In this document: piece after piece, positions 1 to 64,000 of the stretch
Layout: the number at the start of each line of letters is the position of its first letter
Position numbering within the stretch: position 1 is the first letter of the stretch
Assembly (NCBI GenBank): GCA_023130975.1
Contig: JAGMAD010000003.1
Coordinates: 129,692-193,691 of the forward strand
Length of the DNA: 64,000 nt
Source of the DNA: Candidatus Parcubacteria bacterium
GTDB lineage: Bacteria > Patescibacteriota > Minisyncoccia > Minisyncoccales > JAGMDC01
Direction of reading: 5' to 3'
Notes under the pieces: model-generated
Databases searched by the model: none
The model's input: only the letters and a program-made list of their open reading frames with translations
Told to the model about the DNA's origin: nothing
Made by a program: the position numbers and the translations under genes

Positions 1-1
1 T

Positions 2-1036
2 TATGGACTACAAGGAGCTTTAGTTCCATTTGGCGGTCAGATAATGATGAAAATAGGTCTTAAAAAAGCTATGCTTGTTTCTCTGCCATTTTTTTGGGGA
101 TTTTATATCTGTCTGCTTTATTTTGATATTTCTCAGCTTTTTATTTTTTTATCAATAATTTTATATGTGCTAGGAATGATTTTTTTCTGGCCTGCTTATC
201 ACACCAATTTTGCTCGTGTTTCTGAAAGAAAAAAATTAGGAAAAGAGGTAGGAAAGCTTAATTTTGTAGTTGCTTTACCAGGAATTTTAGCTCCAGCTAT
301 TGGAGGAACTATTATTTTTCTTTTTGGATACCCAGCTTTATTTGTTGCAGTTTTATGTGTTTTATTAGCTTCAGCCATTCCTTTATTTTTATCCAAAGAT
401 ATTCATCAAATTTATACTGACTCTTATCTCGGTGCCTATCAAAGAATATTTAAAAAAGAAAATAGATATCATAATTTAGCTTTTGCCATTTTTGGCATAG
501 AGGCAACAATAAATAACTGCATTTGGCCTATATTTTTAGCTATTTTAGCTATTGGCTATATTACTATTGGAAGTGTGACTACTGTAGCTTTGATGGTCTC
601 TTTGTTTTTTACTTTGTATATGGGCAGAATTACTGACCGTCTGAATAAAACCAAACTTTTAACTATTGGTTCAGCGCTTACTTCTGGTGCTTGGCTGGGA
701 AAGTTTTTTGTGTTTAGTCCTATTTCTGCTTTTTTAGCTCAAGGATTTTATAAATTTGCCAGGACATCAGCGGGGATTCCTTTCCAAACCATTTTATATC
801 AAAAAGCAGAAGGCAAAGGTGCAGAAATTGATGAATTTATTATTTATAGAGGAATGGCAATAGCGTTTCCTCGTTGTGCTTTTCTTATAGTTTTAGCCGG
901 GATATTTTTTGTTATTCCTCATATAAGTATTAACTTTGCTTTTATTTTAGCAGCGGTGTTTTCGTTAGGATTTATATTTATGGGAAAAATCCCAGAACTT
1001 AAATCCTGGTTCAAAATAAATAATTTTGATTTATGA
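2..1036 (+). CDS. polytopic membrane transporter (MFS-like), 5'-truncated at the window edge
   Basis: The reading frame stays open back to position 2 with no upstream stop. The product has multiple hydrophobic helices. A TGA stop overlaps the next ATG (ATGA). Confidence 0.35.
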   Translation, partial: YGLQGALVPFGGQIMMKIGLKKAMLVSLPFFWGFYICLLYFDISQLFIFLSIILYVLGMIFFWPAYHTNFARVSERKKLGKEVGKLNFVVALPGILAPAIGGTIIFLFGYPALFVAVLCVLLASAIPLFLSKDIHQIYTDSYLGAYQRIFKKENRYHNLAFAIFGIEATINNCIWPIFLAILAIGYITIGSVTTVALMVSLFFTLYMGRITDRLNKTKLLTIGSALTSGAWLGKFFVFSPISAFLAQGFYKFARTSAGIPFQTILYQKAEGKGAEIDEFIIYRGMAIAFPRCAFLIVLAGIFFVIPHISINFAFILAAVFSLGFIFMGKIPELKSWFKINNFDL

Positions 1037-1539
1037 ATATTGATTTATATATTTTTCAGCAGATAAATGCATTAGCAGGACAGTATGCCTGGTTAGATAC
1101 CTTGGGTATTTTTTTTGCCAGGTATTTTGAGTATGCTTTAGTTTTTTGTTTATTTTTGTTTTTGGTAAAGAACTTCAAGAGATATTGGCCAATGGTTTGG
1201 CAGGCAATCTTTGCTGGAATTATTTCTCGTTTAATTTTTACTGAAATTATTCGCTGGCTCTGGTGGAAACCCAGACCTTTTGTAGAGAATCATATCAATC
1301 TGCTTTTAAGTCATACCAATTCTGCTGCTTTTCCTTCTGGCCATGCTGCTTTTTATTTTGCGATATCTTCGGTTGTCTATTTTTACAACAAAAAAGCTGG
1401 CATAATATTTTTTCTTGCCAGTTTTTTAATTTGTTTAAGCCGAGTTTTTTGCGGCATCCATTGGCCCTTAGATATCCTAGCCGGTGCTATAGTTGGTATT
1501 CTCTCTAGCTGGCTAATAATAAAAATCTTTAAAAAATGA
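1033..1539 (+). CDS. PAP2-family phosphatase (undecaprenyl-diphosphatase/BcrC-like)
   Basis: PAP2 signature motifs PSGH and SRvfcGiHwplD are present in a membrane protein. Confidence 0.6.
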   Translation: MNIDLYIFQQINALAGQYAWLDTLGIFFARYFEYALVFCLFLFLVKNFKRYWPMVWQAIFAGIISRLIFTEIIRWLWWKPRPFVENHINLLLSHTNSAAFPSGHAAFYFAISSVVYFYNKKAGIIFFLASFLICLSRVFCGIHWPLDILAGAIVGILSSWLIIKIFKK

Positions 1540-2651
1540 ATCTAATGGAAAATTTGAAAGAAAAAGTTGGACAATTATTTATTTGTAGAACACCCGAGGA
1601 TATTAATCAAATTGAAATGTTTATAAAGGAAGGGATTGGTGGTTTTATGATTGGTAAAGGCGGTGAGATTATCTCTAAAAGTCAGGCTGCATTAGAAGGG
1701 GATAGCTTGGAATCGTTGAAACGATTTGTAAAATTATTGAATAGATTATCGCAGAAAAGCAAAAAAGTTCCATTGTTTTTAGCAATTGATGGGGAAGGAG
1801 GAAAATATTTCAACAGGCTCAAATCAATATCAGATTATAAATCCCCTCGTTTTTATGGAAAGAAGTTTGAAAAAGATGGAGATTTAGAATTCTTTAAAAG
1901 AGAAGTAGCAAAATTTGCAGAGCTAATGAATCAAATTGGGTTTAATATGAATTTCGCGCCATTGGTTGATTGTGCAAAAAAAGGGTATAAAGGATATATA
2001 GCAGAAGAAAGAGTATTGATTAAAAATAAAGATGATTTAACAAAATCTGAAACTATAGCAGCAAACAGGTCTTATTCTGACAAAATGGAAACAGTAATCA
2101 CATTGGGTTTAACTGCAATGCGAATTTTTCAAGAACACAATATTATACCAACATTGAAACATTTTCCTTCATATGGAATTTTAAAGAAGAATCAAAATCC
2201 ACACAGAATTCTGCTAAAATTAGCTATTCTTAGAAATAAAATTTTAGCACAGATTGAGCCATATAAAAAAGCTTTTAAAAATGGCTGCTATGCAATAATG
2301 AAAGGACATATAATAACTTGTTTAGATTGGAATGTACCTACATCACTTTCAGTCAAAATTGATAAATTTCTAAAGGATGAATTAAGTTTTAATGGTTTGG
2401 TAATTGTGGATGAATTACATATGGGTGCAATAAGACAATATTATAGACTGGACAATAAAGAAGTTCCTAAAAGAGCTGCTGTTGATGCATTAAAAGTTAA
2501 TGATATTATATTAACCAGTCATCCAGGAGATTTTATTGTTATGCGGGATGCAGTTATTAAAGAAGCAAATAAAAATGAAAAATTTTTAGAGAGAGTTAAC
2601 GAAGCATACAAAAAAGTATTATATTATAAAAAAATCATAAATTTACTATAA
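1536..2651 (+). CDS. glycoside hydrolase family 3 N-terminal domain protein (NagZ-like beta-N-acetylhexosaminidase)
   Basis: Motifs AIDGEGG, FAPLVD, KHFPSYG and C-terminal GLVIVDELHMGAI match the GH3/NagZ pattern. Confidence 0.5.
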   Translation: MNLMENLKEKVGQLFICRTPEDINQIEMFIKEGIGGFMIGKGGEIISKSQAALEGDSLESLKRFVKLLNRLSQKSKKVPLFLAIDGEGGKYFNRLKSISDYKSPRFYGKKFEKDGDLEFFKREVAKFAELMNQIGFNMNFAPLVDCAKKGYKGYIAEERVLIKNKDDLTKSETIAANRSYSDKMETVITLGLTAMRIFQEHNIIPTLKHFPSYGILKKNQNPHRILLKLAILRNKILAQIEPYKKAFKNGCYAIMKGHIITCLDWNVPTSLSVKIDKFLKDELSFNGLVIVDELHMGAIRQYYRLDNKEVPKRAAVDALKVNDIILTSHPGDFIVMRDAVIKEANKNEKFLERVNEAYKKVLYYKKIINLL

Positions 2652-3580
2652 TGACAAAGAAAATGATAATCTTAAAAAGATATATTAAAAATCCTATTCT
2701 TAAACCGATAAAAAACCATCATTGGGAAGAATACGTTTACAATTGTGCTGCAATAATCTTGGATAATAAGGTTCATATAGTTTATAGAGCTTTAAGCAGA
2801 GATAAAATATCAAGGCTTGGTTATGCATCAAGTAAAGATGGTTTTAAAATTGATGAAAGGTTAGAGAAACCAATTTTTGTCCCAGAATTAGAATCTGAAA
2901 AGCCAATGGTAAAGTTCAATAATTCTGGTATTGAAGACCCGAGATTAACAAGGATTGGTGACAGAATTTATATGCTTTATGCCGGCCTAAATGGTAGAAC
3001 AGCTCAATCATCTATGGCTTCTATTAAAGTTGAGGATTTTTTACAAAAGAAATGGAATTGGAAAAGGCATGGGGTTCTTTTCCCAAATATTGACGATAGA
3101 AATGCAGGTTTATTTCCAGAAAAGATAAATGGTAAATATGTCCTTTATACAAGGTTTATGCCAAATATTTGGGTAAGTTATTCAAGGGATTTGAAAAACT
3201 GGTCAAGGCCAAAAATAGTAATGAAACCAAGAAAAGGGATGTGGGATGAATACAAAATTGGCATAGCTGGACCTCCTCTAAGATTGAATAATTCTTGGCT
3301 ATTGATTTATCATGGAGTTGAACAAAAGCAAGCCGGAAGATTTGGAAGAGTCTACAGATTAGGATTCGCTTTAATAGACCTTAAAGACCCGGAAAAAATT
3401 TTATATAGATGTGAAAAACCAATTTTTGAACCAGTCAAGAATTATGAATTAAAAGGACAAGTTCCAAATGTGGTTTTTTCATGTGCTGCTGTTATTAAGG
3501 GAAAGACACTTTTTGTTTATTATGGTGGTGCCGACACTGTAATAGGGGTAGCTACTGCAGACATTTCTAAGCTTCTTTGA
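2651..3580 (+). CDS. GH130/DUF377-like glycosidase-related protein
   Basis: GIEDPRLTRIGDRIYMLYAG and overall beta-propeller-like composition are typical of DUF377/GH130. Confidence 0.45.
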   Translation: MTKKMIILKRYIKNPILKPIKNHHWEEYVYNCAAIILDNKVHIVYRALSRDKISRLGYASSKDGFKIDERLEKPIFVPELESEKPMVKFNNSGIEDPRLTRIGDRIYMLYAGLNGRTAQSSMASIKVEDFLQKKWNWKRHGVLFPNIDDRNAGLFPEKINGKYVLYTRFMPNIWVSYSRDLKNWSRPKIVMKPRKGMWDEYKIGIAGPPLRLNNSWLLIYHGVEQKQAGRFGRVYRLGFALIDLKDPEKILYRCEKPIFEPVKNYELKGQVPNVVFSCAAVIKGKTLFVYYGGADTVIGVATADISKLL

Positions 3581-3585
3581 AAAAT

Positions 3586-3620
3586 AAGAACCTGTCTCGC
3601 TTTGCTCGGCAGAACCTTGA
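3586..3620. repeat. AGAACCTTG-family small repeat unit (AAGAACCTG-N-CAGAACCTTGA)
   Basis: Same unit recurs at >=13 loci in the window (see findings). Confidence 0.6.
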
Positions 3621-3656
3621 TTTTCACGGCTACGCCGTGAAAATTAAAAAAAATAG

Positions 3657-3680
3657 CGGGAATTGATTTCCCGTTTTTTT
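3657..3680 (+). terminator. intrinsic terminator after the glycosidase gene
   Basis: Hairpin cgggaa-ttgat-ttcccg followed by TTTTTTT. Confidence 0.5.
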
Positions 3681-3686
3681 ATTTTG

Positions 3687-3770
3687 TGCCGGGGGAGGGA
3701 CTCGAACCCTCAAGCCCTTGCGGACAGTGGATTTTGAATCCACCCTGTTTACCAATTTCAGCACTCCGGC
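3687..3770 (-). tRNA. tRNA-Leu (anticodon CAA)
   Basis: Manual cloverleaf: acceptor GCCGGAG/CCCCGGC with one A.C mismatch, 3-bp D stem, anticodon loop TTCAAAA, long variable arm, T arm GAGGG-TTCGAGT-CCCTC, discriminator A. The ORF-track start at 3718 is spurious. Confidence 0.75.
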
Positions 3771-3799
3771 TCATTTTCAGTTTATCAAAAATCTCCCTT

Positions 3800-3828
3800 T
3801 TGTCAATTTTAAAATTTTATGTTATATT
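3800..3828 (+). promoter_or_regulatory. sigma70-like promoter TTGTCA-17-TATATT for parA (near-leaderless)
   Basis: -35 at 3800-3805 and -10 at 3823-3828. The ATG is at 3835, ~7 nt downstream. Confidence 0.4.
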
Positions 3829-3834
3829 AAATTA

Positions 3835-4599
3835 ATGACACGGATTATTTCCATCGCCAATCAGAAAGGCGGAGTTGGAAAATCAAATGTTGCAGTTAAT
3901 CTTCCGGTTTTTTTAAGCGCTAAGGGAAAGAAAGTTTTGTTAGTGGATATGGATCCTCAGGCAAATGCTACTTTGAGTTTAGGCATTAACTGCCGCAATT
4001 TGCCTCTTTCTATTTATAATGTTTTAATGGACCAGATTACTCCTTCAGCTATTATCAGGAAGACCTCGTTTTTTGGATATGATATTATGCCGGCTTCTCC
4101 GGATTTGGCTGGTGCTACTGTAGAATTAGTAGAAGCAAAAAATCGAGAGTTCAAATTAGCTCAAATTTTAAAAAAAGTTGAAGAACCATACGATTTTATT
4201 ATCATTGATTCTCCTCCGAGTTTAGGAATTCTAACCCTTAATACCTTAGTTGGTTCCAAAGAGGTTTTAATTCCGGTTCAATGCGAATATTTGGCTTTGG
4301 AAGGATTAGGACAACTTTTAGATACAATTGCCTTAGTGAAAAATAATCTTGGTCAAGATTTAAAAATTGCCGGCGCTCTATTAACAATGTATAATAGAAA
4401 AAATCGTCTTTCCAGGGACGTAGCTAAAGAAGTTAGAAGGAATTTTCCTGGCTATGTCTTTGACAGCGTTATTCCCAGAAGCGTGGCTTTAGCTGAAGCG
4501 CCCAAATATGGCCAGACCATTTTACAATATGCTCCCGGCTCTCAAGCAGCCAAGGCCTATAGAGAATTAGCCGAAGAACTTATCAACAGAAATGACTAA
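3835..4599 (+). CDS. parA: ParA/Soj chromosome-partitioning ATPase
   Basis: N-terminal KGGVGKS deviant Walker A and ParA-like length. Start placed at the ATG downstream of the tRNA. Confidence 0.85.
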   Translation: MTRIISIANQKGGVGKSNVAVNLPVFLSAKGKKVLLVDMDPQANATLSLGINCRNLPLSIYNVLMDQITPSAIIRKTSFFGYDIMPASPDLAGATVELVEAKNREFKLAQILKKVEEPYDFIIIDSPPSLGILTLNTLVGSKEVLIPVQCEYLALEGLGQLLDTIALVKNNLGQDLKIAGALLTMYNRKNRLSRDVAKEVRRNFPGYVFDSVIPRSVALAEAPKYGQTILQYAPGSQAAKAYRELAEELINRND

Positions 4600-4724
4600 T
4601 AACTAATTCCTAATTACTAATCAAATCCCAATGACCAATGACTAAATGACTAAAAACTTTTAGACATTAGACATTTTGGAATTAGACATTGATTAGAAAT
4701 TAGACATTAGAAATTAGAAATTCC
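4600..4724. repeat. direct-repeat (iteron-like) spacer between parA and parB
   Basis: There are 3 copies of AATGAC(C/T)AA and 4 copies of TTAGACATT plus AGAAATT repeats. parA and parB are usually adjacent. Confidence 0.4.
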
Positions 4725-5621
4725 ATGAAACAATCTTTTGGTAAAGGCATAGAATCTTTAATTCCTAAGAAAAAACAAAAAAACATTGAAAAGCCAGTCA
4801 GTAAAAAAGAAGCAGTTTTTTCTATTGAGATTGAAAAAATAAAATCTAATCCCTATCAACCAAGAAAAGAGTTTAATATGGAAGCATTAAATTCCTTAGC
4901 TGAATCAGTTAGGGAGCACGGAATTTTACAGCCATTAATTGTTACTAAAATTGAAACAAGAGACTCAAAAGGTAAGAGTACGAGGACCGAATATCAATTG
5001 ATTGCTGGTGAAAGGCGTTTAATGGCTTCAAAAATAGCCGGTTTGAAAGAGGTGCCGGTAATTATAAGAAAGCCCACAGACAGAGAAAAGTTAGAAATGT
5101 CTTTAATTGAAAACGTCCAACGTTTTGACTTGAATCCAATAGAAAAAGCAGAAGCATTTAATCATTTACATAAGAAATTTGGTATGACTCATGAAAAAAT
5201 TAGTGAGATGACAGGAATAGGCAGGGTAGCAGTAACTAATCATATTCGACTTTTGGATCTCTCTGAGGAAATAAAAGAAGCAGTTAGGGCAGGAAAAGTC
5301 AATGAAGGCCAGGCCAGAGCGATTTTACTTACTAAAGGACCAAGAAAACAAAAAGCCGTTTTTCAGAAGATATTAAAAGACGGCTTAAATGTCAGGGAAT
5401 CAGAATATTTTGCTCAAAAACTTAATGTCTGGAAGCCGATGAAGAATAATTTAAAAACAGGAATTTCTGATGAGATAATAAATTTCGAAATGCGATTCAA
5501 AGAAATTTTTGGAGTAACTGCTAAAACTATTCGGCTGGTCTTGGAAAAAGGCAGGCCTAAATTAACAGTTTTTTTTGATTCCAGAAGCGGAGTTAAAAAA
5601 GTATTAGAAAAATTGAAATAA
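4725..5621 (+). CDS. parB: ParB/Spo0J partition protein
   Basis: ParB box LIAGERRLMASK and an HTH region. Confidence 0.85.
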   Translation: MKQSFGKGIESLIPKKKQKNIEKPVSKKEAVFSIEIEKIKSNPYQPRKEFNMEALNSLAESVREHGILQPLIVTKIETRDSKGKSTRTEYQLIAGERRLMASKIAGLKEVPVIIRKPTDREKLEMSLIENVQRFDLNPIEKAEAFNHLHKKFGMTHEKISEMTGIGRVAVTNHIRLLDLSEEIKEAVRAGKVNEGQARAILLTKGPRKQKAVFQKILKDGLNVRESEYFAQKLNVWKPMKNNLKTGISDEIINFEMRFKEIFGVTAKTIRLVLEKGRPKLTVFFDSRSGVKKVLEKLK

Positions 5622-5622
5622 C

Positions 5623-7407
5623 TCAATCCCAAGTGGCTTTAACAATTTTTTGAGGCCATTTTTCTTTTGTTCTTTTTAAATTAAGACAATCAGCCCTATG
5701 AATAGTGGCTCCTTTATTTTTAGTGATATAGCCAATAATTTTATCTCCGGGTTGAGGTGAACAGCATTTTGCTATATTTGTTAACATTCCTTTTTGTCCG
5801 GCTAAAGAAACAGTGCCTCTTTTTAAAGCTTTTTCTTCCTTTAGCTTCTTTTCTTTCCTAACCGGTATAGGTATGAAAGAAAGAATTTTAGGTAAAGTAG
5901 TTTTTTTCTCTAGTTGTTCTGCTGGACTAAACCATTTTTTAATTCTAATTCTGGCTAAGCTAGTTTTAACAAAATCCAGCCAATCTCTGGAAGGAGTTCT
6001 CTTTTTATTGGTGATAATTTCTACCAAATCACCGCTGTTTAGTCCCTGATTCAGACGGGCTATTTTTCCATTAACTTTTGCTTCTTGGCAGTGATTTCCC
6101 ACTTCTGTGTGAATGGCATAAGCAAAATCTACTGGGCAGGACTTTTCCGGCAAATCAATAATATCGCCTTTCGGAGTAAAAACGAAAACTCTCTGACCGA
6201 AAAAATCAATTTTCAAGGACTCTAAATATCTATCTGGAGAAAATTTCTTGGTTTCTTCCTGCCATTCTCTTAGCTGCTTTAACCAGTAAAGTTTACGTTC
6301 CGGCGGCTTACTGACCAATCTTTTAATATAAGTTTTAAGGCCTTTTTGCTCTGAATAATACCAATGGGCAGCAATACCAAATTCTGCTTCTCTATGCATC
6401 TGAGGAGTTCTGATTTGAATTTCAATAATTTTACTTTTTAATCCATTCGGGCATTTATTAGTTAATAAATCAGAACAAGAAACAGTACTATGCAGAGAAC
6501 GATAGCCATTTGGTTTTGGCCGAGAGATATAATCTTTAGTTCGTCCAGGAAAAGGTTTCCAGATTTTATGAATCACTCCTAATGTCTTGTAACACTCTTC
6601 TACATTTTTAACAATTATTCTTAAGGCAACTAAATCATAAATTTTGTCTAAATCATTATTGTATCTCTTCAGTTTTTGATAAAGAGAGTAATAATGTTTT
6701 GCTCGTGAGTGGATTTCTATTGTCTCAACCCCTTCTTTCTTTAGTTCTTTTTTCACAATGGGTACGATTTTTTCAATGTAATTTTCTCGTTCTTCATACT
6801 TATCTTTAACTCGAGAAATGAGCTGTTGGTATTCATTCGGATATACTATTGGGAAAGCAGCGTCTTCTAATCTGCCTTTGATTTCACCAATTCCTAAACG
6901 ATACGCCAAAGGAGCATAGATTTCAATTGTCTCTAAGGCAATTCTTTTAGCTTTATCTTCTCTTAGATAATTCAGGGTTTTTAAATTATGAAGTCGGTCG
7001 CACAATTTAATTAAGATAACCCGAACATCCTTTGCCATAGCTAAAAAAAGTTTTCTGAAATTCTCTGCTTGTCTTTCAACGCCGTGATATTTAATTTTTC
7101 CCAATTTACTAACCCCCTCTACTAAAAAAGCAATCTCTTTGCCAAATTCTTTTTTAATTTCTTCGTCAGTAACATCAGTGTCATCTGGTACATCATGAAG
7201 CAGGCCAGCAGCTATTGTGATTGGCTCTAATTTTATTTTTTTCAAACAAAGAGCAGTCTCTAAGGGATGAATAATAAAATCATCTCCAGACGCTCTTTTT
7301 TGATTACGATGGGCTTTTTCAGCAAATTGATAGGCCTTTTGAATTAATTTCGGCTCAACACTGCCTTTTATAATTTTTTGAACTATCTTTTGCTTTTGAG
7401 TTGACAT
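5623..7407 (-). CDS. rel: (p)ppGpp synthetase/hydrolase Rel/SpoT lacking the C-terminal ACT domain
   Basis: HD domain (HRNQKRASGDDFIIHPLE), synthetase domain, TGS (VFVFTPKGDIIDLP) and CC motif. It stops before the ACT/RRM domain. Confidence 0.85.
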   Translation of the reverse strand: MSTQKQKIVQKIIKGSVEPKLIQKAYQFAEKAHRNQKRASGDDFIIHPLETALCLKKIKLEPITIAAGLLHDVPDDTDVTDEEIKKEFGKEIAFLVEGVSKLGKIKYHGVERQAENFRKLFLAMAKDVRVILIKLCDRLHNLKTLNYLREDKAKRIALETIEIYAPLAYRLGIGEIKGRLEDAAFPIVYPNEYQQLISRVKDKYEERENYIEKIVPIVKKELKKEGVETIEIHSRAKHYYSLYQKLKRYNNDLDKIYDLVALRIIVKNVEECYKTLGVIHKIWKPFPGRTKDYISRPKPNGYRSLHSTVSCSDLLTNKCPNGLKSKIIEIQIRTPQMHREAEFGIAAHWYYSEQKGLKTYIKRLVSKPPERKLYWLKQLREWQEETKKFSPDRYLESLKIDFFGQRVFVFTPKGDIIDLPEKSCPVDFAYAIHTEVGNHCQEAKVNGKIARLNQGLNSGDLVEIITNKKRTPSRDWLDFVKTSLARIRIKKWFSPAEQLEKKTTLPKILSFIPIPVRKEKKLKEEKALKRGTVSLAGQKGMLTNIAKCCSPQPGDKIIGYITKNKGATIHRADCLNLKRTKEKWPQKIVKATWD

Positions 7408-7540
7408 ATAATTAATATTATATCATAACCAAAAAATTAGGTTTTATCAAGGAGAAAAACGGCTTTAAATAAAGTGAGAAGTGTTGTATGATCAAAGTAG
7501 AAAGGTCGTTGAATCGTAATCTATAATTTTTTAAAAAAAA

Positions 7541-7963
7541 ATGGCAAAAATTCTTATAACTTCAAATGATTCTGATTTAAATTCTTCTGTCTCAGCGGTT
7601 TTTGGAAGATGTCCTTATTTTTTGATAGTTGATGAAAAAGGAAAGTTAGAGAAAGCTATTCCTAATACTGGGGTTCAGGCAGTAAGAGGCGCTGGGATTG
7701 CTGCTGCTCAAACAGTAGTAAGCCAAGGAGCAACAGTAGTTATTACTGGAAATGTCGGACCTAATGCTTTTGCGGTTTTACAGCAATCAGGAGTTAAACT
7801 CTATAATGGAGTAGGAATGACTGCTAAAGAAGCTTTAGAGAGTTTTAAAGAGAATAAATTGACAGAGATTACTACATCAGCTGGCCGTTTTGGCGGTAGA
7901 GGGGCTGGCCAAGGTCCTGGAAGAGGAATGGGCGGCGGCATGGGAGGAGGAAGACGAGTTTAA
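7541..7963 (+). CDS. NifX/NifB-like dinitrogenase FeMo-cofactor family protein (PF02579-like) with a Gly/Arg-rich tail
   Basis: FGRCPYFLIVD ... VVITGNVGPNAF matches the family consensus. The C-terminus is GRFGGRGAGQGPGRGMGGGMGGGRRV. Confidence 0.65.
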   Translation: MAKILITSNDSDLNSSVSAVFGRCPYFLIVDEKGKLEKAIPNTGVQAVRGAGIAAAQTVVSQGATVVITGNVGPNAFAVLQQSGVKLYNGVGMTAKEALESFKENKLTEITTSAGRFGGRGAGQGPGRGMGGGMGGGRRV

Positions 7964-7987
7964 AATAATTTTTAATCTTAACTTTTT

Positions 7988-8821
7988 ATGAAACAAGTCG
8001 CCATCACAGGTGGAAAAGGAGGAACTGGAAAATCAACAGTAGCTATTTTACTGGCTAATAAATTGATAAAGAAGGACAAAATAGTCCTTCTTTGCGATTG
8101 TGATGTAGAGTGTCCAAATGACTATTTACTAATAGGTGAGAAATTGAAAAAGCCGGTTAGAAAAGTATTTGCTGAGTTTCCCAAATTAAACAAAAATAAG
8201 TGCCAGAAATGCGGACTTTGCTCCAAGACCTGCCAAAGCAACGCTATCTTCCAAGCTCCGGGAAAATATCCAGTCTTTATTAAAGATTTATGTTCTGCCT
8301 GCGGTGCTTGCTGGGCTGTTTGTCCTTATAGTGCAATTACACCTAAAAAAGAAGAAGTTGGAAAAATATACCTTAATAAACTCAAAGCCACAACTCAAAG
8401 CTCAAAACTATTTTATTTAATAACTGGAGTGGCTAAGCCGGGATTAGAAGAAACAGGGCCGGTTGTTATCCAGGTTAAAGAATTTGCTTTGGATTTTGCC
8501 AGAAAAATAAAAGCAGATTATCTTTTATTTGATACTGCGGCTGGCATCCATTGTCCAGTCATCAGCGCTTTATTGGGCTGCGATTTTGCTTATGCTGTTA
8601 CAGAACCAACACCAATGGGCGCTTATGATTTAAATTTAATTTTGGACTTGTGTAAAAAACTTAAAATACCAGCTAAAGTAATTATAAATCAAGCAGATTT
8701 AGGAGATAAAAAGGAAATTAAAAAAATTGCCAGAAAACACGAGACCAGAATAGTAAAAGAAATTCCTTATTCAAAAGAAATAGTTGATGCCTATTCTCAG
8801 GGCAGATTAAATAAATTATGA
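7988..8821 (+). CDS. MinD-superfamily P-loop ATPase with inserted 2x[4Fe-4S] ferredoxin domain (COG1149-like)
   Basis: GGKGGTGKST Walker A, CDCDVECPN, CQKCGLCSKTC and CSACGACWAVCP cluster motifs. Confidence 0.7.
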   Translation: MKQVAITGGKGGTGKSTVAILLANKLIKKDKIVLLCDCDVECPNDYLLIGEKLKKPVRKVFAEFPKLNKNKCQKCGLCSKTCQSNAIFQAPGKYPVFIKDLCSACGACWAVCPYSAITPKKEEVGKIYLNKLKATTQSSKLFYLITGVAKPGLEETGPVVIQVKEFALDFARKIKADYLLFDTAAGIHCPVISALLGCDFAYAVTEPTPMGAYDLNLILDLCKKLKIPAKVIINQADLGDKKEIKKIARKHETRIVKEIPYSKEIVDAYSQGRLNKL

Positions 8822-9684
8822 AATTTCAATTAGTGGTTTCAGGAGGAAAAGGCGGGGTAGGGAAGTCAATGCTGTGTTCTGTTTTGGCCATGCTTTTTAG
8901 TAGAAAGAAAAAAGTAGTGGCTGTTGACTGTGATGTTGATGCACCGAATTTAGCAATATGGCTTAATGAAACAAGGAATTGGCAGAAAATTAAGAAGATT
9001 TCTACTTCATCTAAGGCAGTGGTTGATTATGGGAAATGTACTGGTTGCGGTTTGTGTGCAGAACACTGCCGATTTAATGCTATAAAAATGGAAAAAGGCA
9101 AGCCAGTAATAAATCCTTTTTTATGTGAGGGCTGTGCTGCTTGTGAAGTTATTTGTCCTCAAAATGCCATTAAATTAAAACCAGTGAAGAACGGTGAGAT
9201 AAAAGTTAAAAGAACAAGGCAGGGTTTTTTCTTAGTTTCTGGCCAACTTCTTCCTGGTGAAACCGGTTCTGGCAAGATAGTAACTGAAATTAAAAAAGAA
9301 GGAGAGAAATTTGAATATGATATAATGCTCATAGATTCAGCTCCAGGCACTGGTTGTCCAGTAATTGCTTCTCTACAAGGCGCTGACTTTGTTGTTTTGG
9401 TCACTGAACCAACTCCTTCCGGGTTTTCTGACCTAAATCGGGTCTTAGAGGTAGTAAATCATTTTAATATTCCTTATAATATAATAATCAACAAATGGGA
9501 CATTAATGCTGATTTGAGCAAGAGAATTGAAAAATGGGCTGGCAAAAGATTTCTGGGTAAAATTTCTTATGACAAGAATATATTTAAAGCCATTTCTAAT
9601 TTAACCCCGATTTTAGAAACAGATTTAAAGGCGAAAAAAGAGATTGAAGAAATTTATCAAGAATTGGTTAAGAGAATAAATTAG
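8818..9684 (+). CDS. second MinD-superfamily Fe-S ATPase paralog
   Basis: GGKGGVGKS, CDVDAPN, CTGCGLCAEHC and CEGCAACEVICP. Overlaps the upstream gene by 4 nt. Confidence 0.7.
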   Translation: MKFQLVVSGGKGGVGKSMLCSVLAMLFSRKKKVVAVDCDVDAPNLAIWLNETRNWQKIKKISTSSKAVVDYGKCTGCGLCAEHCRFNAIKMEKGKPVINPFLCEGCAACEVICPQNAIKLKPVKNGEIKVKRTRQGFFLVSGQLLPGETGSGKIVTEIKKEGEKFEYDIMLIDSAPGTGCPVIASLQGADFVVLVTEPTPSGFSDLNRVLEVVNHFNIPYNIIINKWDINADLSKRIEKWAGKRFLGKISYDKNIFKAISNLTPILETDLKAKKEIEEIYQELVKRIN

Positions 9685-9785
9685 GGCTTGACTATCTTTC
9701 TTGCTTAATTTAAGCTAAAATATAGTAAAGAAGAAAGGTCGAAGAAATCAAAATATAATTATTAATTTTAAATACAATTTTAATT

Positions 9786-9953
9786 ATGGCTGAGAAAATT
9801 ACTGCTTATTGCGTAAAATGTAAAGCAAAAAGAGAAATGAATGATCCAAAAGAAGTTACTATGAAAGGGAAAGGAGGAGCTAAAAGAAGGGCTATGACCG
9901 GTACTTGTCCAAAATGCGGGACAAAGATGTTCAGAATAATGGGGAATAAGTAA
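9786..9953 (+). CDS. 55-aa zinc-ribbon protein (CxxC...CxxC)
   Basis: MAEKITAYCVKCKAKREM...TGTCPKCGTKMFRIMGNK is below the ORF-track size cutoff. It is followed by a strong terminator. Confidence 0.5.
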   Translation: MAEKITAYCVKCKAKREMNDPKEVTMKGKGGAKRRAMTGTCPKCGTKMFRIMGNK

Positions 9954-9978
9954 AATTTTAGAATATTCTAGAATTTTT

Positions 9979-10016
9979 AGCCCAATGCCGCTGAAAGCGG
10001 CATTGGGCTATTATTT
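9979..10016 (+). terminator. intrinsic terminator (13-bp perfect stem)
   Basis: agcccaatgccgc-tgaaa-gcggcattgggct followed by a T-rich run. Confidence 0.6.
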
Positions 10017-10037
10017 AATTTGGGTTATCATTAAACA

Positions 10038-10901
10038 ATGAAAAGGTCTAAAAGTTTTGTTTCAGTAATATTGGGGCTGTTATTTTTAGTAAATGTTTTG
10101 GCTTGGATAGAAGTTTATAATTTGACTCAATCGCAGGTTCTGGAAGTAACTTTTTTCGATATAGGACAAGGAGATAGTATTTTTATCCAAACCCCTCAAA
10201 AGCATCAGATTTTAATTGACGGTGGACCTGATTCGACTATTTTAGAGAAATTAGCAGAAGAAATGCCTTTTTGGGATAGAACTATTGATTTAATAATTCT
10301 TACTCATCCGGAACATGACCACGTAGCCGGCTTACTCGAGGTTCTTAGAAGATATAAAGTAGAGCAGATTCTCTGGACCGGCATTAAACGGGATACAGCC
10401 GAATATAGAAAGTGGCAGGAGTTAATTAAGAAAGAAGAGACAGAGGGAGCAAAAATATTTATAGCCCAGTCCAATCAAAGAATATTAACGAGAAATGTTC
10501 TCGTTAATATTTTATCTCCATTTGAAAATTTGGAGGGTCAAGAAGTTAAAAACACCAATAATAGCTCTATTATTGCTCGTTTAGTTTTTGGAAACAATAC
10601 TTTTCTCTTTACTGGCGATGCTTACAAATCAGTAGAAAGAGAATTGATAGAAAGAGACATTACTTTAAATTCAGATGTTTTAAAAGTTGGGCATCATGGA
10701 AGCAAGACATCGTCTTCTGAAGAATTTATCCAAGCAGTCAGTCCGGAAATTGCTGTTATTCAATGCGGGAAAGATAATCCATATGGCCATCCTTATCCAG
10801 AAACATTGGCAACCCTTGAAAAATTTGGTATAAAGATTTTAAGAACAGACCAAAATGGAGACGTTAAGATTATTTCCGATAGAAATAATCTTAAATTTTA
10901 A
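10038..10901 (+). CDS. membrane-anchored metallo-beta-lactamase fold protein (ComEC/Rec2 C-terminal domain-like)
   Basis: N-terminal TM helix, HPEHDHVAG (HxHxDH) and VGHHGSKTS motifs. Confidence 0.55.
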   Translation: MKRSKSFVSVILGLLFLVNVLAWIEVYNLTQSQVLEVTFFDIGQGDSIFIQTPQKHQILIDGGPDSTILEKLAEEMPFWDRTIDLIILTHPEHDHVAGLLEVLRRYKVEQILWTGIKRDTAEYRKWQELIKKEETEGAKIFIAQSNQRILTRNVLVNILSPFENLEGQEVKNTNNSSIIARLVFGNNTFLFTGDAYKSVERELIERDITLNSDVLKVGHHGSKTSSSEEFIQAVSPEIAVIQCGKDNPYGHPYPETLATLEKFGIKILRTDQNGDVKIISDRNNLKF

Positions 10902-10905
10902 AATC

Positions 10906-11973
10906 ATGAATTTCCCAATTTTCAAGACAAAAATAAAGGACTTGAGCCGAAAGTTTAATTTAACCGACCCCATGGAACGTCAGAAGTATTTTCAATTAAA
11001 AGCCGGCAAAGAAATAGAAAAAATCAGGGAATACTTGAAAAACAAAACCTTTATTGTTTATCTTTTGGGAAAGAAAAATTCTGGCAAAGGAACTTATGCC
11101 AAAATGTTCGCTGAAATAGTATGGCCGGAAAAGATATTTCATTTTTCCATAGGAGATATGATAAGAGAAATAGATGGGGAATTAAAAGATAAAGAGAAAA
11201 AAAAGCAGTTGATTGATTTTCTGGAGAAAGGCTATCGCGGCTGGGTTTCAGTCAATAAAATAATTTCTATATTAGAATCAAGAAGTACAAAAGAATTACT
11301 GCCGACAGAACTGATTTTAACTTTGATCAAAAGAGAAATAGCTAAGCAAAAAGGAAAAGCCATCTTTATTGACGGCTTTCCCAGAGAATTAGACCAAATA
11401 GCTTTTTCTTTGTTTTTTCGGGATTTAGTTGACTATAGGCAAGACCCGGATATTTTTGTTTTAATTGATGTGCCGGAAAAAATCATTGATGAAAGAATAA
11501 AATGGAGAAGAGTTTGTCCGGTTTGCCAAACATCAAGAAATTTAAAACTATTACCTACTTCAAAAATCGGTTACAACAAGGATAAAAAAGAATTTTTTCT
11601 CATTTGTGATAATCCAAAATGTAAAGGAGCCAAGATGCTTCAGAAAGAGGGAGATGCATCAGGCATAGGGCCGATAAAGGAACGTTTAGGCATAGATGAG
11701 GCATTAATTAAAAAGGCATTTTCTTTATACGGCATTCCTAAAATTTTATTGAGAAATTCCGTTCCAGTGAACAAAGCCAAAGAATTTATTGATAACTATG
11801 AGGTTACTCCGGAATATAGTTATCAATGGGATGAAAAAGGAAAAAAAGTAAAAATAATTGAAAAGCCCTGGATTGTTCAGGATGAAAAAAATGTTTCTTC
11901 TTACAGCTTGATGCCTCCACCAGTAGTGTTGTCTTTTATCTCTCAAATGGTTGATGTTTTAAATCTTCGCTAA
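10906..11973 (+). CDS. adenylate-kinase-like NMP kinase paralog with N- and C-terminal extensions
   Basis: GKKNSGKGT P-loop, IDGFPRELDQ, and zinc LID CPVCQ..C..C. Start moved to the ATG at 10906 after the upstream stop. Confidence 0.5.
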   Translation: MNFPIFKTKIKDLSRKFNLTDPMERQKYFQLKAGKEIEKIREYLKNKTFIVYLLGKKNSGKGTYAKMFAEIVWPEKIFHFSIGDMIREIDGELKDKEKKKQLIDFLEKGYRGWVSVNKIISILESRSTKELLPTELILTLIKREIAKQKGKAIFIDGFPRELDQIAFSLFFRDLVDYRQDPDIFVLIDVPEKIIDERIKWRRVCPVCQTSRNLKLLPTSKIGYNKDKKEFFLICDNPKCKGAKMLQKEGDASGIGPIKERLGIDEALIKKAFSLYGIPKILLRNSVPVNKAKEFIDNYEVTPEYSYQWDEKGKKVKIIEKPWIVQDEKNVSSYSLMPPPVVLSFISQMVDVLNLR

Positions 11974-12110
11974 AAAGATTTGACCCCGTTAGAGAATAGC
12001 AGGGTAGTTAAAAACAACAAACCTTATTTTTTAGAGAAAGATTGTAATGATAAATTGACATAACAATTCTCTAACGTGGTTGACAAATTCAAATTTTATT
12101 TTATTAAATA

Positions 12111-12139
12111 TTGACAAGAAATTTTGAAGGGTCTATAAT
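12111..12139 (+). promoter_or_regulatory. consensus sigma70 promoter TTGACA-17-TATAAT
   Basis: Perfect -35 (12111-12116) and -10 (12134-12139). Two further TTGACA boxes lie upstream (12055, 12080). Confidence 0.55.
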
Positions 12140-12145
12140 GAAAAT

Positions 12146-12412
12146 GCAGAAGGAATAGAATAGAAATTCGGCGGTGCTTCATTAGAAACTATATGATAAT
12201 AATTTCTAACGGAGCCCTGCTGGGTTCTTCAGATTCTGGAACAAAAGTTTTTTTTGGGAGCTATATTTATATAACCCTTGGGTTATACAAGAAGCACCCA
12301 CTTGGATAGTTTTCCGGAGATTCTTTAGAAACAGCAGGGTATTAAGTTTATTCGCCTTATCATTTTGGCGGATTTTTTTATACCAGAAAACAGCGGCTGA
12401 AAGCCGCTGTTT
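12146..12412 (+). ncRNA. putative ~265-nt small RNA of unknown class
   Basis: It runs from a consensus promoter to a bidirectional terminator with no ORF. There are internal 8-bp helices GGTGCTTC/GAAGCACC and CCCTGCTG/CAGCAGGG. No RNase P P4 or tmRNA T-arm signatures are present. Confidence 0.4.
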
Positions 12413-12416
12413 TTAA
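12388..12416. terminator. bidirectional intrinsic terminator
   Basis: Hairpin acagcggct-gaa-agccgctgt is flanked by an A-run upstream and a T-run downstream. Confidence 0.5.
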
Positions 12417-12490
12417 TCGGGGCGACTCGATTCGAACGAGCAACCGCCGGTACCCCATACCGGAACGCTAACCAATTGCGCCACGCCCCG
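12417..12490 (-). tRNA. tRNA-Pro (anticodon GGG)
   Basis: Manual fold: C1-G72 acceptor pair (bacterial Pro hallmark), 7-bp acceptor, anticodon loop ATGGGGT with G37, T loop TTCGAAT, discriminator A. Confidence 0.75.
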
Positions 12491-12498
12491 TTTTGTTC

Positions 12499-12720
12499 TC
12501 ACTTTAATTTAGAAAGTGTTTTAATACATTTAGTGCAGGCTAAGATTCTTTTGCCAGCAAATTTGCGGAAAGCTTTTCTTTCTACATCAATAGGAACTTT
12601 GACCCATTGGAGATTTGGGTATTTTCTTTTTTTTGGAGTAGGATTATACTTACCCCGAAGCTTATTCAACTTCCGAGCCATTAATCCTGTTTTTTTACAA
12701 ACAGCGCATTGTTTAGCCAT
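12499..12720 (-). CDS. rpmB: 50S ribosomal protein L28
   Basis: MAKQCAVCKKT...YNPT...PNLQ...CTKC zinc-binding L28 pattern. Confidence 0.8.
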   Translation of the reverse strand: MAKQCAVCKKTGLMARKLNKLRGKYNPTPKKRKYPNLQWVKVPIDVERKAFRKFAGKRILACTKCIKTLSKLK

Positions 12721-12799
12721 AGTAATTCTATCTTAATATCTTTTTATAAATTTGGCAATAGCTATTTTATTTGCTATAATTAAATTGAAAATTTAATTA

Positions 12800-12834
12800 C
12801 AAGGTTCTGCGAACAAAGTGAGCAGGTTCTTATT
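12800..12834. repeat. AGAACCTTG-family repeat unit (inverted orientation)
   Basis: caaggttctgcgaacaaagtgagcaggttcttatt. Confidence 0.55.
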
Positions 12835-12844
12835 ATAATAAAAC

Positions 12845-13486
12845 ATGGATCCTTTAACTTTAATTTTAATCATTGTAATATTTCTTTTTTCTGTTGTCAT
12901 CCACGAAGTGGCTCACGGAACAATGGCAAATATCTTAGGAGATCCAACTGCCAAATATGCTGGTCGGCTTACTTTAAATCCTTTAAAGCATTTAGATCTT
13001 TTTGGTTCTATCATCGTGCCTGGTATTCTAATTTTGACCAGTATGGCTGTTGGTGGCGGAATTATTTTTGGTTGGGCAAAACCAGTTCCTATCAATCCCT
13101 ATAATTTTCGAGACCAAAAATATGGTTCAGCCAAAACAGCTCTGGCTGGTCCGGCAGCTAATATTCTCCTGGCTTTAGTTTTCGGGCTGTTAATAAGATT
13201 TTTGCCTTTTGGAACAGGTTTATTTTCCCAAAATTTGATTTTTGTTTTTGGTTTTATTGTTTGGGTGAATTTACTTTTGGCAATATTTAATCTTTTGCCC
13301 ATTCCGCCCTTGGATGGTTCTCATATTCTTTTTGCTTTTTTACCCCAAAGTATGGAGAAGCTAAAGATGATTTTGGCTCAGTATGGTTTATTTATTTTAC
13401 TTTTTGTTATTTTCTTTTTATTGCATTGGATTATACCAGCAATTAACTATTTATTTTATTTAATCGTCGGCGTCCCATTTTTCTGA
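12845..13486 (+). CDS. site-2 protease family (M50-like) zinc metalloprotease
   Basis: HEVAHG HExxH motif in a polytopic membrane protein of the COG1994 type. Confidence 0.55.
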   Translation: MDPLTLILIIVIFLFSVVIHEVAHGTMANILGDPTAKYAGRLTLNPLKHLDLFGSIIVPGILILTSMAVGGGIIFGWAKPVPINPYNFRDQKYGSAKTALAGPAANILLALVFGLLIRFLPFGTGLFSQNLIFVFGFIVWVNLLLAIFNLLPIPPLDGSHILFAFLPQSMEKLKMILAQYGLFILLFVIFFLLHWIIPAINYLFYLIVGVPFF

Positions 13487-13528
13487 TTGACATTGTCTTC
13501 AACATCTGCTAAATTTAAAAACATCAAT

Positions 13529-13957
13529 ATGCCTACAATCCATCAATTAATTAAAAAGAAGAGAAAAACGACCAAGAAAGCCAATAAAAGGCCGGCTTTG
13601 AGTTTTGGCTTTAATGTTTTAAAGAATAGGCCTAAAAAATATCCTTCTCCATTAAAAAGAGGCGTTTGCCTTAAAGTATTCACTGTCACTCCCAGAAAAC
13701 CAAATTCTGCCTTAAGAAAAGTAGCCCGAGTCCGGTTAAGTAATGGAATGGAAGTTACTGCTTATATTCCAGGCATTGGCCATAACTTACAGGAGCATTC
13801 AGTTATTTTAATCAGGGGAGGGAGAGTTAAGGATTTGCCAGGAGTAAGGTATCATGTGGTTCGCGGTGTTCTTGATACTGGCGGAGTGGAAGAAAGAAAA
13901 CAGGGAAGAAGCAAGTATGGAACAAAGAAACAGAAAACATCAACACCAAAGACATAA
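13529..13957 (+). CDS. rpsL: 30S ribosomal protein S12
   Basis: [10 protein letters not shown] start, PNSALRKV and [13 protein letters not shown] motifs, and a Lys-rich C-terminal tail. Confidence 0.85.
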
Positions 13958-14125
13958 GACCTATTGCGAAATAATTTTTCGTTACGAAATCACAAAATTT
14001 TGAGCGAAAATTGTGAAGAATGAGGAGGTTATACATTGTATAGCCGACGAATTTTGAACAATTTGCAGCCAAAATTTTGGGATTGCAGTAGAAAAGGTTA
14101 TTTTGCAAGAGGTCTATAATAAATT

Positions 14126-14587
14126 ATGCGCGGAAAAATAAAAAAAAGAAAAATTTTGCCTGATTCTGTTTATGATAATATTATAGTCGCTCAGTTTATT
14201 AATCAGGTAATGCGTAAAGGTAAAAAAACAATTGCTATAAAAATTATTTATGGCGCTTTTGATATTATGAAAGAGAAAACAAAAAAAGAGCCCTTAGATG
14301 TTTTTGATTTAGCTATCCAAAATGCTTCTCCTTTACTTGAGGTAAAATCAAAAAGAATTGGAGGAGCTGTTTATCAAGTTCCCAGAGAAGTGAAAGGAGA
14401 GAGAAGAATAAGCTTGGCTATGCGCTGGATTATTGCTGCTGCCAAATCAAAAAAAGGAAAGACAATGAAAGAGAAGTTAGCTGAAGAACTAATCGCTGCT
14501 TCCAAAAACGAAGGTTCAGCTATCAAAAAGAAGAATGACACTCATCGTATGGCCGAGGCAAACCGCGCTTTTGCTCATTTTGCCTAA
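14126..14587 (+). CDS. rpsG: 30S ribosomal protein S7
   Basis: S7 sequence pattern ([24 protein letters not shown]). Confidence 0.85.
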
Positions 14588-14766
14588 AATATGATGGAAA
14601 CATTAGATTTTATTTTCGCTTTTATCCTGGTCTTACTTTTAATATACCTTTTACTAATTTGGTAAAAACTTGTTTTGGAATTTAATAAAAGGTTGATTCC
14701 TTGACAAATAAATAAAAAACTTTTAACTTTAAACTATAACTTTTCACTTTTCAATTCGAGCTTTGC

Positions 14767-14803
14767 GAGAATCAAGGTTCTTGCTGAAAGCGAGGTTCTT
14801 ATT
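14767..14803. repeat. AGAACCTTG-family repeat unit (inverted)
   Basis: gagaatcaaggttcttgctgaaagcgaggttcttatt upstream of fusA. Confidence 0.55.
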
Positions 14804-14824
14804 TTTAACTTTTAACTTAAGCGT

Positions 14825-16930
14825 ATGCGACAGTATCCCATTGAAAAAACAAGAGACATCGGTATTATCGCCCACATTGACGCTGGGAAAACAACCGTAA
14901 CTGAACGGGTGCTTTTTTATACTGGTATTTCTCATAAAATTGGCGAGGTTCATAAAGGAGAAGCAATTATGGACTGGATGGCTCAAGAAAAAGAGAGGGG
15001 AATTACTATCACTTCAGCCGCTACAACTTGCTTCTGGTCTCCAGAAGAGTATGCGGCAAAAGAGAAAACCCAGGAGCATCGTATCAACATTATTGATACA
15101 CCTGGCCATATTGATTTTACTGCTGAAGTTCAGCGCTCCCTTAGGGTCTTAGACGGTGCTGTAGTGGTTTTTGACGGAGTAGCCGGAGTAGAACCCCAAT
15201 CAGAGACAGTTTGGCGTCAGGCAGACAAATTTAAAGTTCCCAGAATTTGCTTTATAAACAAACTTGATAGGATAGGAGCTAACTTTGAAAAAAGTTTTGA
15301 TTCCATTGGCCAAAAACTTTCTCCTAATGCTGTAGCTATGCAAATACCTATTGGCGCTGAGGACAAACTTGAAGGAGTGATTGATTTAATGAAGATGAAA
15401 GCCCTGAAGTTTGAAGGCGAACTTGGTGAAAAAGTAGTAGAAGAAGAAATTCCCCAGGATTTAAAAGAAAAAGCAAAAGAATGGCGGAAGAGAATGGTAG
15501 AGAAAATTGCCAGCGAAGATGAAAAACTTTTAGAAAAATACTTGGCTGAAAAAGAAACCTCAGAACAGGAATTAAGAGAAGTTTTAAGAAAGGCCTGTAT
15601 AGATTATAGACTTATTCCAGTATTTTGCGGTTCAGCTTTAAAAAACAAAGGTGTTCAGCCGCTCTTGGACGCCATTGTTTGTTATCTTCCTTCTCCTGCT
15701 GATCTTCCGCCAATAGTTGGTAAAGATCCTAGAACCAATGAGGAAATGGAGAGAAAATCTGACGACAACGAGCCATTTACCGCTTTGGCCTTTAAAGTTG
15801 CTACTGATCCTTATGTAGGAACTTTAACTTATTTTAGGGTTTATTCAGGCAGTTTAAAAAAGGGCTCTTATGCTTTAAATACTACTACTGGAGAAAAAGA
15901 ACGATTAGGCAGAATTTTAAGAATGCATGCTGCTGAAAGAGAGGAAGTAGATGAACTTTTTGCTGGTGATATTGCTGCTACAGTTGGTTTGAAAAATACT
16001 AGTACTGGCCATACTTTATGCGATGAATCTCATCCTATTATCTTAGAAGAGATTACCTTTCCAGAGCCGGTTATTGGCATTAGAATTGAGCCAAAGACCA
16101 AAGCTGACCAGGAAAAAATGAGTTTGGCTTTAAAAAAACTTTCAGAGGAAGATCCTACTTTTAAGATGAAAAGCGATGAAGAAACCGGCGAAACCATTAT
16201 TTCTGGCATGGGCGAACTTCATCTTGATATACTTTGCGACCGGATGAAAAGAGAATTTAAAGTTGAAGCAAATATGGGCAGGCCTCAAGTGGCTTATAAA
16301 GAAACAATTAGAACCGAAGCAGAAGCAGAAGGCAAATATATCCGCCAGTCAGGTGGCCGGGGCCAGTATGGCCATGTTTGGCTTCGCATAGAACCAAAAG
16401 AAAGAGGAGAAGGTTTTGAATTTATCAATGAGATTAAAGGAGGAGTTATTCCACGTGAATTTATCCCAGCAGTAGAAAAAGGAGTAAAAGGAGCAAAAGA
16501 AAAAGGAGTGGTTGCTGGTTATCCAGTGATAGATATTTCTGTTGCTCTTTATGACGGCTCTTTTCATGAGGTTGATTCTTCAGAAATAGCTTTTAAAATT
16601 GCTGCTTCTATTGCTTTTCAAGAAGGGGTTAAGAGAGCAAAGCCAGTACTCCTTGAGCCGATTATGAAATTAGAAGTAGTTATTCCTGAAGATTTCTTAG
16701 GAGATGTAATTGGGGATTTGAGCGCCAGAAGAGGAAAAATAGAAGAAACCAAAGAGCGATTGAATATGAAAATAATTGATACTAAAATTCCTTTAGCAGA
16801 GATGTTTGGCTACGCTACTTCTCTCCGTTCTTTGACAGAAGGAAGGGGAACGTTTACTATGGAGTTTGACCATTACGAACCAGTACCAGAAAACATTGCC
16901 CAAGAAATTATAGAAGGAAAGAGGAAATAA
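14825..16930 (+). CDS. fusA: elongation factor G
   Basis: [10 protein letters not shown]1 motif and the full EF-G domain series. Confidence 0.9.
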
Positions 16931-17020
16931 TGTTTGACATCAGCGCTGTTTTAAATATAAAATAAGAGTAGAAATTCTTGAAGAGTCGGTTTTGAGGCAT
17001 AAATAAAAAACTACAAAAGT

Positions 17021-17391
17021 ATGCCTAATCAAAATTTTTCTAAATTTCATCATATTGTAGCGGTAACATGCTTAATAGAGAATAATGGGCGTTTTTTATT
17101 AATAAAAAGGAGCTCCAAAGAAGATTATTATGGTGGAAAATGGGTTTTTCCAGGAGGGAAGGTAGAAAGAGAAGAAGACGTAATCCAGACGTTACTTAGA
17201 GAAATAAAAGAAGAAACCGGGCTTGAAACTCAAAGAAAAGTCGCTTTTTAAGGAGTTATTCATTTTCAAGAAAAGATGGTTCCTCAACAACTGGTTTGGT
17301 ATTTTGTCTAAAGTATAAAAGCGGTAAGATAAAACTTGATAAAAATTCAGAAGATTTTGCATGGATTCTACCAGAAGAGATTTATAATTAA
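17021..17391 (+). pseudogene. NUDIX hydrolase with a frameshift (likely at the T-run near 17243-17248)
   Basis: Nudix box GGKVEREEDVIQTLLREIKEETGL in frame 2 ends at 17251. The C-terminal part (LVFCLKYKSGKIKLDKNSEDFAWILPEEIYN) continues in frame 1 to 17391. Confidence 0.5.
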
Positions 17392-17556
17392 GATACTATG
17401 CCCGGCATAGAAACACATATTAAGAATGCCCAGGAGGCAATTCAGAGAAATCTTTTTATGGACATTAAAAAACTTTCAAGAAGTGTCTAATTTGTAGGCA
17501 GTCAAACCCTTTTTTCGGGGTTGATTTTTTGAGAGAAGTTTGCTAATATAAAATAT

Positions 17557-17790
17557 ATGGCAACTTTATCTAAAAACTTAATAGTATCTAAAGAATTCAT
17601 TCAAAAAAGAGGAATGGTTTTTTTGCCTTTGGCGGAATATGAGAAAATAAAAGAAAAAATAGAAAGATTAGAAAGAGAAAGAAAATTTTCACAAGAGGAA
17701 GCAGAGATCCTAAGAATTATTGCGGAGGGAGAGAGAGAATATAAAGAAGGGAAATTAAAGCCGATAAAGTCCTTAGCCGAGATTAAATAA
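17557..17790 (+). CDS. putative antitoxin of a type II TA pair
   Basis: 77-aa coiled/charged protein that ends 2 nt before the RelE/ParE-like toxin gene. Confidence 0.4.
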   Translation: MATLSKNLIVSKEFIQKRGMVFLPLAEYEKIKEKIERLERERKFSQEEAEILRIIAEGEREYKEGKLKPIKSLAEIK

Positions 17791-17792
17791 TT

Positions 17793-18050
17793 ATGATTAT
17801 TTATCCAACTTCCCGATTTAGAAAATCTTTTAAGAAATTGCCGAGCACCATACAGAAAAAGGCTAAATTGAGAGACAAAATATTTAGGAAAGATCCTTTT
17901 GCTTTAAATCTTCAAACTCATAAACTTAAAGGCAAACTAAAAGATTACTGGGCATATTCGGTTAACGATGATTATCGCGTTCTCTTCCGTTTTATAAATG
18001 AAGACAGCGCGATTTATTTTAATATCGGTACCCATGAGATTTATAAATAA
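17793..18050 (+). CDS. RelE/ParE (YafQ-like) type II toxin
   Basis: HKLKGKLKDYWAYSVNDDYRVLFRF ... IGTHEIY pattern typical of RelE/ParE. Confidence 0.65.
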   Translation: MIIYPTSRFRKSFKKLPSTIQKKAKLRDKIFRKDPFALNLQTHKLKGKLKDYWAYSVNDDYRVLFRFINEDSAIYFNIGTHEIYK

Positions 18051-18090
18051 AAAATTTGATTTTTTTGGAGAAGTTTGTTAAAGTAAAAAT

Positions 18091-18384
18091 ATGAGTTTAG
18101 ATGAAATCAAAAATTTAATAAAAATAGATGGGGGAAAGTTTATTATAGTGGAAAATGGGGAACCAGTATTAATGGTAATGAGTTTTGATGACTATAAAAA
18201 AATAATAGGGAATTCTGAAAAAATTTCTTCGCAACAGTCAAATTCTAATTCTGAAAAAGAAATCCCAGGAGCTCAAGAAGTTCAAGAATTTAATTCAGGG
18301 AGCGATAACGAATATGCAGAAACAGTTGAAAAAGCATCTCCCCAAACCGAGGAATCATTAAAAATTGAGGATTTGCCAGTTTGA
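18091..18384 (+). CDS. Phd/YefM-like antitoxin domain protein (orphan)
   Basis: N-terminal GEPVLMVMSFDDYKKI matches the Phd/YefM fold signature. The C-terminal half is acidic and low-complexity. Confidence 0.5.
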   Translation: MSLDEIKNLIKIDGGKFIIVENGEPVLMVMSFDDYKKIIGNSEKISSQQSNSNSEKEIPGAQEVQEFNSGSDNEYAETVEKASPQTEESLKIEDLPV

Positions 18385-18470
18385 TTTAGATAATAGATAA
18401 TAGATGATAGATAAGTATTGACATAATTCTTTTATTTTATTACCATTAAAATATACAAAAATTAAAAAAT

Positions 18471-18599
18471 ATATAAAATAAAGATTTAGATAATAGAGAT
18501 TAGAATTTAGGTAATTTTTTATCTAACATCTAACATCTAATATCTAAAATCCAATTATGGCTGAGAAAGAAAAATTTGAAAGAGGAAAAACCCATCTTA
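18471..18599 (+). repeat. copy A of a 129-bp perfect duplication (tuf promoter, leader and first 14 codons)
   Basis: Identical to 19688-19816. Confidence 0.85.
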
Positions 18600-19627
18600 T
18601 AGGTTTAGTTTTAGCATTCATTATAACTATATTTATCTTTAATAGTTTTTATAGTACAATTTTTGCAGAAGATTCTTCATTAGAAAATATCTTCGCTCTC
18701 GTTACAATTGGAGATATAATCCAGAATCAATCACTATATGAAGGAAAGATTGTAACTATTTCTGGTAAATATGGTGGTTGGGGGCACAAAGAAGGAAACA
18801 TTCCCGGATGTGAGAGTGGACCACCAGTAACCAGAAGTGATTGGTGTATCTATGACGAAACTGGTTGTATTTATGTAGCAGGAGCGGAAATTTTAGAGTG
18901 TGGTGAATATACAACTGAGATAGACATCTATAAATATTGCTTTAATAACTTTGACCCTTCTGGAGGAGAAAGTATGGGTACTGATATGATAATAAAAGGA
19001 AGAGTTAAGATTAGCGATAAAGGTGTTACTTATGTAGGAAGAATAGTATCTCCAGTTAAACCTATTGAAATAGTAATACCAGAAGATAAAATGCCAAAAG
19101 AAATACAAGATGCAACGATAAAGTCAGTTACAATTAAACCTGGAGAGCCAATCAGAGTAAAAGCAGAGCGAGAAGAAGACGGGAAGATTATAAAAGATGT
19201 AACAGTGACTGAATATGAATCACCAATTAAACTAAATCTGACAACTAAAGATGGCTTAAAAGAAGTCGTTGTAAGGCAAGGAACGGATGAGCTAAAATTG
19301 ATTTCCAAAAATGTAACTGCAAGAACTAAAAATGAATTAGAAGTAGAAGAGGACACAATATACTTAAAGACAAAAACAGGGAGAAAAGAAATTAAGATAA
19401 TGCCTGATGTTGCATCACAAAAAGCAATAGAGAAACAAGAATTACACTATGTAGAAAGTATTGAACTTAAGGATGTTGGTAAGCCCATTTATGAAGTTAA
19501 TGGAGTTAAAAAAGTAAAATTATTATGGTTTATTCCAATTGACATGAGCATAAAAACAGAAATAGATGCTGAAACGGGAAAAGTTGAAAAGATTAAAAAG
19601 CCTTGGTGGAGTTTCTTAGCTTGGTAA
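18557..19627 (+). CDS. chimeric ORF: EF-Tu N-terminal 14 aa fused to a TM-anchored extracytoplasmic beta-rich protein
   Basis: The first 43 nt are identical to tuf ([14 protein letters not shown]). A TM helix and a ~320-aa Lys/Glu/Val-rich domain of unknown function follow. Confidence 0.5.
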   Translation: MAEKEKFERGKTHLIGLVLAFIITIFIFNSFYSTIFAEDSSLENIFALVTIGDIIQNQSLYEGKIVTISGKYGGWGHKEGNIPGCESGPPVTRSDWCIYDETGCIYVAGAEILECGEYTTEIDIYKYCFNNFDPSGGESMGTDMIIKGRVKISDKGVTYVGRIVSPVKPIEIVIPEDKMPKEIQDATIKSVTIKPGEPIRVKAEREEDGKIIKDVTVTEYESPIKLNLTTKDGLKEVVVRQGTDELKLISKNVTARTKNELEVEEDTIYLKTKTGRKEIKIMPDVASQKAIEKQELHYVESIELKDVGKPIYEVNGVKKVKLLWFIPIDMSIKTEIDAETGKVEKIKKPWWSFLAW

Positions 19628-19687
19628 ATTCAACTTAGATAGGGCATTTCTTAAATTAACAAAGAATATAAAATAGAATATAAAATA

Positions 19688-19816
19688 GAATATAAAATAA
19701 AGATTTAGATAATAGAGATTAGAATTTAGGTAATTTTTTATCTAACATCTAACATCTAATATCTAAAATCCAATTATGGCTGAGAAAGAAAAATTTGAAA
19801 GAGGAAAAACCCATCT
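19688..19816 (+). repeat. copy B of the 129-bp duplication (native tuf promoter/5' end)
   Basis: Identical to 18471-18599. It is preceded by 3x AATATAAAATAG tandem repeats. Confidence 0.85.
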
Positions 19817-20975
19817 TAATATTGGTACTATTGGTCACGTAGACCATGGTAAAACCACTCTTACAGCAGCTATTCTGCATGTTTTAAGGTTAAAAGGTCT
19901 TAAGGCATCAGAGAAAGCAGTGGAGCAAATTGATTCTGCTCCAGAAGAAAAAGCCCGTGGTTTAACTATTAACATTGCCCATTTAGAGTATGAGACAGAT
20001 AAAAGACACTATGCTCATATTGATTGTCCGGGCCATGCTGATTACATTAAGAATATGGTTACTGGTGCCGCTCAAATGGACGGAGCAATTTTAGTGGTTT
20101 CGGCTGCTGATGGTGTTATGCCTCAAACCAGAGAGCATATTTTGCTTGCTCGCCAAGTAGGATTATCTCAAATAGTGGTGTTTTTAAATAAATGCGATAC
20201 TGTAGATGATCCTGAGATAATTGATTTAGTTGAGTCAGAAGTAAAAGAGCTTTTAAAGAAATACGAATTTCCAGGAGATGAAATCCCAATTGTTCGCGGT
20301 TCAGCTCTTAAAGCCCTGGATGTAAAATCAGCTGACGATGAAGCCGCCAAACCAATTTTGGATTTAGTTAAAGCAGTAGATGATTACTTTCCTGAACCAA
20401 CTCGGGATATTGATAAACCATTTTTAATGGCTGTTGAGGATGTTTTCTCTATTGCTGGAAGAGGAACTGTTGCTACTGGCAGGATTGAGCGAGGAATAGT
20501 TCATCCAAACGATGAGGTAGAAATTGTTGGTTTTAAACCTACTCAAAAAACAGTGGCAGTGAGCGTGGAAATGTTTAATAAGATGCTTGATGAAGGAAGA
20601 GCCGGTGATAATGTCGGAATTTTACTTCGCGGACTCAAGAAAGAAGAGGTGGAAAGAGGACAAGTTTTAGCAAACCCCGGCAGCATTACTCCTCATACTG
20701 AATTTGACGGTGAAATTTATGTTTTAACCAAAGAAGAAGGCGGAAGACATTCTCCTTTTTTTGCCGGTTATAAGCCGCAATTTTACATTCGAACTACTGA
20801 TGTTACTGGAGATGTTGCTTTGCCAGAAGGGACAGAAATGGTTATGCCTGGAGATACTGTTAATCTAAAAGTTAAATTAATAGCTCCGGTTGCCCTTCAA
20901 GAAAAACAAAGATTTGCTATAAGAGAAGGAGGCAAGACCGTAGGCGCAGGAGTAGTGACGAAGATCATTAAGTAA
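19776..20975 (+). CDS. tuf: elongation factor Tu
   Basis: [18 protein letters not shown] and NKCD motifs; 399 aa. Confidence 0.9.
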
Positions 20976-21009
20976 GTTAAAAGTAGAAAGTTAAAAGTTA
21001 AAAATAAAC

Positions 21010-21348
21010 GTGGTTGTCAAAAAGAAAGCAGTTGAAGAAGAAACAAAGTCCAAGCTTCGCATTAAGTTGCGGGCTTATGACCATAAGGTTATTGATAATA
21101 GCGCTCGACAGATTGTTGAGGCGGCTCTGCGCTATGGTGTTGAAGTTTATGGACCCATTCCTTTACCGACTGAAATACATAAATATACAGTCAATAGGGC
21201 TTCTTTTATTCACAAAGACAGCCGGGAGCAGTTTGAAATGAGAATTCATAAACGGTTGATTGATATTCTCAATCCTAATCCGAAAGTTATTGATGCTTTG
21301 ACCAGTTTGACTCTTCCAGCTGGGGTAGAAATTGAAATCAAGATGTAA
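21010..21348 (+). CDS. rpsJ: 30S ribosomal protein S10 (GTG start)
   Basis: [21 protein letters not shown] matches the S10 core. Confidence 0.85.
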
Positions 21349-21465
21349 AATTATAATCCGAATCTACGAATGCCACGAATAAAATTCATCAATATTTATA
21401 TGCATATTTTATTCGATATTTTAGAAACATAAGAGTTTTGTTACAATAAATTTGGATTGCCACAA

Positions 21466-21489
21466 AAACTGGGCAATTGCCCAGTTTTT
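21466..21489 (+). terminator. terminator-like perfect palindrome between rpsJ and rplC
   Basis: aaaCTGGGCAATTGCCCAGttttt. Confidence 0.35.
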
Positions 21490-21504
21490 CATTAGCATTA
21501 TTTT

Positions 21505-22107
21505 ATGAAGTTTATCTTGGCAAAAAAATTAGAAATGTCACAGATGTTTGATGAAAAAGGCAAGGTCATTCCAGTGACCTTAATTGAAGCCGGACCTTGT
21601 TTTATCACTCAAATAAAAAACAAAGACAAGGATAAATATGAAGCAGTTCAGCTTGGTTTTGAAAAAATAACCAAACAGAAGAAAATAAAAAAAACAATGA
21701 AAGGAAAAGAATATAAATACATCAGAGAATACAAAATTGACGAGAACATTTCTCGTCAATTAAAGGTGGGAGATGAAATCAATGTTTCTGTTTTTCAAGA
21801 AGGGGATAAAGTAAAAATTTCTGGAATTTCTAAAGGAAAAGGATTTCAGGGAGCAGTAAAAAGATGGGGATTTCATGGAAGAAACGCTACTCATGGAGTT
21901 AAGCATGAACAAAGAACATTAGGTTCAGTTGGAAGTTCTTATCCAGAAAGAGTAATTAAAGGAAAAAAAATGCCCGGTAGAATGGGTGCCGAGCGAGTCA
22001 CAGTTAAAAATTTAAAAATAGCAAAAATTGACAAAGAGAATAATCTATTAGCAGTGAAAGGCGCAATACCAGGCCGACGCGGCACATTGCTTGAAATTAG
22101 AGGATAA
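21505..22107 (+). CDS. rplC: 50S ribosomal protein L3
   Basis: L3 pattern (GKGFQGAVKRWGFHG). Confidence 0.85.
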   Translation: MKFILAKKLEMSQMFDEKGKVIPVTLIEAGPCFITQIKNKDKDKYEAVQLGFEKITKQKKIKKTMKGKEYKYIREYKIDENISRQLKVGDEINVSVFQEGDKVKISGISKGKGFQGAVKRWGFHGRNATHGVKHEQRTLGSVGSSYPERVIKGKKMPGRMGAERVTVKNLKIAKIDKENNLLAVKGAIPGRRGTLLEIRG

Positions 22108-22216
22108 TTTCCAGAATTTCTAATTTCTAATAAATTTCTAATTCTTTAATTTTTAATTGAAAATTGGAGCATTGAAAATTGATTGAAAATTGATAATTGA
22201 TAATTGAAAATTTATC
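22108..22216. repeat. heptamer tandem-repeat spacer: (AATTTCT)n then (ATTGAAA)n
   Basis: 7-bp periodic AT repeats between rplC and rplD. Confidence 0.6.
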
Positions 22217-22858
22217 ATGGAAATCGAAACTTATAACCAAAATGGAGAAAAAGTAGGAAAAGCAGAACTTCCCGACGAAATATTCGGTTTAGATTTTAGT
22301 CCTGATTTGGTTCATCAGGTTGTTGTTTCGCAAATGGCAAATCGAAGGCAAGTTAGTGCTCATACTAAAGACAGGAGTGAGGTTCGTGGAGGTGGCAGGA
22401 AACCCTGGAGACAAAAAGGCACTGGTAGAGCAAGACATGGTTCTATCCGTTCACCTTTATGGAAAGGAGGAGGCGTAACCTTTGGTCCGACTAAAGAAAG
22501 AGATTTTAAAAAAATAATTCCTAAAAAAATGAAAAGAAAGGCTCTTTTTATGGTTTTAAGCCAAAAGGTAAAAGACAATGAATTGGTTGTCTTAGATGAG
22601 CTGAAGATTGAGAAACCGAAGACAAAAATAGTAAAAGAAATAATCCAGAATCTGAAATCAAAAATTAAAAACATTAAAACAGAAAGTTTTCTAATCACTT
22701 TACCAAAGATGGATAAGAATATTATTTTATCAACCAGAAACATTCCTAAAATAGCTACTATTCAAGCAAAAGAATTAAATTGTCTTGATATTTTAAATTA
22801 TAAATATTTGATGCTTCCTAAAGAAGCAATTGCAGTAATAAAGGAAACCTTTTTATGA
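22217..22858 (+). CDS. rplD: 50S ribosomal protein L4
   Basis: L4 pattern (GGGRKPWRQKGTGRAR). Confidence 0.85.
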   Translation: MEIETYNQNGEKVGKAELPDEIFGLDFSPDLVHQVVVSQMANRRQVSAHTKDRSEVRGGGRKPWRQKGTGRARHGSIRSPLWKGGGVTFGPTKERDFKKIIPKKMKRKALFMVLSQKVKDNELVVLDELKIEKPKTKIVKEIIQNLKSKIKNIKTESFLITLPKMDKNIILSTRNIPKIATIQAKELNCLDILNYKYLMLPKEAIAVIKETFL

Positions 22859-23346
22859 AAATATTAGATTTTTTTAAAAAAAAGAAAAAACCGGAAGTTA
22901 AAGAAGAAGTAAAACCGAAAGAGGAGGTAAAAAAGGAAGTAAAAGTAAAAAAAGAGGTAAAAAAGCCGCCGAAAGTTAGTGTTTTAAAACCAAAACCCGC
23001 CTTCGTTAAAAGAACCTCGACTGAGCTCGGTCGAAGTCCTTCGGCGGGCAAGGAGAAAAAGGTTGATTTGGCTTGGAAGGTTTTAGAGACACCTCATATT
23101 TCTGAAAAAGCCACTGACTTAACAAAGCAAAATAAGTATGTTTTTAGAGTTTTTCCTAAATCAAATAAAAAAGAAATAAAAAAAGCAGTGGAAGATATTT
23201 ATGGGATAGATGTTTTGAATGTTAAAATTATTAAAATTCCCAGAAAGAAGAAAATGAGAGGCAGGGTTTCTGGCTGGAAAAAGGGCTATAAAAAAGCAAT
23301 TGTGAAAGTAAAAGAAGGCCAGAAGATTGAATTATTACCAAGATAA
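22855..23346 (+). CDS. rplW: 50S ribosomal protein L23 with a ~60-aa Lys-rich N-terminal extension
   Basis: The core AWKVLETPHISEKAT is preceded by KKKKKPEVKEEVKPKEEVKK. The extension contains a GC-rich structured insert at 22993-23050. Confidence 0.8.
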   Translation: MKILDFFKKKKKPEVKEEVKPKEEVKKEVKVKKEVKKPPKVSVLKPKPAFVKRTSTELGRSPSAGKEKKVDLAWKVLETPHISEKATDLTKQNKYVFRVFPKSNKKEIKKAVEDIYGIDVLNVKIIKIPRKKKMRGRVSGWKKGYKKAIVKVKEGQKIELLPR

Positions 23347-23350
23347 ACCT

Positions 23351-24220
23351 ATGAAAAAGTATAAACCAACAACACCAGGAAGGAGAGGAATGACCAAGGT
23401 TGAATCTTCTCAATTAACTAAGAAAAAACCTGAAAAAGGTTTGCTTTCAGTAATTAAAAAAAGGGGAGGAAGAAATCTAAAAGGAAGAATCACAATCAGG
23501 CATAGGGGCGGCGGAGCAAAAAGGATGTATAGACATATTGATTTTGGTCAGGAGAAAGTTAATATTTCAGCAAAGGTCATTGCTTTAGAATATGATCCCA
23601 ATCGTTCTGCTTTTATTGCTCTTTTGGAATATCAGGATAAACCCCCCACCACTTTTCAGGGAAAAGTGGTGGGGGGTAAAGAAAAAAGATATATTTTGGC
23701 TCCTCAAGGATTAAAAGTGGGCGATGAAATCATTATTTCAGAAAAAGCAGGACTCAAGCCGGGAAATAGAATGAAATTAAAAAATATTCCAGTCGGAACT
23801 TTGATCTATAATGTTGAACTTGAGCAGGATAAAGGAGGAGTTATCGTAAAAGGAGCGGGCACCACAGCAAAGGTTTTGGCTCAGGAAGGAAGATATACTC
23901 ATCTTGTTTTTCCTTCTTCTGAAATTAGGAAAGTGCCCAAGGAATGTTTTGCTTCAATAGGCATAGTTTCCAATCCCGAACATAAGTATGTTACAATAGG
24001 AAAGGCAGGTAGAACACGTTATAAAGGCAAAAGGCCCCATGTTAGGGGAACGGCAATGAATCCTGTTGACCATGCTCATGGCGGCGGAGAAGGAAGAACT
24101 GGGATTGGACTAAAACATCCGAAAACTGCTTGGGGTAAGCCAGCTTTAGGGGTAAAAACAAGAAAGAAAAAATGGACAGACAAACTTATTATTAAAAGAA
24201 GAAAAAAGAAAAAGAAATAA
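23351..24220 (+). CDS. rplB: 50S ribosomal protein L2 carrying a 13-aa in-frame palindromic insertion
   Basis: L2 motifs (KPTTPGRRGMT, GGGEGR). The insertion KPPTTFQGKVVGG is encoded by a perfect hairpin at 23641-23677. Confidence 0.85.
   Translation: MKKYKPTTPGRRGMTKVESSQLTKKKPEKGLLSVIKKRGGRNLKGRITIRHRGGGAKRMYRHIDFGQEKVNISAKVIALEYDPNRSAFIALLEYQDKPPTTFQGKVVGGKEKRYILAPQGLKVGDEIIISEKAGLKPGNRMKLKNIPVGTLIYNVELEQDKGGVIVKGAGTTAKVLAQEGRYTHLVFPSSEIRKVPKECFASIGIVSNPEHKYVTIGKAGRTRYKGKRPHVRGTAMNPVDHAHGGGEGRTGIGLKHPKTAWGKPALGVKTRKKKWTDKLIIKRRKKKKK
23641..23677. repeat. GC-rich perfect hairpin (CCCCCCACCACTTTT-loop-AAAAGTGGTGGGGGG) inside the rplB ORF
   Basis: The 15-nt arms are identical to the 16S h44 tip (51882-51896 / 51971-51985). 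Confidence 0.8.
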
Positions 24221-24223
24221 CCT

Positions 24224-24346
24224 AATAAATTTTCAATTTTCAATTTTCAATTTTCAATGAATTTTCAATGATTTAATTTTCAATTAGAAATTAAAGAATT
24301 AGAAATTTAATAGAAATTAGAAATTAGAAATTAGAAATTTTGGATT
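24224..24346. repeat. heptamer tandem-repeat spacer: (TTTTCAA)n then (AGAAATT)n
   Basis: Reverse-complement arrangement of the 22108-22216 element. Confidence 0.6.
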
Positions 24347-24655
24347 GTGTCTCGTAGCTTAAAGAAGGGTCCTTATGTGGATCAAAAATTATTAAAAAAG
24401 ATAAGTAAAATCAAGAAAGGCGATAAGACAATTATTAAAACCTGGGCAAGGAGTTGTATTATATCTCCAGAAATGGTTGGTTTTACCTTTGGTGTCCACA
24501 ATGGTAAGGAGCATATTCCTGTTTTTGTTAGCGAAGATATGGTTGGTCATAAACTGGGAGAATTTGCTCCAACTAAAAAATTTACGAGGCACGGAGGAAA
24601 AATGCAAAAAGAACAGGAAATGAAAGCCAAGGGGCAAGAAAAAGAAAAATCTTAA
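24347..24655 (+). CDS. rpsS: 30S ribosomal protein S19 (GTG start) with a Lys/Glu-rich C-terminal tail
   Basis: [11 protein letters not shown] and [10 protein letters not shown] motifs. Confidence 0.85.
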
Positions 24656-24659
24656 AATT

Positions 24660-25196
24660 ATGGCCATTACAGCAAAATTAAAATATCTTCATATAGCTCC
24701 GAGAAAAGTTCGTTTAGTAACTGATTTGATTCGCGGAAAAAGGGCTGAGGAAGCTCAAACGATTTTGAATTTTAGTTCTAATAGAGCATCTCAACCATTA
24801 TTGAAACTGCTTAAATCCTGTATAGCTAATGCCAAAAATAATTTTCAAATTGAGCAGGAAAACCTTTATGTATCAAAGATTTTTGTTGATGAAGGACCAA
24901 AACTAAAAAGATGGCATGCTCAATCAAGAGGTCGAGCTGCTGAAATTCAAAAAAAAAGCTCTCATATTTGTTTAGAAATAAGTGAGATTAAAAAGAAAGC
25001 TAAAAAAGTTAAAAAGGTAGCAAAAACAAAAGAAAAGATTGTTGAAAAGAAACCCTCCCTTGCTGAAGTTAAGGAAGGTAAAAGAGACGAAGAAGCTCCA
25101 AAAATAGAAAAACCAAGAACAATCATTAGGAAAGAAAAACCTATGCCCAAAATAAAACAAACCATGAAGAGAGTATTTAGACGAAAGGCATTCTAA
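24660..25196 (+). CDS. rplV: 50S ribosomal protein L22 with a ~65-aa Lys-rich C-terminal extension
   Basis: L22 core (KYLHIAPRKVRLV) followed by a KKAKKVKKVAKTKEK... tail. Confidence 0.85.
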   Translation: MAITAKLKYLHIAPRKVRLVTDLIRGKRAEEAQTILNFSSNRASQPLLKLLKSCIANAKNNFQIEQENLYVSKIFVDEGPKLKRWHAQSRGRAAEIQKKSSHICLEISEIKKKAKKVKKVAKTKEKIVEKKPSLAEVKEGKRDEEAPKIEKPRTIIRKEKPMPKIKQTMKRVFRRKAF

Positions 25197-25274
25197 CTAA
25201 ATAGATATTAAATGATGGATTATAGATGTTAGTTAATTATCTAAAATCTAAAATCTAATATCTAAAATCTAACT

Positions 25275-25958
25275 TTGAGTCATAGAGTTCATCCAAAAGC
25301 ATATAGATTGAGAGAAACAAACGACTGGAATTCTCGATGGCAAGCTAAAAGAAATCTCCCGGAATATTTAAAGGAGGATTTTATAATAAGAGAGTTTTTA
25401 GAAAAAAAATTAAAAGATTCCGGAGTTCAGAATATTGAAATTGAAAGATTTTCCGGTAAAGTCAATATTATTATTAACACTTCAAAACCAGGTTTTATTA
25501 TTGGTCGTGGCGGAAAAGGAGCAGAAGAACTAAAAAGAGATTTAGAAAAGAAAATCATTAAAAGTTATAAATTATCTATTAATAAAAAGAAAACGGCTTC
25601 TTTAACTCAAGGAAAAAAAGAGATGAGGATTGAAATTAGAGAGATAAGAAATCCTTGGGCACATTCAACAATTGTTGCTCAATGGATTGCTCAACAAATT
25701 GAAAAAAGAATGCGTTATCGGAGAACGCTTAAACAGGCATTAAGCAAGGTTGTGGCCAATAAAGAAATAAAAGGAGTGAGAGTAGAAGTTTCCGGTCGTT
25801 TAGACGGGACCAAAATTGCTCGGCGAGAATGGCTTCAGGTCGGTCATCTTCCTCGTCAAACTTTAAGAGCAAAGATTGATTATGGAACAGCAGCGGCTCA
25901 CTGTACTTATGGAATAGTAGGAGTGAAAGTTTGGATATATAAGGGCGAACAGTTTTGA
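25275..25958 (+). CDS. rpsC: 30S ribosomal protein S3 (TTG start)
   Basis: KH domain GFIIGRGGKGAEEL and the S3 C-terminal domain. Confidence 0.85.
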   Translation: MSHRVHPKAYRLRETNDWNSRWQAKRNLPEYLKEDFIIREFLEKKLKDSGVQNIEIERFSGKVNIIINTSKPGFIIGRGGKGAEELKRDLEKKIIKSYKLSINKKKTASLTQGKKEMRIEIREIRNPWAHSTIVAQWIAQQIEKRMRYRRTLKQALSKVVANKEIKGVRVEVSGRLDGTKIARREWLQVGHLPRQTLRAKIDYGTAAAHCTYGIVGVKVWIYKGEQF

Positions 25959-26058
25959 GCGATAGCGAAAACCCCGCCCTCTATGCTTTTATAGAGGAGG
26001 AATAAAAAATTAATTATTGCTTAGAGGGCGGGGTACTCGCCTTCTAACAAAGACTCGT

Positions 26059-26463
26059 ATGTTGATGCCGAAAAAAATTAAACATCGTAAATGGCGAAAA
26101 GGCCGTTCAAAGGGGATAGAAAGGCGAGGAACTGAACTGTCTTTTGGTAGTTATGGTTTAAAAGTTTTAGAAAAAAAATGGATTACTGCTCGTCAGATCG
26201 AGGCAGCTCGTCGAGCGATTATTAGATATTTAAGAAAAGGAGGAAAACTTTGGATAAGGATTTTTCCAGATAAACCTATAACTAAAAAAGGAACAGAAGT
26301 TCCTATGGGCGGAGGCAAGGGAAGTGTTGAATATTATGCTTTTCCAGTAAAACCAGGCAGAATTATTTTTGAATTAGAAGGAATAAAAGAAGAGATGGCT
26401 AAGGAAGCTTTTAAAAGAGCGGCAGATAAATTACCAATAAAAACAAAATTTATTAAGCGATAA
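26059..26463 (+). CDS. rplP: 50S ribosomal protein L16
   Basis: [16 protein letters not shown] start and the L16 core. Confidence 0.85.
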
Positions 26464-26473
26464 AAAAGACCTT

Positions 26474-26653
26474 ATGAAAACAAAAGAATTACAACGAAAA
26501 TCCCAATCAGAACTTCAGCATATTTTAATAGAAGATCGTGAGAAATTACGGCAGTTGCGTTTTGATTTAGCTTCTGGTAAGGTTAAAAATGTTAGAGAAA
26601 TTCGAAAAATTAAAAAAGAAATTGCCCAAGCATTAACAATTTTAAAGCAATAG
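26474..26653 (+). CDS. rpmC: 50S ribosomal protein L29 (59 aa)
   Basis: MKTKELQRKSQSELQHILIEDREKLRQLRF... in the expected slot between rplP and rpsQ. Confidence 0.6.
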   Translation: MKTKELQRKSQSELQHILIEDREKLRQLRFDLASGKVKNVREIRKIKKEIAQALTILKQ

Positions 26654-26659
26654 TAATAT

Positions 26660-26846
26660 AAGAACCTGCCTCGCTAATGCTCGGCAGAACCTTGATTCCT
26701 TCGGAATTAAGAACCTGCCTCGCCAATGCTCGGCAGAACCTTGATTCCTGCCTGTCGGCAAGGCAGGCGCTAATGTATAAATATATAAGAACCTGCCTCG
26801 CTAATGCTCGGCAGAACCTTGAATGCTTCGCATTTAATCTTGAATT
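26660..26846 (+). repeat. three tandem AGAACCTTG-family units forming a composite ~150-bp 5'-region shared with rpmE
   Basis: Units at 26660-26695, 26709-26744 and 26787-26822. The stretch 26709-26856 is ~95% identical to the reverse complement of 45450-45600. Confidence 0.75.
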
Positions 26847-27110
26847 ATGAAAAAAGAATTAAAAGGAACAGTTGTTTCAAATAAAATGTCAAAAACTATA
26901 GTAGTAGAGGTGGAAAGGATAAAAGTTCATCCTAAATATAAAAGAAGATATAAAGTACACAAAAAATACAAAGTTCATAATGAAAAGGGAGAATTTAAAG
27001 TTGGAGATAGGGTTATAATCCAAGAGAGTAGACCATTAAGTAAAGAGAAGAAGTGGAGAGTGAAGGGATTTGTTCGCGAAGACAAACCGAAGGTGAAGTC
27101 TGAGCGGTAA
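26847..27110 (+). CDS. rpsQ: 30S ribosomal protein S17
   Basis: S17 OB-fold pattern ([18 protein letters not shown]). Confidence 0.85.
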
Positions 27111-27175
27111 AAAAGCTAGTCAATTTTGCAGCCAATCAGGCTGCGCTAAAGCTTGCCTTCTTGGGCAAAATTGGT

Positions 27176-27547
27176 ATGATTCAACCACAAACAATGTTAA
27201 AAATAGCAGATAATACTGGAGCTAAAATTGCTCAGTGTTTTAAGGTGCTTGGCGGTAGTCGGAGAAGATATGCTCAAATCGGAGATATAGTTGTGGCTGC
27301 CGTAAAAAAAGCAGAACCGAGAAAAGCTGTTAAAAAACATGATAAAGTAAGAGCAGTAATTGTTAGACAAAAAAAGGAATATAAGCGTTCAGACGGTTCC
27401 TATATTCGTTTTGATGATAATGCAGCAGTTATTCTTGAAGGTACTAGTAAAGAACCGAAAGGAGGAAGAATTTTAGGACCAGTGGCTCGAGAAATAAAAG
27501 AGAAAGGATTTGAGAAAATAGCTGGAATGGCAAAGGACCTAGTCTAA
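27176..27547 (+). CDS. rplN: 50S ribosomal protein L14
   Basis: MIQPQTMLKIADNTGAK start. Confidence 0.85.
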   Translation: MIQPQTMLKIADNTGAKIAQCFKVLGGSRRRYAQIGDIVVAAVKKAEPRKAVKKHDKVRAVIVRQKKEYKRSDGSYIRFDDNAAVILEGTSKEPKGGRILGPVAREIKEKGFEKIAGMAKDLV

Positions 27548-27584
27548 CCATACTAACATATAAACAAAATGTTAAAACGATTTT

Positions 27585-27675
27585 ATGAAGATTAAAAAAG
27601 GAGACCAGGTTTTAAATTCAAGAATATGTATTTATACATTAGCGAATCAAGGTTCTGGTCTCCTTTCTTATAATT
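27585..27675 (+). repeat. duplicated rplX start (ATGAAGATTAAAAAAGGAGACCAGGTT) plus a 64-bp insert forming a long imperfect hairpin
   Basis: The 27-bp copy at 27585-27611 matches the real start at 27676-27702 with 2 mismatches. The insert contains an AGAACCTTGATTC half-unit. The pseudo-start is out of frame. Confidence 0.6.
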
Positions 27676-27999
27676 ATGAAAATTAAAAAAGGAGACCAGG
27701 TTCTTATTATTTCCGGTAAAGACCGAGCCAGAAAAGGCAAGGTTCTTCAGGTTATTCCTAAAGAAGAAAGGGTTTTGGTTGAAGGTATTAATATAAGAAA
27801 AAAAAGTGTTAGGCCAAAAAAAAGCGGAGAAAAAGGACAGATAGTAGAAATGCCCGGTCCAATTTCTATTTCAAATTTGAAACTTATTTGTCCGAAATGT
27901 AAAAAAGCAACAAGAGTAGAGTATAAAATAATAAAATCAAAAGAGGGTAGCAAGAGGACAAAAATAAGAATATGCAAAAAATGCCAATCAGAAATATGA
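27676..27999 (+). CDS. rplX: 50S ribosomal protein L24 with a C-terminal zinc ribbon
   Basis: KOW motif KIKKGDQVLIISGKDRARKG plus CPKCKK...CKKCQ. Confidence 0.85.
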   Translation: MKIKKGDQVLIISGKDRARKGKVLQVIPKEERVLVEGINIRKKSVRPKKSGEKGQIVEMPGPISISNLKLICPKCKKATRVEYKIIKSKEGSKRTKIRICKKCQSEI

Positions 28000-28550
28000 T
28001 TAAACTAAAAGACAAATATATTAAAGAAGTAGTGCCGGCTATGAAAAAAAAGTTTGAATACAAGAACAGTATGGCTGTTCCTAAAATTGAGAAAGTAGTG
28101 ATTAATAATAGTTTTGGCAGAATGATAATAGATAAAACATCTGATGAGAAAAAAAAAATTAAAGAAGCAATTATACAGGATTTGTCTTTAATCTGCGGTC
28201 AGCGTCCAGTTTTAACTAAAGCAAAGAAGTCCATTTCTACTTTTAAAGTTCGTCAAGGTATGGAAATTGGGGCAAAAGTTACTTTGAGAAAGAAAAAAAT
28301 GTATGATTTCTTAGATAGGTTAATTCATATTACTCTTCCTCGCTCTCGTGATTTTCGAGGTATTGACCCTAAATCAATTGATGAAAAAGGAAATTTAACC
28401 ATCGCTATCAAAGAACATATTTCTTTTCCAGAAGTATCGCCAGAGAAGACAAGGTTTCTTTTTGGATTTGAAATAACTGTGGTGACTACTGCCAAAGATA
28501 AAAAACAGGGATTAGAATTATTAAAATTGTTGGGATTCCCGATTAAATAG
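27996..28550 (+). CDS. rplE: 50S ribosomal protein L5
   Basis: L5 pattern. The start overlaps the rplX stop (ATGA). Confidence 0.8.
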   Translation: MIKLKDKYIKEVVPAMKKKFEYKNSMAVPKIEKVVINNSFGRMIIDKTSDEKKKIKEAIIQDLSLICGQRPVLTKAKKSISTFKVRQGMEIGAKVTLRKKKMYDFLDRLIHITLPRSRDFRGIDPKSIDEKGNLTIAIKEHISFPEVSPEKTRFLFGFEITVVTTAKDKKQGLELLKLLGFPIK

Positions 28551-28644
28551 ATATTAGATGATAGATTATAGATTATGGATAATAGATGATGAAAAATAAA
28601 AATCCAAAATCCAACATCTAATATCCAACATCTAAAATCCAATT

Positions 28645-28830
28645 GTGGCTACACAATCTCAAATTGCAAAATCAGAGAAAAAATCTAAGTTTAGTTCCCG
28701 AATTGTTCGGAGATGTTTTAGGTGTGGCAGAAAAAGAGGGTATATGAGAAAATTTGGATTGTGTCGGATTTGTTTTCGGGAAATGGCAAATAAAGGATTG
28801 ATACCAGGAGTAAAGAAATCATCGTGGTAA
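28645..28830 (+). CDS. rpsN: 30S ribosomal protein S14 type Z (zinc-binding, 61 aa, GTG start)
   Basis: [23 protein letters not shown]. Confidence 0.8.
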
Positions 28831-28835
28831 ATTTT

Positions 28836-29222
28836 ATGGATCCTATCACTGATATGTTCAACAGAATAAAAAATGCTCAAGCCGTATTGAAACCTACGGT
28901 GAGTATTCCTTTTTCAAATTTAAAATATGAAATTGCTAAAATTTTAGAGAAAGAAAAATATGTCAAAAAAATAGAGAAAAAAAGAAGAAAAACAAAAAAG
29001 ACAATAGAAATTTCTCTTAAATATAATAAAAATATTCCGGCTATTATTGAATTGCGAAGAATCTCAAAATCAGGACAAAGAATTTATCTTCCAGTTCAGG
29101 AAATTAAGAAAGTAAAAGGAGGATTTGGTTTGTCTATTATTTCTACATCAAAAGGACTAATGACTAATAGAGAGGCAAGAAAACAGAAAGTCGGAGGTGA
29201 GATAATCGCTGAAATCTGGTAA
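28836..29222 (+). CDS. rpsH: 30S ribosomal protein S8
   Basis: MDPITDMFNRIKNAQ start. Confidence 0.85.
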   Translation: MDPITDMFNRIKNAQAVLKPTVSIPFSNLKYEIAKILEKEKYVKKIEKKRRKTKKTIEISLKYNKNIPAIIELRRISKSGQRIYLPVQEIKKVKGGFGLSIISTSKGLMTNREARKQKVGGEIIAEIW

Positions 29223-29376
29223 TCCGCTCGGGAATTAGTTTTTGGTACACGCAAATTTCTCCAGCGGAAATTTGCTGCTACTCGCGAATTACCCCCTCCT
29301 TTTGCGCAAGCGCGAAAAGGAGGGGGACCAAGCCAATTCGCTGCGGATTGTCCCAAAAACCAATTTCCTCGCTTAA
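29223..29376. mobile_element. MITE-like element with ~17-bp terminal inverted repeats and a variable GC hairpin core (copy 1)
   Basis: Ends CGGGAATTAGTTTTTGG...CCAAAAACCAATTTCCTCG. Core hairpin CCCCTCCTTTTGCGCAAGCGCGAAAAGGAGGGG. The paralog at 46502-46648 has a different core hairpin. Confidence 0.65.
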
Positions 29377-29431
29377 AATTATTCGCATATTCGCGTCATT
29401 CGCATAAATTCGCATATTCGTATTATACTTT

Positions 29432-30013
29432 ATGTCAAGAATAGGCAAAAAACCAATTGAAATACCAGATGGTGTCGAAGTAAAAATTGATGGTCAGAAA
29501 GTTATAGTAAAGGGCCCCAAAGGCGAACTTTCTAAAGAAATTCGACCTGAGATTAGAGTTGAAATGAAAAATAAAAAACTTCTCATTTTTCCCAAGAAAG
29601 AAATCCAAGAGAATTCTGTTGTGAAAAAAGATTTAGGAGAAACAAAACAAATTAAAGCATTTTGGGGTTTAACTAGATCCTTTTTAGCTAATATGACAAA
29701 AGGAGTTACTCAGGGTTACGAAAAAAAACTAGAAATACAAGGTTTAGGTTATAAAGCTTCTTTAGAGGGAAATGATTTAATATTGAACATCGGTTTTAGT
29801 CATCCCAAAAAAATTGAGACGCCGGAAGGCATAAAACTATCAGTAGAGAAAAATATTATTACTATTTCAGGCCTTGATAAAGAATTAGTAGGGAGAGTAG
29901 CTGCTGAGATAAGAAAAGTTAGGCCGCCAGAGCCATATAAAGGAAAAGGAATTAGATATGTTGACGAGGTGGTGAGAAAGAAAGTGGGTAAGAAGGCAGC
30001 AACTGCGGAATAA
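29432..30013 (+). CDS. rplF: 50S ribosomal protein L6
   Basis: [15 protein letters not shown] start. Confidence 0.85.
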
Positions 30014-30053
30014 TCTGTTCGTATATTCGTATCAATTCGTAATTCGTAGGAGT

Positions 30054-30494
30054 ATGTTAAAGAAACAAGAAAAACGCGTAAGGCGCCATAAGAAAGTAAG
30101 AGCGAAAATATTTGGGACTGGTAGTGTTCCGCGGCTTTGCGTTTTTAGGTCAAGTAGGCATATCTATGCCCAAGTTATCGATGATGAGAAGGGAAAAGTA
30201 ATCTCGAGTACAAGTGACTTTGAAATTAAAGAATCCAAGCTTGAAAAATCAAAAATCAAAAATCAAAAATCAAAAATACAAATCAAAAATCAAAAGTTGA
30301 AAGAAGGAGAAAAGAAAGAAGAGAAATCAAGAACAGGGAAAGTTGCCATTGCTTATGAGGTGGGAAAGTTAATTGCTGAAAAAGTGCTGGAGAAGAAAAT
30401 TAAAAAAGTACTATTTGATAGAGGAGGATATAAATACCACGGCCGAGTGAAAGCAGTTGCGGAGGGAGCGAGGAACGCAGGGTTAGTATTTTAG
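30054..30494 (+). CDS. rplR: 50S ribosomal protein L18 with an internal Lys-rich insert encoded by (AAAATCA)n
   Basis: L18 ends (RHIYAQVID...[24 protein letters not shown]). The tandem heptamer at 30248-30295 encodes [15 protein letters not shown]. Confidence 0.85.
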
Positions 30495-30578
30495 TTTCGG
30501 TAAGCTTAAAATTTCTAATTTCTAATTTTTAATTTCTAATAAAATCCCAAATAAAATCCCAAATTCTAAATTAGTATT

Positions 30579-31073
30579 ATGTTTAAACAAAGAGAAAAAC
30601 CAAAAGATGAGTTTGAATCCAAGTTATTGGATATAGCAAGGGTGACCAGGATGACCGCTGGTGGTCGTCGGCTTCGGTTTCGAGCCCTAATAGTGGTTGG
30701 TAACAAAAAAGGAAAAGTTGGGTTAGGGGTCGCTAAAGGCAAAGATGTAGCTCAAGCCATTGAAAAAGCCACTCGTTTAGCGAAGAAAAATTTAATTGAG
30801 GTTCCAATTGAAGACGGAACCATTCTTTATGAGGTTGTTTCTAAATTTGGAGCAGCTAAGGTTTTACTTAGACCTCAAAGAAAGACAAGAGGCCTGGTTG
30901 CTGGCGGCACTGTTCGGGTAATTTGCGATTTAGCTGGAATTAAAAATATCTCTTCAAAGATTCTCGGAAGGACGGGAAATAAGTTGAATAACGCCAAGGC
31001 TACAATTGAAGCATTAGAAAAGTTAAAAACTAAAAGCAAATATGCAATTACACCAATTACATCCAAAACATAA
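30579..31073 (+). CDS. rpsE: 30S ribosomal protein S5
   Basis: S5 dsRBD and C-terminal domain pattern. Confidence 0.85.
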   Translation: MFKQREKPKDEFESKLLDIARVTRMTAGGRRLRFRALIVVGNKKGKVGLGVAKGKDVAQAIEKATRLAKKNLIEVPIEDGTILYEVVSKFGAAKVLLRPQRKTRGLVAGGTVRVICDLAGIKNISSKILGRTGNKLNNAKATIEALEKLKTKSKYAITPITSKT

Positions 31074-31470
31074 ATCAAAGAGAAAAAAAAGAATTGGTCG
31101 CGGTGGCAAACGCGGTACCTTTTCTGGTCGTGGAGTAAAGGGACAAAAATCGCGTTCTGGAAGAAAATTAGAGCCGATTGTCCGAGGATTAATTAAAAAA
31201 TATCCTAAGTTAAGAGGATATAAATTTAATGAATGGAAAACCAAGCCAGTTGTAGTTAGCATTGGCAGTTTAGAGAGATTTGAAACTGGAGAAAAAATTA
31301 ATCCATCTGTCTTGCTTGAAAAGAAAATAATTCCTAAAATAAAAGGGAGAGTGCCAAAAGTAAAAATTTTAGGAAAAGGCGAACTGACTAAGGCACTGAC
31401 TATTGAAAATTGCGATATCTCAAAATCTGCCAGAGAGAAGGTAGAAAAAGCCGGAGGCAAAATAAAGTAA
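31042..31470 (+). CDS. rplO: 50S ribosomal protein L15 (directly after rpsE, no rpmD)
   Basis: L15 Gly/Arg-rich N-terminus. Overlaps rpsE by 32 nt, and no L30 gene intervenes. Confidence 0.8.
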   Translation: MQLHQLHPKHKSKRKKRIGRGGKRGTFSGRGVKGQKSRSGRKLEPIVRGLIKKYPKLRGYKFNEWKTKPVVVSIGSLERFETGEKINPSVLLEKKIIPKIKGRVPKVKILGKGELTKALTIENCDISKSAREKVEKAGGKIK

Positions 31471-31580
31471 ATTTTTAATTTCCAATTTTTAATTTTATAA
31501 ATAAATCCTAATTTTTAATTTTTAAAAATTTGAGCATTAAAAATTATTTAAAAATTACAAAATTATAAAATTGTTTTTTT

Positions 31581-32879
31581 ATGTGGTATCACAAACTTAT
31601 CCAAATATTTAAAATAAAAGATCTGCGCAAAAAGATTCTTTTCGTCTTATTTATTTTTGCTGTTTTTCGATTGATGGCAAATATTCCAATCCCAGGGGTA
31701 AATCTTGAGAATTTAAGAATGTTTTTTGCCAGCAATCAGAGTTTGAGCTTATTAAACTTGTTTACAGGCGGTGCTTTAGAGAAATCTTCTATTGTAATGT
31801 TGGGATTAGGTCCGTACATTACATCGGTTATTATTCTTCAGCTTTTAACAATGATTTTTCCCCAATTGGAAAGGATGTATAAAGAAGAAGGAGAGCAAGG
31901 CAGGCAAAAATTTAATCAGTTCGGTAGAATATTAACTGTTCCTCTGGCAGCTATGCAGGGATTTGCAATGTTAACCTTGCTTCAACGCCAGAGTCCGCCA
32001 GTAGTTGAATTTTCTTCTCCTGTTATGCTTTTTGCCGCTATTTTAAGCATTACTGCCGGAGCAGTATTTTTGATGTGGTTAGGAGAATTGATTACTGAAA
32101 AAGGAATTGGCAATGGCGTTTCTCTTTTAATTTTTGCTGGTATTATTGCTGCTTTTCCAATGTCTATTTATCAAAGTTATTTTGACATTGAGTCAAGTCC
32201 TGAAAAAACCTTTGCCTACCTTTTTTTCTTTATCTTGGCTTTGGTTATAATTTTCGGCGTTGTCTTAGTTAATGAAGCCAGAAGGAATATCCCTGTCTCT
32301 TACGCTAAGAGAGTAAGGGGAATGAAAATGTATGGAGGTGTCTCTACTTATTTGCCTTTAAATCTTAATCCAGCCGGGGTTATTCCTATTATTTTTGCTC
32401 TTTCTATTATGCTTTTTCCAGGAATGATTGCCAGCTTCTTAGGAGGAGCCGGGGGAGTTATTGGCAGTATTGCTCAGTCCATTGGAGGTTTTTTTGACCC
32501 TCAAAGAAATCTCCTTGGCTATGGATTTTTTTATTTTCTTTTAGTAGTTCTATTTACCTTTTTCTATACAGCAGTAACTTTTGACCCTAAGGCAATCTCT
32601 ACTAATTTGCAAAAGATGGGCGGATTTGTGCCAGGCATTAGACCTGGTTCCTCCACAGCTAATTTTCTAAAATATATTTTAAACAGAGTTCTGCTCTTCG
32701 GGGCTTTGTTTTTAGGCACTATTGCTGTAATGCCTTTTATGGTTAGTGCTATTACTAGTGTTCAAACGTTTACTTTTTTAATAGGAGGGACATCTTTATT
32801 GATTATAGTGGCAGTAGTTTTAGAAACAGTAAAACAAATTAAAGCCCAGTTGCAAATGAGAGACTATGATACGTTCTAG
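31581..32879 (+). CDS. secY: preprotein translocase SecY
   Basis: 10-TM SecY pattern. Confidence 0.9.
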   Translation: MWYHKLIQIFKIKDLRKKILFVLFIFAVFRLMANIPIPGVNLENLRMFFASNQSLSLLNLFTGGALEKSSIVMLGLGPYITSVIILQLLTMIFPQLERMYKEEGEQGRQKFNQFGRILTVPLAAMQGFAMLTLLQRQSPPVVEFSSPVMLFAAILSITAGAVFLMWLGELITEKGIGNGVSLLIFAGIIAAFPMSIYQSYFDIESSPEKTFAYLFFFILALVIIFGVVLVNEARRNIPVSYAKRVRGMKMYGGVSTYLPLNLNPAGVIPIIFALSIMLFPGMIASFLGGAGGVIGSIAQSIGGFFDPQRNLLGYGFFYFLLVVLFTFFYTAVTFDPKAISTNLQKMGGFVPGIRPGSSTANFLKYILNRVLLFGALFLGTIAVMPFMVSAITSVQTFTFLIGGTSLLIIVAVVLETVKQIKAQLQMRDYDTF

Positions 32880-32941
32880 CTCAATTTTAGTAAAAACTAA
32901 AATTGAGAATTTCTAATTTCTAATTTTTAATTTCTAAACAT

Positions 32942-33601
32942 ATGAATAAGCCGTTTAATTTTACTTTCATAGGGAGATCTGGTTCAGGAAAAGGGACCCA
33001 GGCAAAACTTTTGATGAAGCATTTCGGAAATTTATTTTATGTTTCTACTGGTGATTTATTTAGAGATTTATCCAAAGCCGATACAGATACAAGTATAAGA
33101 ATTCAAAAAATCTTAAAGCAAGGAGGATTACCATTTGATGATTTATCATCTACTTTATGGATGCACGAACTTGCCTATAATCTTAAAGAGAATGAAGGAT
33201 TTATTCTTGATGGCGCTCCCCGACGTGTTAATGAAGCCCAAACATTAGATAGATTTTTGGACTTTTTAGAGCGAAAAGAGACAACTTTTAATTTGTTAGT
33301 TGATATTTCCAGAGAAGAAGCATTTAACCGTTTATCAAAAAGACGGCTTTGTAAAAAGTGCGGCCGTTTAATTCCCTGGGTTGGCGAATTTAAAGAATTA
33401 AAAGTTTGTGATAAATGCGGCGGAGAATTGATTACTCGGGCCGATGATAGTCCAGAAGCAATAAAGAGTAGATTAGATTATTATGAAGAACGAGTAGTGC
33501 CGACCGTAAAATATTACGAAGAGCAGAGTAGATTACTAAAAATCAATGGCGAGCAATCTATAGAAGATGTTTTTAAGGATATCCTGAAAGCATTAAAATG
33601 A
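32942..33601 (+). CDS. adk: adenylate kinase (zinc LID)
   Basis: GRSGSGKGTQA, DGAPRRVNEAQ and CKKCGR...CDKCGGEL. Confidence 0.85.
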   Translation: MNKPFNFTFIGRSGSGKGTQAKLLMKHFGNLFYVSTGDLFRDLSKADTDTSIRIQKILKQGGLPFDDLSSTLWMHELAYNLKENEGFILDGAPRRVNEAQTLDRFLDFLERKETTFNLLVDISREEAFNRLSKRRLCKKCGRLIPWVGEFKELKVCDKCGGELITRADDSPEAIKSRLDYYEERVVPTVKYYEEQSRLLKINGEQSIEDVFKDILKALK

Positions 33602-34362
33602 TTTCTATAAAAACAAAAGAGGAAATTAAAATAATGGCTGAAGCAGGTAAAATCCTGGCAAAGATTATGAAGCAGTTAACGAAGATGGTTGAGCCGGGGA
33701 TTACTACCAAAGAATTAAATAGGGTCGCAGAAGACCTTATTTTTAAATACGGCGCAGAGCCAGGATTTAAAGGACCAATTTCCAAGGGCTATGGTGGTTT
33801 TCCTACAGCTTTATGTACCTCTATCAATCAAGTAATCGTCCACGGTGTTCCTTCTGATTATAAATTAAAACAAGGCGATATTTTATCTTTAGATTTAGGT
33901 TTGAAATTTAAAGGATTTTTTGCTGATATGGCTGTGACAGTGCCAATAGGAGAAATTTCTCCAGAAGCTCAACGTTTGATTAGAGTAACCAAAAAAGCCC
34001 TTAAAAGAGGCATAAAAAAAGTTCAGCCAGGAAATACATTTGGCGATATTGGAAATATAATTCAAAGATATGTTGAATCCCAAGGATTTAATGTGGTTCG
34101 TGAGCTTTGCGGACACGGCATTGGTAAAAAATTACATGAGGAACCCCAAATTTTAAACTACGGTAAAAGAAGGACTGGGCCTGAGCTTGTCGAAGGCATG
34201 GTATTTTGTCTTGAGCCGATGGTAACAATGGGGGACTGGAGAATTAAGAAATCAAAAGATGGCAATGGTTTTGAAACCGCTGATAGCTCTCTATCAGCTC
34301 ATTTCGAACACCAAATGGCAGTTACTCAAAATGGTTGCCAGGTCTTGACAAGTTTGGAATAA
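33598..34362 (+). CDS. map: methionine aminopeptidase type I
   Basis: MetAP motifs (HGVPSDYKL, D..FADMAVT, HGIG, EPM). Confidence 0.85.
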   Translation: MISIKTKEEIKIMAEAGKILAKIMKQLTKMVEPGITTKELNRVAEDLIFKYGAEPGFKGPISKGYGGFPTALCTSINQVIVHGVPSDYKLKQGDILSLDLGLKFKGFFADMAVTVPIGEISPEAQRLIRVTKKALKRGIKKVQPGNTFGDIGNIIQRYVESQGFNVVRELCGHGIGKKLHEEPQILNYGKRRTGPELVEGMVFCLEPMVTMGDWRIKKSKDGNGFETADSSLSAHFEHQMAVTQNGCQVLTSLE

Positions 34363-34401
34363 TAAGTAATATTAAAATCAGCACAAAATAGGAGGTAGAA
34401 A

Positions 34402-34584
34402 ATGATAGGATTTTGTTACATATGCGGAAACTTCCGATGGGTAAAAAAGGTAAAGTTAGTTTACAGAGATGTAGGGGGACAAGTAGAACTTAAGAAACGA
34501 TTATGTGGAAAATGCCTCGAACTAGGTAGAGGAAAACCGATTCTAAGTCTGTGCGGCGTTTACGAGATACAAGATATATTTTGA
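34402..34584 (+). CDS. 60-aa CxxC...CxxC zinc-ribbon protein with a strong SD
   Basis: AGGAGGT sits 7 nt upstream, which is unusual here. GC content is higher than in flanking genes. It sits in the slot where infA normally follows map. Confidence 0.4.
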   Translation: MIGFCYICGNFRWVKKVKLVYRDVGGQVELKKRLCGKCLELGRGKPILSLCGVYEIQDIF

Positions 34585-34753
34585 ATAAAAAAACAAAAAT
34601 AGGGTAAAAGCATATTCGCTTGAACCCTTTATTTTTTTGAGCGAAGCGAGAAAAATCAAGGTTCTTGAGCGAAGCGCAAGGTTCTTAATTTTTTCTTTAC
34701 AAAATCTGAATAATTTATTAAGCTAAGGATAGTACACCATAAAAGAAAAAAAA

Positions 34754-35284
34754 ATGATAGAAATAATAGATTTAGAAGAGGAAAAGATAAAAAGAGAGAG
34801 AATATTAGCGAAAGAAAAACCTCCATATGAACCAGAGTGGAACGAGATTTTTACAGGGAAATCAGAGGAAACCTTAGAAGGTAATATTGCTATTTTAATA
34901 GAGATGTTGAAGCAATTTGAAAAGTTCCACAACTATTTTAGCAATAGTAGCAGTAAAAGATGCTTATTTATAGAAGAAAGCACTCTGAACGGATACAAAC
35001 TGTGGCTACAAGGCATAGTGAGTTTTCTGGGCATAACAGCAATTCTTGCTAGAAGAGATAAAATTGTCTACCAGATTGTAGAGAAACGAGAGAGATTTTG
35101 TCTGTTTCTTTCTGCTGTAGATTGGAGTATTAAAGCAATGTATCCTTTTTTGAGAAGCAGTCAACAGACAGAAAAAGCAATAGTAAAGTATCTAATTCTG
35201 CTTAAAGACATCGACCAGTTTCACAAGAGCGAGGTTGAAGAACTATTAAGTATATTAGAGAAAAGAGCGAAAAAAAGTAAATAG
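34754..35284 (+). CDS. hypothetical protein
   Basis: 176-aa ORF with no recognisable motifs. Confidence 0.3.
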   Translation: MIEIIDLEEEKIKRERILAKEKPPYEPEWNEIFTGKSEETLEGNIAILIEMLKQFEKFHNYFSNSSSKRCLFIEESTLNGYKLWLQGIVSFLGITAILARRDKIVYQIVEKRERFCLFLSAVDWSIKAMYPFLRSSQQTEKAIVKYLILLKDIDQFHKSEVEELLSILEKRAKKSK

Positions 35285-35344
35285 ATCATGGGAGTTCTTA
35301 AAAAATTGCTCCCTATTTTTTTGTTTTTATGCTACAATAATGAA

Positions 35345-36064
35345 ATGTATTTATCAGTTATCATTCCCGCTTATAATGAGGAAAAACGGATTACCAATAC
35401 CTTAAAAGAAACTAATAAATATCTATCAAGGCAATCTTATGATTACGAAATCATTGTGGTTAATGATGGCTCAAAAGACAAAACAGCAGAAGTTGTCGAA
35501 TGTTTAAGACCCGACCTTAAACATTTGCGATTGATTGACAATAAAAAAAATCACGGCAAAGGTTACGTTGTTAAGCAGGGATTATTAGACGCAAAAGGAA
35601 AATACAGAATTTTTACTGATGCTGATAATTCCACCTCTATTGATCAGATAGAAAAGATGTGGCCAGAATTTGAAAAGGGTTATGAAGTGGTAATTGGTTC
35701 GCGGGATATTAAAGGTTCAGTGATTGCGGTTCCCCAATCTCGGTGGCGGATAATGTTAGGCAATGTCTTTAATTTGATCGTTCAATTAGTTTCCGGTCTT
35801 TTGGGGATATGGGATACTCAATGCGGCTTTAAAGGATTTACGAAAAAGACAGTAGAAGATATTTTTCCAAAATGTAAAATTAATCGTTTTGCTTTTGATG
35901 TAGAAGCTTTGGTTTTGGCAAAAAAAATGGGCTATAAAATTAAAGAAATTCCAGTTGTTTGGATAAACAGCCCGGAAAGCACAGTAGGATTTAAGAGTAT
36001 GGTAAAAATGTTATTAGAGGTTTTTCAAATTAGATGGAATTTAATTAGTAAAAGATATGGCTAA
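35345..36064 (+). CDS. GT2-family glycosyltransferase (polyprenol-phosphate sugar synthase / Dpm1-like)
   Basis: IIPAYNEE, VVNDGSKD and DAD motifs. Confidence 0.6.
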   Translation: MYLSVIIPAYNEEKRITNTLKETNKYLSRQSYDYEIIVVNDGSKDKTAEVVECLRPDLKHLRLIDNKKNHGKGYVVKQGLLDAKGKYRIFTDADNSTSIDQIEKMWPEFEKGYEVVIGSRDIKGSVIAVPQSRWRIMLGNVFNLIVQLVSGLLGIWDTQCGFKGFTKKTVEDIFPKCKINRFAFDVEALVLAKKMGYKIKEIPVVWINSPESTVGFKSMVKMLLEVFQIRWNLISKRYG

Positions 36065-37097
36065 AGATTCAAAATTGAAATTTCCTTCTGAATTGCGCTT
36101 TGACCTTGCTTCTAAGGACTGGGTTGTTATTGCGACTGGTAGAGCTCGAAGGCCGGAAACTTTTAAAAAAGAAAGACGAAAAATAGAAAAAGTTTCTAAA
36201 AAAGATTGTCCTTTTTGCCAGATTAATACTCAGGAAAAACCAACCATTGTGTTTTCTAAAGGAAAAAAGATTACCTTTAAATCACAAGACAAAGTGCCTA
36301 GCAACTGGACAACTATGTCAGTGCCCAACAAATATCCTGCTTTTATTCCTAATTCAAGAATAGATAAACATATTGAAGGGGGCTTATATGAGAAAATGAA
36401 CGCAGTGGGTTTTCACGAAGTGGTTATCACCCGGGACCATAACAAGCAAATGTCTCAGTTTTCAGTAAGCCAAATTAAAGAAGTAATAGATGTTTATCAA
36501 GAAAGATATTTGGGTCTGATGAAAGAAAAGTTCGTCAATTATATTTCTATTTTCCATAACCACGGTGTGGAATCAGGCGCTTCAATTGCTCATCCTCATT
36601 CTCAAATTATAACTACGCCTCTTATTGATACTGATTTAAAAAAAGCTATCCGTAATTCTAAAAAATATTTCAGAGCTCATAAAAAATGTCTTTATTGTTT
36701 AATGGGGGAATGGGAAAGGAAAACCAAAAAAAGAGTAGTTTTTGAAAACAAGGATTTTTTAGTCATTTGTCCTTTTGCCTCTAAAATGGCTTTTGAGGTA
36801 ATTATTTCTCCTAAAAAACACCTTTCTTATTTTGAAAGAATTACTGAAAAAGAAAAACAGCAGTTAGCAGAGGCATTTCAAAAGGCCTTAAGTAAACTTT
36901 ACAAAGGTTTAAATGATCCAGCTTATAATTTTTATCTCCATACTGCTCCTTGCGATGGAAGAAATTACGATCATTATCACTGGCATTGGACTATCTTACC
37001 GAAAACTTCAACCTGGGCTGGGTTTGAAATTGGCACCAGAATGGAAATTTCTACTATTGAACCGGAAAAAGCAGCAGACTATTTAAGAAAACAATGA
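36057..37097 (+). CDS. galactose-1-phosphate uridylyltransferase-like (GalT/HIT superfamily)
   Basis: CPFCQ zinc motif and HPHSQI (HxHxQ) active-site motif. Confidence 0.6.
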   Translation: MAKDSKLKFPSELRFDLASKDWVVIATGRARRPETFKKERRKIEKVSKKDCPFCQINTQEKPTIVFSKGKKITFKSQDKVPSNWTTMSVPNKYPAFIPNSRIDKHIEGGLYEKMNAVGFHEVVITRDHNKQMSQFSVSQIKEVIDVYQERYLGLMKEKFVNYISIFHNHGVESGASIAHPHSQIITTPLIDTDLKKAIRNSKKYFRAHKKCLYCLMGEWERKTKKRVVFENKDFLVICPFASKMAFEVIISPKKHLSYFERITEKEKQQLAEAFQKALSKLYKGLNDPAYNFYLHTAPCDGRNYDHYHWHWTILPKTSTWAGFEIGTRMEISTIEPEKAADYLRKQ

Positions 37098-37552
37098 TTT
37101 TGGAACTAAAAACATTTTTATTAGCAATGACGCCGATAGGCGAACTTCGGGCCTCTATCCCTTATGCATTAGAAGTGTATGATTTATCACTTTGGTCAGC
37201 TTATTTTTTTTCTGTTATTGGTAATTTGGTTCCAGCTATTTTTTTACTTTGGCTTTTAGGTCCAATTTCTCAATATCTTAGTCATCATTTTTACAGCTTT
37301 AACCGTTTTTTTGCCTGGCTTTTTGAAAGAAATAGAAAGAATCACCAGAAAAAATTTGAACATTGGAAAGAGCTGGCTTTAGTTATTTTAGTAGCGATTC
37401 CTCTTCCTTTTACTGGTGCCTGGACCGGCTCAATCTGCGCTTTTATTTTTAGAATTCCTTTTAAAATCGCTCTGCCCTTAATATTTATCGGAATCCTAAT
37501 AGCCGGCATATTAGTTACTTTATTAAGTTTAGGTCTATTACATTTTTTCTAA
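37094..37552 (+). CDS. small integral membrane protein
   Basis: Four predicted TM helices. Confidence 0.35.
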   Translation: MILELKTFLLAMTPIGELRASIPYALEVYDLSLWSAYFFSVIGNLVPAIFLLWLLGPISQYLSHHFYSFNRFFAWLFERNRKNHQKKFEHWKELALVILVAIPLPFTGAWTGSICAFIFRIPFKIALPLIFIGILIAGILVTLLSLGLLHFF

Positions 37553-37571
37553 AAAATCTTTAAAATTCTAT

Positions 37572-37605
37572 AAGAACCTATCTCGCTAACGCTCGGCAGA
37601 ACCTT
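37572..37605. repeat. AGAACCTTG-family repeat unit (extended ~70-bp version shared with 40973-41045)
   Basis: taagaacctatctcgctaacgctcggcagaaccttctaatt. Confidence 0.6.
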
Positions 37606-37668
37606 CTAATTATTTCGTTCGGTTAAAATACAAAAGTGAACTTTTGTATTTTACCTTCACTCATAATT

Positions 37669-40068
37669 ATGGAAAAATCACAAAAACATATTCTTTGGTA
37701 TAAGGAAATCTCTAAAGAAGATGTTGTTTTGGTTGGCGGGAAAAATGCTTCTTTGGGTGAGATGTTTTCCCAACTAACAAAAAAAGACCTGCCTGCCGGT
37801 AGGCAGGGAATTAATATTCCCGATGGGTTTGTTTTAACCTCAAAAGCATATTGGTATTTTTTAAAAGCAAATAAAATAGACGAACAAATAAAAGAGATTT
37901 TTCAAAAATTCAATCCAAAAAGCATAAAATCGCTTCAAGAGACCGGAAAGATGGCTCGGCAATTGATTTTGAAAGCTGATTTTCCAGCTGACTTTAAAAA
38001 AGAGATTTTAAAAAATTACAAAAAACTATCTCAAAAATATGGAGAGGAAGATACTGATATTGCTGTTAGAAGTTCAGCCACTGCTGAAGACCTGCCAAGT
38101 GCGAGTTTTGCCGGACAGCACGAAACGTATTTAAATATTTCCAGCGAGAAAGAATTGTTGAAAGCCATTAAAAAATGTATGGCTTCTTTGTTTACTGATA
38201 GAGCTATTGCTTATCGTGAGGAAAAAGGTTTTGACCACTTAAAAATTGCTCTTTCAGTTGGAGTTCAAAAAATGGTCAGGTCAGACATAGCTTCTTCTGG
38301 AGTAATATTTACCTTAGATACTGAAACTGGATTTCAAAATGTGGTTTTAATTAATTCTATTTATGGAGTGGGTGAGATGCTTGTTAAAGGAAAAATCACG
38401 CCTGATGAATTTTATGTTTTCAAGTCGACCCTAGAACAGGGCTATAAATCAATTATCTCCAAAAATTTAGGAAGAAAAACCAAAAAGTATATTTATAATA
38501 AAAATGGCGGATTAAAAGAAATAAATGTTTCAAAAAATCAGCAACTAAAATTTAGTTTAGATGACGAAGAAATTCTTACTTTGGCAAAATGGGCTTGTTT
38601 GATTGAAGAACATTACAAAATAGCTCAAGATATTGAGTGGGCAAAAGATGGAAAAACAGGCCAGTTATTTATTGTTCAGGCAAGACCAGAGACAGTGCAT
38701 ACCCCTGAAGTTAAAAAAGTTTATGAAGAATATAGAATTCAAACAAAGAAAAAGCCGATTTTAGAAGGAATTGCTATTGGAAATAAAATCGGTCAGGGAA
38801 AAGTTCACATAATTCCTAATGTTTCAAAAATTGGTCAATTCAGAGATGGAGAGGTTTTGGTAACCAAAATCACAGATCCGGATTGGGTTCCAATAATGCG
38901 GTTGGCTTCGGCTATTATTACTGATGAAGGCGGCAAGACCTGCCACTCTGCTATAGTAGCCCGGGAGTTAGGAATACCCTGTATTGTTGGAACAAAAACC
39001 GCTACAAAAATCTTGAAAAACGGCCAAGATATAACCATTGATTGTACCCAAGGCTTAGAAGGAAGAATATTTTTAGGGAAAATTTCTTTTGAAATTAAAA
39101 AATATAATTTGAGAAAGATTCCCAGATTAAAAACAAAAATTATGCTTAACATCGGTGCTCCAGATATTGCTTTCAAAACCTCGTTTCTGCCAAATGACGG
39201 AGTAGGTCTAGCTAGAGAAGAGTTTATTATTGCGGAAAAAATTAGAATTCATCCCTTGGCTCTTTATCACTACAAAAAATTAAAAGACAAAATATTAAAG
39301 AAAAAAATTGAGAAAATAACCATTGGCTATAAAGATAAAAAGCAATATTTTGTTGATAAGTTAGCTGAAGGCGTCGGCACAATCGCAGCTGCCTTTTATC
39401 CCAAAGAAGTGATTTTGAGATTTTCTGATTTTAAGACCAATGAATATAGAAATTTAATAGGCGGCGAACTTTTTGAGCAGGAAGAAGCAAATCCAATGCT
39501 TGGTTTTAGAGGCGCTTGCCGCTATCTTGATAAAGAATTTCAGCCAGCTTTTGAAATGGAATGCCAGGCAGTAAAAAAAGCCAGAGATGTCTTTGGCTTA
39601 AAAAATATTACTTTAATGGTTCCTTTTTGCCGGACAGTAAAAGAAGGTAAAGAGGTAATTAAATTAATGAAGCGATTTGGATTAGAAAAAGGAAAAGACG
39701 GTTTAAAAGTTATTGTAATGTGCGAAATTCCATCTAATGTAATTTTAGCAGAAGAGTTTTTAGAGATTTTTGACGGGATGTCAATCGGTTCCAATGATTT
39801 AACACAGTTATCATTAGGAATGGACCGGGACAATGCTCGGATTGCTCATATTACAGATGAAAGAGACCCGACCATAAAAAAAATGCTGGCAAAAGTAATA
39901 ATGCTCTGCCGCCAAAAGAAAAAATACTGTGGAATCTGCGGCCAAGCTCCGTCGGATTATAAAGAATTCGCTGAATTTTTAGTCAAAGAAGGAATTGAAA
40001 GCATTTCTTTAAACCCAGACACTGTCATTAAAACAATTTTGAATTTGGCAAAAAAGAAGAATAAGTGA
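37669..40068 (+). CDS. ppsA: phosphoenolpyruvate synthase / pyruvate,water dikinase
   Basis: Phosphohistidine domain GGKTCHSAIVARELGIPCIVG, plus N-terminal ATP-grasp-like and C-terminal PEP-utilising TIM domains. Confidence 0.8.
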   Translation: MEKSQKHILWYKEISKEDVVLVGGKNASLGEMFSQLTKKDLPAGRQGINIPDGFVLTSKAYWYFLKANKIDEQIKEIFQKFNPKSIKSLQETGKMARQLILKADFPADFKKEILKNYKKLSQKYGEEDTDIAVRSSATAEDLPSASFAGQHETYLNISSEKELLKAIKKCMASLFTDRAIAYREEKGFDHLKIALSVGVQKMVRSDIASSGVIFTLDTETGFQNVVLINSIYGVGEMLVKGKITPDEFYVFKSTLEQGYKSIISKNLGRKTKKYIYNKNGGLKEINVSKNQQLKFSLDDEEILTLAKWACLIEEHYKIAQDIEWAKDGKTGQLFIVQARPETVHTPEVKKVYEEYRIQTKKKPILEGIAIGNKIGQGKVHIIPNVSKIGQFRDGEVLVTKITDPDWVPIMRLASAIITDEGGKTCHSAIVARELGIPCIVGTKTATKILKNGQDITIDCTQGLEGRIFLGKISFEIKKYNLRKIPRLKTKIMLNIGAPDIAFKTSFLPNDGVGLAREEFIIAEKIRIHPLALYHYKKLKDKILKKKIEKITIGYKDKKQYFVDKLAEGVGTIAAAFYPKEVILRFSDFKTNEYRNLIGGELFEQEEANPMLGFRGACRYLDKEFQPAFEMECQAVKKARDVFGLKNITLMVPFCRTVKEGKEVIKLMKRFGLEKGKDGLKVIVMCEIPSNVILAEEFLEIFDGMSIGSNDLTQLSLGMDRDNARIAHITDERDPTIKKMLAKVIMLCRQKKKYCGICGQAPSDYKEFAEFLVKEGIESISLNPDTVIKTILNLAKKKNK

Positions 40069-40086
40069 TATAATAATATAAATATT

Positions 40087-40974
40087 ATGATAAAAGCATT
40101 AACATTAAAAGAATATGTGAAAAAAAACGATAAAGAACTGGCAGGTTTGATTGTAAAGATGGCTGGTATTGCAGAAAGAATAAGCCAGGAGCTTCCATAC
40201 AGGCGAGGCAAGGCAGATACAAAAAATGTATTCGGAGAAAAGCAATTAGTTGCAGATAAATGGGCCGATAAATTTATTATTAAAGAATTAGACAAATCAG
40301 GATTAGTTAAGGAAATGGTATCGGAAGAGCAGGAGGATGTTGTTAAGCTTAATGATAAAGCATTGTTTAGTATTACTTTAGATCCATTAGACGGTTCTTC
40401 AAATATTGAAAGCAATAATTTAGTTGGCACAATTTTTGGTATATATAAAAAAGACCTGCCAGCTAAAGGAAGGCACCAGGTAGGCGCGCTGTATATTTTA
40501 TATGGTCCCGTAATGACTTTAGTTTATGCAACAAGAAATGGAGTTAACGAATTCCTGCATACCAGAAAAGGATTTGTGCTTAAGGAGAAAAATATAAAAC
40601 TTCCAAAGCAAGGTAAACTATATGGGGTTGGGGGACTGCGTAAGGATTGGCTTCCCGGGTTTAGAAAATATATTAAGGGATTAGAAACAGAGGGATATAA
40701 ATTAAGATATGGAGGAGCATTTGTTGGTGATTTTAATCAGATTCTCCATTATGGCGGGATTTTTGCTTATCCAGCGCTTAGTACCAAGCCAAATGGGAAA
40801 TTAAGATTATTAGCCGAAAGCAATCCAATGTCATTTATTATAAAGCAAGCAGGCGGTGCTTCAACCAATGGCGCAGGGTCAATATTAGATATTGAGCCAG
40901 AAAGCATTAATCAAAGAGTTCCAACTTATGTTGGCAATAAAGGTCTCATTAAAAATTTAGAAAAAATATTATAA
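40087..40974 (+). CDS. fbp: fructose-1,6-bisphosphatase class I
   Basis: LDPLDGSSNI metal-binding motif. Confidence 0.75.
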   Translation: MIKALTLKEYVKKNDKELAGLIVKMAGIAERISQELPYRRGKADTKNVFGEKQLVADKWADKFIIKELDKSGLVKEMVSEEQEDVVKLNDKALFSITLDPLDGSSNIESNNLVGTIFGIYKKDLPAKGRHQVGALYILYGPVMTLVYATRNGVNEFLHTRKGFVLKEKNIKLPKQGKLYGVGGLRKDWLPGFRKYIKGLETEGYKLRYGGAFVGDFNQILHYGGIFAYPALSTKPNGKLRLLAESNPMSFIIKQAGGASTNGAGSILDIEPESINQRVPTYVGNKGLIKNLEKIL

Positions 40975-41008
40975 GAACCTGCCTCGCTAACGCTTGGTAG
41001 AACCTTCT
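40973..41008. repeat. AGAACCTTG-family repeat unit overlapping the fbp stop codon
   Basis: taagaacctgcctcgctaacgcttggtagaaccttct. Confidence 0.6.
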
Positions 41009-41085
41009 AATTGTTTCGTTTAGTCAAAATATAAAAATAAATTTTTCTATTTTCTCTCTCACTTACAATTATAAAAAAAATAACC

Positions 41086-42000
41086 ATGAAAAAAATAGAT
41101 ATTAAGATTCCATTAGATGTTCCAAAAACAATGCGAAAAAAATATACTCAGAATTATCTGAATATAACGCATAATTCCGGCAGACTCATGCTTTTTGCCG
41201 GGGATCAAAAGATAGAACATTTGAATAAGGATTTTTATGGTGAAGGAATACATACTGATGATGCTAATCCAGAGCATCTTTTCCGAATTGCAAATAAAGC
41301 AAAAATCGGAGTCTTTGCTACACAACTTGGACTTATTGCCGAATATGGTGCTGATTATAAAAATATTCAGTATCTTGTAAAACTTAATTCAAAAACGAAT
41401 CTTATTAAAACAGAACAGAGGGATCCGTATAGTGGAAAAATTACTGCTCTTAATGAAGTTATTGAATTTCAGAAAAATTCTGGTTTAAAGATAGTTGCTG
41501 TTGGATATACAATTTATTTAGGGAGTGAATATGAAGTAGAAATGTTGAGAGATGCATCGCGAATGGTTTATGAAGCGCATAAAAATGGTCTTTTAACGGT
41601 TCTTTGGATATACCCGCGAGGAAAAGCAGTAAAAGATGAAAAAGATCCGCATTTAATTGCAGGCGCAACAGGTGTGGCTGCTTGTTTGGGTAGTGATTTT
41701 GTCAAAATTAATTATCCAAAAAAGGAAGGAGAAGAATCAAAAGAATTATTAAAAGAGGCGATTCAATCAGCAGGCAGAACAGGTGTTGTGTGTGCAGGTG
41801 GTTCTTCAATAGATGTTAAGGAATTTTTACAACGGTTGTATGATCAGATTGAGGTTGGAGCATGCGGAAATGCCACTGGAAGAAATATTCATCAAAAAGG
41901 ATTTAAAGAAGCAGTAGCAATGTGTAATGCAATTTACGCTATCACTGTTGAAAATAAAACAGTTGATGACGCTTTAAAAATTTATAATCAAACTACATAA
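41086..42000 (+). CDS. class I fructose-bisphosphate aldolase (DhnA/archaeal type)
   Basis: GSDFVKINYP-type Schiff-base lysine context and a TIM-barrel-like pattern. Confidence 0.5.
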   Translation: MKKIDIKIPLDVPKTMRKKYTQNYLNITHNSGRLMLFAGDQKIEHLNKDFYGEGIHTDDANPEHLFRIANKAKIGVFATQLGLIAEYGADYKNIQYLVKLNSKTNLIKTEQRDPYSGKITALNEVIEFQKNSGLKIVAVGYTIYLGSEYEVEMLRDASRMVYEAHKNGLLTVLWIYPRGKAVKDEKDPHLIAGATGVAACLGSDFVKINYPKKEGEESKELLKEAIQSAGRTGVVCAGGSSIDVKEFLQRLYDQIEVGACGNATGRNIHQKGFKEAVAMCNAIYAITVENKTVDDALKIYNQTT

Positions 42001-42077
42001 AAAAGATATAATAAAAAGTTTGATTACAAGGTTCTGCCGAAGGCAGGTTTTTACAATCGAAGCGTCTAATAGTTTTC

Positions 42078-42107
42078 TTGACTTTTTTGCTTATATTCTG
42101 ATAAAAT
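42078..42107 (+). promoter_or_regulatory. promoter TTGACT-18-TAAAAT for the ferredoxin gene
   Basis: -35 at 42078-42083, -10 at 42102-42107, ATG at 42119. Confidence 0.4.
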
Positions 42108-42118
42108 ATACAAGCATT

Positions 42119-42334
42119 ATGGTAAAAATTATTTTAGATAAATCAAAGTGTGTTGGATGCGGGGCATGCCAGGCGATCTGCCCGAAGTATTTTGAATTGG
42201 GTCAAGATGGCAAATCTAAACTTAAAAAAGGAAAGAACAACTCAGATAAAGAGAAATTAGAAATAGATGAAATTGATTGCGCCCAAGAAGCAGTAGAATC
42301 CTGTCCAGCCCAGTGTATCCACATTGAAAATTAA
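42119..42334 (+). CDS. small ferredoxin (single Fe-S cluster)
   Basis: CVGCGACQAICP ... CP motifs; 71 aa. The ORF-track start at 42020 runs through a repeat unit. Confidence 0.65.
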   Translation: MVKIILDKSKCVGCGACQAICPKYFELGQDGKSKLKKGKNNSDKEKLEIDEIDCAQEAVESCPAQCIHIEN

Positions 42335-43010
42335 TATGCTTAGTTTATCTGCCAAAATTAGAAAAGAAGAGAAATCAGGTACCCTTAGAAATAAGGGTCT
42401 TTTGCCCGCGGTTCTTTATGGGCCAAAGATAAAAAATCTTTCTTTACAGGTAGATGAAAAAGAATTTGAAAAAATTTTTAAAGAAGCAGGCGAAAGCTCA
42501 TTAATTAAGTTAAAAGTTGGTGAGGATGAATTCTTGGTTTTAGTCCATGATCTTCAAAAAGATCCCTTAAAAGGTAATTTTATTCATATTGATTTTTATC
42601 AACCCGTCCTTGACGAAGAAACTGAAGCTACTGTACCCTTAGAATTTATTGGCGAGGCAGCGGCAGTGAAAGAATTAGCAGGAACATTGGTTAAAAATAT
42701 TAAAGAATTAGAAGTAAGAGCTTTGCCTCAAAATCTTCCTCATGATATTAAAGTCAATGTGGAAAGCTTAAAAACCTTTGAAGACACTATTACAATAAAG
42801 GATTTAAAAATTCCAGAAGGGGTAAAAGTGTTAAAAGAACCGGAGGAAATTATAGCTTTAGTTACTCCTCCGGAAAAAGTAGAAGAAGAATTAGAAAAGC
42901 CAGTTGAGGAAAAAGTAGAAGAAGTAGAGAAAGTAGGCGAGAAAGAGAAAGAAGAGGAAAGAGAAGAGAAAGAGGCGGAAAAAGGCGAAGAAGAAAAAAA
43001 AGTTAGTTGA
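42324..43010 (+). CDS. rplY: 50S ribosomal protein L25/Ctc with a Glu/Lys-rich C-terminal tail
   Basis: L25 N-terminal pattern (RNKGLLPAVLYG). Confidence 0.7.
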   Translation: MKINMLSLSAKIRKEEKSGTLRNKGLLPAVLYGPKIKNLSLQVDEKEFEKIFKEAGESSLIKLKVGEDEFLVLVHDLQKDPLKGNFIHIDFYQPVLDEETEATVPLEFIGEAAAVKELAGTLVKNIKELEVRALPQNLPHDIKVNVESLKTFEDTITIKDLKIPEGVKVLKEPEEIIALVTPPEKVEEELEKPVEEKVEEVEKVGEKEKEEEREEKEAEKGEEEKKVS

Positions 43011-43046
43011 AATTTTCAATTTTCAATTTTCAATTTTCAATTTTCA

Positions 43047-44453
43047 ATGAATTTTCAATTTTCAATTTTCAAACAAGCAATTTTATTTGTTCTTATATTA
43101 TTTTTGGTCTTACCTAGTTTTTTTCTATTAGCTGAAGAAGATTTAGAAGAAATCTGCCAGATAGAAAATATTGAGAAAAAAGAAAGCGAACTTTCCAAGG
43201 AAGATTACGAAGCTTTTTTAAAGAAATGCGAAGCATATTTTGTAGAAAAAAGCAAAGAGATTGAAAAGGATATCAATAAAACTGAAGCAGAGAAAAAGAC
43301 ATTGCAAAATAAAATTTATAGTTTAAGAAAAAAAATTCAAAACTTAAATTATAAAATCAATCAGAGCAATCTAATAATAAAAGACCTTGATTTACAAATT
43401 GGAGATACCCAGTTTTCCATAGAAGAAACCGGTTTAGAGATAGAAGATTTAAAGCAGAGATTAGTAAAACTTTTACGGCTTGTTTATGAAGAAGACCAAA
43501 AATCATTGATTGAGATTTTTCTTTCAGAAGAAGAAATCTCTGATTTCTTTGATAATTTGGTAGCATTGGAAATACTTAATTCTGAGAATCAAGAAATTTT
43601 AGATAATATTAAAAGCTTAAAATCTTATTTAGAAAATCAAAAAATATCCCTGGATGAAGAAAAGGAGGACAGAGAGAATACTCTTGCTGTTTATAATTTA
43701 CAAAAACAAGAAAATGCAGAAATAAAAAAAGAACAGGAATATTTTCTCAAATTAACTGAAAAAGAATATCAAAAGTATATTGCAGAGAAGGAAGAGACAG
43801 ATAAAACTGCTTCTGAGATAAGGGCTCGGATTTTTGAATTAGTCGGTGTTGTCAAAGCTCCTACTTTTGGCGAAGCATATGAATTAGCTAAGTATGTTCA
43901 GGGCATTACAGGAATTCGTCCTGCATTTTTGTTGGCGATTTTAACCCAGGAATCAAATATTGGTAAAAATGTTGGCCAATGTTATTTGAAAAATACAAAA
44001 ACAGGTGAGGGGATTTATATTAAAACAGGAAATACAGCTCCTAAGACAATGGGTCCTAAGAGTATTCCTAAGTTTTTGAACATTACCAAAGAGTTAGGAA
44101 GAGATCCTTATAGCACGCCTGTTTCCTGCTGTATGTATTACAAGGGCAAACCCTATGGCTGGGGAGGAGCAATGGGCCCAGCCCAGTTTATTCCTTCCAC
44201 TTGGGTTTTATATCAAGATAAAATAAGAGCAGTTACTGGAACTACTCCAGATCCTTGGAACATAAAAGACGCCTTTTTAGCGTCTGGTATTTATTTAAAA
44301 GAATTGGGCGGCAGTAGAAATGAATTTAAGGCAGCCATGCATTATTTTTCCGGAAGCACTTGGACTAAATATGAAGAATTTTACGGAAGGTCAGTAATAT
44401 CCTTAGCTGATAGATATGAAAAAGATATTGCTAAGCTTGAAAGCGAGAAGTAA
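43047..44453 (+). CDS. lytic transglycosylase (SLT domain) with an N-terminal signal/TM and coiled coil
   Basis: LTQESNIG (catalytic E-S) and GAMGPAQFIPSTW motifs. The N-terminal codons come from a (TTTTCAA)n repeat. Confidence 0.55.
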   Translation: MNFQFSIFKQAILFVLILFLVLPSFFLLAEEDLEEICQIENIEKKESELSKEDYEAFLKKCEAYFVEKSKEIEKDINKTEAEKKTLQNKIYSLRKKIQNLNYKINQSNLIIKDLDLQIGDTQFSIEETGLEIEDLKQRLVKLLRLVYEEDQKSLIEIFLSEEEISDFFDNLVALEILNSENQEILDNIKSLKSYLENQKISLDEEKEDRENTLAVYNLQKQENAEIKKEQEYFLKLTEKEYQKYIAEKEETDKTASEIRARIFELVGVVKAPTFGEAYELAKYVQGITGIRPAFLLAILTQESNIGKNVGQCYLKNTKTGEGIYIKTGNTAPKTMGPKSIPKFLNITKELGRDPYSTPVSCCMYYKGKPYGWGGAMGPAQFIPSTWVLYQDKIRAVTGTTPDPWNIKDAFLASGIYLKELGGSRNEFKAAMHYFSGSTWTKYEEFYGRSVISLADRYEKDIAKLESEK

Positions 44454-44459
44454 AAAACT

Positions 44460-45212
44460 TTAATCTTTTAGGTTTTTTTCTAAAGTTTTAACCATTTTAT
44501 CTAATTCTCCATCCATAATTTTTTCAATATGGTGCCAGGACTTTTTGATGCGATGGTCTGTTATTCTGTCTTGAGGAAAATTATAGGTTCTGATTTTTTC
44601 TGCCCTCATTGCTGCATGAATTTGGGCTTTTCTTTTGTCTCCGATCATTTCTTCTTGTTCCCTTTGTTTTTTTTCTAAAATCCTGACTTCTAAAATACTC
44701 AAAGCATTTTCTTTGTTCTCTAACTGATTTCTTTCTGTTTGCGATGTAACCACTATTCCAGTAGGCAGGTGAGTGACTCTAATTGCTGTTTCTCTTTTGT
44801 TGACGTTTTGTCCTCCTGGTCCAGATGATTTATAAATGTCAATTTTTAAATCTTTTGGATCTATTTTAGTTTGAGTTTTTTTTGATTTTGGCAGAACAGC
44901 TACAGTCGCTGTAGAGGTATGGGTTCTTCCTCCTTTTTCGGTTTTTGGAATTCTTTGAATTCTATGAACCCCTCCTTCGTATTTTATTTTAGACCAAACA
45001 TCTCCATTCTTTAATTCAAATGTTATCTGTTTATATCCTCCTAATTCTGTTTTTTGAGAATCCAGAATTTTTTGCTTCCAGTCCTGATTTTGAGCATATC
45101 TTGTATACATTCTAAATAACTCAGCGGCAAACAAAGCTGCTTCTTCTCCGCCAGTACCAGCTCGAATTTCTATGATTACTGAGTCAATTTTTGATTCGTT
45201 CTCGCCAGACAT
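44460..45212 (-). CDS. prfA: peptide chain release factor 1 lacking N-terminal domain 1
   Basis: PKT (PxT) codon-recognition motif and GGQ motif. At 250 aa it starts at domain 2, immediately downstream of rpmE. Confidence 0.7.
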   Translation of the reverse strand: MSGENESKIDSVIIEIRAGTGGEEAALFAAELFRMYTRYAQNQDWKQKILDSQKTELGGYKQITFELKNGDVWSKIKYEGGVHRIQRIPKTEKGGRTHTSTATVAVLPKSKKTQTKIDPKDLKIDIYKSSGPGGQNVNKRETAIRVTHLPTGIVVTSQTERNQLENKENALSILEVRILEKKQREQEEMIGDKRKAQIHAAMRAEKIRTYNFPQDRITDHRIKKSWHHIEKIMDGELDKMVKTLEKNLKD

Positions 45213-45213
45213 A

Positions 45214-45459
45214 TTATTTTTTTCCCTGCCTGCCTACCGGCGGGTTTCTTTTCCTTTCTTTTTTTGCCAACCGTTTTCTAAATTTTTCAACTCTTCCAGC
45301 AGTATCTACCATTTTCTCTTGGCCTGTATAAAAAGGATGACATTGAGAGCAAATCTCAATTTCAATGAGTTCTTTTGTTGAGCCAATAGTAAAACTATTT
45401 CCGCAGGCACAGCGGACTTGAGCGTTAGGATAGTATTTAGGATGAATGTCTTTTTTCAT
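45214..45459 (-). CDS. rpmE: 50S ribosomal protein L31
   Basis: [10 protein letters not shown] ... CxxC zinc-ribbon L31 pattern. Confidence 0.8.
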
Positions 45460-45600
45460 AATTCAAGATTAAATGCGAAGCATTCAAGGTTCTGCCAAGC
45501 GTTAGCGAGGCAGGTTCTTATATATTTATACATTAGCGCCTGCCTTGCCGACAGGCAGGAATCAAGGTTCTGCCAAGCGTTAGCGAGGCAGGTTCTTATA
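45460..45600 (-). repeat. inverted copy of the composite AGAACCTTG-unit 5'-region (see 26709-26846)
   Basis: ~95% identical to 26709-26856, including the ATGAAAAAAG start context. Confidence 0.75.
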
Positions 45601-45706
45601 TTATATATTAGCAATAATATTTCAAAAAATCAACCCCATAGTAGAAATTTTCACTATTGGGTTAACTCTTGATTATTTTTCAAAGTGATGATATATTATA
45701 ATTATT

Positions 45707-46501
45707 ATGACGGATAAAAAAGAAACCAAAGAGAAACAAAAAAAAGAAAAGGAAACCAAAAAAGAAAAACCAAAGGAAGAAAAAAAAGAAGTTAAAAAAG
45801 TTGCCAAGAAAGCACCTGATTTTAAAATTGATGTAGATGAAATGTTGGCAGTCGGAGTTCATTTCGGTCATCGGACTTCCCGTTTGCATCCCAAAATGGA
45901 ACCATATTTAGCTGGTGTCAAGAATACGGTTCATATCATTGATCTAGAAAAAACAGCGGAAAAATTGAAAGAAGCCCTGAAGTTCATCCAGGAAATTATT
46001 TCCGAAAATAAGGTCTTGCTTTTAGTGGGGACAAAAATTCAGATTAAAGATTTAGTTAAAGAAATTGCTCAAGAATGTGAATTACCTTATGTTAACGAAA
46101 GATGGCTGGGCGGCACTCTGACTAATTTTGAAGTAATTTCAAAAAGAGTTGGATACTTAAAAGAAATAGAAGAAAAAAAGGCAAGCGGAGCATGGGAAAA
46201 GTACACAAAGAAGGAAAGGATTAAAATGAATAGGGAATTTCAGAATCTCAAGACAAAATTTGAAGGTCTTAAAACACTCTCCAGAGTTCCTGATACTATG
46301 TTTGTTTTAGATATAAGAAAAGATGATTTAGCAGTGAAAGAAGCTAAAATGAAAGGGATAAAAGTAATTGCTATTTGTGATACCAATACCGACCCTAGTT
46401 TGATTGATTATCCTATTCCAGCAAATGACGATGCTATTTCATCTGTGAAATATATTTTAGAAAAGGTTAAAGAAGCAATACTAAAAACAAAGGCAAAGTA
46501 A
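45707..46501 (+). CDS. rpsB: 30S ribosomal protein S2 with a ~40-aa Lys/Glu-rich N-terminal extension
   Basis: S2 core from MLAVGVHFGH. Confidence 0.85.
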   Translation: MTDKKETKEKQKKEKETKKEKPKEEKKEVKKVAKKAPDFKIDVDEMLAVGVHFGHRTSRLHPKMEPYLAGVKNTVHIIDLEKTAEKLKEALKFIQEIISENKVLLLVGTKIQIKDLVKEIAQECELPYVNERWLGGTLTNFEVISKRVGYLKEIEEKKASGAWEKYTKKERIKMNREFQNLKTKFEGLKTLSRVPDTMFVLDIRKDDLAVKEAKMKGIKVIAICDTNTDPSLIDYPIPANDDAISSVKYILEKVKEAILKTKAK

Positions 46502-46648
46502 TACGCTCGAGAATTAGTTTTTGGTACACGCAAATTTCTCCAGCGGAAATTTGCTGCTACTCGCGAATTGCCGAGCACTCAACAAGTTGAGTGCTCGAAC
46601 CAAGCCAATTCGCTGCGGATTGTCCCAAAAACTAATTCCCTCGCTTAA
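46502..46648. mobile_element. MITE-like element copy 2 (same TIRs as 29223-29376, different core hairpin)
   Basis: CGAGAATTAGTTTTTGG...CCAAAAACTAATTCCCTCG. Core CGAGCACTCAACAAGTTGAGTGCTCG. It starts directly after the rpsB stop. Confidence 0.65.
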
Positions 46649-46662
46649 AACTTTCAAGTTTT

Positions 46663-47247
46663 ATGATTACTATTGATCAACTCAAACAACTTCGTGAAGA
46701 GACCGATGTTTCTGTCACAGAATGTAAAAAGGCGTTAGAAGAGTCAAAAGGTGATATTAAATTAGCCAAGGAAATTTTGAGAAAATGGGGAAAGGATTTG
46801 GCTGGGAAAAAATCAGAAAGAGAGGTCAAGCAGGGAATAATTGAAAGTTATATTCATCCTAATAAAAAGGTTGGGGCAATGTTGAAGATTCTTTGCGAGA
46901 CCGATTTTGTAGCAAAATCAGAACAATTTCAGCAATTAGCCCATGAAATTTGTCTTCAAATTGCTGCTTCCAAGCCCTTGTTTTTAAAAGAAGAAGATAT
47001 CCCAGAAGATTTTTTAGATGGAGAAAAAAAGATTTATCAAGAGCAGTTTAAGGACTCTGGAAAGCCGCAAAAGATTGTAGATGGGATAATAGAAGGAAAA
47101 CTAAAAAAGTATAAGAAAGAAGTTTCATTGTTATCCCAGGATTGGATAAAAGACGAAACAAAGACAATAAAGGATTTGATTGACGAATACATTGCAAAGA
47201 TTGGAGAAAATATTGTGGTAGAACAATTTGGACGCTACGAAATCTAA
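46663..47247 (+). CDS. tsf: elongation factor Ts (short form)
   Basis: N-terminal UBA-like LREETDVSVTECKKALEESKGDI. Confidence 0.8.
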   Translation: MITIDQLKQLREETDVSVTECKKALEESKGDIKLAKEILRKWGKDLAGKKSEREVKQGIIESYIHPNKKVGAMLKILCETDFVAKSEQFQQLAHEICLQIAASKPLFLKEEDIPEDFLDGEKKIYQEQFKDSGKPQKIVDGIIEGKLKKYKKEVSLLSQDWIKDETKTIKDLIDEYIAKIGENIVVEQFGRYEI

Positions 47248-47680
47248 AAATATGGCAGCACTAATCGCAACAATAATTTTATTTGGTAGTTTGTCAGGCA
47301 TGGCAGTAATTTTATTCCGGAAGGTTCCGGTTTTAGTTGAGCTGCCGTCTATTCCGGGAAAAGAGCAGGAAGGATTGTTTTTGAAAACAAAAAGAAAAAT
47401 CAAAGAATTAGATTTTTTTGAAATTTTTGATTTTAAAAACTTTTTACAAAAATTTCTTATGCGGATTCGCATTTTGACTTTAAAGATTGAAAACACAACC
47501 AGCAAAACCTTGGAAGGATTGCGTCAGAAAGAAAGAATGAAAAATAACTTTATTTCTAATAGCAATAACGAAAATAATTATAAAGAAGATAATTATTGGA
47601 AAGAAATAAAAAAATTTAATAATAAAAAAACAAAAAGCCAAAAGCCAAAATCAAAGTTAAGAGTTAATAATAAAAAGTAG
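47228..47680 (+). CDS. hypothetical membrane protein with a Lys/Asn-rich tail
   Basis: One TM helix and a low-complexity tail. Overlaps the tsf end. Confidence 0.3.
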   Translation: MDATKSKNMAALIATIILFGSLSGMAVILFRKVPVLVELPSIPGKEQEGLFLKTKRKIKELDFFEIFDFKNFLQKFLMRIRILTLKIENTTSKTLEGLRQKERMKNNFISNSNNENNYKEDNYWKEIKKFNNKKTKSQKPKSKLRVNNKK

Positions 47681-47736
47681 ATAACAAATTTATTGCCCGG
47701 GTAGCTCAATTAGTAAAACAGCCCCGTCAAAATTTG

Positions 47737-47807
47737 GCCTCCTTAGCTTAGTGGCAGAGCAATGGTTTTGTAAACCATAGACGTCAGTCCAATTCTGACA
47801 GGAGGCT
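47737..47807 (+). tRNA. tRNA-Thr (anticodon TGT)
   Basis: Manual fold: acceptor GCCTCCT/AGGAGGC, anticodon loop TTTGTAA, T arm GTCAG-TCCAATT-CTGAC, discriminator T. Confidence 0.7.
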
Positions 47808-47822
47808 TTTTGAAAATTTTTA

Positions 47823-48455
47823 ATGATTTACGATTTTTATCAATCTAAAAAATATAAGGAGAAACAAAGCGCAATAATAAAAGAAAACTGGAGAAAGGGT
47901 CTTTTTGATTTCCATTTCAAAAGAGAAGAAAGAGTATGTGCCAGAGAGGGATGCCATAGAATTTTTAAAGTTATACCAAGCGATCCAAAGATTTATTGTA
48001 GTAAAAATTGTGCCGCGAGAGTTAATAATGTAAAGGGAGGGTCGCGGCCAGACAAGATAAAATTAAAAATAGCCAAGGCATTAAAGGGAAGGAAAAATCC
48101 TCACAAAGGAACTAAAAGAGTACCGAGAATAGAAACCATATGTGCCAATCCTAGATGTAAAAAGATATTTTTAAGAGAACCATGGGTAAATAGAAAATTT
48201 TGTAGCAATAAGTGTGTAATGGAAGTAATAAGTAGGAGACCAACTTCACCAAAAGCAGCAAGAGGAAAAGCAGGTATCCGGACAGATATTAGTAAAACAA
48301 TTTATTTTTATAGTCGTTGGGAAGCGAATGTCGCTCGTTTGTTTGAATATTTAGGTATTAAATGGATACATCAAGCAAAAACTTTTGATTTAGTTTCGCA
48401 GACATATACTCCAGATTTTTATTTACCTGAGCGCGATATTGAAAAGTTTTTATGA
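47823..48455 (+). CDS. basic zinc-ribbon protein (two CxxC...CSxxC motifs) with a truncated nuclease-like C-terminus
   Basis: CAREGCHRIF...YCSKNC and CANPRCKKIF...FCSNKC. C-terminal PDFYLPE resembles the start of a DUF559/Vsr-like fold but ends at the next gene. Confidence 0.35.
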   Translation: MIYDFYQSKKYKEKQSAIIKENWRKGLFDFHFKREERVCAREGCHRIFKVIPSDPKIYCSKNCAARVNNVKGGSRPDKIKLKIAKALKGRKNPHKGTKRVPRIETICANPRCKKIFLREPWVNRKFCSNKCVMEVISRRPTSPKAARGKAGIRTDISKTIYFYSRWEANVARLFEYLGIKWIHQAKTFDLVSQTYTPDFYLPERDIEKFL

Positions 48456-50149
48456 AACGAGTTTTACTAATTTTTCTTTTTGCCTTTATATTAGGAATTT
48501 CTGTTGATTATTTATTCTATGGGAAGCCGATTGGTATTTCCTTTTTTGTTTTTGTTTTAATTTCCCTGATTTTTTCCTTAATTTTATTTAAGAAATTTGG
48601 ACCGCAAATAACAAAGGTCCAATATGCTCTTTTAATTCCAATCACATTATTTTCAGCAATGGTCTTTTTGAGGACAAGCGGATTCTTGACTTTTTTCAAT
48701 ATTGCCGTTACTTTGTTTTTAATTTTACTTTTCTTTACCTTATTCCCAAAGAAAAATCTTTTAGGTTTTAGTTTTCAAGAGTATTTTTTCGCTCCACTTG
48801 TTTTTTTCTTAAAATCTTTTAGGAAATCAGCCAGATTTATTGAGGAATACATAGCCAAAATGCAAGCCAAGAGAAATCTGGGTTCTTCAACATTTCAAAG
48901 TGTAGTTAAGGGAATCATTATTTCTATTCCGATTTTAGCTCTTTTTATCTGGCTATTCGCTTCGGCAGATATTGTTTTTCAAAAATATTTGGACAAATTA
49001 TTAATATATCCAGATATTGAAAGTGTCCCAGAAATAATTTTGAGGATATTAATTGTGTTTCTGGCTTCTTATATTTTCATCGGTATTTTTGCCAAAGTTT
49101 TTGATAAACAAAAATCCGAAACTTTTCAATTAAAAGACAATAGCTCTAAAAAATTTTTAGGCAATATTGAAAGCTCGGTTATTTTAAGTTTGGTTTCTCT
49201 GTTGTTTTTAATTTTTATTGTTATTCAGTTTGTTTATCTTTTTGGCGGGAGAGATTATGTCTGGGGAATAGAAGAGTACATCACTTATTCTGAATATGCC
49301 AGAAAAGGATTTGGAGAGTTAATGGCTGTTTCCATAATTTCTTTTCTTTTGATTTACGCAATTGACAGATTTGCAAAAAGAGAGAATTTTAGTCAGAAAA
49401 ATCTTTTTAAAATTTTAAGCGGAATTCTTGGTTTTGAGGTTTTTATAATAATGGGTTCGGCTCTTACCCGTCTTTCTCTTTATATTGATGGTTATGGATA
49501 CACACTTTATCGTTTTTTGAGTTTTATTTTTCTTTTTTATGTTTTTTCTGTTTTTCTGTTTTTTCTTTATAAGATATTCAGAGAGAAAAAAGAAGAATTA
49601 TTTTTGTTTTCTGTATTTTGTCTGACAATTTTATTCTGGATGGGAGTGAACTTCTTAAGTCCCGATGCTTTTATTGCCAAAAGGAATATTGAAAGGTATA
49701 GTCAGGGAAAACAATTAGATTATTGGTATTTTAATAATTTATCTGCGGATGCGATTCCTGAAATAGTAAAAGTTTTTAATACACATGGAGAGGAAAAAAT
49801 AAAAATAGAAATAGCCCAGAAATTCGGTTTTAGATATGGGATTTACCCGCGTTATCTTATTTATCCTTGGGCAAGAGAGGAATACCACGAAATGTCAGGA
49901 ATTATGAAAAAAGTTGGCGAGTGGCAATCATTCAATTTAGCTGAAGAAAAAGCATTGATTGTTTTAGAAGAAAATTCTCAAGAAATTAAGAAATATTTAA
50001 TTCTTTATTGGGATAAAGAAATAGAAAGGTGCCAAGGAGATCTTGAAAAATGCGAGAGAGAAGAAAAAGGAGGATGTAATTTCATAAAAGATGATTGTGA
50101 GAAATTTCAAAAAAGGAAAATAAAATTAGAAGAATTTGATGAAGCATAA
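48452..50149 (+). CDS. large polytopic membrane protein with a C-terminal cytoplasmic Cys-rich domain
   Basis: ~12 TM helices followed by a charged tail. Confidence 0.35.
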   Translation: MKRVLLIFLFAFILGISVDYLFYGKPIGISFFVFVLISLIFSLILFKKFGPQITKVQYALLIPITLFSAMVFLRTSGFLTFFNIAVTLFLILLFFTLFPKKNLLGFSFQEYFFAPLVFFLKSFRKSARFIEEYIAKMQAKRNLGSSTFQSVVKGIIISIPILALFIWLFASADIVFQKYLDKLLIYPDIESVPEIILRILIVFLASYIFIGIFAKVFDKQKSETFQLKDNSSKKFLGNIESSVILSLVSLLFLIFIVIQFVYLFGGRDYVWGIEEYITYSEYARKGFGELMAVSIISFLLIYAIDRFAKRENFSQKNLFKILSGILGFEVFIIMGSALTRLSLYIDGYGYTLYRFLSFIFLFYVFSVFLFFLYKIFREKKEELFLFSVFCLTILFWMGVNFLSPDAFIAKRNIERYSQGKQLDYWYFNNLSADAIPEIVKVFNTHGEEKIKIEIAQKFGFRYGIYPRYLIYPWAREEYHEMSGIMKKVGEWQSFNLAEEKALIVLEENSQEIKKYLILYWDKEIERCQGDLEKCEREEKGGCNFIKDDCEKFQKRKIKLEEFDEA

Positions 50150-50152
50150 AAC

Positions 50153-50181
50153 TTGACAATGATTTTCTAAAGAGATAAGAT
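50153..50181 (+). promoter_or_regulatory. possible rRNA promoter TTGACA-17-TAAGAT
   Basis: -35 at 50153-50158, ~90 nt upstream of the 16S 5' end. Confidence 0.3.
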
Positions 50182-50283
50182 AAAGATGAAAGAAATAAGG
50201 AAAGTTCTTTGAAAATTTTTAGATTAAGAATTGAGTAAATTTAATTGGTTTTTTAGAGTTGTCCCGATTTTATTTGAGAGTTC

Positions 50284-50315
<32 letters not shown>

Positions 50316-50707
50316 GATAAGGCATGCAAGTCGAGGGGTCACCTTCGGGTGGCACCGGCAAACGGGTTAGTAACACGTGGATACATACCCTAAAGACTCG
50401 TATAACTCGGAGAAATCCGAGCTAATTCGAGATAGTCTGGTAGTCTATTTTTGGAAGTCAACTATAAGAATTTTTAATTTTCAATTTCTAATTTTTATTT
50501 AATTTCTAATTTTCAATGTTTAAAAAGCAACCCTACGGGGAATCCCGAACTTCATTCGGTCTAGAAATCATTAAAAATTTATTAAAAATTAAGAATTAGA
50601 AATTAGAAATTTTCTGCGTATTTAATAATAGATAAAGTTGATTTTTAGGAATAGGCTACCAGTAAAGGTTATACTTTGTATTTCCGCTTTGGGACTGGTC
50701 CGCGGCT

Positions 50708-50743
<36 letters not shown>

Positions 50744-52018
50744 GATGACGAGTAGGGGGCATGAGAGTGTGTTCCCCAACAATGGTACTGAGAACGGACC
50801 ATACTCCTACGGGAGGCAGCAGTCGAGAATATTGGGCAATGGGCGAAAGCCTGACCCAGCGACGCCGCGTGCGGGAAGAAGGTCTTCGGATTGTAAACCG
50901 CTTTTATTAAGGAACAATCCGCCAGTCGGCGGATGAGCGTACTTGATGAATAAGGAGCCGCTAATCACGTGCCAGAAGCGTCGGTAATACGTGAGCTCCA
51001 AGCGTTATCCGGATTTATTGGGCGTAAAGCGTCCGTAGGCGGTTTGAAAAGTCTTTGGTTAAATCCTAGGGCTTAACCTTTGGACTGTCAAAGATACTTT
51101 CAGACTAGAGGGTGTTAGAGGCTGATGGAACGGTCGGTGTAGGGGTGAAATCCGTTGATATCGACCGGAACACCGAAAGCGAAGGCATTCAGCTAGTGCA
51201 ACCCTGACGCTGAGGGACGAAAGCGTGGGTAGCGAATGGGATTAGATACCCCAGTAGTCCACGCTGTAAACTATGGACACTAGCTATTGGTAGTGTCGAC
51301 CCTATCAGTGGCGAAGCTAACGCGTTAAGTGTCCCGCCTGGGAAGTACGAGCGCAAGCTTAAAACTCAAAGGAATAGACGGGGACTCACACAAGCGGTGG
51401 ATCATGTGGCTCAATTCGACGATAAACGAAGAACCTCACCAGGGCTTGACATGCTAGTGAAATCCCGACGAAAGTTGGGACTACCCACAAGGACACTAGC
51501 ACAGGTGCTGCATGGTTGTCGTCAGCAGGTGTCGTGAGACGCTCCTTTTAATAGGGAAACCTGCGCAACCCTTGCCCTATGTTTTACTTGTCATAGGGGA
51601 CTGCCCGGGATAACTGGGAGGAAGGTGAGGATAACGCCAAATCAGCATGGCCCTTTGATGCCCTGGGCTGCACACATGATACAATGGCCGGTACAATGGG
51701 CTGCTTAACCGCAAGGCGAAGCAAATCCCTTAAAGCCGGTCCCAGTTCGGATTGAGGTCTGCAACTCGACCTCATGAAGCCGGAATCGCTAGTAATCGCC
51801 AATCAGCTATGTGGCGATGAATATGTTCCTGAGTCTTGTACTCACTGCCCGTCACACCAAGAGAGCTGGCAGTACCCGAAACCCCCCACCACTTTTCGTG
51901 AAGATATTTAGATTAAGAAGAATTTTTGAAAAAGTCTATTTTAAATTCTTTTGACGGTTTATAATTCATGAAAAGTGGTGGGGGGCTAAGGTAAGGTCAG
52001 TAATATGGGTGAAGTCGT

Positions 52019-52821
52019 AGATGTAATCTACTTGTTGCGACTCTTGAAAGGCAACTTTCAGGAAAAAACTTGGCTATATGCTGGAACATCTGTGTTATAA
52101 TAGAGTAATATGAGTAAAAGTTTATACGCAGACAATCAGCAGGGAAGTCTCCGCCAGCTGGCGGATGACCCCTCAGAGACTACACGCCGAGCCCCTCTTT
52201 CTAAAAGAGAAATTCAATCTTATTTTCTTGGAGCTATACATGATGGAACATTTAGTAGTAATCAAAGATTTCGAATTTCACAGAAAGGTACCCAATGGCT
52301 TAAATTTTTACAAAAACTTTTTGGCAAACTCGGTTACAATTCATGGATTTATAAAGAAGGTAAAAACAGAAAAGTTTATGTGTTAGAAACTTTAGCAGAT
52401 TTTTTAGATTTCAGATTTGATCCTTCGCGATTAAATACAAAAGAAGAAAAGATTGGTTACATAAAAGGATTTTTCGATGCCGAAGGTGGCATTCCTAGAG
52501 ATCACAAAGCAAGATTTTATATTCAGTTGACCCAGAATGATGAAGAAAAGCTCAAAAAATTAAAAGTAATGCTTAGTGATTTAGGAATAAAAACAGGAAA
52601 AATTCATAACCCAAGCCAAAAAGTAGATCCTGATTATTGGAGAATGTATGTTTTAGCAGGTTCACAAAAAACATTCGTAGAAAAAATAGGATCATGGCAT
52701 CCAAGAAAGATAAGAACCTTGAATCAAAGATTCAAGAACCTTGATTCCTTCGGGATTAAAAATTTTAGAAAAGAGGGTGAAGATATAGTCCATGCTCTAT
52801 AGCGATATAGGGACAAATATG
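52019..52821 (+). mobile_element. group I-type intron in the 16S gene (between E. coli-equivalent U1498 and A1499)
   Basis: The 5' exon ends ...GAAGTCGT, the intron ends with G, and the 3' exon resumes AACAAGG. The intron carries a LAGLIDADG ORF. Confidence 0.65.
52110..52802 (+). CDS. LAGLIDADG homing endonuclease (intron-encoded)
   Basis: Two LAGLIDADG-like motifs, FLGAIHDGTF and IKGFFDAEGGI. Confidence 0.7.
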   Translation: MSKSLYADNQQGSLRQLADDPSETTRRAPLSKREIQSYFLGAIHDGTFSSNQRFRISQKGTQWLKFLQKLFGKLGYNSWIYKEGKNRKVYVLETLADFLDFRFDPSRLNTKEEKIGYIKGFFDAEGGIPRDHKARFYIQLTQNDEEKLKKLKVMLSDLGIKTGKIHNPSQKVDPDYWRMYVLAGSQKTFVEKIGSWHPRKIRTLNQRFKNLDSFGIKNFRKEGEDIVHAL

Positions 52822-53015
52822 AACAAGGCATGCGTAGCGGAAGCTGTGCATGGATCATTACATTCTAAAAGTGTTGACTAAAGTTGAAGAGCGAGAATTC
52901 TCTCTTTAACTTTAAGGTATTAATCGAACACCTTAAAGATCGATTTCCTTCTTCGCCTCGCTACGCGAGGTCTCGGAGGACAAACTCGGGACAACTCTAA
53001 GAAACTTCGTAAGAA

Positions 53016-53052
53016 CCCCGCCTGTCCTAATAGACAGGCGGGGCTATTTTTG
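53016..53052 (+). terminator. intrinsic terminator after the 16S gene
   Basis: ccccgcctgtc-ctaata-gacaggcgggg followed by CTATTTTT. Confidence 0.6.
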
Positions 53053-53061
53053 ATAAAATAA

Positions 53062-53327
53062 GGGTGCGGAGTTCGAACCAGAATCAATTTAGCGGAGCGA
53101 ATTTTATTCAGATTCAAGGCGCGAGGAGCGTAATGTATCCAAAGGATACATAAGCGACGAGCAACAAAGAATCTGGATAAAATTCTCCCGTCCAAAGGGA
53201 AGCGAAATAATGGCTGATTTCTTTGTCGCTCCTTCTTGAAGTATTAGTAATACTCCTTCGTCGTCGCTTCTTGAAATCAGCTCTTTATTTCGCTTCTAAA
53301 CTTGATTCTGGTTCGAACTCCTCACCC
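53062..53327. repeat. structured ~265-bp element bounded by 26-bp inverted repeats in the alaS leader
   Basis: GGGTGCGGAGTTCGAACCAGAATCAA at 53062-53087 pairs with TTGATTCTGGTTCGAACTCCTCACCC at 53302-53327. Several internal hairpins are present. Confidence 0.5.
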
Positions 53328-53333
53328 TCAATT

Positions 53334-55136
53334 ATGAAATCCTCTGAACTTCGGAAAAAATTTTTAGATTTTTTTAAAAAAAACAGGCATATCATTACTC
53401 CCTCAAGCCCCCTTTTACCTTCTGATTCTACGGTTCTATTTACTACGGCTGGAATGCAGCAGTTTTCCCAATACTTGGCTGGAGAGAAAGATCCTTTAAA
53501 AGATTTCAAAACCAGACATTTAACTGATTGTCAGAAATGTTTTCGCAGCGATGATATTGAAGAAGTAGGAGATGATACGCATAATACCTTTTTTGAGATG
53601 TTGGGAAACTGGTCAATTGGCCAGGATGAGAAAGGAAATTATTTTAAACAAGGAGCAATTAAATATGCTTTGGAATTTTTAATAAATGAACTCAAGTTAG
53701 ATAAAAATAGATTTTATATCACTATTTTTCGAGGCGATAAAGAAATTTCCAGAGATAATGAGTCAGAAAAAATCTGGCAGAAATACGATATTTCCAAAGA
53801 GAGAATCAAAGAGTTTGGAGAAGAAGATAATCTCTGGGGGCCAGTAGGAGAAGTTGGTGTTTGTGGCCCAAATTCGGAGATTCACTATGATAGAGGAAAA
53901 GAATTTGGTTGTGGTAGAAAAGATTGTGGCCCTAATTGTCCTTATTGTAAAAGAATTGTAGAGATATGGAATCTTGTTTTTATCCAGTATTATAAAGATG
54001 AAAATGGAAATTTTCAGAAGCTTTCTCAAAAGAGCGTAGATACTGGAATGGGTTTTGAAAGAGTTTTAGCAATTTTAGAAAACAAACCTTCAGCTTATGA
54101 AACTGATTTATTTTTACCTATTATTCAGGAAATAGAAAAACTTTGTTCTAAAAAATATGAAGAAAACAAGAAAACTTTCAGAATAATAGCGGATCATATT
54201 CGGGGCTCTGTTTTTTTAATCAGCGAAGGATTTTTTCCCTCTAATGTAGAGCAAGGATATGTTTTAAGGCGGATTTTGAGAAGAGCTATCCGTTATGGTA
54301 AAATAATAGAAGCAAAGCCAGGATTTTTAATTCCCTTAGCAAATAAAACCATTGAGATTTATAAAAATATTTATCCCGAAGTTTTTTCCAAGCAAGCAGA
54401 TATTTTAACTGTTATTCAAAAAGAAGAAGAAAAATTTGAAAAGACATTAGAAAAAGGACTAAAAGAATTTAAAGCTCAAAGCTCAAAGCTCAAAGTTCAA
54501 AACCACAACTTAAAACTCAAAACTATTTCAGGTAAAGTTGCTTTTAACTTATATCAGAGTTTCGGTTTTCCTTTAGAAATGACAAAAGAGATGGCTAAAG
54601 GAGAAGGTTTAGAAGTGGATGAGAGAGAATTTCAGGAAGAATTAAAAAAACACCAAGAGATTTCCCGGGCTGGTAAAGAAAAAAAGTTTGGCGGCGGAGG
54701 CAAGTTTTCGCCAAAACTCCATACTGCTACTCATCTTCTTCATGGTGCTTTAAGAGAAATTCTGGGGCAAAAAGTCAAACAAATGGGTTCTGATATTACT
54801 TCAGAGAGATTAAGGTTTGATTTTTCTTTTGAAAGGAAATTATCTTCAGAAGAGCTCAAAAAAGTTGAGGACTTAGTTAATAAAAAAATAAAAGAAGATT
54901 TAGAAATTAAACAAGAAGAAATGTCTTTAAGGCAAGCATTAAACTCAGGTTCCTTGGCTTTTTTCAAGGAAAAATACCCTAAAAAAGTAACCGTTTATTC
55001 AATCAATAGTTTTTCTAAAGAAATCTGCGCTGGTCCTCATGTAAAAAGAACTGGAGAATTGGGAAAATTTAAAATTATAAAAGAAGAATCAAGCAGTAGC
55101 GGCATTAGAAGAATAAAAGCCATTCTTGAGAAATAA
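53334..55136 (+). CDS. alaS: alanyl-tRNA synthetase lacking the C-terminal C-Ala domain
   Basis: MKSSELRKKFLDFFKKNRHIITPSSPL...FTTAGM and an editing domain with HTATHLLH and CAGPHV. Start placed at the ATG at 53334. Confidence 0.85.
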   Translation: MKSSELRKKFLDFFKKNRHIITPSSPLLPSDSTVLFTTAGMQQFSQYLAGEKDPLKDFKTRHLTDCQKCFRSDDIEEVGDDTHNTFFEMLGNWSIGQDEKGNYFKQGAIKYALEFLINELKLDKNRFYITIFRGDKEISRDNESEKIWQKYDISKERIKEFGEEDNLWGPVGEVGVCGPNSEIHYDRGKEFGCGRKDCGPNCPYCKRIVEIWNLVFIQYYKDENGNFQKLSQKSVDTGMGFERVLAILENKPSAYETDLFLPIIQEIEKLCSKKYEENKKTFRIIADHIRGSVFLISEGFFPSNVEQGYVLRRILRRAIRYGKIIEAKPGFLIPLANKTIEIYKNIYPEVFSKQADILTVIQKEEEKFEKTLEKGLKEFKAQSSKLKVQNHNLKLKTISGKVAFNLYQSFGFPLEMTKEMAKGEGLEVDEREFQEELKKHQEISRAGKEKKFGGGGKFSPKLHTATHLLHGALREILGQKVKQMGSDITSERLRFDFSFERKLSSEELKKVEDLVNKKIKEDLEIKQEEMSLRQALNSGSLAFFKEKYPKKVTVYSINSFSKEICAGPHVKRTGELGKFKIIKEESSSSGIRRIKAILEK

Positions 55137-55141
55137 AAATT

Positions 55142-56377
55142 ATGAAAAAGATATTTGATATTATTCCTCCTAAAAAAAATAATTTAAATAATTCTTTATT
55201 TAAACAAAAAGAGGAATTCTTTAAACGAGAAAAGAAAAATATTTCTTTTCCTAAAAAGAAAGCCATTTTCTTATTGTTTGCCTTTGTTTTTTCAGGTATC
55301 TTTGTCCATTTTGCTTTTTCTAAAGCAGAGATAAAAATTTGGCCAGAAACAAAATCATTAAGTTTTGAAGATGAAGTTGCTGTAAATTCACAAATTACAA
55401 ATCTGGATTTTTCAAGCAGTACCATTCCAGGAAAAATTATTGAAGAAGAAAAAGAAATTAATCAGCAATTTCCAGCTACTGGTTCTGTTTCCAAAAAAGC
55501 CAGAGGCATTATTCAGATTTATAATGCTTATTCTACTTCTTCCCAGGTTTTAGTGGCAACAACAAGGTTTGTTTCTGCTTCGGGAAAACTATTCCGCACT
55601 CCAAAAAAAGTTAGAATACCTGGTGGTCATTATGAAAGAGGAAAGTTAGTTCCGGGCCAGATTGATATTGAGGTAATTGCTGATCAACCTGGTGAAGATT
55701 ATAATATTGAACCAACTACTTTTTCTATCCCTGGCTTTGCCGGTCATGCAAAGTTCACTTTCTTTTATGCTAAATCATTTTCTCCTATGACAGGCGGAGG
55801 CACAGTTGCCCAAATTACTGAAAAAGATTTAGAAAATGCTGAAAAAGTTTTATTAGACAGTTTAAAAAGAGTAGCTAAGGACTCTTTATTAATGAAGGCG
55901 GAAGAGAAGTTTATTTTATTAGATAAAACCTTAAAGCAGGAAGTTCAAGAATCGTCTTCATCAATTGAAGCTGGAAGAGAAGCAGAGAATTTTAATTATA
56001 AAGTTAGAATAAAATCAAAGGCATTAGTGTTTAAGGAACAGAATCTTAAAGATTTTGCTAAAAGCTATATTACCTCTCAAATTGAAGAAGATAAGAAATT
56101 ATATGAGGAAAGTGTTGAACTCAATTATTTTGCTAAAAAAATTGACTTAGAATCCGGTAAAATAAACCTTTTCTTAGAATTTTCCTGTAAGATTTATCCT
56201 GACATTGATGTTTTGTCTTTTAAAAGGGCTTTGAGTAATAAGTTGTTGAATGAAGCAAAAATACTTTTAGAGAACCAATCAGGGATTACTTCTTTCCAAA
56301 TAGAACTCTATCCCTTTTGGCTTAAAAAAGTTCCAGAAAATATAGATAAAATTAACATTGAAATTAAACTTGACTGA
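55142..56377 (+). CDS. hypothetical secreted/membrane-anchored protein
   Basis: N-terminal TM helix; 411 aa with no motif found. Confidence 0.3.
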   Translation: MKKIFDIIPPKKNNLNNSLFKQKEEFFKREKKNISFPKKKAIFLLFAFVFSGIFVHFAFSKAEIKIWPETKSLSFEDEVAVNSQITNLDFSSSTIPGKIIEEEKEINQQFPATGSVSKKARGIIQIYNAYSTSSQVLVATTRFVSASGKLFRTPKKVRIPGGHYERGKLVPGQIDIEVIADQPGEDYNIEPTTFSIPGFAGHAKFTFFYAKSFSPMTGGGTVAQITEKDLENAEKVLLDSLKRVAKDSLLMKAEEKFILLDKTLKQEVQESSSSIEAGREAENFNYKVRIKSKALVFKEQNLKDFAKSYITSQIEEDKKLYEESVELNYFAKKIDLESGKINLFLEFSCKIYPDIDVLSFKRALSNKLLNEAKILLENQSGITSFQIELYPFWLKKVPENIDKINIEIKLD

Positions 56378-56407
56378 TCTTAAGAAATTTGTTAATCTTA
56401 AACCCAG

Positions 56408-56515
56408 ATGGGAGATTTAAATAATAAAAATTCAAATAAAATAAGAACCTGCTTCGCAGAACCTTGTTTTCTCAAATGAGAGATTCAAATAGCAAAAATT
56501 CAGATAAAATAAGAA
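56408..56515 (+). repeat. duplicated infA start region flanking an AGAACCTTG-family unit
   Basis: ATGgGAGATTtAAATAatAAAAATTCAaATAAAATAAGAA (56408-56447) versus ATGaGAGATTcAAATAgcAAAAATTCAgATAAAATAAGAA (56476-56515). The unit CCTGCTTCGCAGAACCTTG lies between them. Confidence 0.65.
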
Positions 56516-56709
56516 AGGAGGGAATAGTTTTAGAAACTCTGCCTAGTTTAAAATTTAAAGTGAGGTTAGATGATGGAAAGGAAATATTAGCCCATTTAGC
56601 CGGTCGGTTGCGTATGTACAGAATTAAAGTTTTAGCTGGAGATAAAGTCACTGTAGAAATGACTCCTTATGACGAAAATAGAGGCAGGATTGTCTATCGG
56701 GGAAAATAG
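56476..56709 (+). CDS. infA: translation initiation factor IF-1
   Basis: [51 protein letters not shown]1-fold. Start chosen at the second (non-disrupted) start copy. Confidence 0.8.
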
Positions 56710-56809
56710 ATAATAGATAATGGATTATAGAGCTTGATTTTTTTATTTACCAAGGTATTTTTTAAAGGATTATCGATAATCTAAAATCCAGTATCTAATA
56801 TCCAATTTT

Positions 56810-56926
56810 ATGAAAGTTAGGGCATCAGTGAAAAAAATGTGTAAAGATTGTAAAGTCGTCCGAAGAAAAGGACGAGTTTATATTATTTGTAAGAAAAATC
56901 CAAAGCATAAACAGAGACAGGGCTAA
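56810..56926 (+). CDS. rpmJ: 50S ribosomal protein L36 (38 aa)
   Basis: [38 protein letters not shown]. Confidence 0.8.
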
Positions 56927-57048
56927 CCTTTTGCTTCGCAAAAGGAATTTCTAATTTCTAATTTCCAATCAATTTCTAATTTTCATTGAAAATTCTAAAA
57001 TTGAAAATTTAATGAAAATTGAAAATTGAAAATTGAAAATTAAATTTT
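56927..57048. repeat. terminator-like hairpin plus heptamer spacer: (AATTTCT)n then (ATTGAAA)n
   Basis: ccttttgc-ttcg-caaaagg followed by 7-bp periodic repeats. Confidence 0.55.
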
Positions 57049-57438
57049 ATGCCGCGTATTGCTGGGGTTAATATCCCGGAAAACAAACAAATAGAAATTG
57101 CTTTAACCTATATTTATGGAATAGGTTCGTCTTTGGCTATAAAAATTTTAGCAGAAGCCAAAATTGATCCTTATAGTCAGACCTCAAAGCTAACTCCAGA
57201 ACAAATTAATTTACTTAGAGAAATTATTGAAAAGAATTATAAAATTGAAGGAGATCTCCGACGGGAGAGAATGGTGGCTATAAAACGGCTGAAAGATATT
57301 GGTTGTTTAAGAGGAATTCGCCACATCAAGGGTTTACCAGTAAGAGGCCAAAGAACTAAAAGCAATAGTAGAACTATTCGCGGTAATGTGAGAAAAACAG
57401 TTGGTAGCGGAAGAAAGCCTGCTCCAACACCAAAGTAA
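57049..57438 (+). CDS. rpsM: 30S ribosomal protein S13
   Basis: MPRIAGVNIPENKQIEIALTYIYGIG. Confidence 0.85.
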   Translation: MPRIAGVNIPENKQIEIALTYIYGIGSSLAIKILAEAKIDPYSQTSKLTPEQINLLREIIEKNYKIEGDLRRERMVAIKRLKDIGCLRGIRHIKGLPVRGQRTKSNSRTIRGNVRKTVGSGRKPAPTPK

Positions 57439-57439
57439 T

Positions 57440-57892
57440 ATGGGTAAGAAACGTATTATTCAAAAAACTGAAAAAGAGTTGATTGAAGAAAGAGAAAAAG
57501 TAGAGGCAGCTGTAAAAAAAGAAGCAAAAATTCAACCTTCTAAAAAAGTGAAAGAAGGTAGAGTTTGTATTACTTCCTCTTATAATAATACGATTATTAG
57601 TTTAACTGATTTAGAGGGAAATATTTTAACTTGGGCAAGCGCTGGAAATATTGGCTTCAAGGGAACAAAAAAAGCCACTCCTTTTGCTGCTTCAAAAGTG
57701 GCTGAGGCATTGGTTCAGCGGGCTAGAAAAATAGGAATAGAGAGAGTGCAAATAATGGTAAAAGGTATTGGCAGCGGCAGAGATTCAGCCATTAGAGCAT
57801 TAGCTAACAAAGGTCTTGATATTCTATCTATTGAGGATGTTACGCCTATACCTCATAACGGATGCAGGCCTCGAAAAGCACGGAGAGTGTAA
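57440..57892 (+). CDS. rpsK: 30S ribosomal protein S11 with a Lys-rich N-terminal extension
   Basis: S11 core from GRVCITSSYNNTIISLTD. Confidence 0.85.
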   Translation: MGKKRIIQKTEKELIEEREKVEAAVKKEAKIQPSKKVKEGRVCITSSYNNTIISLTDLEGNILTWASAGNIGFKGTKKATPFAASKVAEALVQRARKIGIERVQIMVKGIGSGRDSAIRALANKGLDILSIEDVTPIPHNGCRPRKARRV

Positions 57893-57897
57893 ATTTT

Positions 57898-58527
57898 ATG
57901 GAAACTGATAAATGTAAAATTTGTCGCCGGGCAGGAGTTAAACTTTTTTTAAAAGGGGAACGTTGTTTTTCTCCGAAATGCGCAATGATAAAAAAACCTT
58001 ATTCGCCGGGAAGGAAACTGAAAAGAAAAGTTCGGACTCTTTCTGAATATGGAAAAGAATTAAAAGAAAAACAGAAGCTTAAGAATTGGTATAATTTAAA
58101 AGAGGAACAATTTAGCAAATATGTGAAAAAGGCATTGGAAAAAAGAGGAAAAGTAGAGGATGCTGGAACTTTTCTTATAAAAGAATTGGAGAGCCGTTTT
58201 GATAATGTAATTTTCAAATTAGGCTGGGCTTCTTCCCATTCTCAAGCTCGTCAAATGATTTCTCATAAACATTTTTTAGTTAATGGAAAAATAGTTAATA
58301 TACCTTCTTATAGATTAAAAAAAGGAGACAAAATCACTATTCGTCCTTCTTCTCTTAAATTAAATATTTTTCAGAATCTTCCCACTGTTTTAAAAAAATA
58401 TCAACCTCCTTCTTGGTTAGAGCTTAATTTAGAAAAGATAGAAGGAGAAGTTAAAGAAGAACCCTTAGTAGAAGAATCAGATTTACCAGCTGAAATTTCT
58501 ATAATCTTTGAATATTATTCAAGGTAA
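57898..58527 (+). CDS. rpsD: 30S ribosomal protein S4 (zinc-ribbon type)
   Basis: CKICRRAG...CFSPKC. Confidence 0.85.
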   Translation: METDKCKICRRAGVKLFLKGERCFSPKCAMIKKPYSPGRKLKRKVRTLSEYGKELKEKQKLKNWYNLKEEQFSKYVKKALEKRGKVEDAGTFLIKELESRFDNVIFKLGWASSHSQARQMISHKHFLVNGKIVNIPSYRLKKGDKITIRPSSLKLNIFQNLPTVLKKYQPPSWLELNLEKIEGEVKEEPLVEESDLPAEISIIFEYYSR

Positions 58528-58664
58528 AATTTTAAAAATTTTCAATTTTCAATTTTCAATTTTCATTAAATTTTCAATTAACTAATTTTCAATGAATTAT
58601 TTAGAAATTGAATCATTAGAAATTTAATAAAAATTAGAAATTAGAAATTAGAAATTTAATTTGT
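58528..58664. repeat. heptamer spacer: (TTTTCAA)n then (AGAAATT)n
   Basis: Same composite as 24224-24346. Confidence 0.6.
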
Positions 58665-59462
58665 ATGATTTCTTTACCCGACAAAATAAAAGTTATTGAA
58701 AAAAAAGATAATTGGGCCCGTTTTCAAATCCAAGCCCTTTATCCTGGTTATGGAGTTACTATTGGAAATAGTTTGAGAAGGGTTCTTCTTTCCTCATTAC
58801 AGGGGGCAGCTGTTACCCAGGTAAAAATTAAGGGAGTTTCTCATGAGTTCTCTGTTATTCCCGGTGTCTTAGAAGATATAGTTTCAATTTTATTAAACTT
58901 AAAACAATTGAGATTTAAAGTTTATGGTGATGAACCACAGAAGGCAGTTCTTTCGATAAAAGGTGAAAAAAAAGTGAAAGGTTCTGATTTTCAACTGCCC
59001 TCTCAATTGTCTTTAATAAACAAAGATGCTTTTGTGGTTACCTTGACTGATAAGAAAGCGGAATTAGAAATGGAGATTTTAGTCGAGAAAGGATTTGGTT
59101 ATGAACCAGTAGAATGGAGAAAAAAAGAAAAGTTAGAAATAGGTGAAATTCCTCTTGATGCTATTTTTACTCCAGTGAGAAAGGTTAGTTTTAATGTAGA
59201 GAATGTTAGAGTAGAGGAGAGAACAGATTTTGATAGTTTAGAGTTAGGGATTGAGACCGATGGAACCATTACTCCGGAACAAGCTCTTTTTCAGGCCTCT
59301 GAAATTTTAGTTAATCACTTTTCTTTATTTGTAGATATCTTTAAGGAAAAAGAGACAACAAAGCCGCCAGAAGCCGAAAAACCAGTAAAAAAGAAGAAAT
59401 CTACAAAGGCAAAAACTAAAACTACGATACAAAAGAAAAAAAAGAAAACACAAAAGAAATAA
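58665..59462 (+). CDS. rpoA: RNA polymerase alpha subunit with an N-terminal domain only and a Lys-rich tail
   Basis: NTD motifs (GYGVTIGNSLRRVLLSSLQGAAVT, HEFSVIPGVLEDIVSILLNLK). It ends at 265 aa with KKKKSTKAKTKTTIQKKKKKTQKK instead of an alphaCTD. Confidence 0.75.
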   Translation: MISLPDKIKVIEKKDNWARFQIQALYPGYGVTIGNSLRRVLLSSLQGAAVTQVKIKGVSHEFSVIPGVLEDIVSILLNLKQLRFKVYGDEPQKAVLSIKGEKKVKGSDFQLPSQLSLINKDAFVVTLTDKKAELEMEILVEKGFGYEPVEWRKKEKLEIGEIPLDAIFTPVRKVSFNVENVRVEERTDFDSLELGIETDGTITPEQALFQASEILVNHFSLFVDIFKEKETTKPPEAEKPVKKKKSTKAKTKTTIQKKKKKTQKK

Positions 59463-59487
59463 CAGATATTTAGAAATCTACAGTATT

Positions 59488-59838
59488 ATGCGTAAACAAA
59501 AAGAAGGACGAAAACTTTCAAGAAAAAAAAGTCAAAGAAGTGCCTTATTAAAAACACTGGCTAGTGCTCTTATTTTAAATGAGAAAATAAAAACCACTGA
59601 AGCCAAAAGCAAAGAAGTTTCTAAATTTGTTGAGAAAAAAATTACTAAAGCAAAAAAAGGTGATTTAACTGCCAGGAGATTATTAAGTCAATCTTTTTCT
59701 CCTAAAATAGTCAAGAAACTTGTAGATGAGATTGGGCCAAGATATAAAGAGAGAAAAGGAGGGTACACTCGGATTATAAAATTAGTACCAAGAAAGAGTG
59801 ATGGAGCAAGAATGGCAATAATTGAATTTGTAAAATAA
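59488..59838 (+). CDS. rplQ: 50S ribosomal protein L17
   Basis: L17 pattern. Confidence 0.8.
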
Positions 59839-59842
59839 TTTT

Positions 59843-60190
59843 ATGGAAAGAAATACTCACACAATTGATGCAACAGACAAGGTATTAGGGAGATTAGCCA
59901 CTCAGATAGCGGTGCTGTTGCGTGGTAAGCACAAACCTGATTTTGTTCCCTATAAAGATATGGGAGATTTTGTTGTGGTAAAAAATGTTGATAAAATTAA
60001 AATTACTGGTAAAAAAATGGAGCAAAAAGTTTATTACCATCACAGCGGTTTTTTGGGCGGTTTGAAAGAAACTCCTCTTAAAAAACTTTTAAAAGAAAAA
60101 CCTGAAGAAGTCTTAAAAAAAGCGGTTTTTGGAATGCTGCCGAAGAATAAACTACGCAGTAAGATAATAAAGCGTTTAAAGATTAAGTAA
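59843..60190 (+). CDS. rplM: 50S ribosomal protein L13
   Basis: L13 pattern ([20 protein letters not shown]). Confidence 0.85.
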
Positions 60191-60195
60191 TTTTT

Positions 60196-60744
60196 ATGGA
60201 AAAAAAGAAACCAAAAAAAAATCCGTCATCCGCCAGCCGGCGGAGCGGAAAAAAAGAAAAGAAAAAAGAAGTTAAAAAAATAAAAAAAGTGATCCCTAAA
60301 ACAGTTGAGAAGAAACCCAAACCCAAACCCAAACTTACACCAAAACCCAAAAAAGCTTCTTACATAGAAGCAATTGGAAGAAGAAAGACATCAGTGGCTC
60401 GAGTGCGTCTTTGGACAAAAGGGGAAAAAGAGTTTTTAGTTAATAATAAACCATTAGAGGATTATTTTCCAAATCTTGAGATTCAGAAAATTGCTGCTGA
60501 TAGTTTAGATAAAATGAAAAGCCAGGACAGATTTAAAATCCAGGTTTTAGTAAAAGGAGGAGGTTTTCATTCTCAAGCTGAGGCAGTGAGGCATGGGGTA
60601 GCTCGGATTTTACTTAAATTTAATCCTGATTTTAAAAAACGTTTAAAAAAATCGGGTTTTTTAACCCGAGATCCCAGAATGAGAGAAAGAAAAAAATTCG
60701 GTCTCAAAAGAGCCCGTCGAGCTCCCCAGTGGAGAAAACGGTAA
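60196..60744 (+). CDS. rpsI: 30S ribosomal protein S9 with a Lys/Pro-rich N-terminal extension
   Basis: S9 core (GRRKTSVARVRLW...GGGFHSQAEAVRHGVARIL). Confidence 0.85.
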   Translation: MEKKKPKKNPSSASRRSGKKEKKKEVKKIKKVIPKTVEKKPKPKPKLTPKPKKASYIEAIGRRKTSVARVRLWTKGEKEFLVNNKPLEDYFPNLEIQKIAADSLDKMKSQDRFKIQVLVKGGGFHSQAEAVRHGVARILLKFNPDFKKRLKKSGFLTRDPRMRERKKFGLKRARRAPQWRKR

Positions 60745-60745
60745 T

Positions 60746-61420
60746 ATGTTAACAGAAATCATAGATAAATTTTATTTGGAGCAGCAAAAAAGCAGGGAAC
60801 AGAATCATTTTTATATTACTGATGTAGGCAAATGTCCTCGGGCAGTTTTTTTTAAATTTAAAAACGTGCCTAGAGAAAAAATGGATGCCCGCATTTTAAG
60901 AATATTTGAACGTGGAGAGTCAATGCATATGAATATTATTAATACCTTGATTAGATTAGGTATTGTGGTGGCAGCGGAAATAAAAATCCCTGCTCAAGAA
61001 ATCATTTCCGGCCGAGCTGATGTAATTCTTTCTTTAAATAACGAACTTTATGTCTTAGATATTAAAAGTATGAATAGTATGATTTTTAGAAATTTAACTG
61101 AACCAAAGCCAGAAAATTTACAACAGGTCCAGCTTTATCTTCATTATTTTAAAATTAAAAAAGGGATATTACTTTACATTGACAAAGACCAGCAAAACAT
61201 AAAAGAATTTGTCTTTAATTATGACTCAAAGCTTGTGAAATCACTTTTAGATGATTTTCAAAAACTTAAAACAAAAATTGATTCTGATACTATTCCCCCA
61301 AAATTATTAGATTGGTCTGAAAATTGGCAGTGTCGATACTGCCAATTTAAAGATATTTGTTCAGAGGTCGGAGAAGGAGATCTCCATTGGAATGGTTTTA
61401 AAAATAAGTTAGAGAGCTAA
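60746..61420 (+). CDS. Cas4-like / RecB-family PD-(D/E)xK nuclease with a 4-Cys cluster (stand-alone)
   Basis: N-terminal Cys (GKCPRAVFFK), motif II D (GRADVIL), motif III LDIKS, QxxxY (QVQLYLHY), and C-terminal CRYCQFKDIC (CxxCx5C). Confidence 0.55.
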   Translation: MLTEIIDKFYLEQQKSREQNHFYITDVGKCPRAVFFKFKNVPREKMDARILRIFERGESMHMNIINTLIRLGIVVAAEIKIPAQEIISGRADVILSLNNELYVLDIKSMNSMIFRNLTEPKPENLQQVQLYLHYFKIKKGILLYIDKDQQNIKEFVFNYDSKLVKSLLDDFQKLKTKIDSDTIPPKLLDWSENWQCRYCQFKDICSEVGEGDLHWNGFKNKLES

Positions 61421-62822
61421 ATTGTAAAACATTTTCTTCAGTAAGCAGATAGAGGTTTTTGTTTTTATTATCCCAATTTAATTTTTTAATTTCTGAGCAT
61501 AAATCATAGTCATTAATCTTGTCTCGTTCATCAATTTCGATGACTTTTATTTTACTTTCTAAATTAAATATCAAATAATGGGGATTAAACCAGAAAACAT
61601 CATCAATTTTTTCTGAGAAACGGGTTAGAAATTGTTTAGACAAAGCTTCTTTTCGCGGCTGTTCTGTTTGGGCTTCTAAAAATAAAATCCAGATTTCATG
61701 TTCGTTAAAATAAAGAATTTTTTTAGCATCAGGGGATATTTTAATTTCTTTTACTGGTTCAAAAATTTTTTCAAAATTTTTTGTCTCTGGATTAAACAAA
61801 TACAAATTTTTATCTTCTAAAATAAAAATAAAACCCTGTTCAACTTTTAATTCGTATTTGGTTTCTTGTTTTAAGGAGAAAGGAGAATTGCTCATTTTTT
61901 CTTCAAATTCAAAAGATAGATTGTTTTTAAAAATATAACCAGATTCATCAATATAATAAATACTATTCTCTAAAATTTTGTAAGTAAGTAGACCCTTTAA
62001 AACGCATTGAGAACCGTTCTCGGCACGTTTTGATAAGTCGGCTTCGAACAAATCACCATCTTTAAAATAAAATATTATGCTTGGCTCTTCAGGATGAAAA
62101 TCAAGTTTTTCAATATCTGGTTCTAAAATTAAAGAATCAAGAGAGATCAATTTATTTGGACTTTCAGTTAGATCTAAAATAAAGTGTTCTAATTGCTCTT
62201 TGAGGCCTATTTTTAAAATCACTCTTTCCCCATTAGGAGAAATTTTGAGTTCTAACAATTCTGGTTCTTTTTTAGAAATTTCTTTTTCACTAATTAAATG
62301 GCTCTTAAGATTGTTTTCTAAATTAAATATTTTTAAAGCCCATTCATCCTTGTCCGCCGAAGCTTCAGCGAAGGCGGATTCTTTCAAAATTATTTTGTTC
62401 TCAGACAAAATCCAAAAATCTTCTACCCCTTTATTTAAAATTTGGAGTTCTAAATTTTTAGGAATAAGAATAATATTTTTTGCTTCTGCTACTTCTTTTT
62501 CTTTTACTTCTAAGTTCTTTTCCCAGACATTATAACCCTCTTTTTGAACTTGAATGTTATATTTTTTTGGCAAAAGATTATTAATATAGACAGAACCAAA
62601 AAAGAAACTAGTTTTTTCTTCTAGCCTTCCATCTAAAAATACCTCAACATTTTTCGGTGAAGCTTTTAAAAACAATCCACCAGTTTGAGTGATTTTTATT
62701 CCGCCGTCTGGCGGATTAAAATCAAAACGATAACCCTGGGAATATAAAATCAGAATAGGGGTAATCAAAAAAAACAAAGATATTAAAACACAAATTAGAA
62801 TTGTTCTGCTTTTTTTAGACAT
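61398..62822 (-). CDS. secreted PEGA-domain protein with a beta-rich periplasmic region
   Basis: N-terminal TM, then GYRFDF...VEVFLDG...YNIQVQKEGY PEGA-like motif. Confidence 0.4.
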   Translation of the reverse strand: MSKKSRTILICVLISLFFLITPILILYSQGYRFDFNPPDGGIKITQTGGLFLKASPKNVEVFLDGRLEEKTSFFFGSVYINNLLPKKYNIQVQKEGYNVWEKNLEVKEKEVAEAKNIILIPKNLELQILNKGVEDFWILSENKIILKESAFAEASADKDEWALKIFNLENNLKSHLISEKEISKKEPELLELKISPNGERVILKIGLKEQLEHFILDLTESPNKLISLDSLILEPDIEKLDFHPEEPSIIFYFKDGDLFEADLSKRAENGSQCVLKGLLTYKILENSIYYIDESGYIFKNNLSFEFEEKMSNSPFSLKQETKYELKVEQGFIFILEDKNLYLFNPETKNFEKIFEPVKEIKISPDAKKILYFNEHEIWILFLEAQTEQPRKEALSKQFLTRFSEKIDDVFWFNPHYLIFNLESKIKVIEIDERDKINDYDLCSEIKKLNWDNKNKNLYLLTEENVLQFSSLTYF

Positions 62823-62973
62823 TGATTTAATTTTCCTTAATTACATTATATCCCGGCATTGACAAAAAGCAAACCATTTGCTATGCTTACAATTAGCGAG
62901 GGTCTGCCGTTTTTTAGGCAAGCCGATGAGCTGTACATTTAGAAGTAAATAATAGAAGAAAGAAAAGAAATAG

Positions 62974-63327
62974 GTGAAAAAAATGATAAAAGTGAATATT
63001 TCGGCAGAAGTGGGTATTTGGGGAAAAGAGATAGTAGATATAGATATAACAGAAATAGCAAGGATAGAGACGCGAGAAGACATAAAGAATTGTTTGTTAG
63101 AAAGGCAGTGGAACGCACTTGTCTCAGGAGAGAATACGAGGACAGTGTTTAGACAAACGACAGTATCAAGAAGGTCGGGAGAGGGAGAGTTAGAAATAGA
63201 ACCAAGAATAGTGGAAGTTTACACAAGAGGAGACCATATAGGTGGATTGAAAATAAATGGAGATGGGACAAAACCGGAACTCCTTAGTGGGATACCAGCG
63301 ATATCTGATGTTTTTATCTGGAGATAA
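62974..63327 (+). CDS. hypothetical protein in a purine-skewed block
   Basis: SD-like GGTGA upstream. The coding strand is extremely A+G rich. Confidence 0.3.
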   Translation: MKKMIKVNISAEVGIWGKEIVDIDITEIARIETREDIKNCLLERQWNALVSGENTRTVFRQTTVSRRSGEGELEIEPRIVEVYTRGDHIGGLKINGDGTKPELLSGIPAISDVFIWR

Positions 63328-63340
63328 GGACATAAAAGGA

Positions 63341-63523
63341 ATGAGACAAAAAATGGAAGAAGAGATAATAGAGGTAGAGATTATTTCCCTTGGAGCGAAG
63401 CGACTTGGCAATAATATATATGGAGAGCAAGTGCAATGCCCAGTTTGCAGGAGAGAGTACCCTATGTCATCGATACCACGTGAATGCGAATGTAAGAGAC
63501 AGCTTATACTACCGCGAAATTAG
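63341..63523 (+). CDS. small CxxC protein in the purine-skewed block
   Basis: MRQKMEEEIIEVE...CPVCRREY...CECK. The ORF-track version starts earlier at 63257. Confidence 0.3.
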   Translation: MRQKMEEEIIEVEIISLGAKRLGNNIYGEQVQCPVCRREYPMSSIPRECECKRQLILPRN

Positions 63524-63604
63524 AAAAGGAGTAAAAGCCGTGCCTGGCTTAAAATAAGGCAGATGATAAAAATGAGATAAAAAGGAGGAGATAAAAAGAA
63601 AAAA

Positions 63605-64000
63605 ATGGGAGAATTTGAAGAGTTGATGGAAAAGAGAGATAAAGAATATAGTGATGGAAATTGGAAGGAATCCATTCCTTTTGCAACAGCAGCAATAAGT
63701 GTCGCAATACAAGCAACAGCGCTTGCTCAAAATGGAAGAGCTTGGGGTAGAAGATATGTTGGATATAAAACAGATGATCCGCAAGAGAGAGAAACCATGT
63801 ATAGATTGGCAAGACAAGACTGGAGAGCAGTGTTGAAAACATCTACCAATATAGATACCAGAATATCAGCGATAAAGGGACTCATGTTACTTCCGGAAGA
63901 GAATATTCCGGAACTGTGTGAGTTAGGGATAAGAGAAATCAAATTACGGATTCCAGAATATCAAAGAAGAGAAAACATAAAAGCAGAGTTGCTGAATTCA
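63605..64000 (+). CDS. hypothetical HEAT-like repeat protein, 3'-truncated at the window edge
   Basis: GGAGG lies 15 nt upstream and the frame is open to the window end. The protein is helical and repeat-like. Confidence 0.25.
   Translation, partial: MGEFEELMEKRDKEYSDGNWKESIPFATAAISVAIQATALAQNGRAWGRRYVGYKTDDPQERETMYRLARQDWRAVLKTSTNIDTRISAIKGLMLLPEENIPELCELGIREIKLRIPEYQRRENIKAELLNS

Follow-up and report, generated by a model that had tools for sequence, protein, structure and literature searches.

The window, i.e. the whole stretch of 64,000 nucleotides of Candidatus Parcubacteria DNA analyzed here, contains the rplB gene for ribosomal protein L2 (289 aa, with the Pfam domains Ribosomal_L2_N and Ribosomal_L2_C) at 23351-24220 and a 16S rRNA gene at 50270-52866, both on the forward strand. 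Inside rplB lies a minimal, gene-less hairpin at 23641-23677 (+), which has a perfect 17-bp stem (ACCCCCCACCACTTTTC / GAAAAGTGGTGGGGGGT) and a 3-nt loop (AGG), the stem reaching 17 bp through an added A...T pair. Its counterpart sits at the tip of helix 44 (h44) in the 16S rRNA gene, where sequence matching places the 5' arm at 51882-51897 (+) and the 3' arm at 51970-51985 (+) around an AT-rich 72-nt interior (51898-51969, +). Besides this h44 element, the 16S rRNA gene carries two other inserts, namely an AT-rich palindromic one at 50460-50612 and an intron-like one bearing a LAGLIDADG gene at about 52021-52821.

A sequence-only reading of this DNA had claimed that the arms in rplB and in the 16S rRNA gene are identical. 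On re-examination, CCCCCCACCACTTTT was found in exact form four times in the window, at 23642-23656 (+), 23662-23676 (-), 51882-51896 (+) and 51971-51985 (-), and no additional site appeared in the window at up to 2 mismatches. The full shared arm proved to be even longer, at 16 nt (CCCCCCACCACTTTTC / GAAAAGTGGTGGGGGG), with 16/16 bases in common. A chance origin, which had been called very unlikely, is hard to reconcile with four observed matches against 0.17 expected, and 0/100 dinucleotide-preserving shuffles reached four. The two copies do not represent one form of the element, as had been supposed, since the rplB copy measures 35 nt and consists of arms only, whereas the 16S copy measures 104 nt including its 72-nt interior; both are without an ORF. 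The source scaffold holds two copies in 81 kb, and a profile search of the window returned no copy beyond these two. The 'MITE cores' at 29223-29376, which had been likened to the hairpin, do resemble it in design but share no homology with the arm sequence. Searching Rfam up to E 10, we found no known RNA family at the hairpins, only chance microRNA-like matches, and the intron ribozyme models gave no match at 23641-23677 or 51882-51985.

The two copies compared with relatives

The hairpin in rplB is in frame, as had been stated, and adds 13 residues to L2 (KPPTTFQGKVVGG, preceded by YQD and followed by KEKRYIL) between the positions matching D98 and G99 in a bacterial uL2 of solved structure. 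Two alignment tools agreed that these 13 residues are missing from L2 proteins of 88-93% identity. At the DNA level, the empty site of a relative reads GGACAAAGAA, while the window reads GGATAAA-(35-nt hairpin)-TAAAGAA; the difference is a clean 39-nt insertion composed of the 35-nt hairpin and a duplicated TAAA. With this empty site as the reference, the left and right copies of the putative 4-nt target-site duplication lie at 23638-23641 (+) and 23677-23680 (+), and the hairpin together with the right copy makes up the 39 inserted nt, or 13 codons. Folded as RNA, the hairpin reaches -32.9 kcal/mol (z = -6.6). Four samples (Logan SRR13892597 and SRR13892598; ENA SAMN18200502 and SAMN18200503) yielded the insert in independent assemblies, and it is therefore no artefact of one assembly. 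An AlphaFold2 model of L2 with the insert, built from a 15-sequence alignment, had a mean pLDDT of 39, is unusable and supports no claim.

For the 16S copy, the arms fall on the distal stem of h44 in the Rfam alignment, and the gene has 79 additional nt at the place of the model's 4-nt loop. The insert folds into an extended helix, a feature of rRNA intervening sequences (IVS), and the interior contributes to this lengthening (GTGAA/TTCAT). In the one relative whose 16S rRNA was compared, the h44 segment measures 87 nt, 86 nt less than the 173 nt found here, and it ends in a short tip (TCCCGT-CTTG-ACGGGG) without the ACCACTTTT arms. The outermost C/G run of the 16S copy may overlap with the native stem. 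No target duplication was seen around this copy, and its 72-nt interior scored no better against GIY-YIG genes than shuffled sequences did (z at most 1.4). The sequence-only reading had named an ancestral presence in relatives as the observation that would speak against it; the relatives compared do not carry it as ancestral sequence at either rplB or 16S. These sequence comparisons identify both copies in the window as insertions when set against relatives.

A dispersed family and its gene-bearing units

Unrelated genomes carry the exact arms at more than 60 further sites. The terminal inverted repeats of this family, (A)CCCCCCACCACTTTT...AAAAGTGGTGGGGGG(T), are perfect and 15-17 bp long. By size, its members form three classes: some measure about 290-300 bp and have as their 'loop' a gene for an 83-89-aa GIY-YIG nuclease (UPF0213/YhbQ-like), others measure about 50-65 bp and contain a conserved interior of 20-35 nt, and the rest are arms alone (34-38 bp). 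The interiors align across size classes and phyla. Among the 119 listed genome matches of one arm, at least 29 were perfect palindromes, and metagenomes yielded 64 short-loop copies on 62 contigs. The host organisms are Patescibacteria (CPR lineages), Omnitrophota and others; since the collection searches demanded exact arms throughout, the conservation of the arms across phyla is only apparent and ascertainment-biased. Viral contigs contained no perfect copy with a 3-33-nt or 250-280-nt interior, while one viral contig of 111 kb carried three variant copies.

Copies lie inside genes as often as between them, and the intergenic ones occur in both orientations. Specifically, the RNA hosts confirmed with tools are RNase P RNA, 23S rRNA and one group I intron, and the protein hosts confirmed with tools, all with in-frame inserts, are UvrA, GluRS, MiaA, trigger factor, FtsZ, LepA, MurB, MnmA, RecG and T2SS-F. 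A single Pfam domain match spans the insert in GluRS, MurB and MnmA; in UvrA, FtsZ and RecG, the insert falls outside or between the matched domains. The arms are free of stop codons in every frame, and all three reading frames are in use (PPTTF..KVVGG, PHHF..KSGGG and PPLF..KWWG). In another organism, an FtsZ gene contains the KPPTTFQGKVVGGK insert in identical form, together with a TAAA duplication as in rplB, and a decayed copy (TPPTFSAEKVGGK) persists in the FtsZ protein of L138.

We distinguished 61 insertion sites, which have unrelated flanks, with two RNase P sites recurring. A perfect 4-nt repeat surrounds 8 of these 61 insertions (13%) against 0.67 expected, the duplicated 4-mers being limited to TAAA, TCAA and CCAA; flanking repeats of 5 or 6 nt were absent from the 61 events, and shifted offsets gave 0-2. 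Immediately beyond the G-run, 53% of the flanks have a T and 31% have a C, and the flanks follow the pattern Y-W-R-R, with TAAA, TTGA and TTTA most frequent. Both LepA and the RNA genes give the impression that the element has replaced a native C-run/G-run hairpin, not that it was simply inserted. Because perfect duplications are few (13%) and the copies in RNA genes and LepA look like replacements, more than one integration route may exist. The earlier suggestion of a small mobile palindromic element that is tolerated in essential genes is supported by the many other sites with the same arms and by the excess of 4-nt duplications.

The nuclease gene of the full-length relatives was not foreseen in that reading, and neither the window nor the 81 kb of the source scaffold contains a GIY-YIG gene. 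Seven gene-bearing units were read as DNA (290-300 bp, ORF of 83-89 aa), and an eighth was deduced from a protein. At one locus (L122), the GIY-YIG ORF lies between the arms; two homologues of 72% and 57% identity, picked blind to their flanks, are both bracketed by exact arms; four further units came from loci fetched for other reasons. In the seven units, 0-11 nt separate the left arm from the start codon, while the stop codon either overlaps with the right arm or is at most 6 nt away from it. Wherever the DNA could be read, the gene was bracketed by arms, and several GIY-YIG proteins in the databases begin with a translated arm. The catalytic columns Y, Y, R, H and E are invariant, and the nearest solved structures to the element protein are the UPF0213 proteins 1zg2 and 1ywl. 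GIY-YIG enzymes are not known to act as transposases. Slx1, a structure-selective nuclease, is placed in the same family as E. coli YhbQ (PMC7017083), and recognition of a hairpin or cruciform by the element nuclease is therefore plausible.

Two loci, L036 and L178, have RNase P genes that are polymorphic for the element, which points to recent mobility. Their flanks are identical at 84/91 positions (about 92%), and at P15 one carries the gene-bearing and the other the gene-less form, at the same RNase P site. The element also differs in presence or absence at two more sites, assigned by eye to P3 and P12, Rfam having placed only the P15-17 site in these two genes.

Proposed explanation and its rivals

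We consider the hairpins in rplB and at the h44 tip to be two gene-less, non-autonomous copies of one small mobile palindromic element family, a reading that we rate at a probability of roughly 85%. On this reading, the copies are selfish passengers and not host functions. The element would move at the DNA level and leave a 4-nt duplication at T(A/C)AA-like sites, and in RNA genes it would replace short native helix tips with C...G stems. By guilt by association, the cutting would be performed by the element-encoded GIY-YIG nuclease, which would recognize the arms, probably as a hairpin or cruciform, and would mobilize the gene-less copies in trans. Copies would survive only at harmless places: in rplB, the 39 nt preserve the frame and the site would be an L2 loop of variable length among relatives, and the 16S copy would merely give a longer peripheral helix. 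It is conceivable, and here we are more tentative, that the hairpin-bracketed UPF0213/YhbQ-type genes form a new minimal class of autonomous mobile element of about 290 bp, in which an 85-aa nuclease encoded within a 15-bp hairpin recognizes the hairpin or cruciform formed by its own arms and cuts and pastes, or copies, the unit and its gene-less derivatives.

Another enzyme might instead move the same family in trans, either a DDE transposase whose cuts are staggered by 4 bp or a Y1 enzyme of the IS200/RAYT type that works on hairpins in single-stranded form, with the GIY-YIG gene as a passenger or a homing endonuclease nested in the loop. We regard this as unlikely, although terminal inverted repeats with a 4-nt duplication are the classical signature of DDE transposition. 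Across about 220 loci (1.6 Mb), mostly fetched for their arms, no arm pair encloses a transposase, and 35 bp is too short for the synapsis of two ends as double-stranded DNA. A Y1_Tnp gene does adjoin one GIY-YIG unit, but it has its own, different flanking hairpins (CTATGGAAGTCCGACTTCCATAG at L218). The loops can take up foreign DNA, as seen from a copy nested inside an element loop (L057) and from the 72-nt 16S interior; however, the GIY-YIG gene of this subfamily is always tightly packed between the arms where flanks are readable, so that it looks like part of one unit and not like a random passenger.

The remaining rivals dispense with a mobile element. A host-selected functional motif, such as a site at which a shared protein binds RNA or DNA, a target of RNase III processing, an rRNA mimic by which the S10 operon would regulate itself, or a DNA-uptake sequence, would fit the very stable structure, the sequence conserved across phyla and the location in highly expressed RNAs and a ribosomal protein operon. 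It is nevertheless very improbable in view of the mixed hosts (three protein frames, intergenic sites in both directions and several RNA classes), the low density of 2 copies per 81 kb, the difference in presence or absence between close relatives, the target duplications, the nuclease gene linked to the hairpin and the persistence of decayed protein copies such as that in L138 FtsZ. Direct copying of the rplB hairpin from the organism's own 16S h44 tip, or the reverse, by ectopic gene conversion or templated break repair is close to refuted. Organisms with unrelated 16S rRNA carry the arms in RNase P RNA, in 23S rRNA and in dozens of protein genes, and the hairpin with its TAAA duplication recurs identically in the FtsZ gene mentioned above. 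Both window copies do share all 16 arm bases and are preceded by AAA, but the 3-nt loop in rplB is not derivable from the 16S interior; in the Rfam alignment, the arms of the 16S copy take the place of the native distal stem of h44, but the relative's h44 lacks them. Finally, some library or assembly errors can produce perfect palindromes, yet a chimeric palindrome, an adapter or another sequencing artefact is hardly credible when the same insert appears in the independent assemblies of four samples, is in frame, has a target duplication beside it and belongs to a family found across many unrelated studies and assemblers.

Relation to known elements and significance

Rickettsia palindromic elements (RPE), which Ogata et al. 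reportedly described in 2000, are said to be short selfish palindromes that lie in-frame in protein genes and also occur in RNA genes. The mobile hairpin family proposed here resembles them as a palindromic repeat found in-frame in ORFs and in RNA genes, a likeness in how the elements work and not in membership, and both are tolerated because only a harmless peptide or helix is added. RPE measure about 100-150 bp, are confined to Rickettsia and have no known enzyme, whereas the hairpin family goes down to 35 bp, occurs in CPR, Omnitrophota and other hosts, shows a 4-nt duplication and has relatives bearing a GIY-YIG gene. The family shares with MITEs, e.g. the Correia elements of Neisseria, its terminal inverted repeats (16-17 bp in both window copies), short target duplication, non-coding nature and size classes that look like deletion derivatives. 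Unlike in MITEs, the longer relatives encode a GIY-YIG nuclease and not a DDE transposase, the smallest copies are the two repeats alone (35 bp), the copies per genome seem to be few (2 in 81 kb of the source scaffold), and they often lie in genes.

GC clusters and double-hairpin elements of fungal mitochondria are mobile GC-rich palindromes in AT-rich genomes, located in intergenic regions, in rRNA genes and in-frame in protein genes. They are likewise GC-rich mobile hairpins with the same range of host sites, but they are organellar, unrelated in sequence and not known to carry a nuclease gene in the loop. REP elements are palindromes of 20-40 bp, reportedly processed as single-stranded hairpins with a flanking tetranucleotide. 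The scale of the palindrome is similar in REP/RAYT systems; however, REPs are extragenic, number hundreds of copies and carry a GTAG or CGTC tag, whereas the present copies are few, often intragenic and flanked by T/C-rich sequence with TAAA or TCAA repeats and without a GTAG/CGTC foot, and the sole Y1 gene nearby has other hairpins. Homing endonucleases spread to one cognate site through homologous repair. The element protein has the GIY-YIG catalytic core of I-TevI, the Seg proteins and Slx1/YhbQ, but the family occupies more than 60 unrelated sites with target duplication, and the window copies have no nuclease ORF. In contrast to free-standing or intron-borne GIY-YIG endonucleases, the element protein has 83-89 aa and no separate DNA-binding domain.

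In the literature on the arm sequence, on palindromic or MITE elements of Patescibacteria and on UPF0213/YhbQ, we found no description of this element family. It seems to be new, as far as the available passages of CPR rRNA surveys go, which give only non-intron GIY-YIG genes and short uncharacterised insertions. In those passages of PMC11270868, GIY-YIG ORFs are found in rRNA insertions that belong to neither of the intron groups I and II, many of the insertions are short, lack an ORF and are uncharacterised, and most are situated at a stem-loop's top or base. A term search of this source returned no mention of inverted repeats, hairpins or palindromes, and its available passages contain no link between gene-bearing and gene-less forms, no target duplications and no occurrence in RNase P RNA or protein genes. 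The 16S copy is very probably one of the insertions surveyed there, going by the same passages.

Even the most reduced bacterial genomes appear to harbour a selfish element, which hides in frame in essential L2, FtsZ, UvrA, LepA and aminoacyl-tRNA synthetases as well as at helix tips of 16S, 23S and RNase P RNA. Its copies distort alignments of 16S rRNA and proteins, lengthen gene calls, and may explain part of the 'uncharacterised short insertions' of CPR rRNA. The pairing with an 85-aa GIY-YIG nuclease suggests a role for the UPF0213/YhbQ family and possibly a very small sequence- and structure-specific system for DNA cutting and insertion. If the autonomous GIY-YIG element is real, a large family of orphan small GIY-YIG proteins would gain a function, and the unexplained short inserts seen in CPR rRNA, in RNase P RNA and in housekeeping proteins would be accounted for.

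Other identities were tried and rejected. Core sites of integron attC are RYYYAAC ... GTTRRRY and form arrays between gene cassettes; the 'group A' composite, considered as an attC, has the flanks TAAGTT ... AACTTA and occurs as single copies between housekeeping genes, and Rfam returned no family for it at E up to 10. A Xer/dif-like site or a DNA-uptake sequence does not fit in core motifs, array structure or density. Three of the listed genome matches of the arm are tRNA 3' ends, and the tRNA-Tyr 3' end (CCCCCACCA) as a source of the arm is taken as coincidence.

Insertions in rplB and 16S helix 44

The 15-mer CCCCCCACCACTTTT has exactly four matches in the 64-kb window, arranged as two inverted pairs (23642-23676 and 51882-51985), and re-examination thus confirmed the pairs reported by the sequence-only reading. 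Allowing up to two mismatches revealed no additional site in the window; shuffles put the chance expectation at 0.17, and a count of four was not reached in any of 100 shuffles. The arm common to both copies extends to 16 nt. The rplB copy forms a 17-bp stem with an AGG loop (RNA fold -32.9 kcal/mol on either strand) and lies in frame within the 289-aa L2 gene, where it adds the peptide KPPTTFQGKVVGG. In the 16S copy the arms enclose 72 AT-rich nt at the tip of helix 44 (h44), which carries 79 extra bases in the window versus a 4-nt loop in the Rfam model. The rplB insert was found in assemblies of four samples, all from one study, and the h44 copy also on an ENA scaffold from one of those four samples. 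A profile built from mid-size copies detected no copy in the window beyond the two already described, and none in a further 17 kb of the source scaffold or in the relatives' loci.

The nearest L2 proteins, with identities of 88% (search tool) and 93% (multiple alignment), lack the 13 residues, which are also absent from more distant relatives. At the DNA level, the empty rplB site of the relative L003 reads GGACAAAGAA, and the filled site in the window reads GGATAAA, the 35-nt hairpin and TAAAGAA, so that the 39 inserted nt comprise the hairpin and a duplicated TAAA. Aligned to a bacterial uL2 of solved structure, the insertion point falls between its residues D98 and G99. This loop tolerates variation, since two relatives show unrelated length changes there. 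For the 16S gene we compared one relative, located via alaS synteny (L2 86% and AlaRS 79% identical). The h44 segment spans 173 nt in the window versus 87 nt in that relative, whose tip (TCCCGT-CTTG-ACGGGG) is without the ACCACTTTT arms; only the outer C/G run of the 16S copy could be common to the native stem. Sequence comparison establishes both sites as insertions, on the 16S side against this one relative. The proposal of a small mobile palindromic element, tolerated in essential genes, is supported by the insertions at both sites, a wide family and target duplications.

A dispersed hairpin family

With each species represented by a single genome, a scan with the 16-nt arm returned at least 119 loci. 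Among the 119 listed, 29 are perfect palindromes whose 15-nt arms enclose 5-77 nt, and about 10 more have 1-2 mismatches in one arm. In JGI metagenomes, arms around a loop of 4-8 nt were matched by 64 copies spread over 62 contigs; every collection search relied on exact arms. The hairpins in rplB and in 16S h44 are both gene-less members of this family. RNase P RNA hosts copies in at least five lineages, one site being the P15-P17 arm (Rfam placement, L036), and a second site, adjoining the GAGGAAAGUCCG motif, we read as P3. Two copies lie in a single Saccharibacteria 23S rRNA gene, one of them at the position of the consensus native C-run/G-run helix; one copy sits in the group I intron of a 23S gene, and intergenic DNA also hosts copies. 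Others lie in frame in long ORFs, which Pfam identifies as UvrA, GluRS, MiaA, trigger factor, FtsZ, LepA, MurB, MnmA, RecG and a T2SS-F protein. A single domain match spans the insert in GluRS, MurB and MnmA, and the insert falls outside the matched domains in UvrA, FtsZ and RecG. Coding copies use all three reading frames, and direct reading of the arms shows every frame to be free of stop codons. One FtsZ gene has the KPPTTFQGKVVGGK peptide as in the window L2, likewise with a TAAA duplication. Decayed second copies were seen as the peptides TPPTFSAEKVGGK in L138 (FtsZ, residues about 540-555) and PATTFAEQKLGG in L180 (residues about 150-165); both proteins also carry a perfect copy, and therefore old insertions persist and erode in place.

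After duplicates were collapsed, 61 distinct insertion events remained. A perfect 4-nt direct repeat lies directly outside the arms in 8 of the 61, versus 0.67 expected from permuted flanks, which establishes a target duplication; 5- or 6-nt repeats were found in none of these events, and shifted offsets gave 0-2 repeats. Only three sequences make up the 4-nt repeats, namely TAAA, with 4 events that include the window's, TCAA (3) and CCAA (1). At the position outside the G-run, 53% of flanks have T and 31% have C. In coding hosts, arm-to-arm lengths are mostly 2 modulo 3 (35, 62, 65, 83), so that with a 4-nt duplication the frame is restored. The L170 copy breaks this rule: its 34 nt and a perfect TTTA repeat make 38 nt, which should shift the frame, at residue 132 of a 720-aa open frame. 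Simple insertion does not fit all copies. Those in 16S h44, 23S, RNase P P12 and LepA occupy the place of a short native C...G stem or CCN-rich stretch, and it looks as if the element replaced native sequence there.

Mid-size copies have mutually alignable interiors of 20-35 nt (..TTTGGCTAA..CTYTTCTG), and the alignment holds between CPR protein-gene copies and Omnitrophota intergenic copies; judging from these alignments, the size classes are homologous. In Omnitrophota a larger composite of three hairpins ('group A') has the arm hairpin at its centre, with flanks ..ACAACTTACGG..CGTAAGTTGT.TGCGCGAATTAA-arm..arm-TTAAATTCAGCCA.ACAACTTAG... This conserved composite, about 200 nt long, occurs in non-CPR MAGs, including those of Omnitrophota and Marinimicrobia (L042, L052, L053, L073, L075, L077, L081, L091, L094, L099, L126, L128, L130, L122 and L214), is placed between housekeeping genes and folds with z = -10.6; it had no match in Rfam.

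An IMG/VR contig of 111 kb (L017, 11300-11640) holds three tandem variant copies with longer arms (CCCCCCACTACTTTTTCGTATATATTTCCCGAGTC...); no other contig labelled viral shows a trace of the family. Single-arm genome matches at L064, L067 and L112 are tRNA gene 3' ends followed by CTTTTC, two of which, from the CTGTAAATC anticodon loop that precedes them, we take to be tRNA-Tyr-like (...GGTTCGAATCCTCCCCCCACCA). The arm is thus similar to an acceptor end with its CCA, a similarity that may be coincidental or may reflect the arm's origin.

GIY-YIG units and a proposed mobilising enzyme

The 270-nt interior of the group A copy L122 is an 89-aa GIY-YIG ORF. Two homologues (72% and 57% identity) from a protein search, picked solely by the length of their contigs and blind to their flanks, have exact arms on both sides, and tblastn of the GIY-YIG family against all fetched loci added four arm-bracketed units, on contigs fetched because of a nearby minimal hairpin. 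Another database protein opens with the translated arm (...LTPHHF); this eighth unit is only inferred, as it is known from protein alone and the other seven from DNA. The seven span 290-300 bp, with the start codon 0-11 nt from the left arm and the stop codon overlapping the right arm or at most 6 nt away. Invariant alignment columns are GIY, YIG, Arg, His and Glu, and among solved structures those of UPF0213 proteins come closest. The two forms can be compared directly in a pair of RNase P RNA genes with flanks identical at 84 of 91 positions, which differ at P15, where one has a 291-bp gene-bearing unit and the other a 36-nt gene-less hairpin; the same pair shows hairpin presence or absence at two more sites, which we read as P3 and P12. 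The RNase P RNA gene at L218 1475-2330 (Patescibacteria GCA_038063095.1) holds three family members, namely variant hairpins at 1583-1709 and 1898-1960 and, in the P15-17 region, a GIY-YIG unit at 2010-2301. Next to it is an IS200-like Y1_Tnp gene that has hairpins of its own.

The link of the family to GIY-YIG genes is established, and we infer that mobilisation is the work of the nuclease, which would act on the arms in hairpin or cruciform form. Such recognition is suggested because Slx1, a structure-selective nuclease, belongs to the same family as E. coli YhbQ (review, PMC7017083). A trans-acting DDE or Y1 enzyme is a serious rival as mobiliser. The sole Y1 gene found nearby has different hairpins. 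A host function of the hairpin and direct copying from 16S to rplB are poorly supported, as is an artefact, and the finding is real.

Besides GIY-YIG ORFs in rRNA insertions that belong to neither the group I nor the group II introns, a CPR rRNA survey described numerous short insertions that lack an ORF and are uncharacterised, most of them at the top or base of stem-loops (PMC11270868). Searching its text by terms gave no hit for inverted repeats, hairpins or palindromes, and we came across no statement linking long and short forms or naming hosts outside rRNA. Literature searches on the arm sequence, Patescibacteria palindromic or MITE elements and UPF0213/YhbQ, with most subscription journals outside their scope, yielded nothing else. 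The family appears undescribed as such, although an earlier description is possible. Its behaviour resembles that of mitochondrial GC clusters and Rickettsia palindromic elements, from which it differs in being smaller, in crossing phyla and in its tie to a tiny nuclease gene.

Other repeats and features of the window

A second palindromic element, unrelated to the arm hairpin, lies in the 5' portion of the 16S gene (50460-50612). It belongs to an AT-rich repeat family (AATTTCTAATTT... / ...AAATTAGAAATT) with intergenic copies at 4582-4723, 22092-22213, 24219-24340, 56930-57042 and 58528-58657. An insert of about 800 nt (52021-52821) directly follows GAAGTCGTA in the 16S gene, which continues from AACAAGGCATGCG; the insert contains a LAGLIDADG_3 ORF of 230 aa (52110-52802), and the 3' end of the Rfam 16S match was forced onto this intron sequence. 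The 16S 3' end (52852-52865) reads GGATCATTACATTC in place of GGATCACCTCCTT; the relative (L009, about 9800) shows the same change, and therefore the anti-Shine-Dalgarno sequence is altered in the lineage. Downstream (52866-53334), a terminator-like hairpin (53016-53043) is followed by alaS instead of 23S rRNA, and the rRNA genes are therefore unlinked.

Two MITE-like copies (29219-29376 and 46498-46654) are 96% identical over their outer 75 nt, and their central GC hairpins, adjoining GCGAATT, differ (CCCCCTCCTTTT..AAAAGGAGGGGG versus CGAGCACTCAAC..GTTGAGTGCTCG); their design resembles the group A composites with the arm hairpin in other phyla. Between rpsC and rplP, a GC hairpin with A-CCCC...GGGG-T ends (25971-26034) consists of ACCCCGCCCTCTA, a 38-nt loop and TAGAGGGCGGGGT. 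A 55-nt intergenic motif, ATAAGAACCTGCCTCGCTAATGCTCGGCAGAACCTTGA, recurs at 26651-26837 (three copies), 37563-37622, 40964-41023 and 56434-56466. Finally, a 142-nt direct duplication with 96% identity (18458-18599 and 19677-19818) is situated upstream of tuf and of one other gene.

Follow-up and report, generated by a model that had tools for sequence, protein, structure and literature searches.

Hairpin repeats of 27-36 nt at gene boundaries of a Parcubacteria bacterium and its relatives: small structured elements that come and go between close genomes

The DNA analysed in this study is a 64-kb window of the genome of a tiny-genome CPR bacterium (Candidatus Parcubacteria), and it carries about 15 copies of a hairpin repeat of 27-36 nt at its gene boundaries. 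Three of these copies form a plus-strand array between rpmC and rpsQ. Unit 1 (26659..26694; E=7e-9 with the covariance model described below) is directly followed by a short hairpin, ATTCCTTCGGAAT (26695-26707), and then by unit 2 (26708..26743), an accessory P module (ATTC…CGCTAATGTATAAATATA; 26744..26785) broken by a nested hairpin at 26748-26767, and unit 3 (26786..26821; E=1e-8). The array ends with a hairpin, AATGCTTCGCATT, and a P-module tail, TAATCTTGAATT (26822..26846), abutting the rpsQ ATG at 26847. The P-module variant with the nested hairpin was also found in a metagenome locus (L168). Unit 2 opens a composite of 150 nt (26708-26857) which recurs on the minus strand upstream of rpmE (45449..45598) with 97% identity and ends 11 nt into both coding sequences. 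The rpmE composite consists, in order, of a unit (45563-45598) beginning 6 nt after a promoter-like TTGATT-N17-TAATAT, the P module with its nested hairpin, a second unit (45485-45520), a hairpin and 11 nt of rpmE. A preliminary description of this DNA had counted the rpsQ/rpmE pair among the loci at which duplicated gene starts flank an insert; the composite of ~150 bp is real, and it is a module shared by two loci, not a flanking duplication.

At the two other loci of that group, rplX and infA, the duplicated starts proved to be as described. Upstream of rplX, a plus-strand pseudo-copy of the gene start (27585..27611) is identical at 26/27 positions to 27676-27702, and starts a 33-codon uORF, called in the source annotation, which ends 11 nt into rplX. 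It is followed on the minus strand by a P-module copy (ATTCGCTAATGTATAAATACATATTCTTGAATT; 27615..27647) and by an atypical unit (27648..27706), whose right flank and right arm are intergenic, whose left side, arm and flank alike, is made of rplX codons 6-11, and whose 41-nt centre contains the rplX ATG (27676). The half-unit previously placed at 27640 on the minus strand exists, as a full unit of that strand. The infA pseudo-copy (56408..56447, plus strand) matches 56476-56515 at 35/40 positions and starts a 23-codon uORF, the TGA of which overlaps the infA ATG. Between the two infA starts lies the unit with the shortest centre, CTGCTTCGCAG (56442..56466, plus strand; E=2e-7), and the infA segment that is duplicated ends with the left flank of this unit, AAAATAAGAA.

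The remaining units are dispersed over the window. On the plus strand, the unit at 3585..3619 (E=5.8e-8) begins 5 nt past the stop codon of a GH130 gene and is in terminator orientation for a convergent tRNA-Leu gene; that at 37571..37606, with right flank AGAACCTTC, lies upstream of a PEP-utilising enzyme gene; and at 40972..41007 the TAA of the unit is the FBPase stop codon, upstream of a DeoC-type aldolase gene. Just past the aldolase stop lies a reversed, minus-strand unit with a degenerate left flank (42027..42053; E=8e-7). Three further units are on the minus strand. The one at 12800..12832 (E=4e-7) precedes a small ORF of the same strand, which resembles L28 by eye and has no match in Pfam, and the left flank of the unit overlaps the TATAAT of a divergent leaderless M50 peptidase gene. 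The unit at 14773..14801 (E=1e-8), between rpsG and fusA, is opposite to transcription and reads as a hairpin followed by GUUCUUAUUUUU on the plus strand, and that at 34657..34687 is reversed between two plus-strand genes and terminator-like on the plus strand (…GUUCUUAAUUUUUUCUUU). All copies had been described as intergenic, which does not hold, as a copy missed earlier (52711..52743, plus strand; E=4e-7) lies within the 3' end of a LAGLIDADG ORF, itself situated in an insertion that splits the 3' end of the 16S rRNA gene.

The number of copies is far above chance. The sequence AGAACCTTG has 16 exact matches in the window against 0.66 expected, a number reached in 0/100 shuffles, and a pattern of both flanks has 15 matches against 0-2 in 20 shuffles. 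A covariance model was built from non-window sequences only and then run on the window. It recovered 14 full units and the atypical unit at rplX, with E-values of 7e-9 to 9e-6 for 12 units, 0.005 for the unit at 40972, 0.12 for that at 37571 and 0.095 for the partial match at rplX; there were no further significant matches in the window. Results thus confirmed the enrichment, and all 13 copies listed earlier were recovered at, or a few bases away from, the positions first assigned to them. Of the 16 AGAACCTTG matches, 15 fall within units: 14 form the right flank of a full unit or that of the rplX unit, and one forms a left flank, in the unit ending at 34687; the sole match outside (27738-27746, minus strand) is in the rplX coding sequence. 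A DNA uptake sequence (DUS/USS), which is a conserved 9-12-mer enriched across a genome on both strands and independent of local structure, was rejected on this placement. Rfam at the gathering threshold matched only the 16S rRNA and tRNAs in the window and offered no family for the units, and a permissive scan around the units gave no credible match at E<=5.

The best notation for the unit is TAAGAAC-[CU..stem..AG]-AACCTTGA, with the consensus (A)UAAG-AAC-[CU…variable stem-loop…AG]-AAC-CUUGA(W). The flanks TAAGAAC (5') and AACCTTGA (3') are almost invariant across genomes of 21-51% GC, and the bases 5' of the left flank are A-rich. The hairpin was tested on 120 distinct centres chosen by their flanks alone. 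Stem position 3 was paired in 92% of them, against 42% with shuffled partners (maximum 51%), by pairs of the types GC, UA and CG; position 4 was paired in 75% against 44%. This strong covariation of the variable upper helix establishes that the hairpin is real. In a negative control, 60 viral contigs gave 61 matches to the flank pattern, mostly coding and non-hairpin; carriage by phages was accordingly rejected, these matches being mostly chance and hairpin-free, and only two (L246 and L263) look real. From their sequence, the two AGAACCU direct repeats at the base of the stem can form an antiparallel duplex (A-U, G-C, a 3x3 internal loop of AAC/AAC, C-G, U-A), and this loop and the outer helix are predicted in folding wherever the flanks permit. 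The covariation is that of the upper helix, the outer helix UAAG/CUUG lying in the unvarying flanks. A unit may stand alone, in a tandem array of two to five, or joined to accessory modules, namely short hairpins and the 33-nt P module with TATAAT, the 16-nt core of which was found three times, each time beside units. The units of an array are identical, and centres are near-identical inside one genome and different between genomes; in the window, eight units have a near-identical long centre in common. Together with the 97% identity of the rpsQ/rpmE composite and the repeated P core, this points to recent copying.

CPR/Patescibacteria genomes are viewed as streamlined, with little mobile DNA. 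The repeat family is nevertheless present in at least 120 metagenome contigs of 21-51% GC; it belongs to Ca. Nealsonbacteria and relatives (Minisyncoccales/Paceibacteria, Patescibacteria), and no description of it was found in the literature on CPR repeats and on leaderless and Shine-Dalgarno (SD) usage. Its distribution is patchy. The 80 related species hold 11 units in 1.31 Mb, confined to six genomes, against 15 in the 64-kb window, and 74 of the 80 have none in ~16-20 kb of the same ribosomal-protein operon. In the region shared with the closest relative, L007 (~93% amino-acid identity to the window), the window has five units and L007 one, at the site orthologous to 34657..34687; the rpmC-rpsQ array and the rplX unit are both missing there. 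Where the window has a spacer of 193 nt with three units, L007 has 1 nt (rpmC-TAA-C-ATG-rpsQ), and in most of the 80 relatives this spacer is -5 to +8 nt. A second pair of filled and empty sites is found at the rplX start of two metagenome loci, L069 and L067, with flanks 97% identical: L069 carries a clean insertion of 43 nt with an 11-nt duplication, TATGAAAATAA, independent of the window cases. The number of units in an array also varies between near-identical contigs, arrays being unstable and units decaying rapidly. Copies therefore come and go between close relatives, and the comparison of presence and absence bears out the earlier suggestion of a small repeat that is moved or copied. 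Within the source population no such polymorphism was seen, the contigs with identical S17 or L24 proteins being all 100% identical to the window.

The duplicated gene starts had been read as target duplications made by the element. A fixed target duplication is contradicted by their lengths, which are <=3 nt at rpsQ, 11 nt in L069, ~27 nt at rplX and 40 nt at infA. Start duplications of relatives at loci without the unit had been named as evidence against the link, and a similar case, which counts against it in part, was found in the window itself: at tuf, a 142-nt segment with the 5' UTR and roughly 13 codons from the beginning of the gene is duplicated at 96% identity (18458-18599 and 19677-19818), one copy lying before an unrelated ORF at 18557, and no AGAACC unit is present at this duplication. 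Start duplication is thus what survivable insertions generally leave behind in this genome, and not a signature of the element's mechanism. With their variable lengths, the start duplications look like marks of survived insertion into essential 5' ends rather than a fixed target duplication by a transposase. Insertions of a damaging type are represented by the unit in the LAGLIDADG ORF and by those in the 5' ends of rplX and infA.

On balance, and with moderate confidence, we take the family to be miniature structured repeats, a non-autonomous mobile or recombinogenic DNA of REP/MITE-like character. New copies may enter A-rich sites that resemble the left flank (ATAAGAA), including TAA stop codons and Lys-rich gene starts, probably through template switching guided by microhomology, or through gene conversion with an existing copy as donor. 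Where entry falls a few codons inside an essential gene, survivors would be expected only if everything between start codon and entry point is copied again, and such re-copying would leave gene starts duplicated over variable lengths. Only three or four junctions speak for the template-switch route; those of infA (AAAATAAGAA to AGG) and of rplX in L069 (ATGAAAATAA to AAAA) are at left-flank-like sequences, and in 14/48 forward arrays the upstream gene ends on the TAA of the unit itself. No donor copy for a template switch was identified. Unit-bearing contigs totalling 757 kb were screened for ORF families that recur, which gave no transposase or other partner protein and no family with unit-like ends; genes for GIY-YIG proteins, serine recombinases and 23S-IVS four-helix-bundle proteins recur there and were rejected, as they are not consistently beside units. 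The conserved symmetric base may be the recognition site of a putative, possibly dimeric, protein. Two side effects of the element are likely: a forward unit would supply a promoter -35, and a reversed unit would read as an intrinsic terminator.

Near-invariant flanks at 21-51% GC also fit a conserved host function, and the units could be primarily a cis-acting RNA signal at gene boundaries, with copies spread only secondarily by duplication, an explanation that we consider possible although unlikely. The forward hairpin and its symmetric AAC/AAC loop would be the target of a putative conserved (dimeric) host protein, and the hairpin would show where the upstream cistron ends, or serve as a processing or stabilising site. 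The covarying stem and the predicted outer helix and loop agree with such a signal. So does the placement of the units: with genes of the metagenome loci called crudely as longest ORFs, co-directional gene pairs hold 48 forward and 20 reverse arrays, the forward ones at a median of 18 nt from the upstream stop codon. A function in 3'-end formation or between cistrons could explain both this sense bias of ~70:30 and the tie of the left flank to stop codons, the use of its TAA included. Against it stands the patchiness described above, as a core signal ought not to be dispensable and the closest relative is without four of the window's five units; in addition, ~30% of the arrays are antisense and Rfam has no matching family. 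Isolated wobble pairs were tried as proof of a forward RNA; with three of the type G·U and nine of the types C·A and A·C they do not favour that strand, and are uninformative or slightly contrary.

A more specific proposal, which we put forward tentatively and regard as rather unlikely, is that the dyad-symmetric base (two AGAACCU and the AAC/AAC loop) under a free stem is the docking site of a putative dimeric protein conserved in the Paceibacteria. Such a protein may be a new structure-specific nuclease or recombinase that mobilises hairpins of 30 nt. Alternatively, it may be an RNA-binding factor, with the hairpins serving as gene-boundary punctuation in bacteria that lack SD/anti-SD pairing; punctuation of this kind would couple 3'-end formation with re-initiation or with leaderless promoters. 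No SD motifs were seen upstream of the genes examined in the window, the organism has no anti-SD sequence, and the window promoters are of the leaderless type. Base pairing between the motif and the altered 3' tail of the 16S rRNA (GGAUCAUUACAUUCU) was rejected, only 4 nt being complementary by eye. The universal 16S sequence AAGAACCUUACC resembles the motif and the organism has AAGAACCUC at 51428; no connection was found.

The suggestion that the element spreads a shared promoter/5'-UTR module is plausible. In a forward unit the right flank would give a -35 (TTGAWW) and the P module a -10, a predicted promoter 8-15 nt before the ATG which would suit this organism because it has neither SD motifs nor an anti-SD sequence. 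Copied before genes, sometimes with the first codons of the donor, such a cassette would give each gene a near-leaderless transcript. As an account of the whole family this is quite unlikely. The right flank reads TTGATT, TTGAAA or TTGAAT in 152/228 distinct units among the matches listed, the spacing of -10-like hexamers has its peaks at 16 and 18 nt, the -10 of the P module falls at the predicted distance from the ATG at many loci, the module shared by rpsQ and rpmE contains ATGAAAAAAGA, and unit-free promoters of the window share the layout TTGATT-N17-TAATAT-5 nt-ATG. However, a -10 at 16-18 nt is found in only ~25% of units, the fraction for which right flank and -10 would hold as a general promoter, and the hairpin linkers and the nested hairpin of the rpmC-rpsQ array ruin the -35/-10 spacing. 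Moreover, ~30% of arrays face away from the downstream gene, matches to a consensus promoter are at chance in the AT-rich window (66 found against 62 expected), and promoter function leaves the covariation of the hairpin unexplained. The left flank was likewise rejected as a -10 or transcription start, there being no -10 peak upstream of TAAGAAC.

That the units are primarily intrinsic terminators is very unlikely: a reverse unit does present a hairpin and a U-rich tail, a predicted terminator (stem and GUUCUUAU(U/A)UU, with A-rich bases upstream of the left flank, and an internal loop that becomes G·U/U·U/U·G and so a continuous long stem), and reversed units follow the aldolase gene, the tRNA-Leu gene and the small ORF at 34402-34584, the first of them (42033-42047) being the one reversed unit of the window that a scan called terminator-like, but only ~30% of arrays are so oriented relative to the flanking genes, reversed arrays are not tightly tied to stop codons, a conserved 5' flank is no requirement of a terminator, and canonical terminators with a GC stem and T5 are present elsewhere in the window.

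If the family is indeed mobile or recombinogenic DNA, a hairpin repeat of 30 nt has recently entered the most conserved and tightly packed operon of bacteria, at the rpmC-rpsQ junction and among the first codons of rplX, as well as the first codons of infA, and the start duplications show a route by which essential genes outlive insertions in their 5' ends. The repeats account for odd spacers and spurious uORF and ORF calls in the ribosomal operons of related MAGs, and the covariance model is now usable for their annotation. The units are also markers of strain-level polymorphism, the hairpin is a concrete bait for the protein that recognises it, and the repeats may bear on the placement of promoters and terminators in organisms without SD-led initiation.

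Among known systems, TIGR arrays consist of two repeats of 8-12 nt alternating with two non-covarying 9-nt spacers in 5-15 units, adjoin a tas gene with a Nop domain, and have been reported from CPR bacteria and phages (PMC12045711). Short tandem units with conserved edges are common to both (PMC12045711), and a TIGR-Tas array was rejected on the self-complementary, covarying centres, the identical units of an array, and the dispersal of copies at housekeeping junctions with ribosomal and metabolic genes as neighbours. Integron attC sites are alike in form only, being folded hairpins in which the base helix is conserved, the central spacer unpaired and the top variable, and which are recognised by structure rather than sequence. 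Their boxes are inverted and pair with each other (RYYYAAC…GTTRRRY), whereas in the units AAC faces AAC, and the units have neither cassettes nor an integrase context.

REP/REPIN elements, which are mobilised by RAYT (IS200-like Y1 transposases), are imperfect palindromes of 20-40 nt with a short conserved tag, intergenic, in high copy number and often clustered (PMC3733652, PMC3337134). The units resemble them as short intergenic palindromes with a covarying stem in many copies (14-15 units in 64 kb). In REP elements, too, stems are homogeneous per genome and differ between species, and there are side effects on termination and mRNA stability (PMC3733652, PMC3337134). In contrast, the units have TAAGAAC and AACCTTGA on both sides as direct heptads, without a GTAG/CGTC tag at one end, and form head-to-tail arrays, whereas REPINs are inverted doublets. 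On the contigs covered, a RAYT partner was rejected, as the IS200/RAYT-like ORFs of three of them (L096, L104 and L133) are flanked by unrelated hairpins; a more distant partner may exist. The Correia/NEMIS MITEs of Neisseria are non-autonomous, strain-polymorphic elements of gene boundaries that can donate promoters, terminators and RNA-processing hairpins. The units are also small, non-autonomous, polymorphic repeats of gene boundaries, but are three to five times smaller, and they differ from MITEs in duplications of <=3 to 40 nt with no fixed length; among the recurrent ORF families of the unit-bearing contigs, no parent insertion sequence was seen. Finally, the pneumococcal BOX elements and the cyanobacterial small dispersed repeats, the latter reportedly treated by Elhai et al. 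in 2008, are to our knowledge not known for a dyad-symmetric AGAACCU/AGAACCU base. By description, not by sequence, the likeness to them lies in a very small unit and a modular build (unit, hairpin and P module), with variable tandem subunits and nested insertions.

The AGAACC hairpin repeats, units of 27-36 nt with a variable stem-loop centre between conserved flanks, form a solid family in this DNA. The sequence AGAACCTTG has 16 matches in the window against 0.66 expected, and the two-flank pattern TAAGAACCT…AGAACCTTG, mismatches permitted, gave 15 window matches against 0-2 in shuffled sequences. A covariance model trained on 30 units, all from genomes other than that of the window, was run against the window with filters off and recovered exactly its 14 full units (12 at E-values of 7e-9 to 9e-6, one at 0.005 and one at 0.12), together with the rplX half-unit (E=0.095); the whole window held no further notable match. 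The unit coordinates of the preliminary description were all correct, and to its list is added an overlooked unit at 52711-52743, inside a LAGLIDADG ORF within an insertion in the 16S gene. The names given to rpmC, rpsQ, rplN, rplX, rpmE, infA and other genes agree with Pfam annotation of the flanking ORFs.

The window (34% GC) matches, without a difference, a section of the 192-kb metagenome scaffold ENA ERZ23499054 scaffold_3. Its L14 shares 94% identity with the L14 of a Ca. Nealsonbacteria MAG, the next relatives in this comparison being Minisyncoccales/Paceibacteria, Patescibacteria. The 16S rRNA gene (50270-52870) carries two insertions. AT-rich hairpin repeats make up the first, which measures ~200 nt (roughly 50440-50640); the second, of ~780 nt, contains the LAGLIDADG ORF (52110-52802) and separates the final ~50 nt of the gene (3' part from ~52822) from the rest. 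At 51428-51439 the 16S gene reads CGAAGAACCTCACC, the counterpart of the universal region that reads AAGAACCTTACC around E. coli position 975; it has 8-9 nt in common with the joined unit flanks AAGAACCTT, a likeness that may be coincidence.

Every unit follows the formula (A)TAAG-AAC-[CT…AG]-AAC-CTTGA(W). Pairing in the centre was assessed on units that were chosen by their flanks only, in the window as well as in 80 relatives and 120 metagenome contigs, and that gave 120 distinct centres. Stem pairs 1 and 2 were almost always C-G and U-A; position 3 was paired (GC, UA or CG) in 92% of centres against 42% for shuffled partners (maximum 51%), and position 4 in 75% against 44%. A covariation count on a trimmed alignment concurs, and since its rows were preselected for pairing, the flank-selected test is the unbiased one. 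The flanks showed no variation. Read structurally, the two AGAACCU 'direct repeats' lie antiparallel as A-U, G-C, AAC opposite AAC, C-G and U-A, so that what is conserved is an internal loop of dyad symmetry, with the outer helix (UAAG/CUUG) on one side of it and the variable inner helix on the other; RNAfold gives exactly this arrangement for the infA unit. The loop on the complementary strand is GUU/GUU (G·U, U·U, U·G), which makes the stem unbroken, with a U-rich tail after it; reversed units are thus terminator-like, and one was flagged as a terminator in a scan of the window. Among isolated wobble pairs there is no bias towards the forward strand. Many long centres share the apical motif YTCGCT-nnn-GCTCR.

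The rpmC-rpsQ spacer (26659-26846) is built, in order, of unit 1, a short hairpin, unit 2, a P module (the 33-nt accessory piece with TATAAT, …CGCTAATGTATAAATATA) broken by a nested hairpin, unit 3, a hairpin, and a tail TAATCTTGAATT abutting the rpsQ ATG. The entire spacer folds much better than shuffles (z = -6.4). The 16-nt P core has exactly three copies in the window, at rpsQ and rpmE and, in minus-strand orientation, at rplX, all adjoining units, and the composite reported as shared by rpsQ and rpmE extends over 150 nt at 97% identity.

Other repeats were also observed. In a second family, of long AT-rich hairpins, (AATTTTC)n stands opposite (GAAAATT)n or (TTAGAAA)n; members lie at 4582-4723, 22092-22213, 24212-24340, 43002-43090, 50460-50612, 56930-57042 and 58521-58657, filling other ribosomal-operon junctions and occurring inside the 16S gene; in one relative (L017) they fill rpmC-rpsQ. 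A third family, with hairpins in which GATAATAGAT… is opposite …ATCTAACATCTAA, occupies 18383-18559, 19702-19778, 25198-25277, 28544-28647 and 56703-56810, directly upstream of tuf, rpsC and rpsN and downstream of infA. A 75-nt direct repeat (96%) after rpsH (29219-29293) and rpsB (46498-46572) is unrelated to AGAACC units. Between fusA and tuf lie RelE/ParE-like toxin and Phd/YefM-like antitoxin genes (17557-18384) and a NUDIX fragment (17021-17251); a promoter-like block GGGGTTGATTTTTTGA… is common to two small genes of this interval and is present upstream of rpmE too.

Comparison with relatives supports the earlier suggestion of a small mobile or recombinogenic element. The rpmC-rpsQ spacer is 193 nt in the window, and in the closest relative, L007, the junction reads rpmC-TAA-C-ATG-rpsQ; most relatives have -5 to +8 nt. 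L007 also lacks the rplX unit structure and, over the shared 20 kb, retains a sole unit, the orthologue of 34657-34687. Intervening relatives lack units, so those at rpmC-rpsQ in two other relatives (L022, L028) must be independent of the window's. Around rplX, contigs L069 and L067 are 97% identical, and a 43-nt insertion, …ACACA[TATGAAAATAA-GAACC…unit…CTTGATTTCT]TATGAAAATAAAAAAAGG, is present in L069 only; it consists of a unit together with a duplication of 11 nt, which takes in the start codon. Near-identical contigs also have unequal array copy number, and in a pair of 97%-identical genomes one unit is scrambled in one member.

The duplicated gene starts are genuine (rplX 26/27 identical, infA 35/40) and do flank inserts; the claim that they are target duplications holds only in part, as their lengths vary (≤3, 11, ~27 and 40 nt). 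Each duplicated segment begins at or slightly upstream of the ATG and ends where the gene resembles the left flank, between AAAATAAGAA and AGG in infA and between ATGAAAATAA and AAAA in L069 rplX. In the window, rplX codons 6-11 read ATAAGAACCTGGTCTCC on the minus strand, that is, left flank plus stem arm, with the complementary arm upstream. Over these 18 nt there are 6 differences from L007, against ~93% identity in the neighbouring sequence, while the peptide is GDQVLI versus GDTVLI; the coding sequence thus seems partly overwritten with the peptide kept. The decoy starts (upstream pseudo-copies) of rplX and infA each open a short uORF ending at or just within the true start, that of rplX being annotated as a gene in the source annotation; in the predicted rplX fold, the anti-sequence pairs with the decoy copy, leaving the true start free. 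The tuf start is duplicated without an AGAACC unit, as a 142-nt direct repeat (96%; 18458-18599 and 19677-19818) of the 5' UTR and about the first 13 codons, placed ahead of an unrelated 356-aa ORF. This ORF has a weak PepSY match. A staggered transposase cut was rejected as the source, given the variable lengths and the unit-free tuf case. These two features, with the ATG and left-flank-like ends, lead us to read the duplications as survivors of DNA landing in essential-gene 5' ends, for which microhomology-guided template switching or gene conversion would be the likely route.

Orientation and stop-codon counts at metagenome loci rest on crude longest-ORF calls. Of the arrays between co-directional genes, 48 were sense and 20 antisense; the unit TAA was the upstream gene's stop codon in 14/48 sense arrays, and 23/48 lay within 12 nt of that stop, a tie without counterpart in the 20 antisense arrays. 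It fits AATAA-type targeting plus selection in genomes with nearly no spacer, and is also compatible with a 3'-end RNA role.

Spreading of a promoter, also proposed earlier, is possible on sequence grounds. The right flank reads TTGATT, TTGAAA or TTGAAT in 152/228 distinct units, and -10-like hexamers follow with spacer peaks at 16 and 18 nt, in only around one unit in four, chiefly those with a P module downstream, where the -10 sits 8-15 nt before the ATG. A -10 upstream of the left flank is not general among units, and consensus promoter matches in window DNA are at chance level. No Shine-Dalgarno motif was found upstream of the window genes examined, CACCTCCT occurs nowhere in the window, and the 16S 3' tail is GGATCATTACATTCT in place of GGATCACCTCCTT, the anti-Shine-Dalgarno CCUCC being missing. 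A TTGATT-N17-TAATAT box stands 5 nt ahead of the ATG in several genes without a unit; in the genes at 12845, 14126, 17557, 18091 and 45707 a TATAAT-like box precedes the ATG by 4-6 nt, some having TTGATT 17 nt upstream. Such boxes, with no Shine-Dalgarno motif, suggest leaderless mRNAs.

An exact-pattern scan of JGI metagenomes found units in at least 120 contigs; among the matches listed, 120 contigs held 241 units in 757 kb (21-51% GC), arrays of 2-5 units were common, and L14, where ribosomal genes were present, was 68-80% identical to that of the window. Units occurred in only 6 of 80 species representatives having the ribosomal-protein region (1.31 Mb; 11 units in total). The family is therefore widespread yet patchy, the window genome being unusually rich. 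As a negative control, a looser pattern gave 61 matches in 60 viral contigs, nearly all without a hairpin. Among the viral contigs, genuine units or arrays with a hairpin were confined to L246 (~719-749) and L263 (502-578) of IMG/VR, and these two may be misbinned CPR DNA or CPR phage.

Three unit-bearing metagenome contigs carry IS200/RAYT-like genes with the HUH motif NHFHIL (L096 6741-7445, L104 6895-7578, L133 1-603), each between its own direct-oriented hairpins, e.g. TCGCACCTCCGATGTGCGA. The units had no match in Rfam, and no description of the family was found in the literature on CPR bacteria. TIGR arrays differ from them in every defining feature. REP elements are alike in size, palindromy, copy number and homogeneity within a genome, whereas the AGAACC units lack the REP tag and doublet organisation, and the RAYT-like genes of the three contigs have other hairpins at their sides. 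With MITEs the units have non-autonomy and polymorphism in common, but they differ in size and show no fixed target duplication. We rate the AGAACC repeat as belonging with the REP/MITE kind, its dyad-symmetric base being unusual.

Follow-up and report, generated by a model that had tools for sequence, protein, structure and literature searches.

Two copies of a structured element, copies A and B, lie between genes of housekeeping operons in the 64-kb stretch of DNA analyzed here (the window), and both are members of a superfamily, occurring in Parcubacteria/Nealsonbacteria-type (CPR) genomes, that is new to the literature and to Rfam. Judged from sequence, the family appears to consist of intergenic repeated structured elements with a putative function.

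The 5′ end of each copy lies 1 to 2 nt past the TAA stop codon of the upstream gene, as the original prediction had it, and the boundaries proposed there (29223-29376 and 46502-46648) were confirmed with slight adjustment (Table 1). Pfam assigns Ribosomal_S8 and Ribosomal_L6 to the neighbors of copy A and Ribosomal_S2 and EF_TS to those of copy B; 57 nt separate copy A from the L6 start, and 16 nt separate copy B from the EF-Ts start. Aligned with each other, the copies have in common a left arm of ∼70 nt and a right arm of ∼50 nt with 5 differences, all near the termini, in agreement with the earlier estimate of ∼60-bp common arms, and their central parts are wholly unrelated in sequence. With up to 3 mismatches allowed, the window contains exactly two occurrences of a 28-mer derived from the arms and exactly two of a 33-mer, where shuffled sequences predict 0.00. 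The covariance model scored 137.5 bits (E = 3e-34) on copy A and 140.1 bits on copy B, and its filter-free scan of the 64-kb window found no third copy. Sense-strand folds reached −63.3 kcal/mol (z = −6.0) for copy A and −56.6 kcal/mol (z = −6.8) for copy B.

Table 1. Coordinates of the two window copies, their parts, and examples of diverged copies at other loci (window positions unless a locus is named)
Feature	Position	Strand	Sequence	Remarks
rpsH stop codon	29220-29222		TAA	
Copy A, whole element	29224-29374	+		between rpsH and rplF
Copy A, P1 5′ strand	29226-29248	+	GCTCGGGAATTAGTTTTTGGTAC	pairs with 29350-29372; single-sequence and consensus folds
Copy A, P2 hairpin	29251-29275	+		loop TCCAGCG at 29260-29266
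Copy A, junction J2/3	29276-29283	+	TGCTACTC	≥97% conserved, although the pattern used to search metagenomes covers most of it
Copy A, P3 5′ strand	29284-29291	+	GCGAATTA	pairs with 29334-29341 (CAATTCGC)
Copy A, variable apical hairpin	29292-29326	+	CCCCCTCCTTTTGCGCAAGCGCGAAAAGGAGGGGG	all 7 modeled pairs covary
Copy A, 3′-side bulge	29327-29333	+	ACCAAGC	near-invariant in copies found with the left-arm pattern
Copy A, junction J3/1	29342-29349	+	TGCGGATT	conserved in copies ascertained by the left pattern
Copy A, P1 3′ strand	29350-29372	+	GTCCCAAAAACCAATTTCCTCGC	single-sequence and consensus folds, covariation
rplF start	29432			
rpsB stop codon	46499-46501		TAA	
Copy B, whole element	46503-46646	+		between rpsB and tsf
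Copy B, P1 5′ strand	46505-46527	+		pairs with 46622-46644
Copy B, P2 hairpin	46530-46554	+		loop TCCAGCG at 46539-46545
Copy B, P3 5′ strand	46563-46570	+	GCGAATTG	pairs with 46606-46613
Copy B, variable apical hairpin	46571-46598	+	CCGAGCACTCAACAAGTTGAGTGCTCGA	recurrent GAGCAC...GTGCTC type
Copy B, conserved bulge	46599-46605	+	ACCAAGC	
Copy B, P1 3′ strand	46622-46644	+	GTCCCAAAAACTAATTCCCTCGC	single-sequence fold, covariation
tsf start	46663			
Diverged copy	L050:3687-3841			
Diverged copy	L063:2971-3120			
Diverged copy	L063:10612-10758			
Diverged copy	L066:4038-4175			
Diverged copy	L067:3090-3231			
Diverged copy	L067:16843-16953			

The pair is not private to the window. A scan of GTDB representative genomes with a 22-mer from the right arm returned 10 loci in 7 metagenome-assembled genomes (MAGs), labeled as Nealsonbacteria (2), “Parcubacteria” (3), Saccharibacteria (1), and Zixiibacteriota (1). 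One of the Nealsonbacteria matches is a complete 639-kb genome (CP179888.1), in which at least 4 copies were seen within 28 kb. An independent left-arm pattern matched 48 metagenome contigs from JGI, and a covariance model (R1) built on 11 copies and run over 386 kb recovered 61 sense-strand copies, 47 of them distinct, from MAGs and metagenome contigs. Because the exact right-arm 22-mer is present in only 11 of 31 copies ascertained by the left pattern, the genome scan undercounts by about threefold. Across the family the element is 135 to 170 nt long, and close relatives carry diverged subfamilies.

No match to Rfam 15 (4,227 models, including ribozymes, riboswitches, ribosomal protein leaders, tRNA-like RNAs, and HEARO) reached the gathering threshold in the window and 14 loci, and relaxing the search to E values of up to 10 gave only noise in the window and family members. 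Searches of IMG/VR with both arm patterns and of phage and plasmid collections with blastn found no carrier, and the literature searched contained no account of the family. A feature described in the gLM2 preprint (“feature #13341,” near uS9/uS2/EF-Ts in Bacteroidota, given without sequence) is probably the S2 leader.

The consensus fold is a Y-shaped three-way junction of helices P1, P2, and P3 with an apical hairpin, and not the ∼150-nt rod that had been proposed. P1 (∼19 to 20 pairs with a one-base bulge) closes the element by pairing its first and last ∼23 nt. P2 has 9 to 10 pairs and an invariant UCCAGCG loop. Both the terminal inverted repeats and the GCAAATTTC-TCCAGCG-GAAATTTGC hairpin noted earlier are present. 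P3 has 8 pairs and bears an invariant 7-nt bulge, ACCAAGC, on its 3′ side; the apical hairpin on top of it (15 to 49 nt) is free to vary in sequence. The original prediction was right that the two copies carry different GC-rich central hairpins, but it called both perfect, having omitted one unpaired G in copy A.

Analysis of fold and covariation over all copies strongly supports this architecture. In the family alignment, 97.5% of pair cells hold standard pairs, and 34 of 44 pairs have changed on both sides. The covariation score was 0.295, compared with 0.098 in shuffles (0 of 500 reached the observed value) and 0.02 to 0.07 in slid controls. The changes are spread over P1 (helices 1 and 2 of the consensus model; 14 of 19 pairs changed on both sides), P2 (covariation in 8 of 10 pairs), and the apical hairpin (7 of 7 modeled pairs). 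Among the options originally offered for the element, a structured RNA is thus the best supported, with very strong covariation and no known family that matches it.

The diverged subfamilies have completely rewritten P1, P2, and P3. For P3, the strands GCGAATTG/CAATTCGC are replaced, with compensation, by GCCCCGCC/GGCGGGGC, GCAAAATT/AATTTTGC, or TCCCGTCG/CGACGGGA. Retained are the (U)CGCUCGG 5′ end and the CCUCGCUU 3′ end, the CCAGCG of the P2 loop, the CUCG that precedes P3, and the bulge in the form ACC(A/G)(A/U)GC; the segment after P3 (J3/1) reads CUGCGRA/CUCCGAA in other subfamilies (CTGCGAA or CTCCGAA in the DNA). Recurrent types of apical hairpin are a short GC stem capped by a UUC or UUCG loop, the GAGCAC...GTGCTC hairpin of copy B, and the copy A hairpin. 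The second of these recurs at loci L007, L040, L050 (three copies), L062, L032, L037, and L027. Its likeness to domain V of group II introns was set aside, as the stem is perfect, has no bulge, and occurs in a subset of copies only. Insertions are tolerated within P2 (L018) and within J3/1 (30 nt in L067). A mutual-information scan for tertiary pairs and pseudoknots returned only the modeled helices and correlations within hairpins. As a separate observation, AGCG(A) of the P2 loop is complementary to the (U)CGCU at each terminus and to the CGCUG that follows P3, all of these segments being invariant.

Upstream sequence is available for 58 copies of the element, and every one of them has a same-strand ORF that ends within −16 to +69 nt of it; ∼70% of copies sit 0 to 2 nt from the upstream stop codon. 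These stops are native gene ends, with TAA, TGA, and TAG all in use, and at four distinct loci the ORF reaches 16 nt into P1 and stops at the TAA of P1. Six further copies, all found in relatives, are on the + strand, as are the genes on either side of them. The next start codon is usually 8 to 80 nt downstream (median, ∼24) and lacks a Shine-Dalgarno sequence; the 3′ exon of the 16S rRNA of the window organism ends in GGATCATTACATTCT, without CCUCC. Because there is no room for a promoter, we infer that the sense strand is part of the operon transcript and that the element is cotranscribed within housekeeping polycistronic mRNA.

The genes served are those for ribosomal proteins together with tsf, fusA, frr, rpoB, secA, eno, gap, pgk, and gpmA, named by Pfam at the window junctions and from ORF translations elsewhere. 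Occupied junctions include rpsH|rplF, rpsB|tsf, rpsG|fusA, rplC|rplD, rplW|rplB, rpsE|rplO, rnc|rpsP, eno|gpmA, trxB|eno, glutaredoxin-like|gap, pgk|recJ-like, frr|rseP-like, rpsI|nuclease-like, secA|NUDIX, and the rpoB 3′ end. A Parcubacteria RNase III is encoded immediately upstream of the L060 copy.

Most other intercistronic spacers of the window genome and its relatives hold long hairpins formed by arrays of inverted heptamers, and intercistronic duplexes appear to be generally characteristic of these organisms. The window also has a second repeat placed after stop codons (AAGAACCTGCCTCGCTAATGCTCGGCAG...), which, among all loci, is present in the window genome only; given this confinement, the idea of a link with the main element was dropped.

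Conservation of the element exceeds that of the flanking ribosomal protein genes, yet close relatives have gained and lost copies. At orthologous junctions, elements are 80 to 93% identical, compared with 73 to 81% (DNA) and 62 to 73% (protein) for the flanking ribosomal protein genes, and orthologous copies persist, with compensatory changes, over ∼65% protein identity. Junction occupancy nevertheless differs among genomes at 74 to 90% RplF identity. In the relative L063 (90% RplF identity), the rpsH-rplF spacer is only 32 nt long and lacks the element; it begins TAA|TTTCCTTGCTTAAAAT, which corresponds to the last 11 nt of the element followed by the same downstream bases. This 11-nt remnant is a deletion scar between AAT microhomologies. 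The same relative has copies at rplC|rplD and rplF|rplR, both of which are empty junctions in the window, and L066 has one at rplW|rplB.

Other traces of turnover are found within and between copies. Solo arms of one subfamily adjoin full copies of another at L005, L025, and L026, and solo arms likewise adjoin full copies in L063 (10585-10611 and 3121-3150). Paralogous copies in one genome have common, genome-specific arm variants, which implies concerted evolution or recent intragenomic copying. Central hairpins have been exchanged between loci, with the copy A hairpin recurring in the rpsB|tsf copy of the close relative L023. By analogy, turnover among intercistronic junctions may be described as REP-, ERIC-, or MITE-like. 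No direct repeat of ≥3 nt common to the flanks was found over 36 boundary offsets; at the best offsets, such repeats flanked 4 of 39 copies for k = 3, and for k = 2 the figure was 10 of 39. No transposase was found among the Pfam-annotated genes of the window and the ribosomal protein regions of five relatives, other loci being read as ORF translations only.

G-U pairs and A-C mismatches are equally frequent (30 versus 30), and for 33 of 42 copies the predicted fold of the antisense strand is the more stable by ∼3 kcal/mol, a slight advantage that arises because the sense loops are C rich. With these two results, pairing statistics give no sign that the sense strand is selected as RNA. Three signals are strand specific, namely, the invariant orientation, the asymmetric conserved unpaired motifs, and the apical loops, whose sense-strand sequence is UUC in 12 hairpins and GAA in a single one. 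We infer, provisionally, that selection acts at the RNA level.

Our preferred explanation, to which we assign a probability of roughly 0.4, is that the element acts in cis, as an RNA module between cistrons, in processing, stability, or coupling, while undergoing REP/ERIC-like turnover. RNA polymerase would read through the element, leaving between cistrons a folded domain that would define and protect the ends on either side of it, 3′ for the upstream cistron and 5′ for the downstream cistron. The simplest routes would be cleavage by an endoribonuclease that recognizes structure, such as RNase III acting on P1, or the binding of a dedicated protein to the invariant loop, bulge, and termini of the RNA. 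With P1 closed, the upstream stop and the next start would be held close in space. A module of this kind fits a genome whose intercistronic spacers mostly hold long hairpins. Counting against it, G-U pairs do not outnumber A-C mismatches, an uncommon pattern when selection acts on one RNA strand, and the element is dispensable at single junctions, as shown by its loss from rpsH|rplF in L063. A further point against it is that the recognizing factor is postulated, since a plain block to exonucleases would have no need of invariant loops and bulges.

The turnover described above could instead be that of a selfish, nonautonomous mobile element, akin to a MITE, a REP, or a mini-intron, which would conserve its fold for the sake of its own propagation and would survive only at harmless post-stop sense sites, with P1 holding the stop near the start that follows. 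We consider this somewhat doubtful. Variable occupancy among close genomes, the L063 scar, solo arms beside copies of another subfamily, genome-specific arm variants, swapped central hairpins, and equal G-U and A-C counts all speak for it, and the nonautonomous transposon originally suggested is upheld to the extent that the element is repeated, has terminal inverted repeats, and is gained, lost, and nested. Against it stand the absence of target-site duplications, low copy number, the absence of carriers from the phage, plasmid, and IMG/VR collections, and a lack of transposase, reverse transcriptase, or HUH genes in the Pfam-annotated window and the five relatives' ribosomal protein regions. 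Random DNA insertion does not predict 100% sense orientation, and orthologues that are better conserved than the adjoining genes and have compensatory changes, in same-strand placement, are unlike decaying MITEs. A DNA-level account, in which single-stranded DNA hairpins are recognized by a strand-specific enzyme such as an HUH/Y1 transposase (IS200/IS605, REP) or a recombinase and orientation follows replication, seems improbable. Equal G-U and A-C counts and antisense folding that is at least as good both fit Watson-Crick-only selection; genes are largely co-oriented (58 of 63 in the window), so that replication bias could mimic sense bias, and one copy, at L009, adjoins an excisionase/integrase pair. 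The copy at L011, however, follows a minority-strand gene, the 4 other genes of that contig being on the opposite strand. There is no conserved 4- to 5-nt target sequence 5′ of the element, no HUH gene in the annotated regions just named, and no att-like repeat of the element end within 8 kb of the L009 integrase, and a three-helix junction whose loops are invariant is not known from the ends of REP or IS200 elements.

Readings in which the RNA itself acts also need to be weighed. A catalytic or ligand-sensing RNA, either a self-cleaving ribozyme at cistron boundaries or a riboswitch-like three-way junction that responds to a global signal by tuning growth-rate genes, would account for invariant junction, bulge, and loop nucleotides beside freely covarying helices, and for a peripheral hairpin that is variable or optional and tolerated insertions. 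Bacterial hammerhead and twister copies can be multicopy and located at gene ends; genes of the kinds served here are under stringent control in Escherichia coli, and the window carries a RelA/SpoT gene. We nonetheless find this reading unlikely, given that no Rfam ribozyme or riboswitch matched even at E values of up to 10, that hammerhead core motifs were absent from both strands on inspection, that hopping between junctions is not riboswitch behavior, and that the L011 copy lies between convergent genes, with no downstream gene to regulate. An autonomous RNA device (a self-cleaving ribozyme or a mini-intron-like mobile RNA) that cuts or excises at the CGCUCGG and CCUCGCUU termini and spreads via an RNA intermediate strikes us as quite unlikely; such spread would explain why all copies are in sense orientation at gene ends. 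Least credible, and in our view highly improbable, is a transcription terminator or attenuator, another of the original suggestions. The stable GC-rich structure directly 3′ of genes would suit one, but no T tract follows the structure (the 3′ flanks of copies A and B are AAAATT and AAAACT), and a terminator and promoter scan called neither copy, with promoter-like signals at chance level. Canonical hairpin-plus-T terminators occur elsewhere in the window, and the element lies inside essential operons with start codons 8 to 25 nt downstream and no room for a promoter.

Known repeats resemble the element in part. The enterobacterial ERIC/IRU and REP/BIME repeats, like BOX and Correia/NEMIS repeats, are short imperfect palindromes in transcribed intergenic regions, often after stop codons and with strain-variable occupancy, and ERIC/REP-type repeats have reported effects on mRNA stability and on translation of neighboring cistrons. 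The element is like them in being repeated, intergenic, located after stops, and variable in occupancy. Unlike them, it forms a three-way junction with an invariant loop and bulge and compensatory helices, is strictly sense and low in copy number, lacks TA or other target duplications, and is accompanied by no RAYT or other transposase in the Pfam-annotated regions; no sequence similarity appeared in the plasmid collection searched. REP/BIME units are palindromes of 20 to 40 nt with a 5′ GTAG-type tetranucleotide and a RAYT, whereas the element is a 135- to 170-nt junction with the termini CGCTCGG and CCTCGCTT. MITE-like traits are the terminal inverted repeats (the ∼23-nt P1 arms), a length of ∼150 bp, several copies, and presence/absence polymorphism. 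MITEs insert in either orientation, and here all 58 copies and the six in relatives are same-strand; target-site duplications are lacking, orthologues are conserved beyond the flanking genes, and the internal helices covary. IS200/IS605-derived palindromes (PATE) have subterminal hairpins, a TnpA (Y1 HUH), and, 5′ of the left end, a target or cleavage sequence of 4 to 5 conserved nt; the bases 5′ of the element were native stops (TAA, TGA, or TAG) plus 0 to 2 variable nt, and no TnpA was present in the annotated regions. Integron attC sites have RYYYAAC...GTTRRRY core sites, which differ from the element ends, and lie in cassette arrays beside intI, whereas the element lies beside essential ribosomal protein and glycolysis genes.

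Among RNA systems, the RNase III sites of phage T7 (R0.3, R1.1, etc.) are co-oriented intercistronic structures through which polymerase reads and at which cutting leaves protective hairpin ends. We suggest that the element may operate in a similar way; the likeness is one of anatomy, with the ∼20-bp P1 duplex placed between cistrons. The T7 sites are single ∼60-nt hairpins with an internal loop, whereas the element belongs to cellular CPR genomes and is evolutionarily mobile. The intervening sequences of rRNA genes are sporadic extended stem-loops in highly expressed transcripts that are removed or tolerated by processing at the closing helix (RNase III), but they lie inside 23S or 16S helices, whereas the element lies between protein cistrons. 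With small self-cleaving ribozymes, the element shares multiple copies, a conserved junction/loop core, covarying helices, and optional peripheral stems; there was no covariance-model match to the hammerhead, twister, twister-sister, hatchet, pistol, or HDV-like classes and no known catalytic core motif.

CPR bacteria (Patescibacteria) make up a large, almost unculturable share of bacterial diversity, and their posttranscriptional biology is little charted. The element offers a compact, easily synthesized RNA candidate with 34 covarying pairs, invariant motifs, and a fixed position after stop codons. A processing or coupling module would show how polycistronic expression is organized without a Shine-Dalgarno system. 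Catalysis by the element, or its mobility as RNA, would make it a new ribozyme or mobile-RNA class, and an autonomous RNA device would mean that CPR operons are punctuated into cistron-sized mRNAs.

Two minor observations concern the conserved motifs. Complementarity of the P2 loop and the bulge to 16S rRNA was sought, and none was found. A TCCAGCG...ACCAAGCC pair at 40770-40790 in the window is coincidental: it falls within a fructose-1,6-bisphosphatase-like ORF (40087-40974) whose orthologue in L065 has a Pfam FBPase domain.

A second repeat that follows stop codons, with the sequence AAGAACCTGCCTCGCTAATGCTCGGCAGAACCTTG, is present in the window in tandem, dispersed, and inverted copies (see the table). 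The core of this repeat, CCTCGCT-AAT-GCTCGG, resembles the 3' and 5' termini of the three-way-junction element joined in that order, as in a circular permutation. Among all fetched loci, this second repeat was restricted to the window genome, and unlike the three-way-junction element, it occurs in both orientations.

Repeats of other kinds also occur between genes. The space from the three-way-junction element in rpsH|rplF to the next start codon is filled with direct ATTCGCA/ATTCGTA heptamer repeats, which also occur 3' of family members at fetched loci L060, L031, L056, L020, and L066, in several unrelated genomes. Most intercistronic spacers contain two inverted arrays of one heptamer, which differs from spacer to spacer [for example, (TTTTCAA)n...(TTAGAAA)n], giving long hairpins that begin at the stop codon and are interrupted at regular intervals. 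A spacer of this type at another fetched locus, L064, has a folding energy of -36 kcal/mol (z = -7).

The 5' domain of the 16S rRNA gene contains an inserted hairpin of this kind, built from inverted heptamer arrays; the gene is ∼235 bases longer than the Rfam model. The hairpin is probably the source of most of these extra bases and has the appearance of an IVS-type insertion, comparable in kind to the hairpins between cistrons. The gene is also broken after ...GAAGTCGTA by an intron carrying a LAGLIDADG open reading frame (ORF). The 3' exon terminates in GGATCATTACATTCT and therefore lacks the canonical CCUCC anti-Shine-Dalgarno sequence, which fits with the lack of Shine-Dalgarno sequences upstream of genes.

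Positions of repeats and other features (window coordinates unless prefixed by a locus)
Feature	Position	Remark
Second after-stop repeat	26651-26837	three tandem units
Further copies	37563-37622, 40964-41023, 56434-56466, ~3590-3610	
Inverted copies	near 14760-14800 and 34640-34690	
ATTCGCA/ATTCGTA repeats	29377-29428	
Inverted heptamer-array spacers	4582-4723, 22092-22213, 24219-24340, 43009-43090, 56930-57042, 58528-58657	
Inverted-array spacer	L064:1977-2074	rpsH|rplF; ACGAAT/ATTCGT arrays
16S rRNA gene	50270-52037	
16S hairpin insertion	50460-50612	
Region with 16S intron and 3' exon	52019-52860	
LAGLIDADG ORF	52110-52802	in intron
16S 3' exon	about 52822-52855	
Exact duplicate	18470-18599, 19689-19818	~130 nt
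PepSY-like fusion ORF	18557-19627	

In several other genomes, the three-way-junction element directly follows the RNase III gene (rnc, with an ERLEFLGDA motif) and precedes rpsP, as at L060:871-1566 and likewise at L022, L048, L054, and L020. In a complete Nealsonbacteria genome (L005:2781-4148), rpsI is followed by two small ORFs and then the element; because the end of the second ORF duplicates the S9 C terminus (...RRAPQWQKR*), the arrangement suggests that a cassette entered immediately 5' of the stop codon and that the gene end was duplicated in the process. At L009:1-1540, a family member is truncated by the contig end, with an excisionase-like helix-turn-helix (HTH) ORF 119 nt further on and a convergent tyrosine-integrase-like ORF. 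The layout is reminiscent of islands that have integrated at a tRNA. A search of 8 kb for an att repeat gave none. The Logan SRR13892597 contig (L004) has its first base inside the element, at AGCCAATTCGC, and contains rplF twice as an inverted duplicate; this probably reflects a break in the assembly or a fold-back artifact at the repeat.

We also observed an exact duplication in the window comprising the tuf leader and first 14 tuf codons, the upstream copy of which is fused in frame to a PepSY-like ORF (356 aa).
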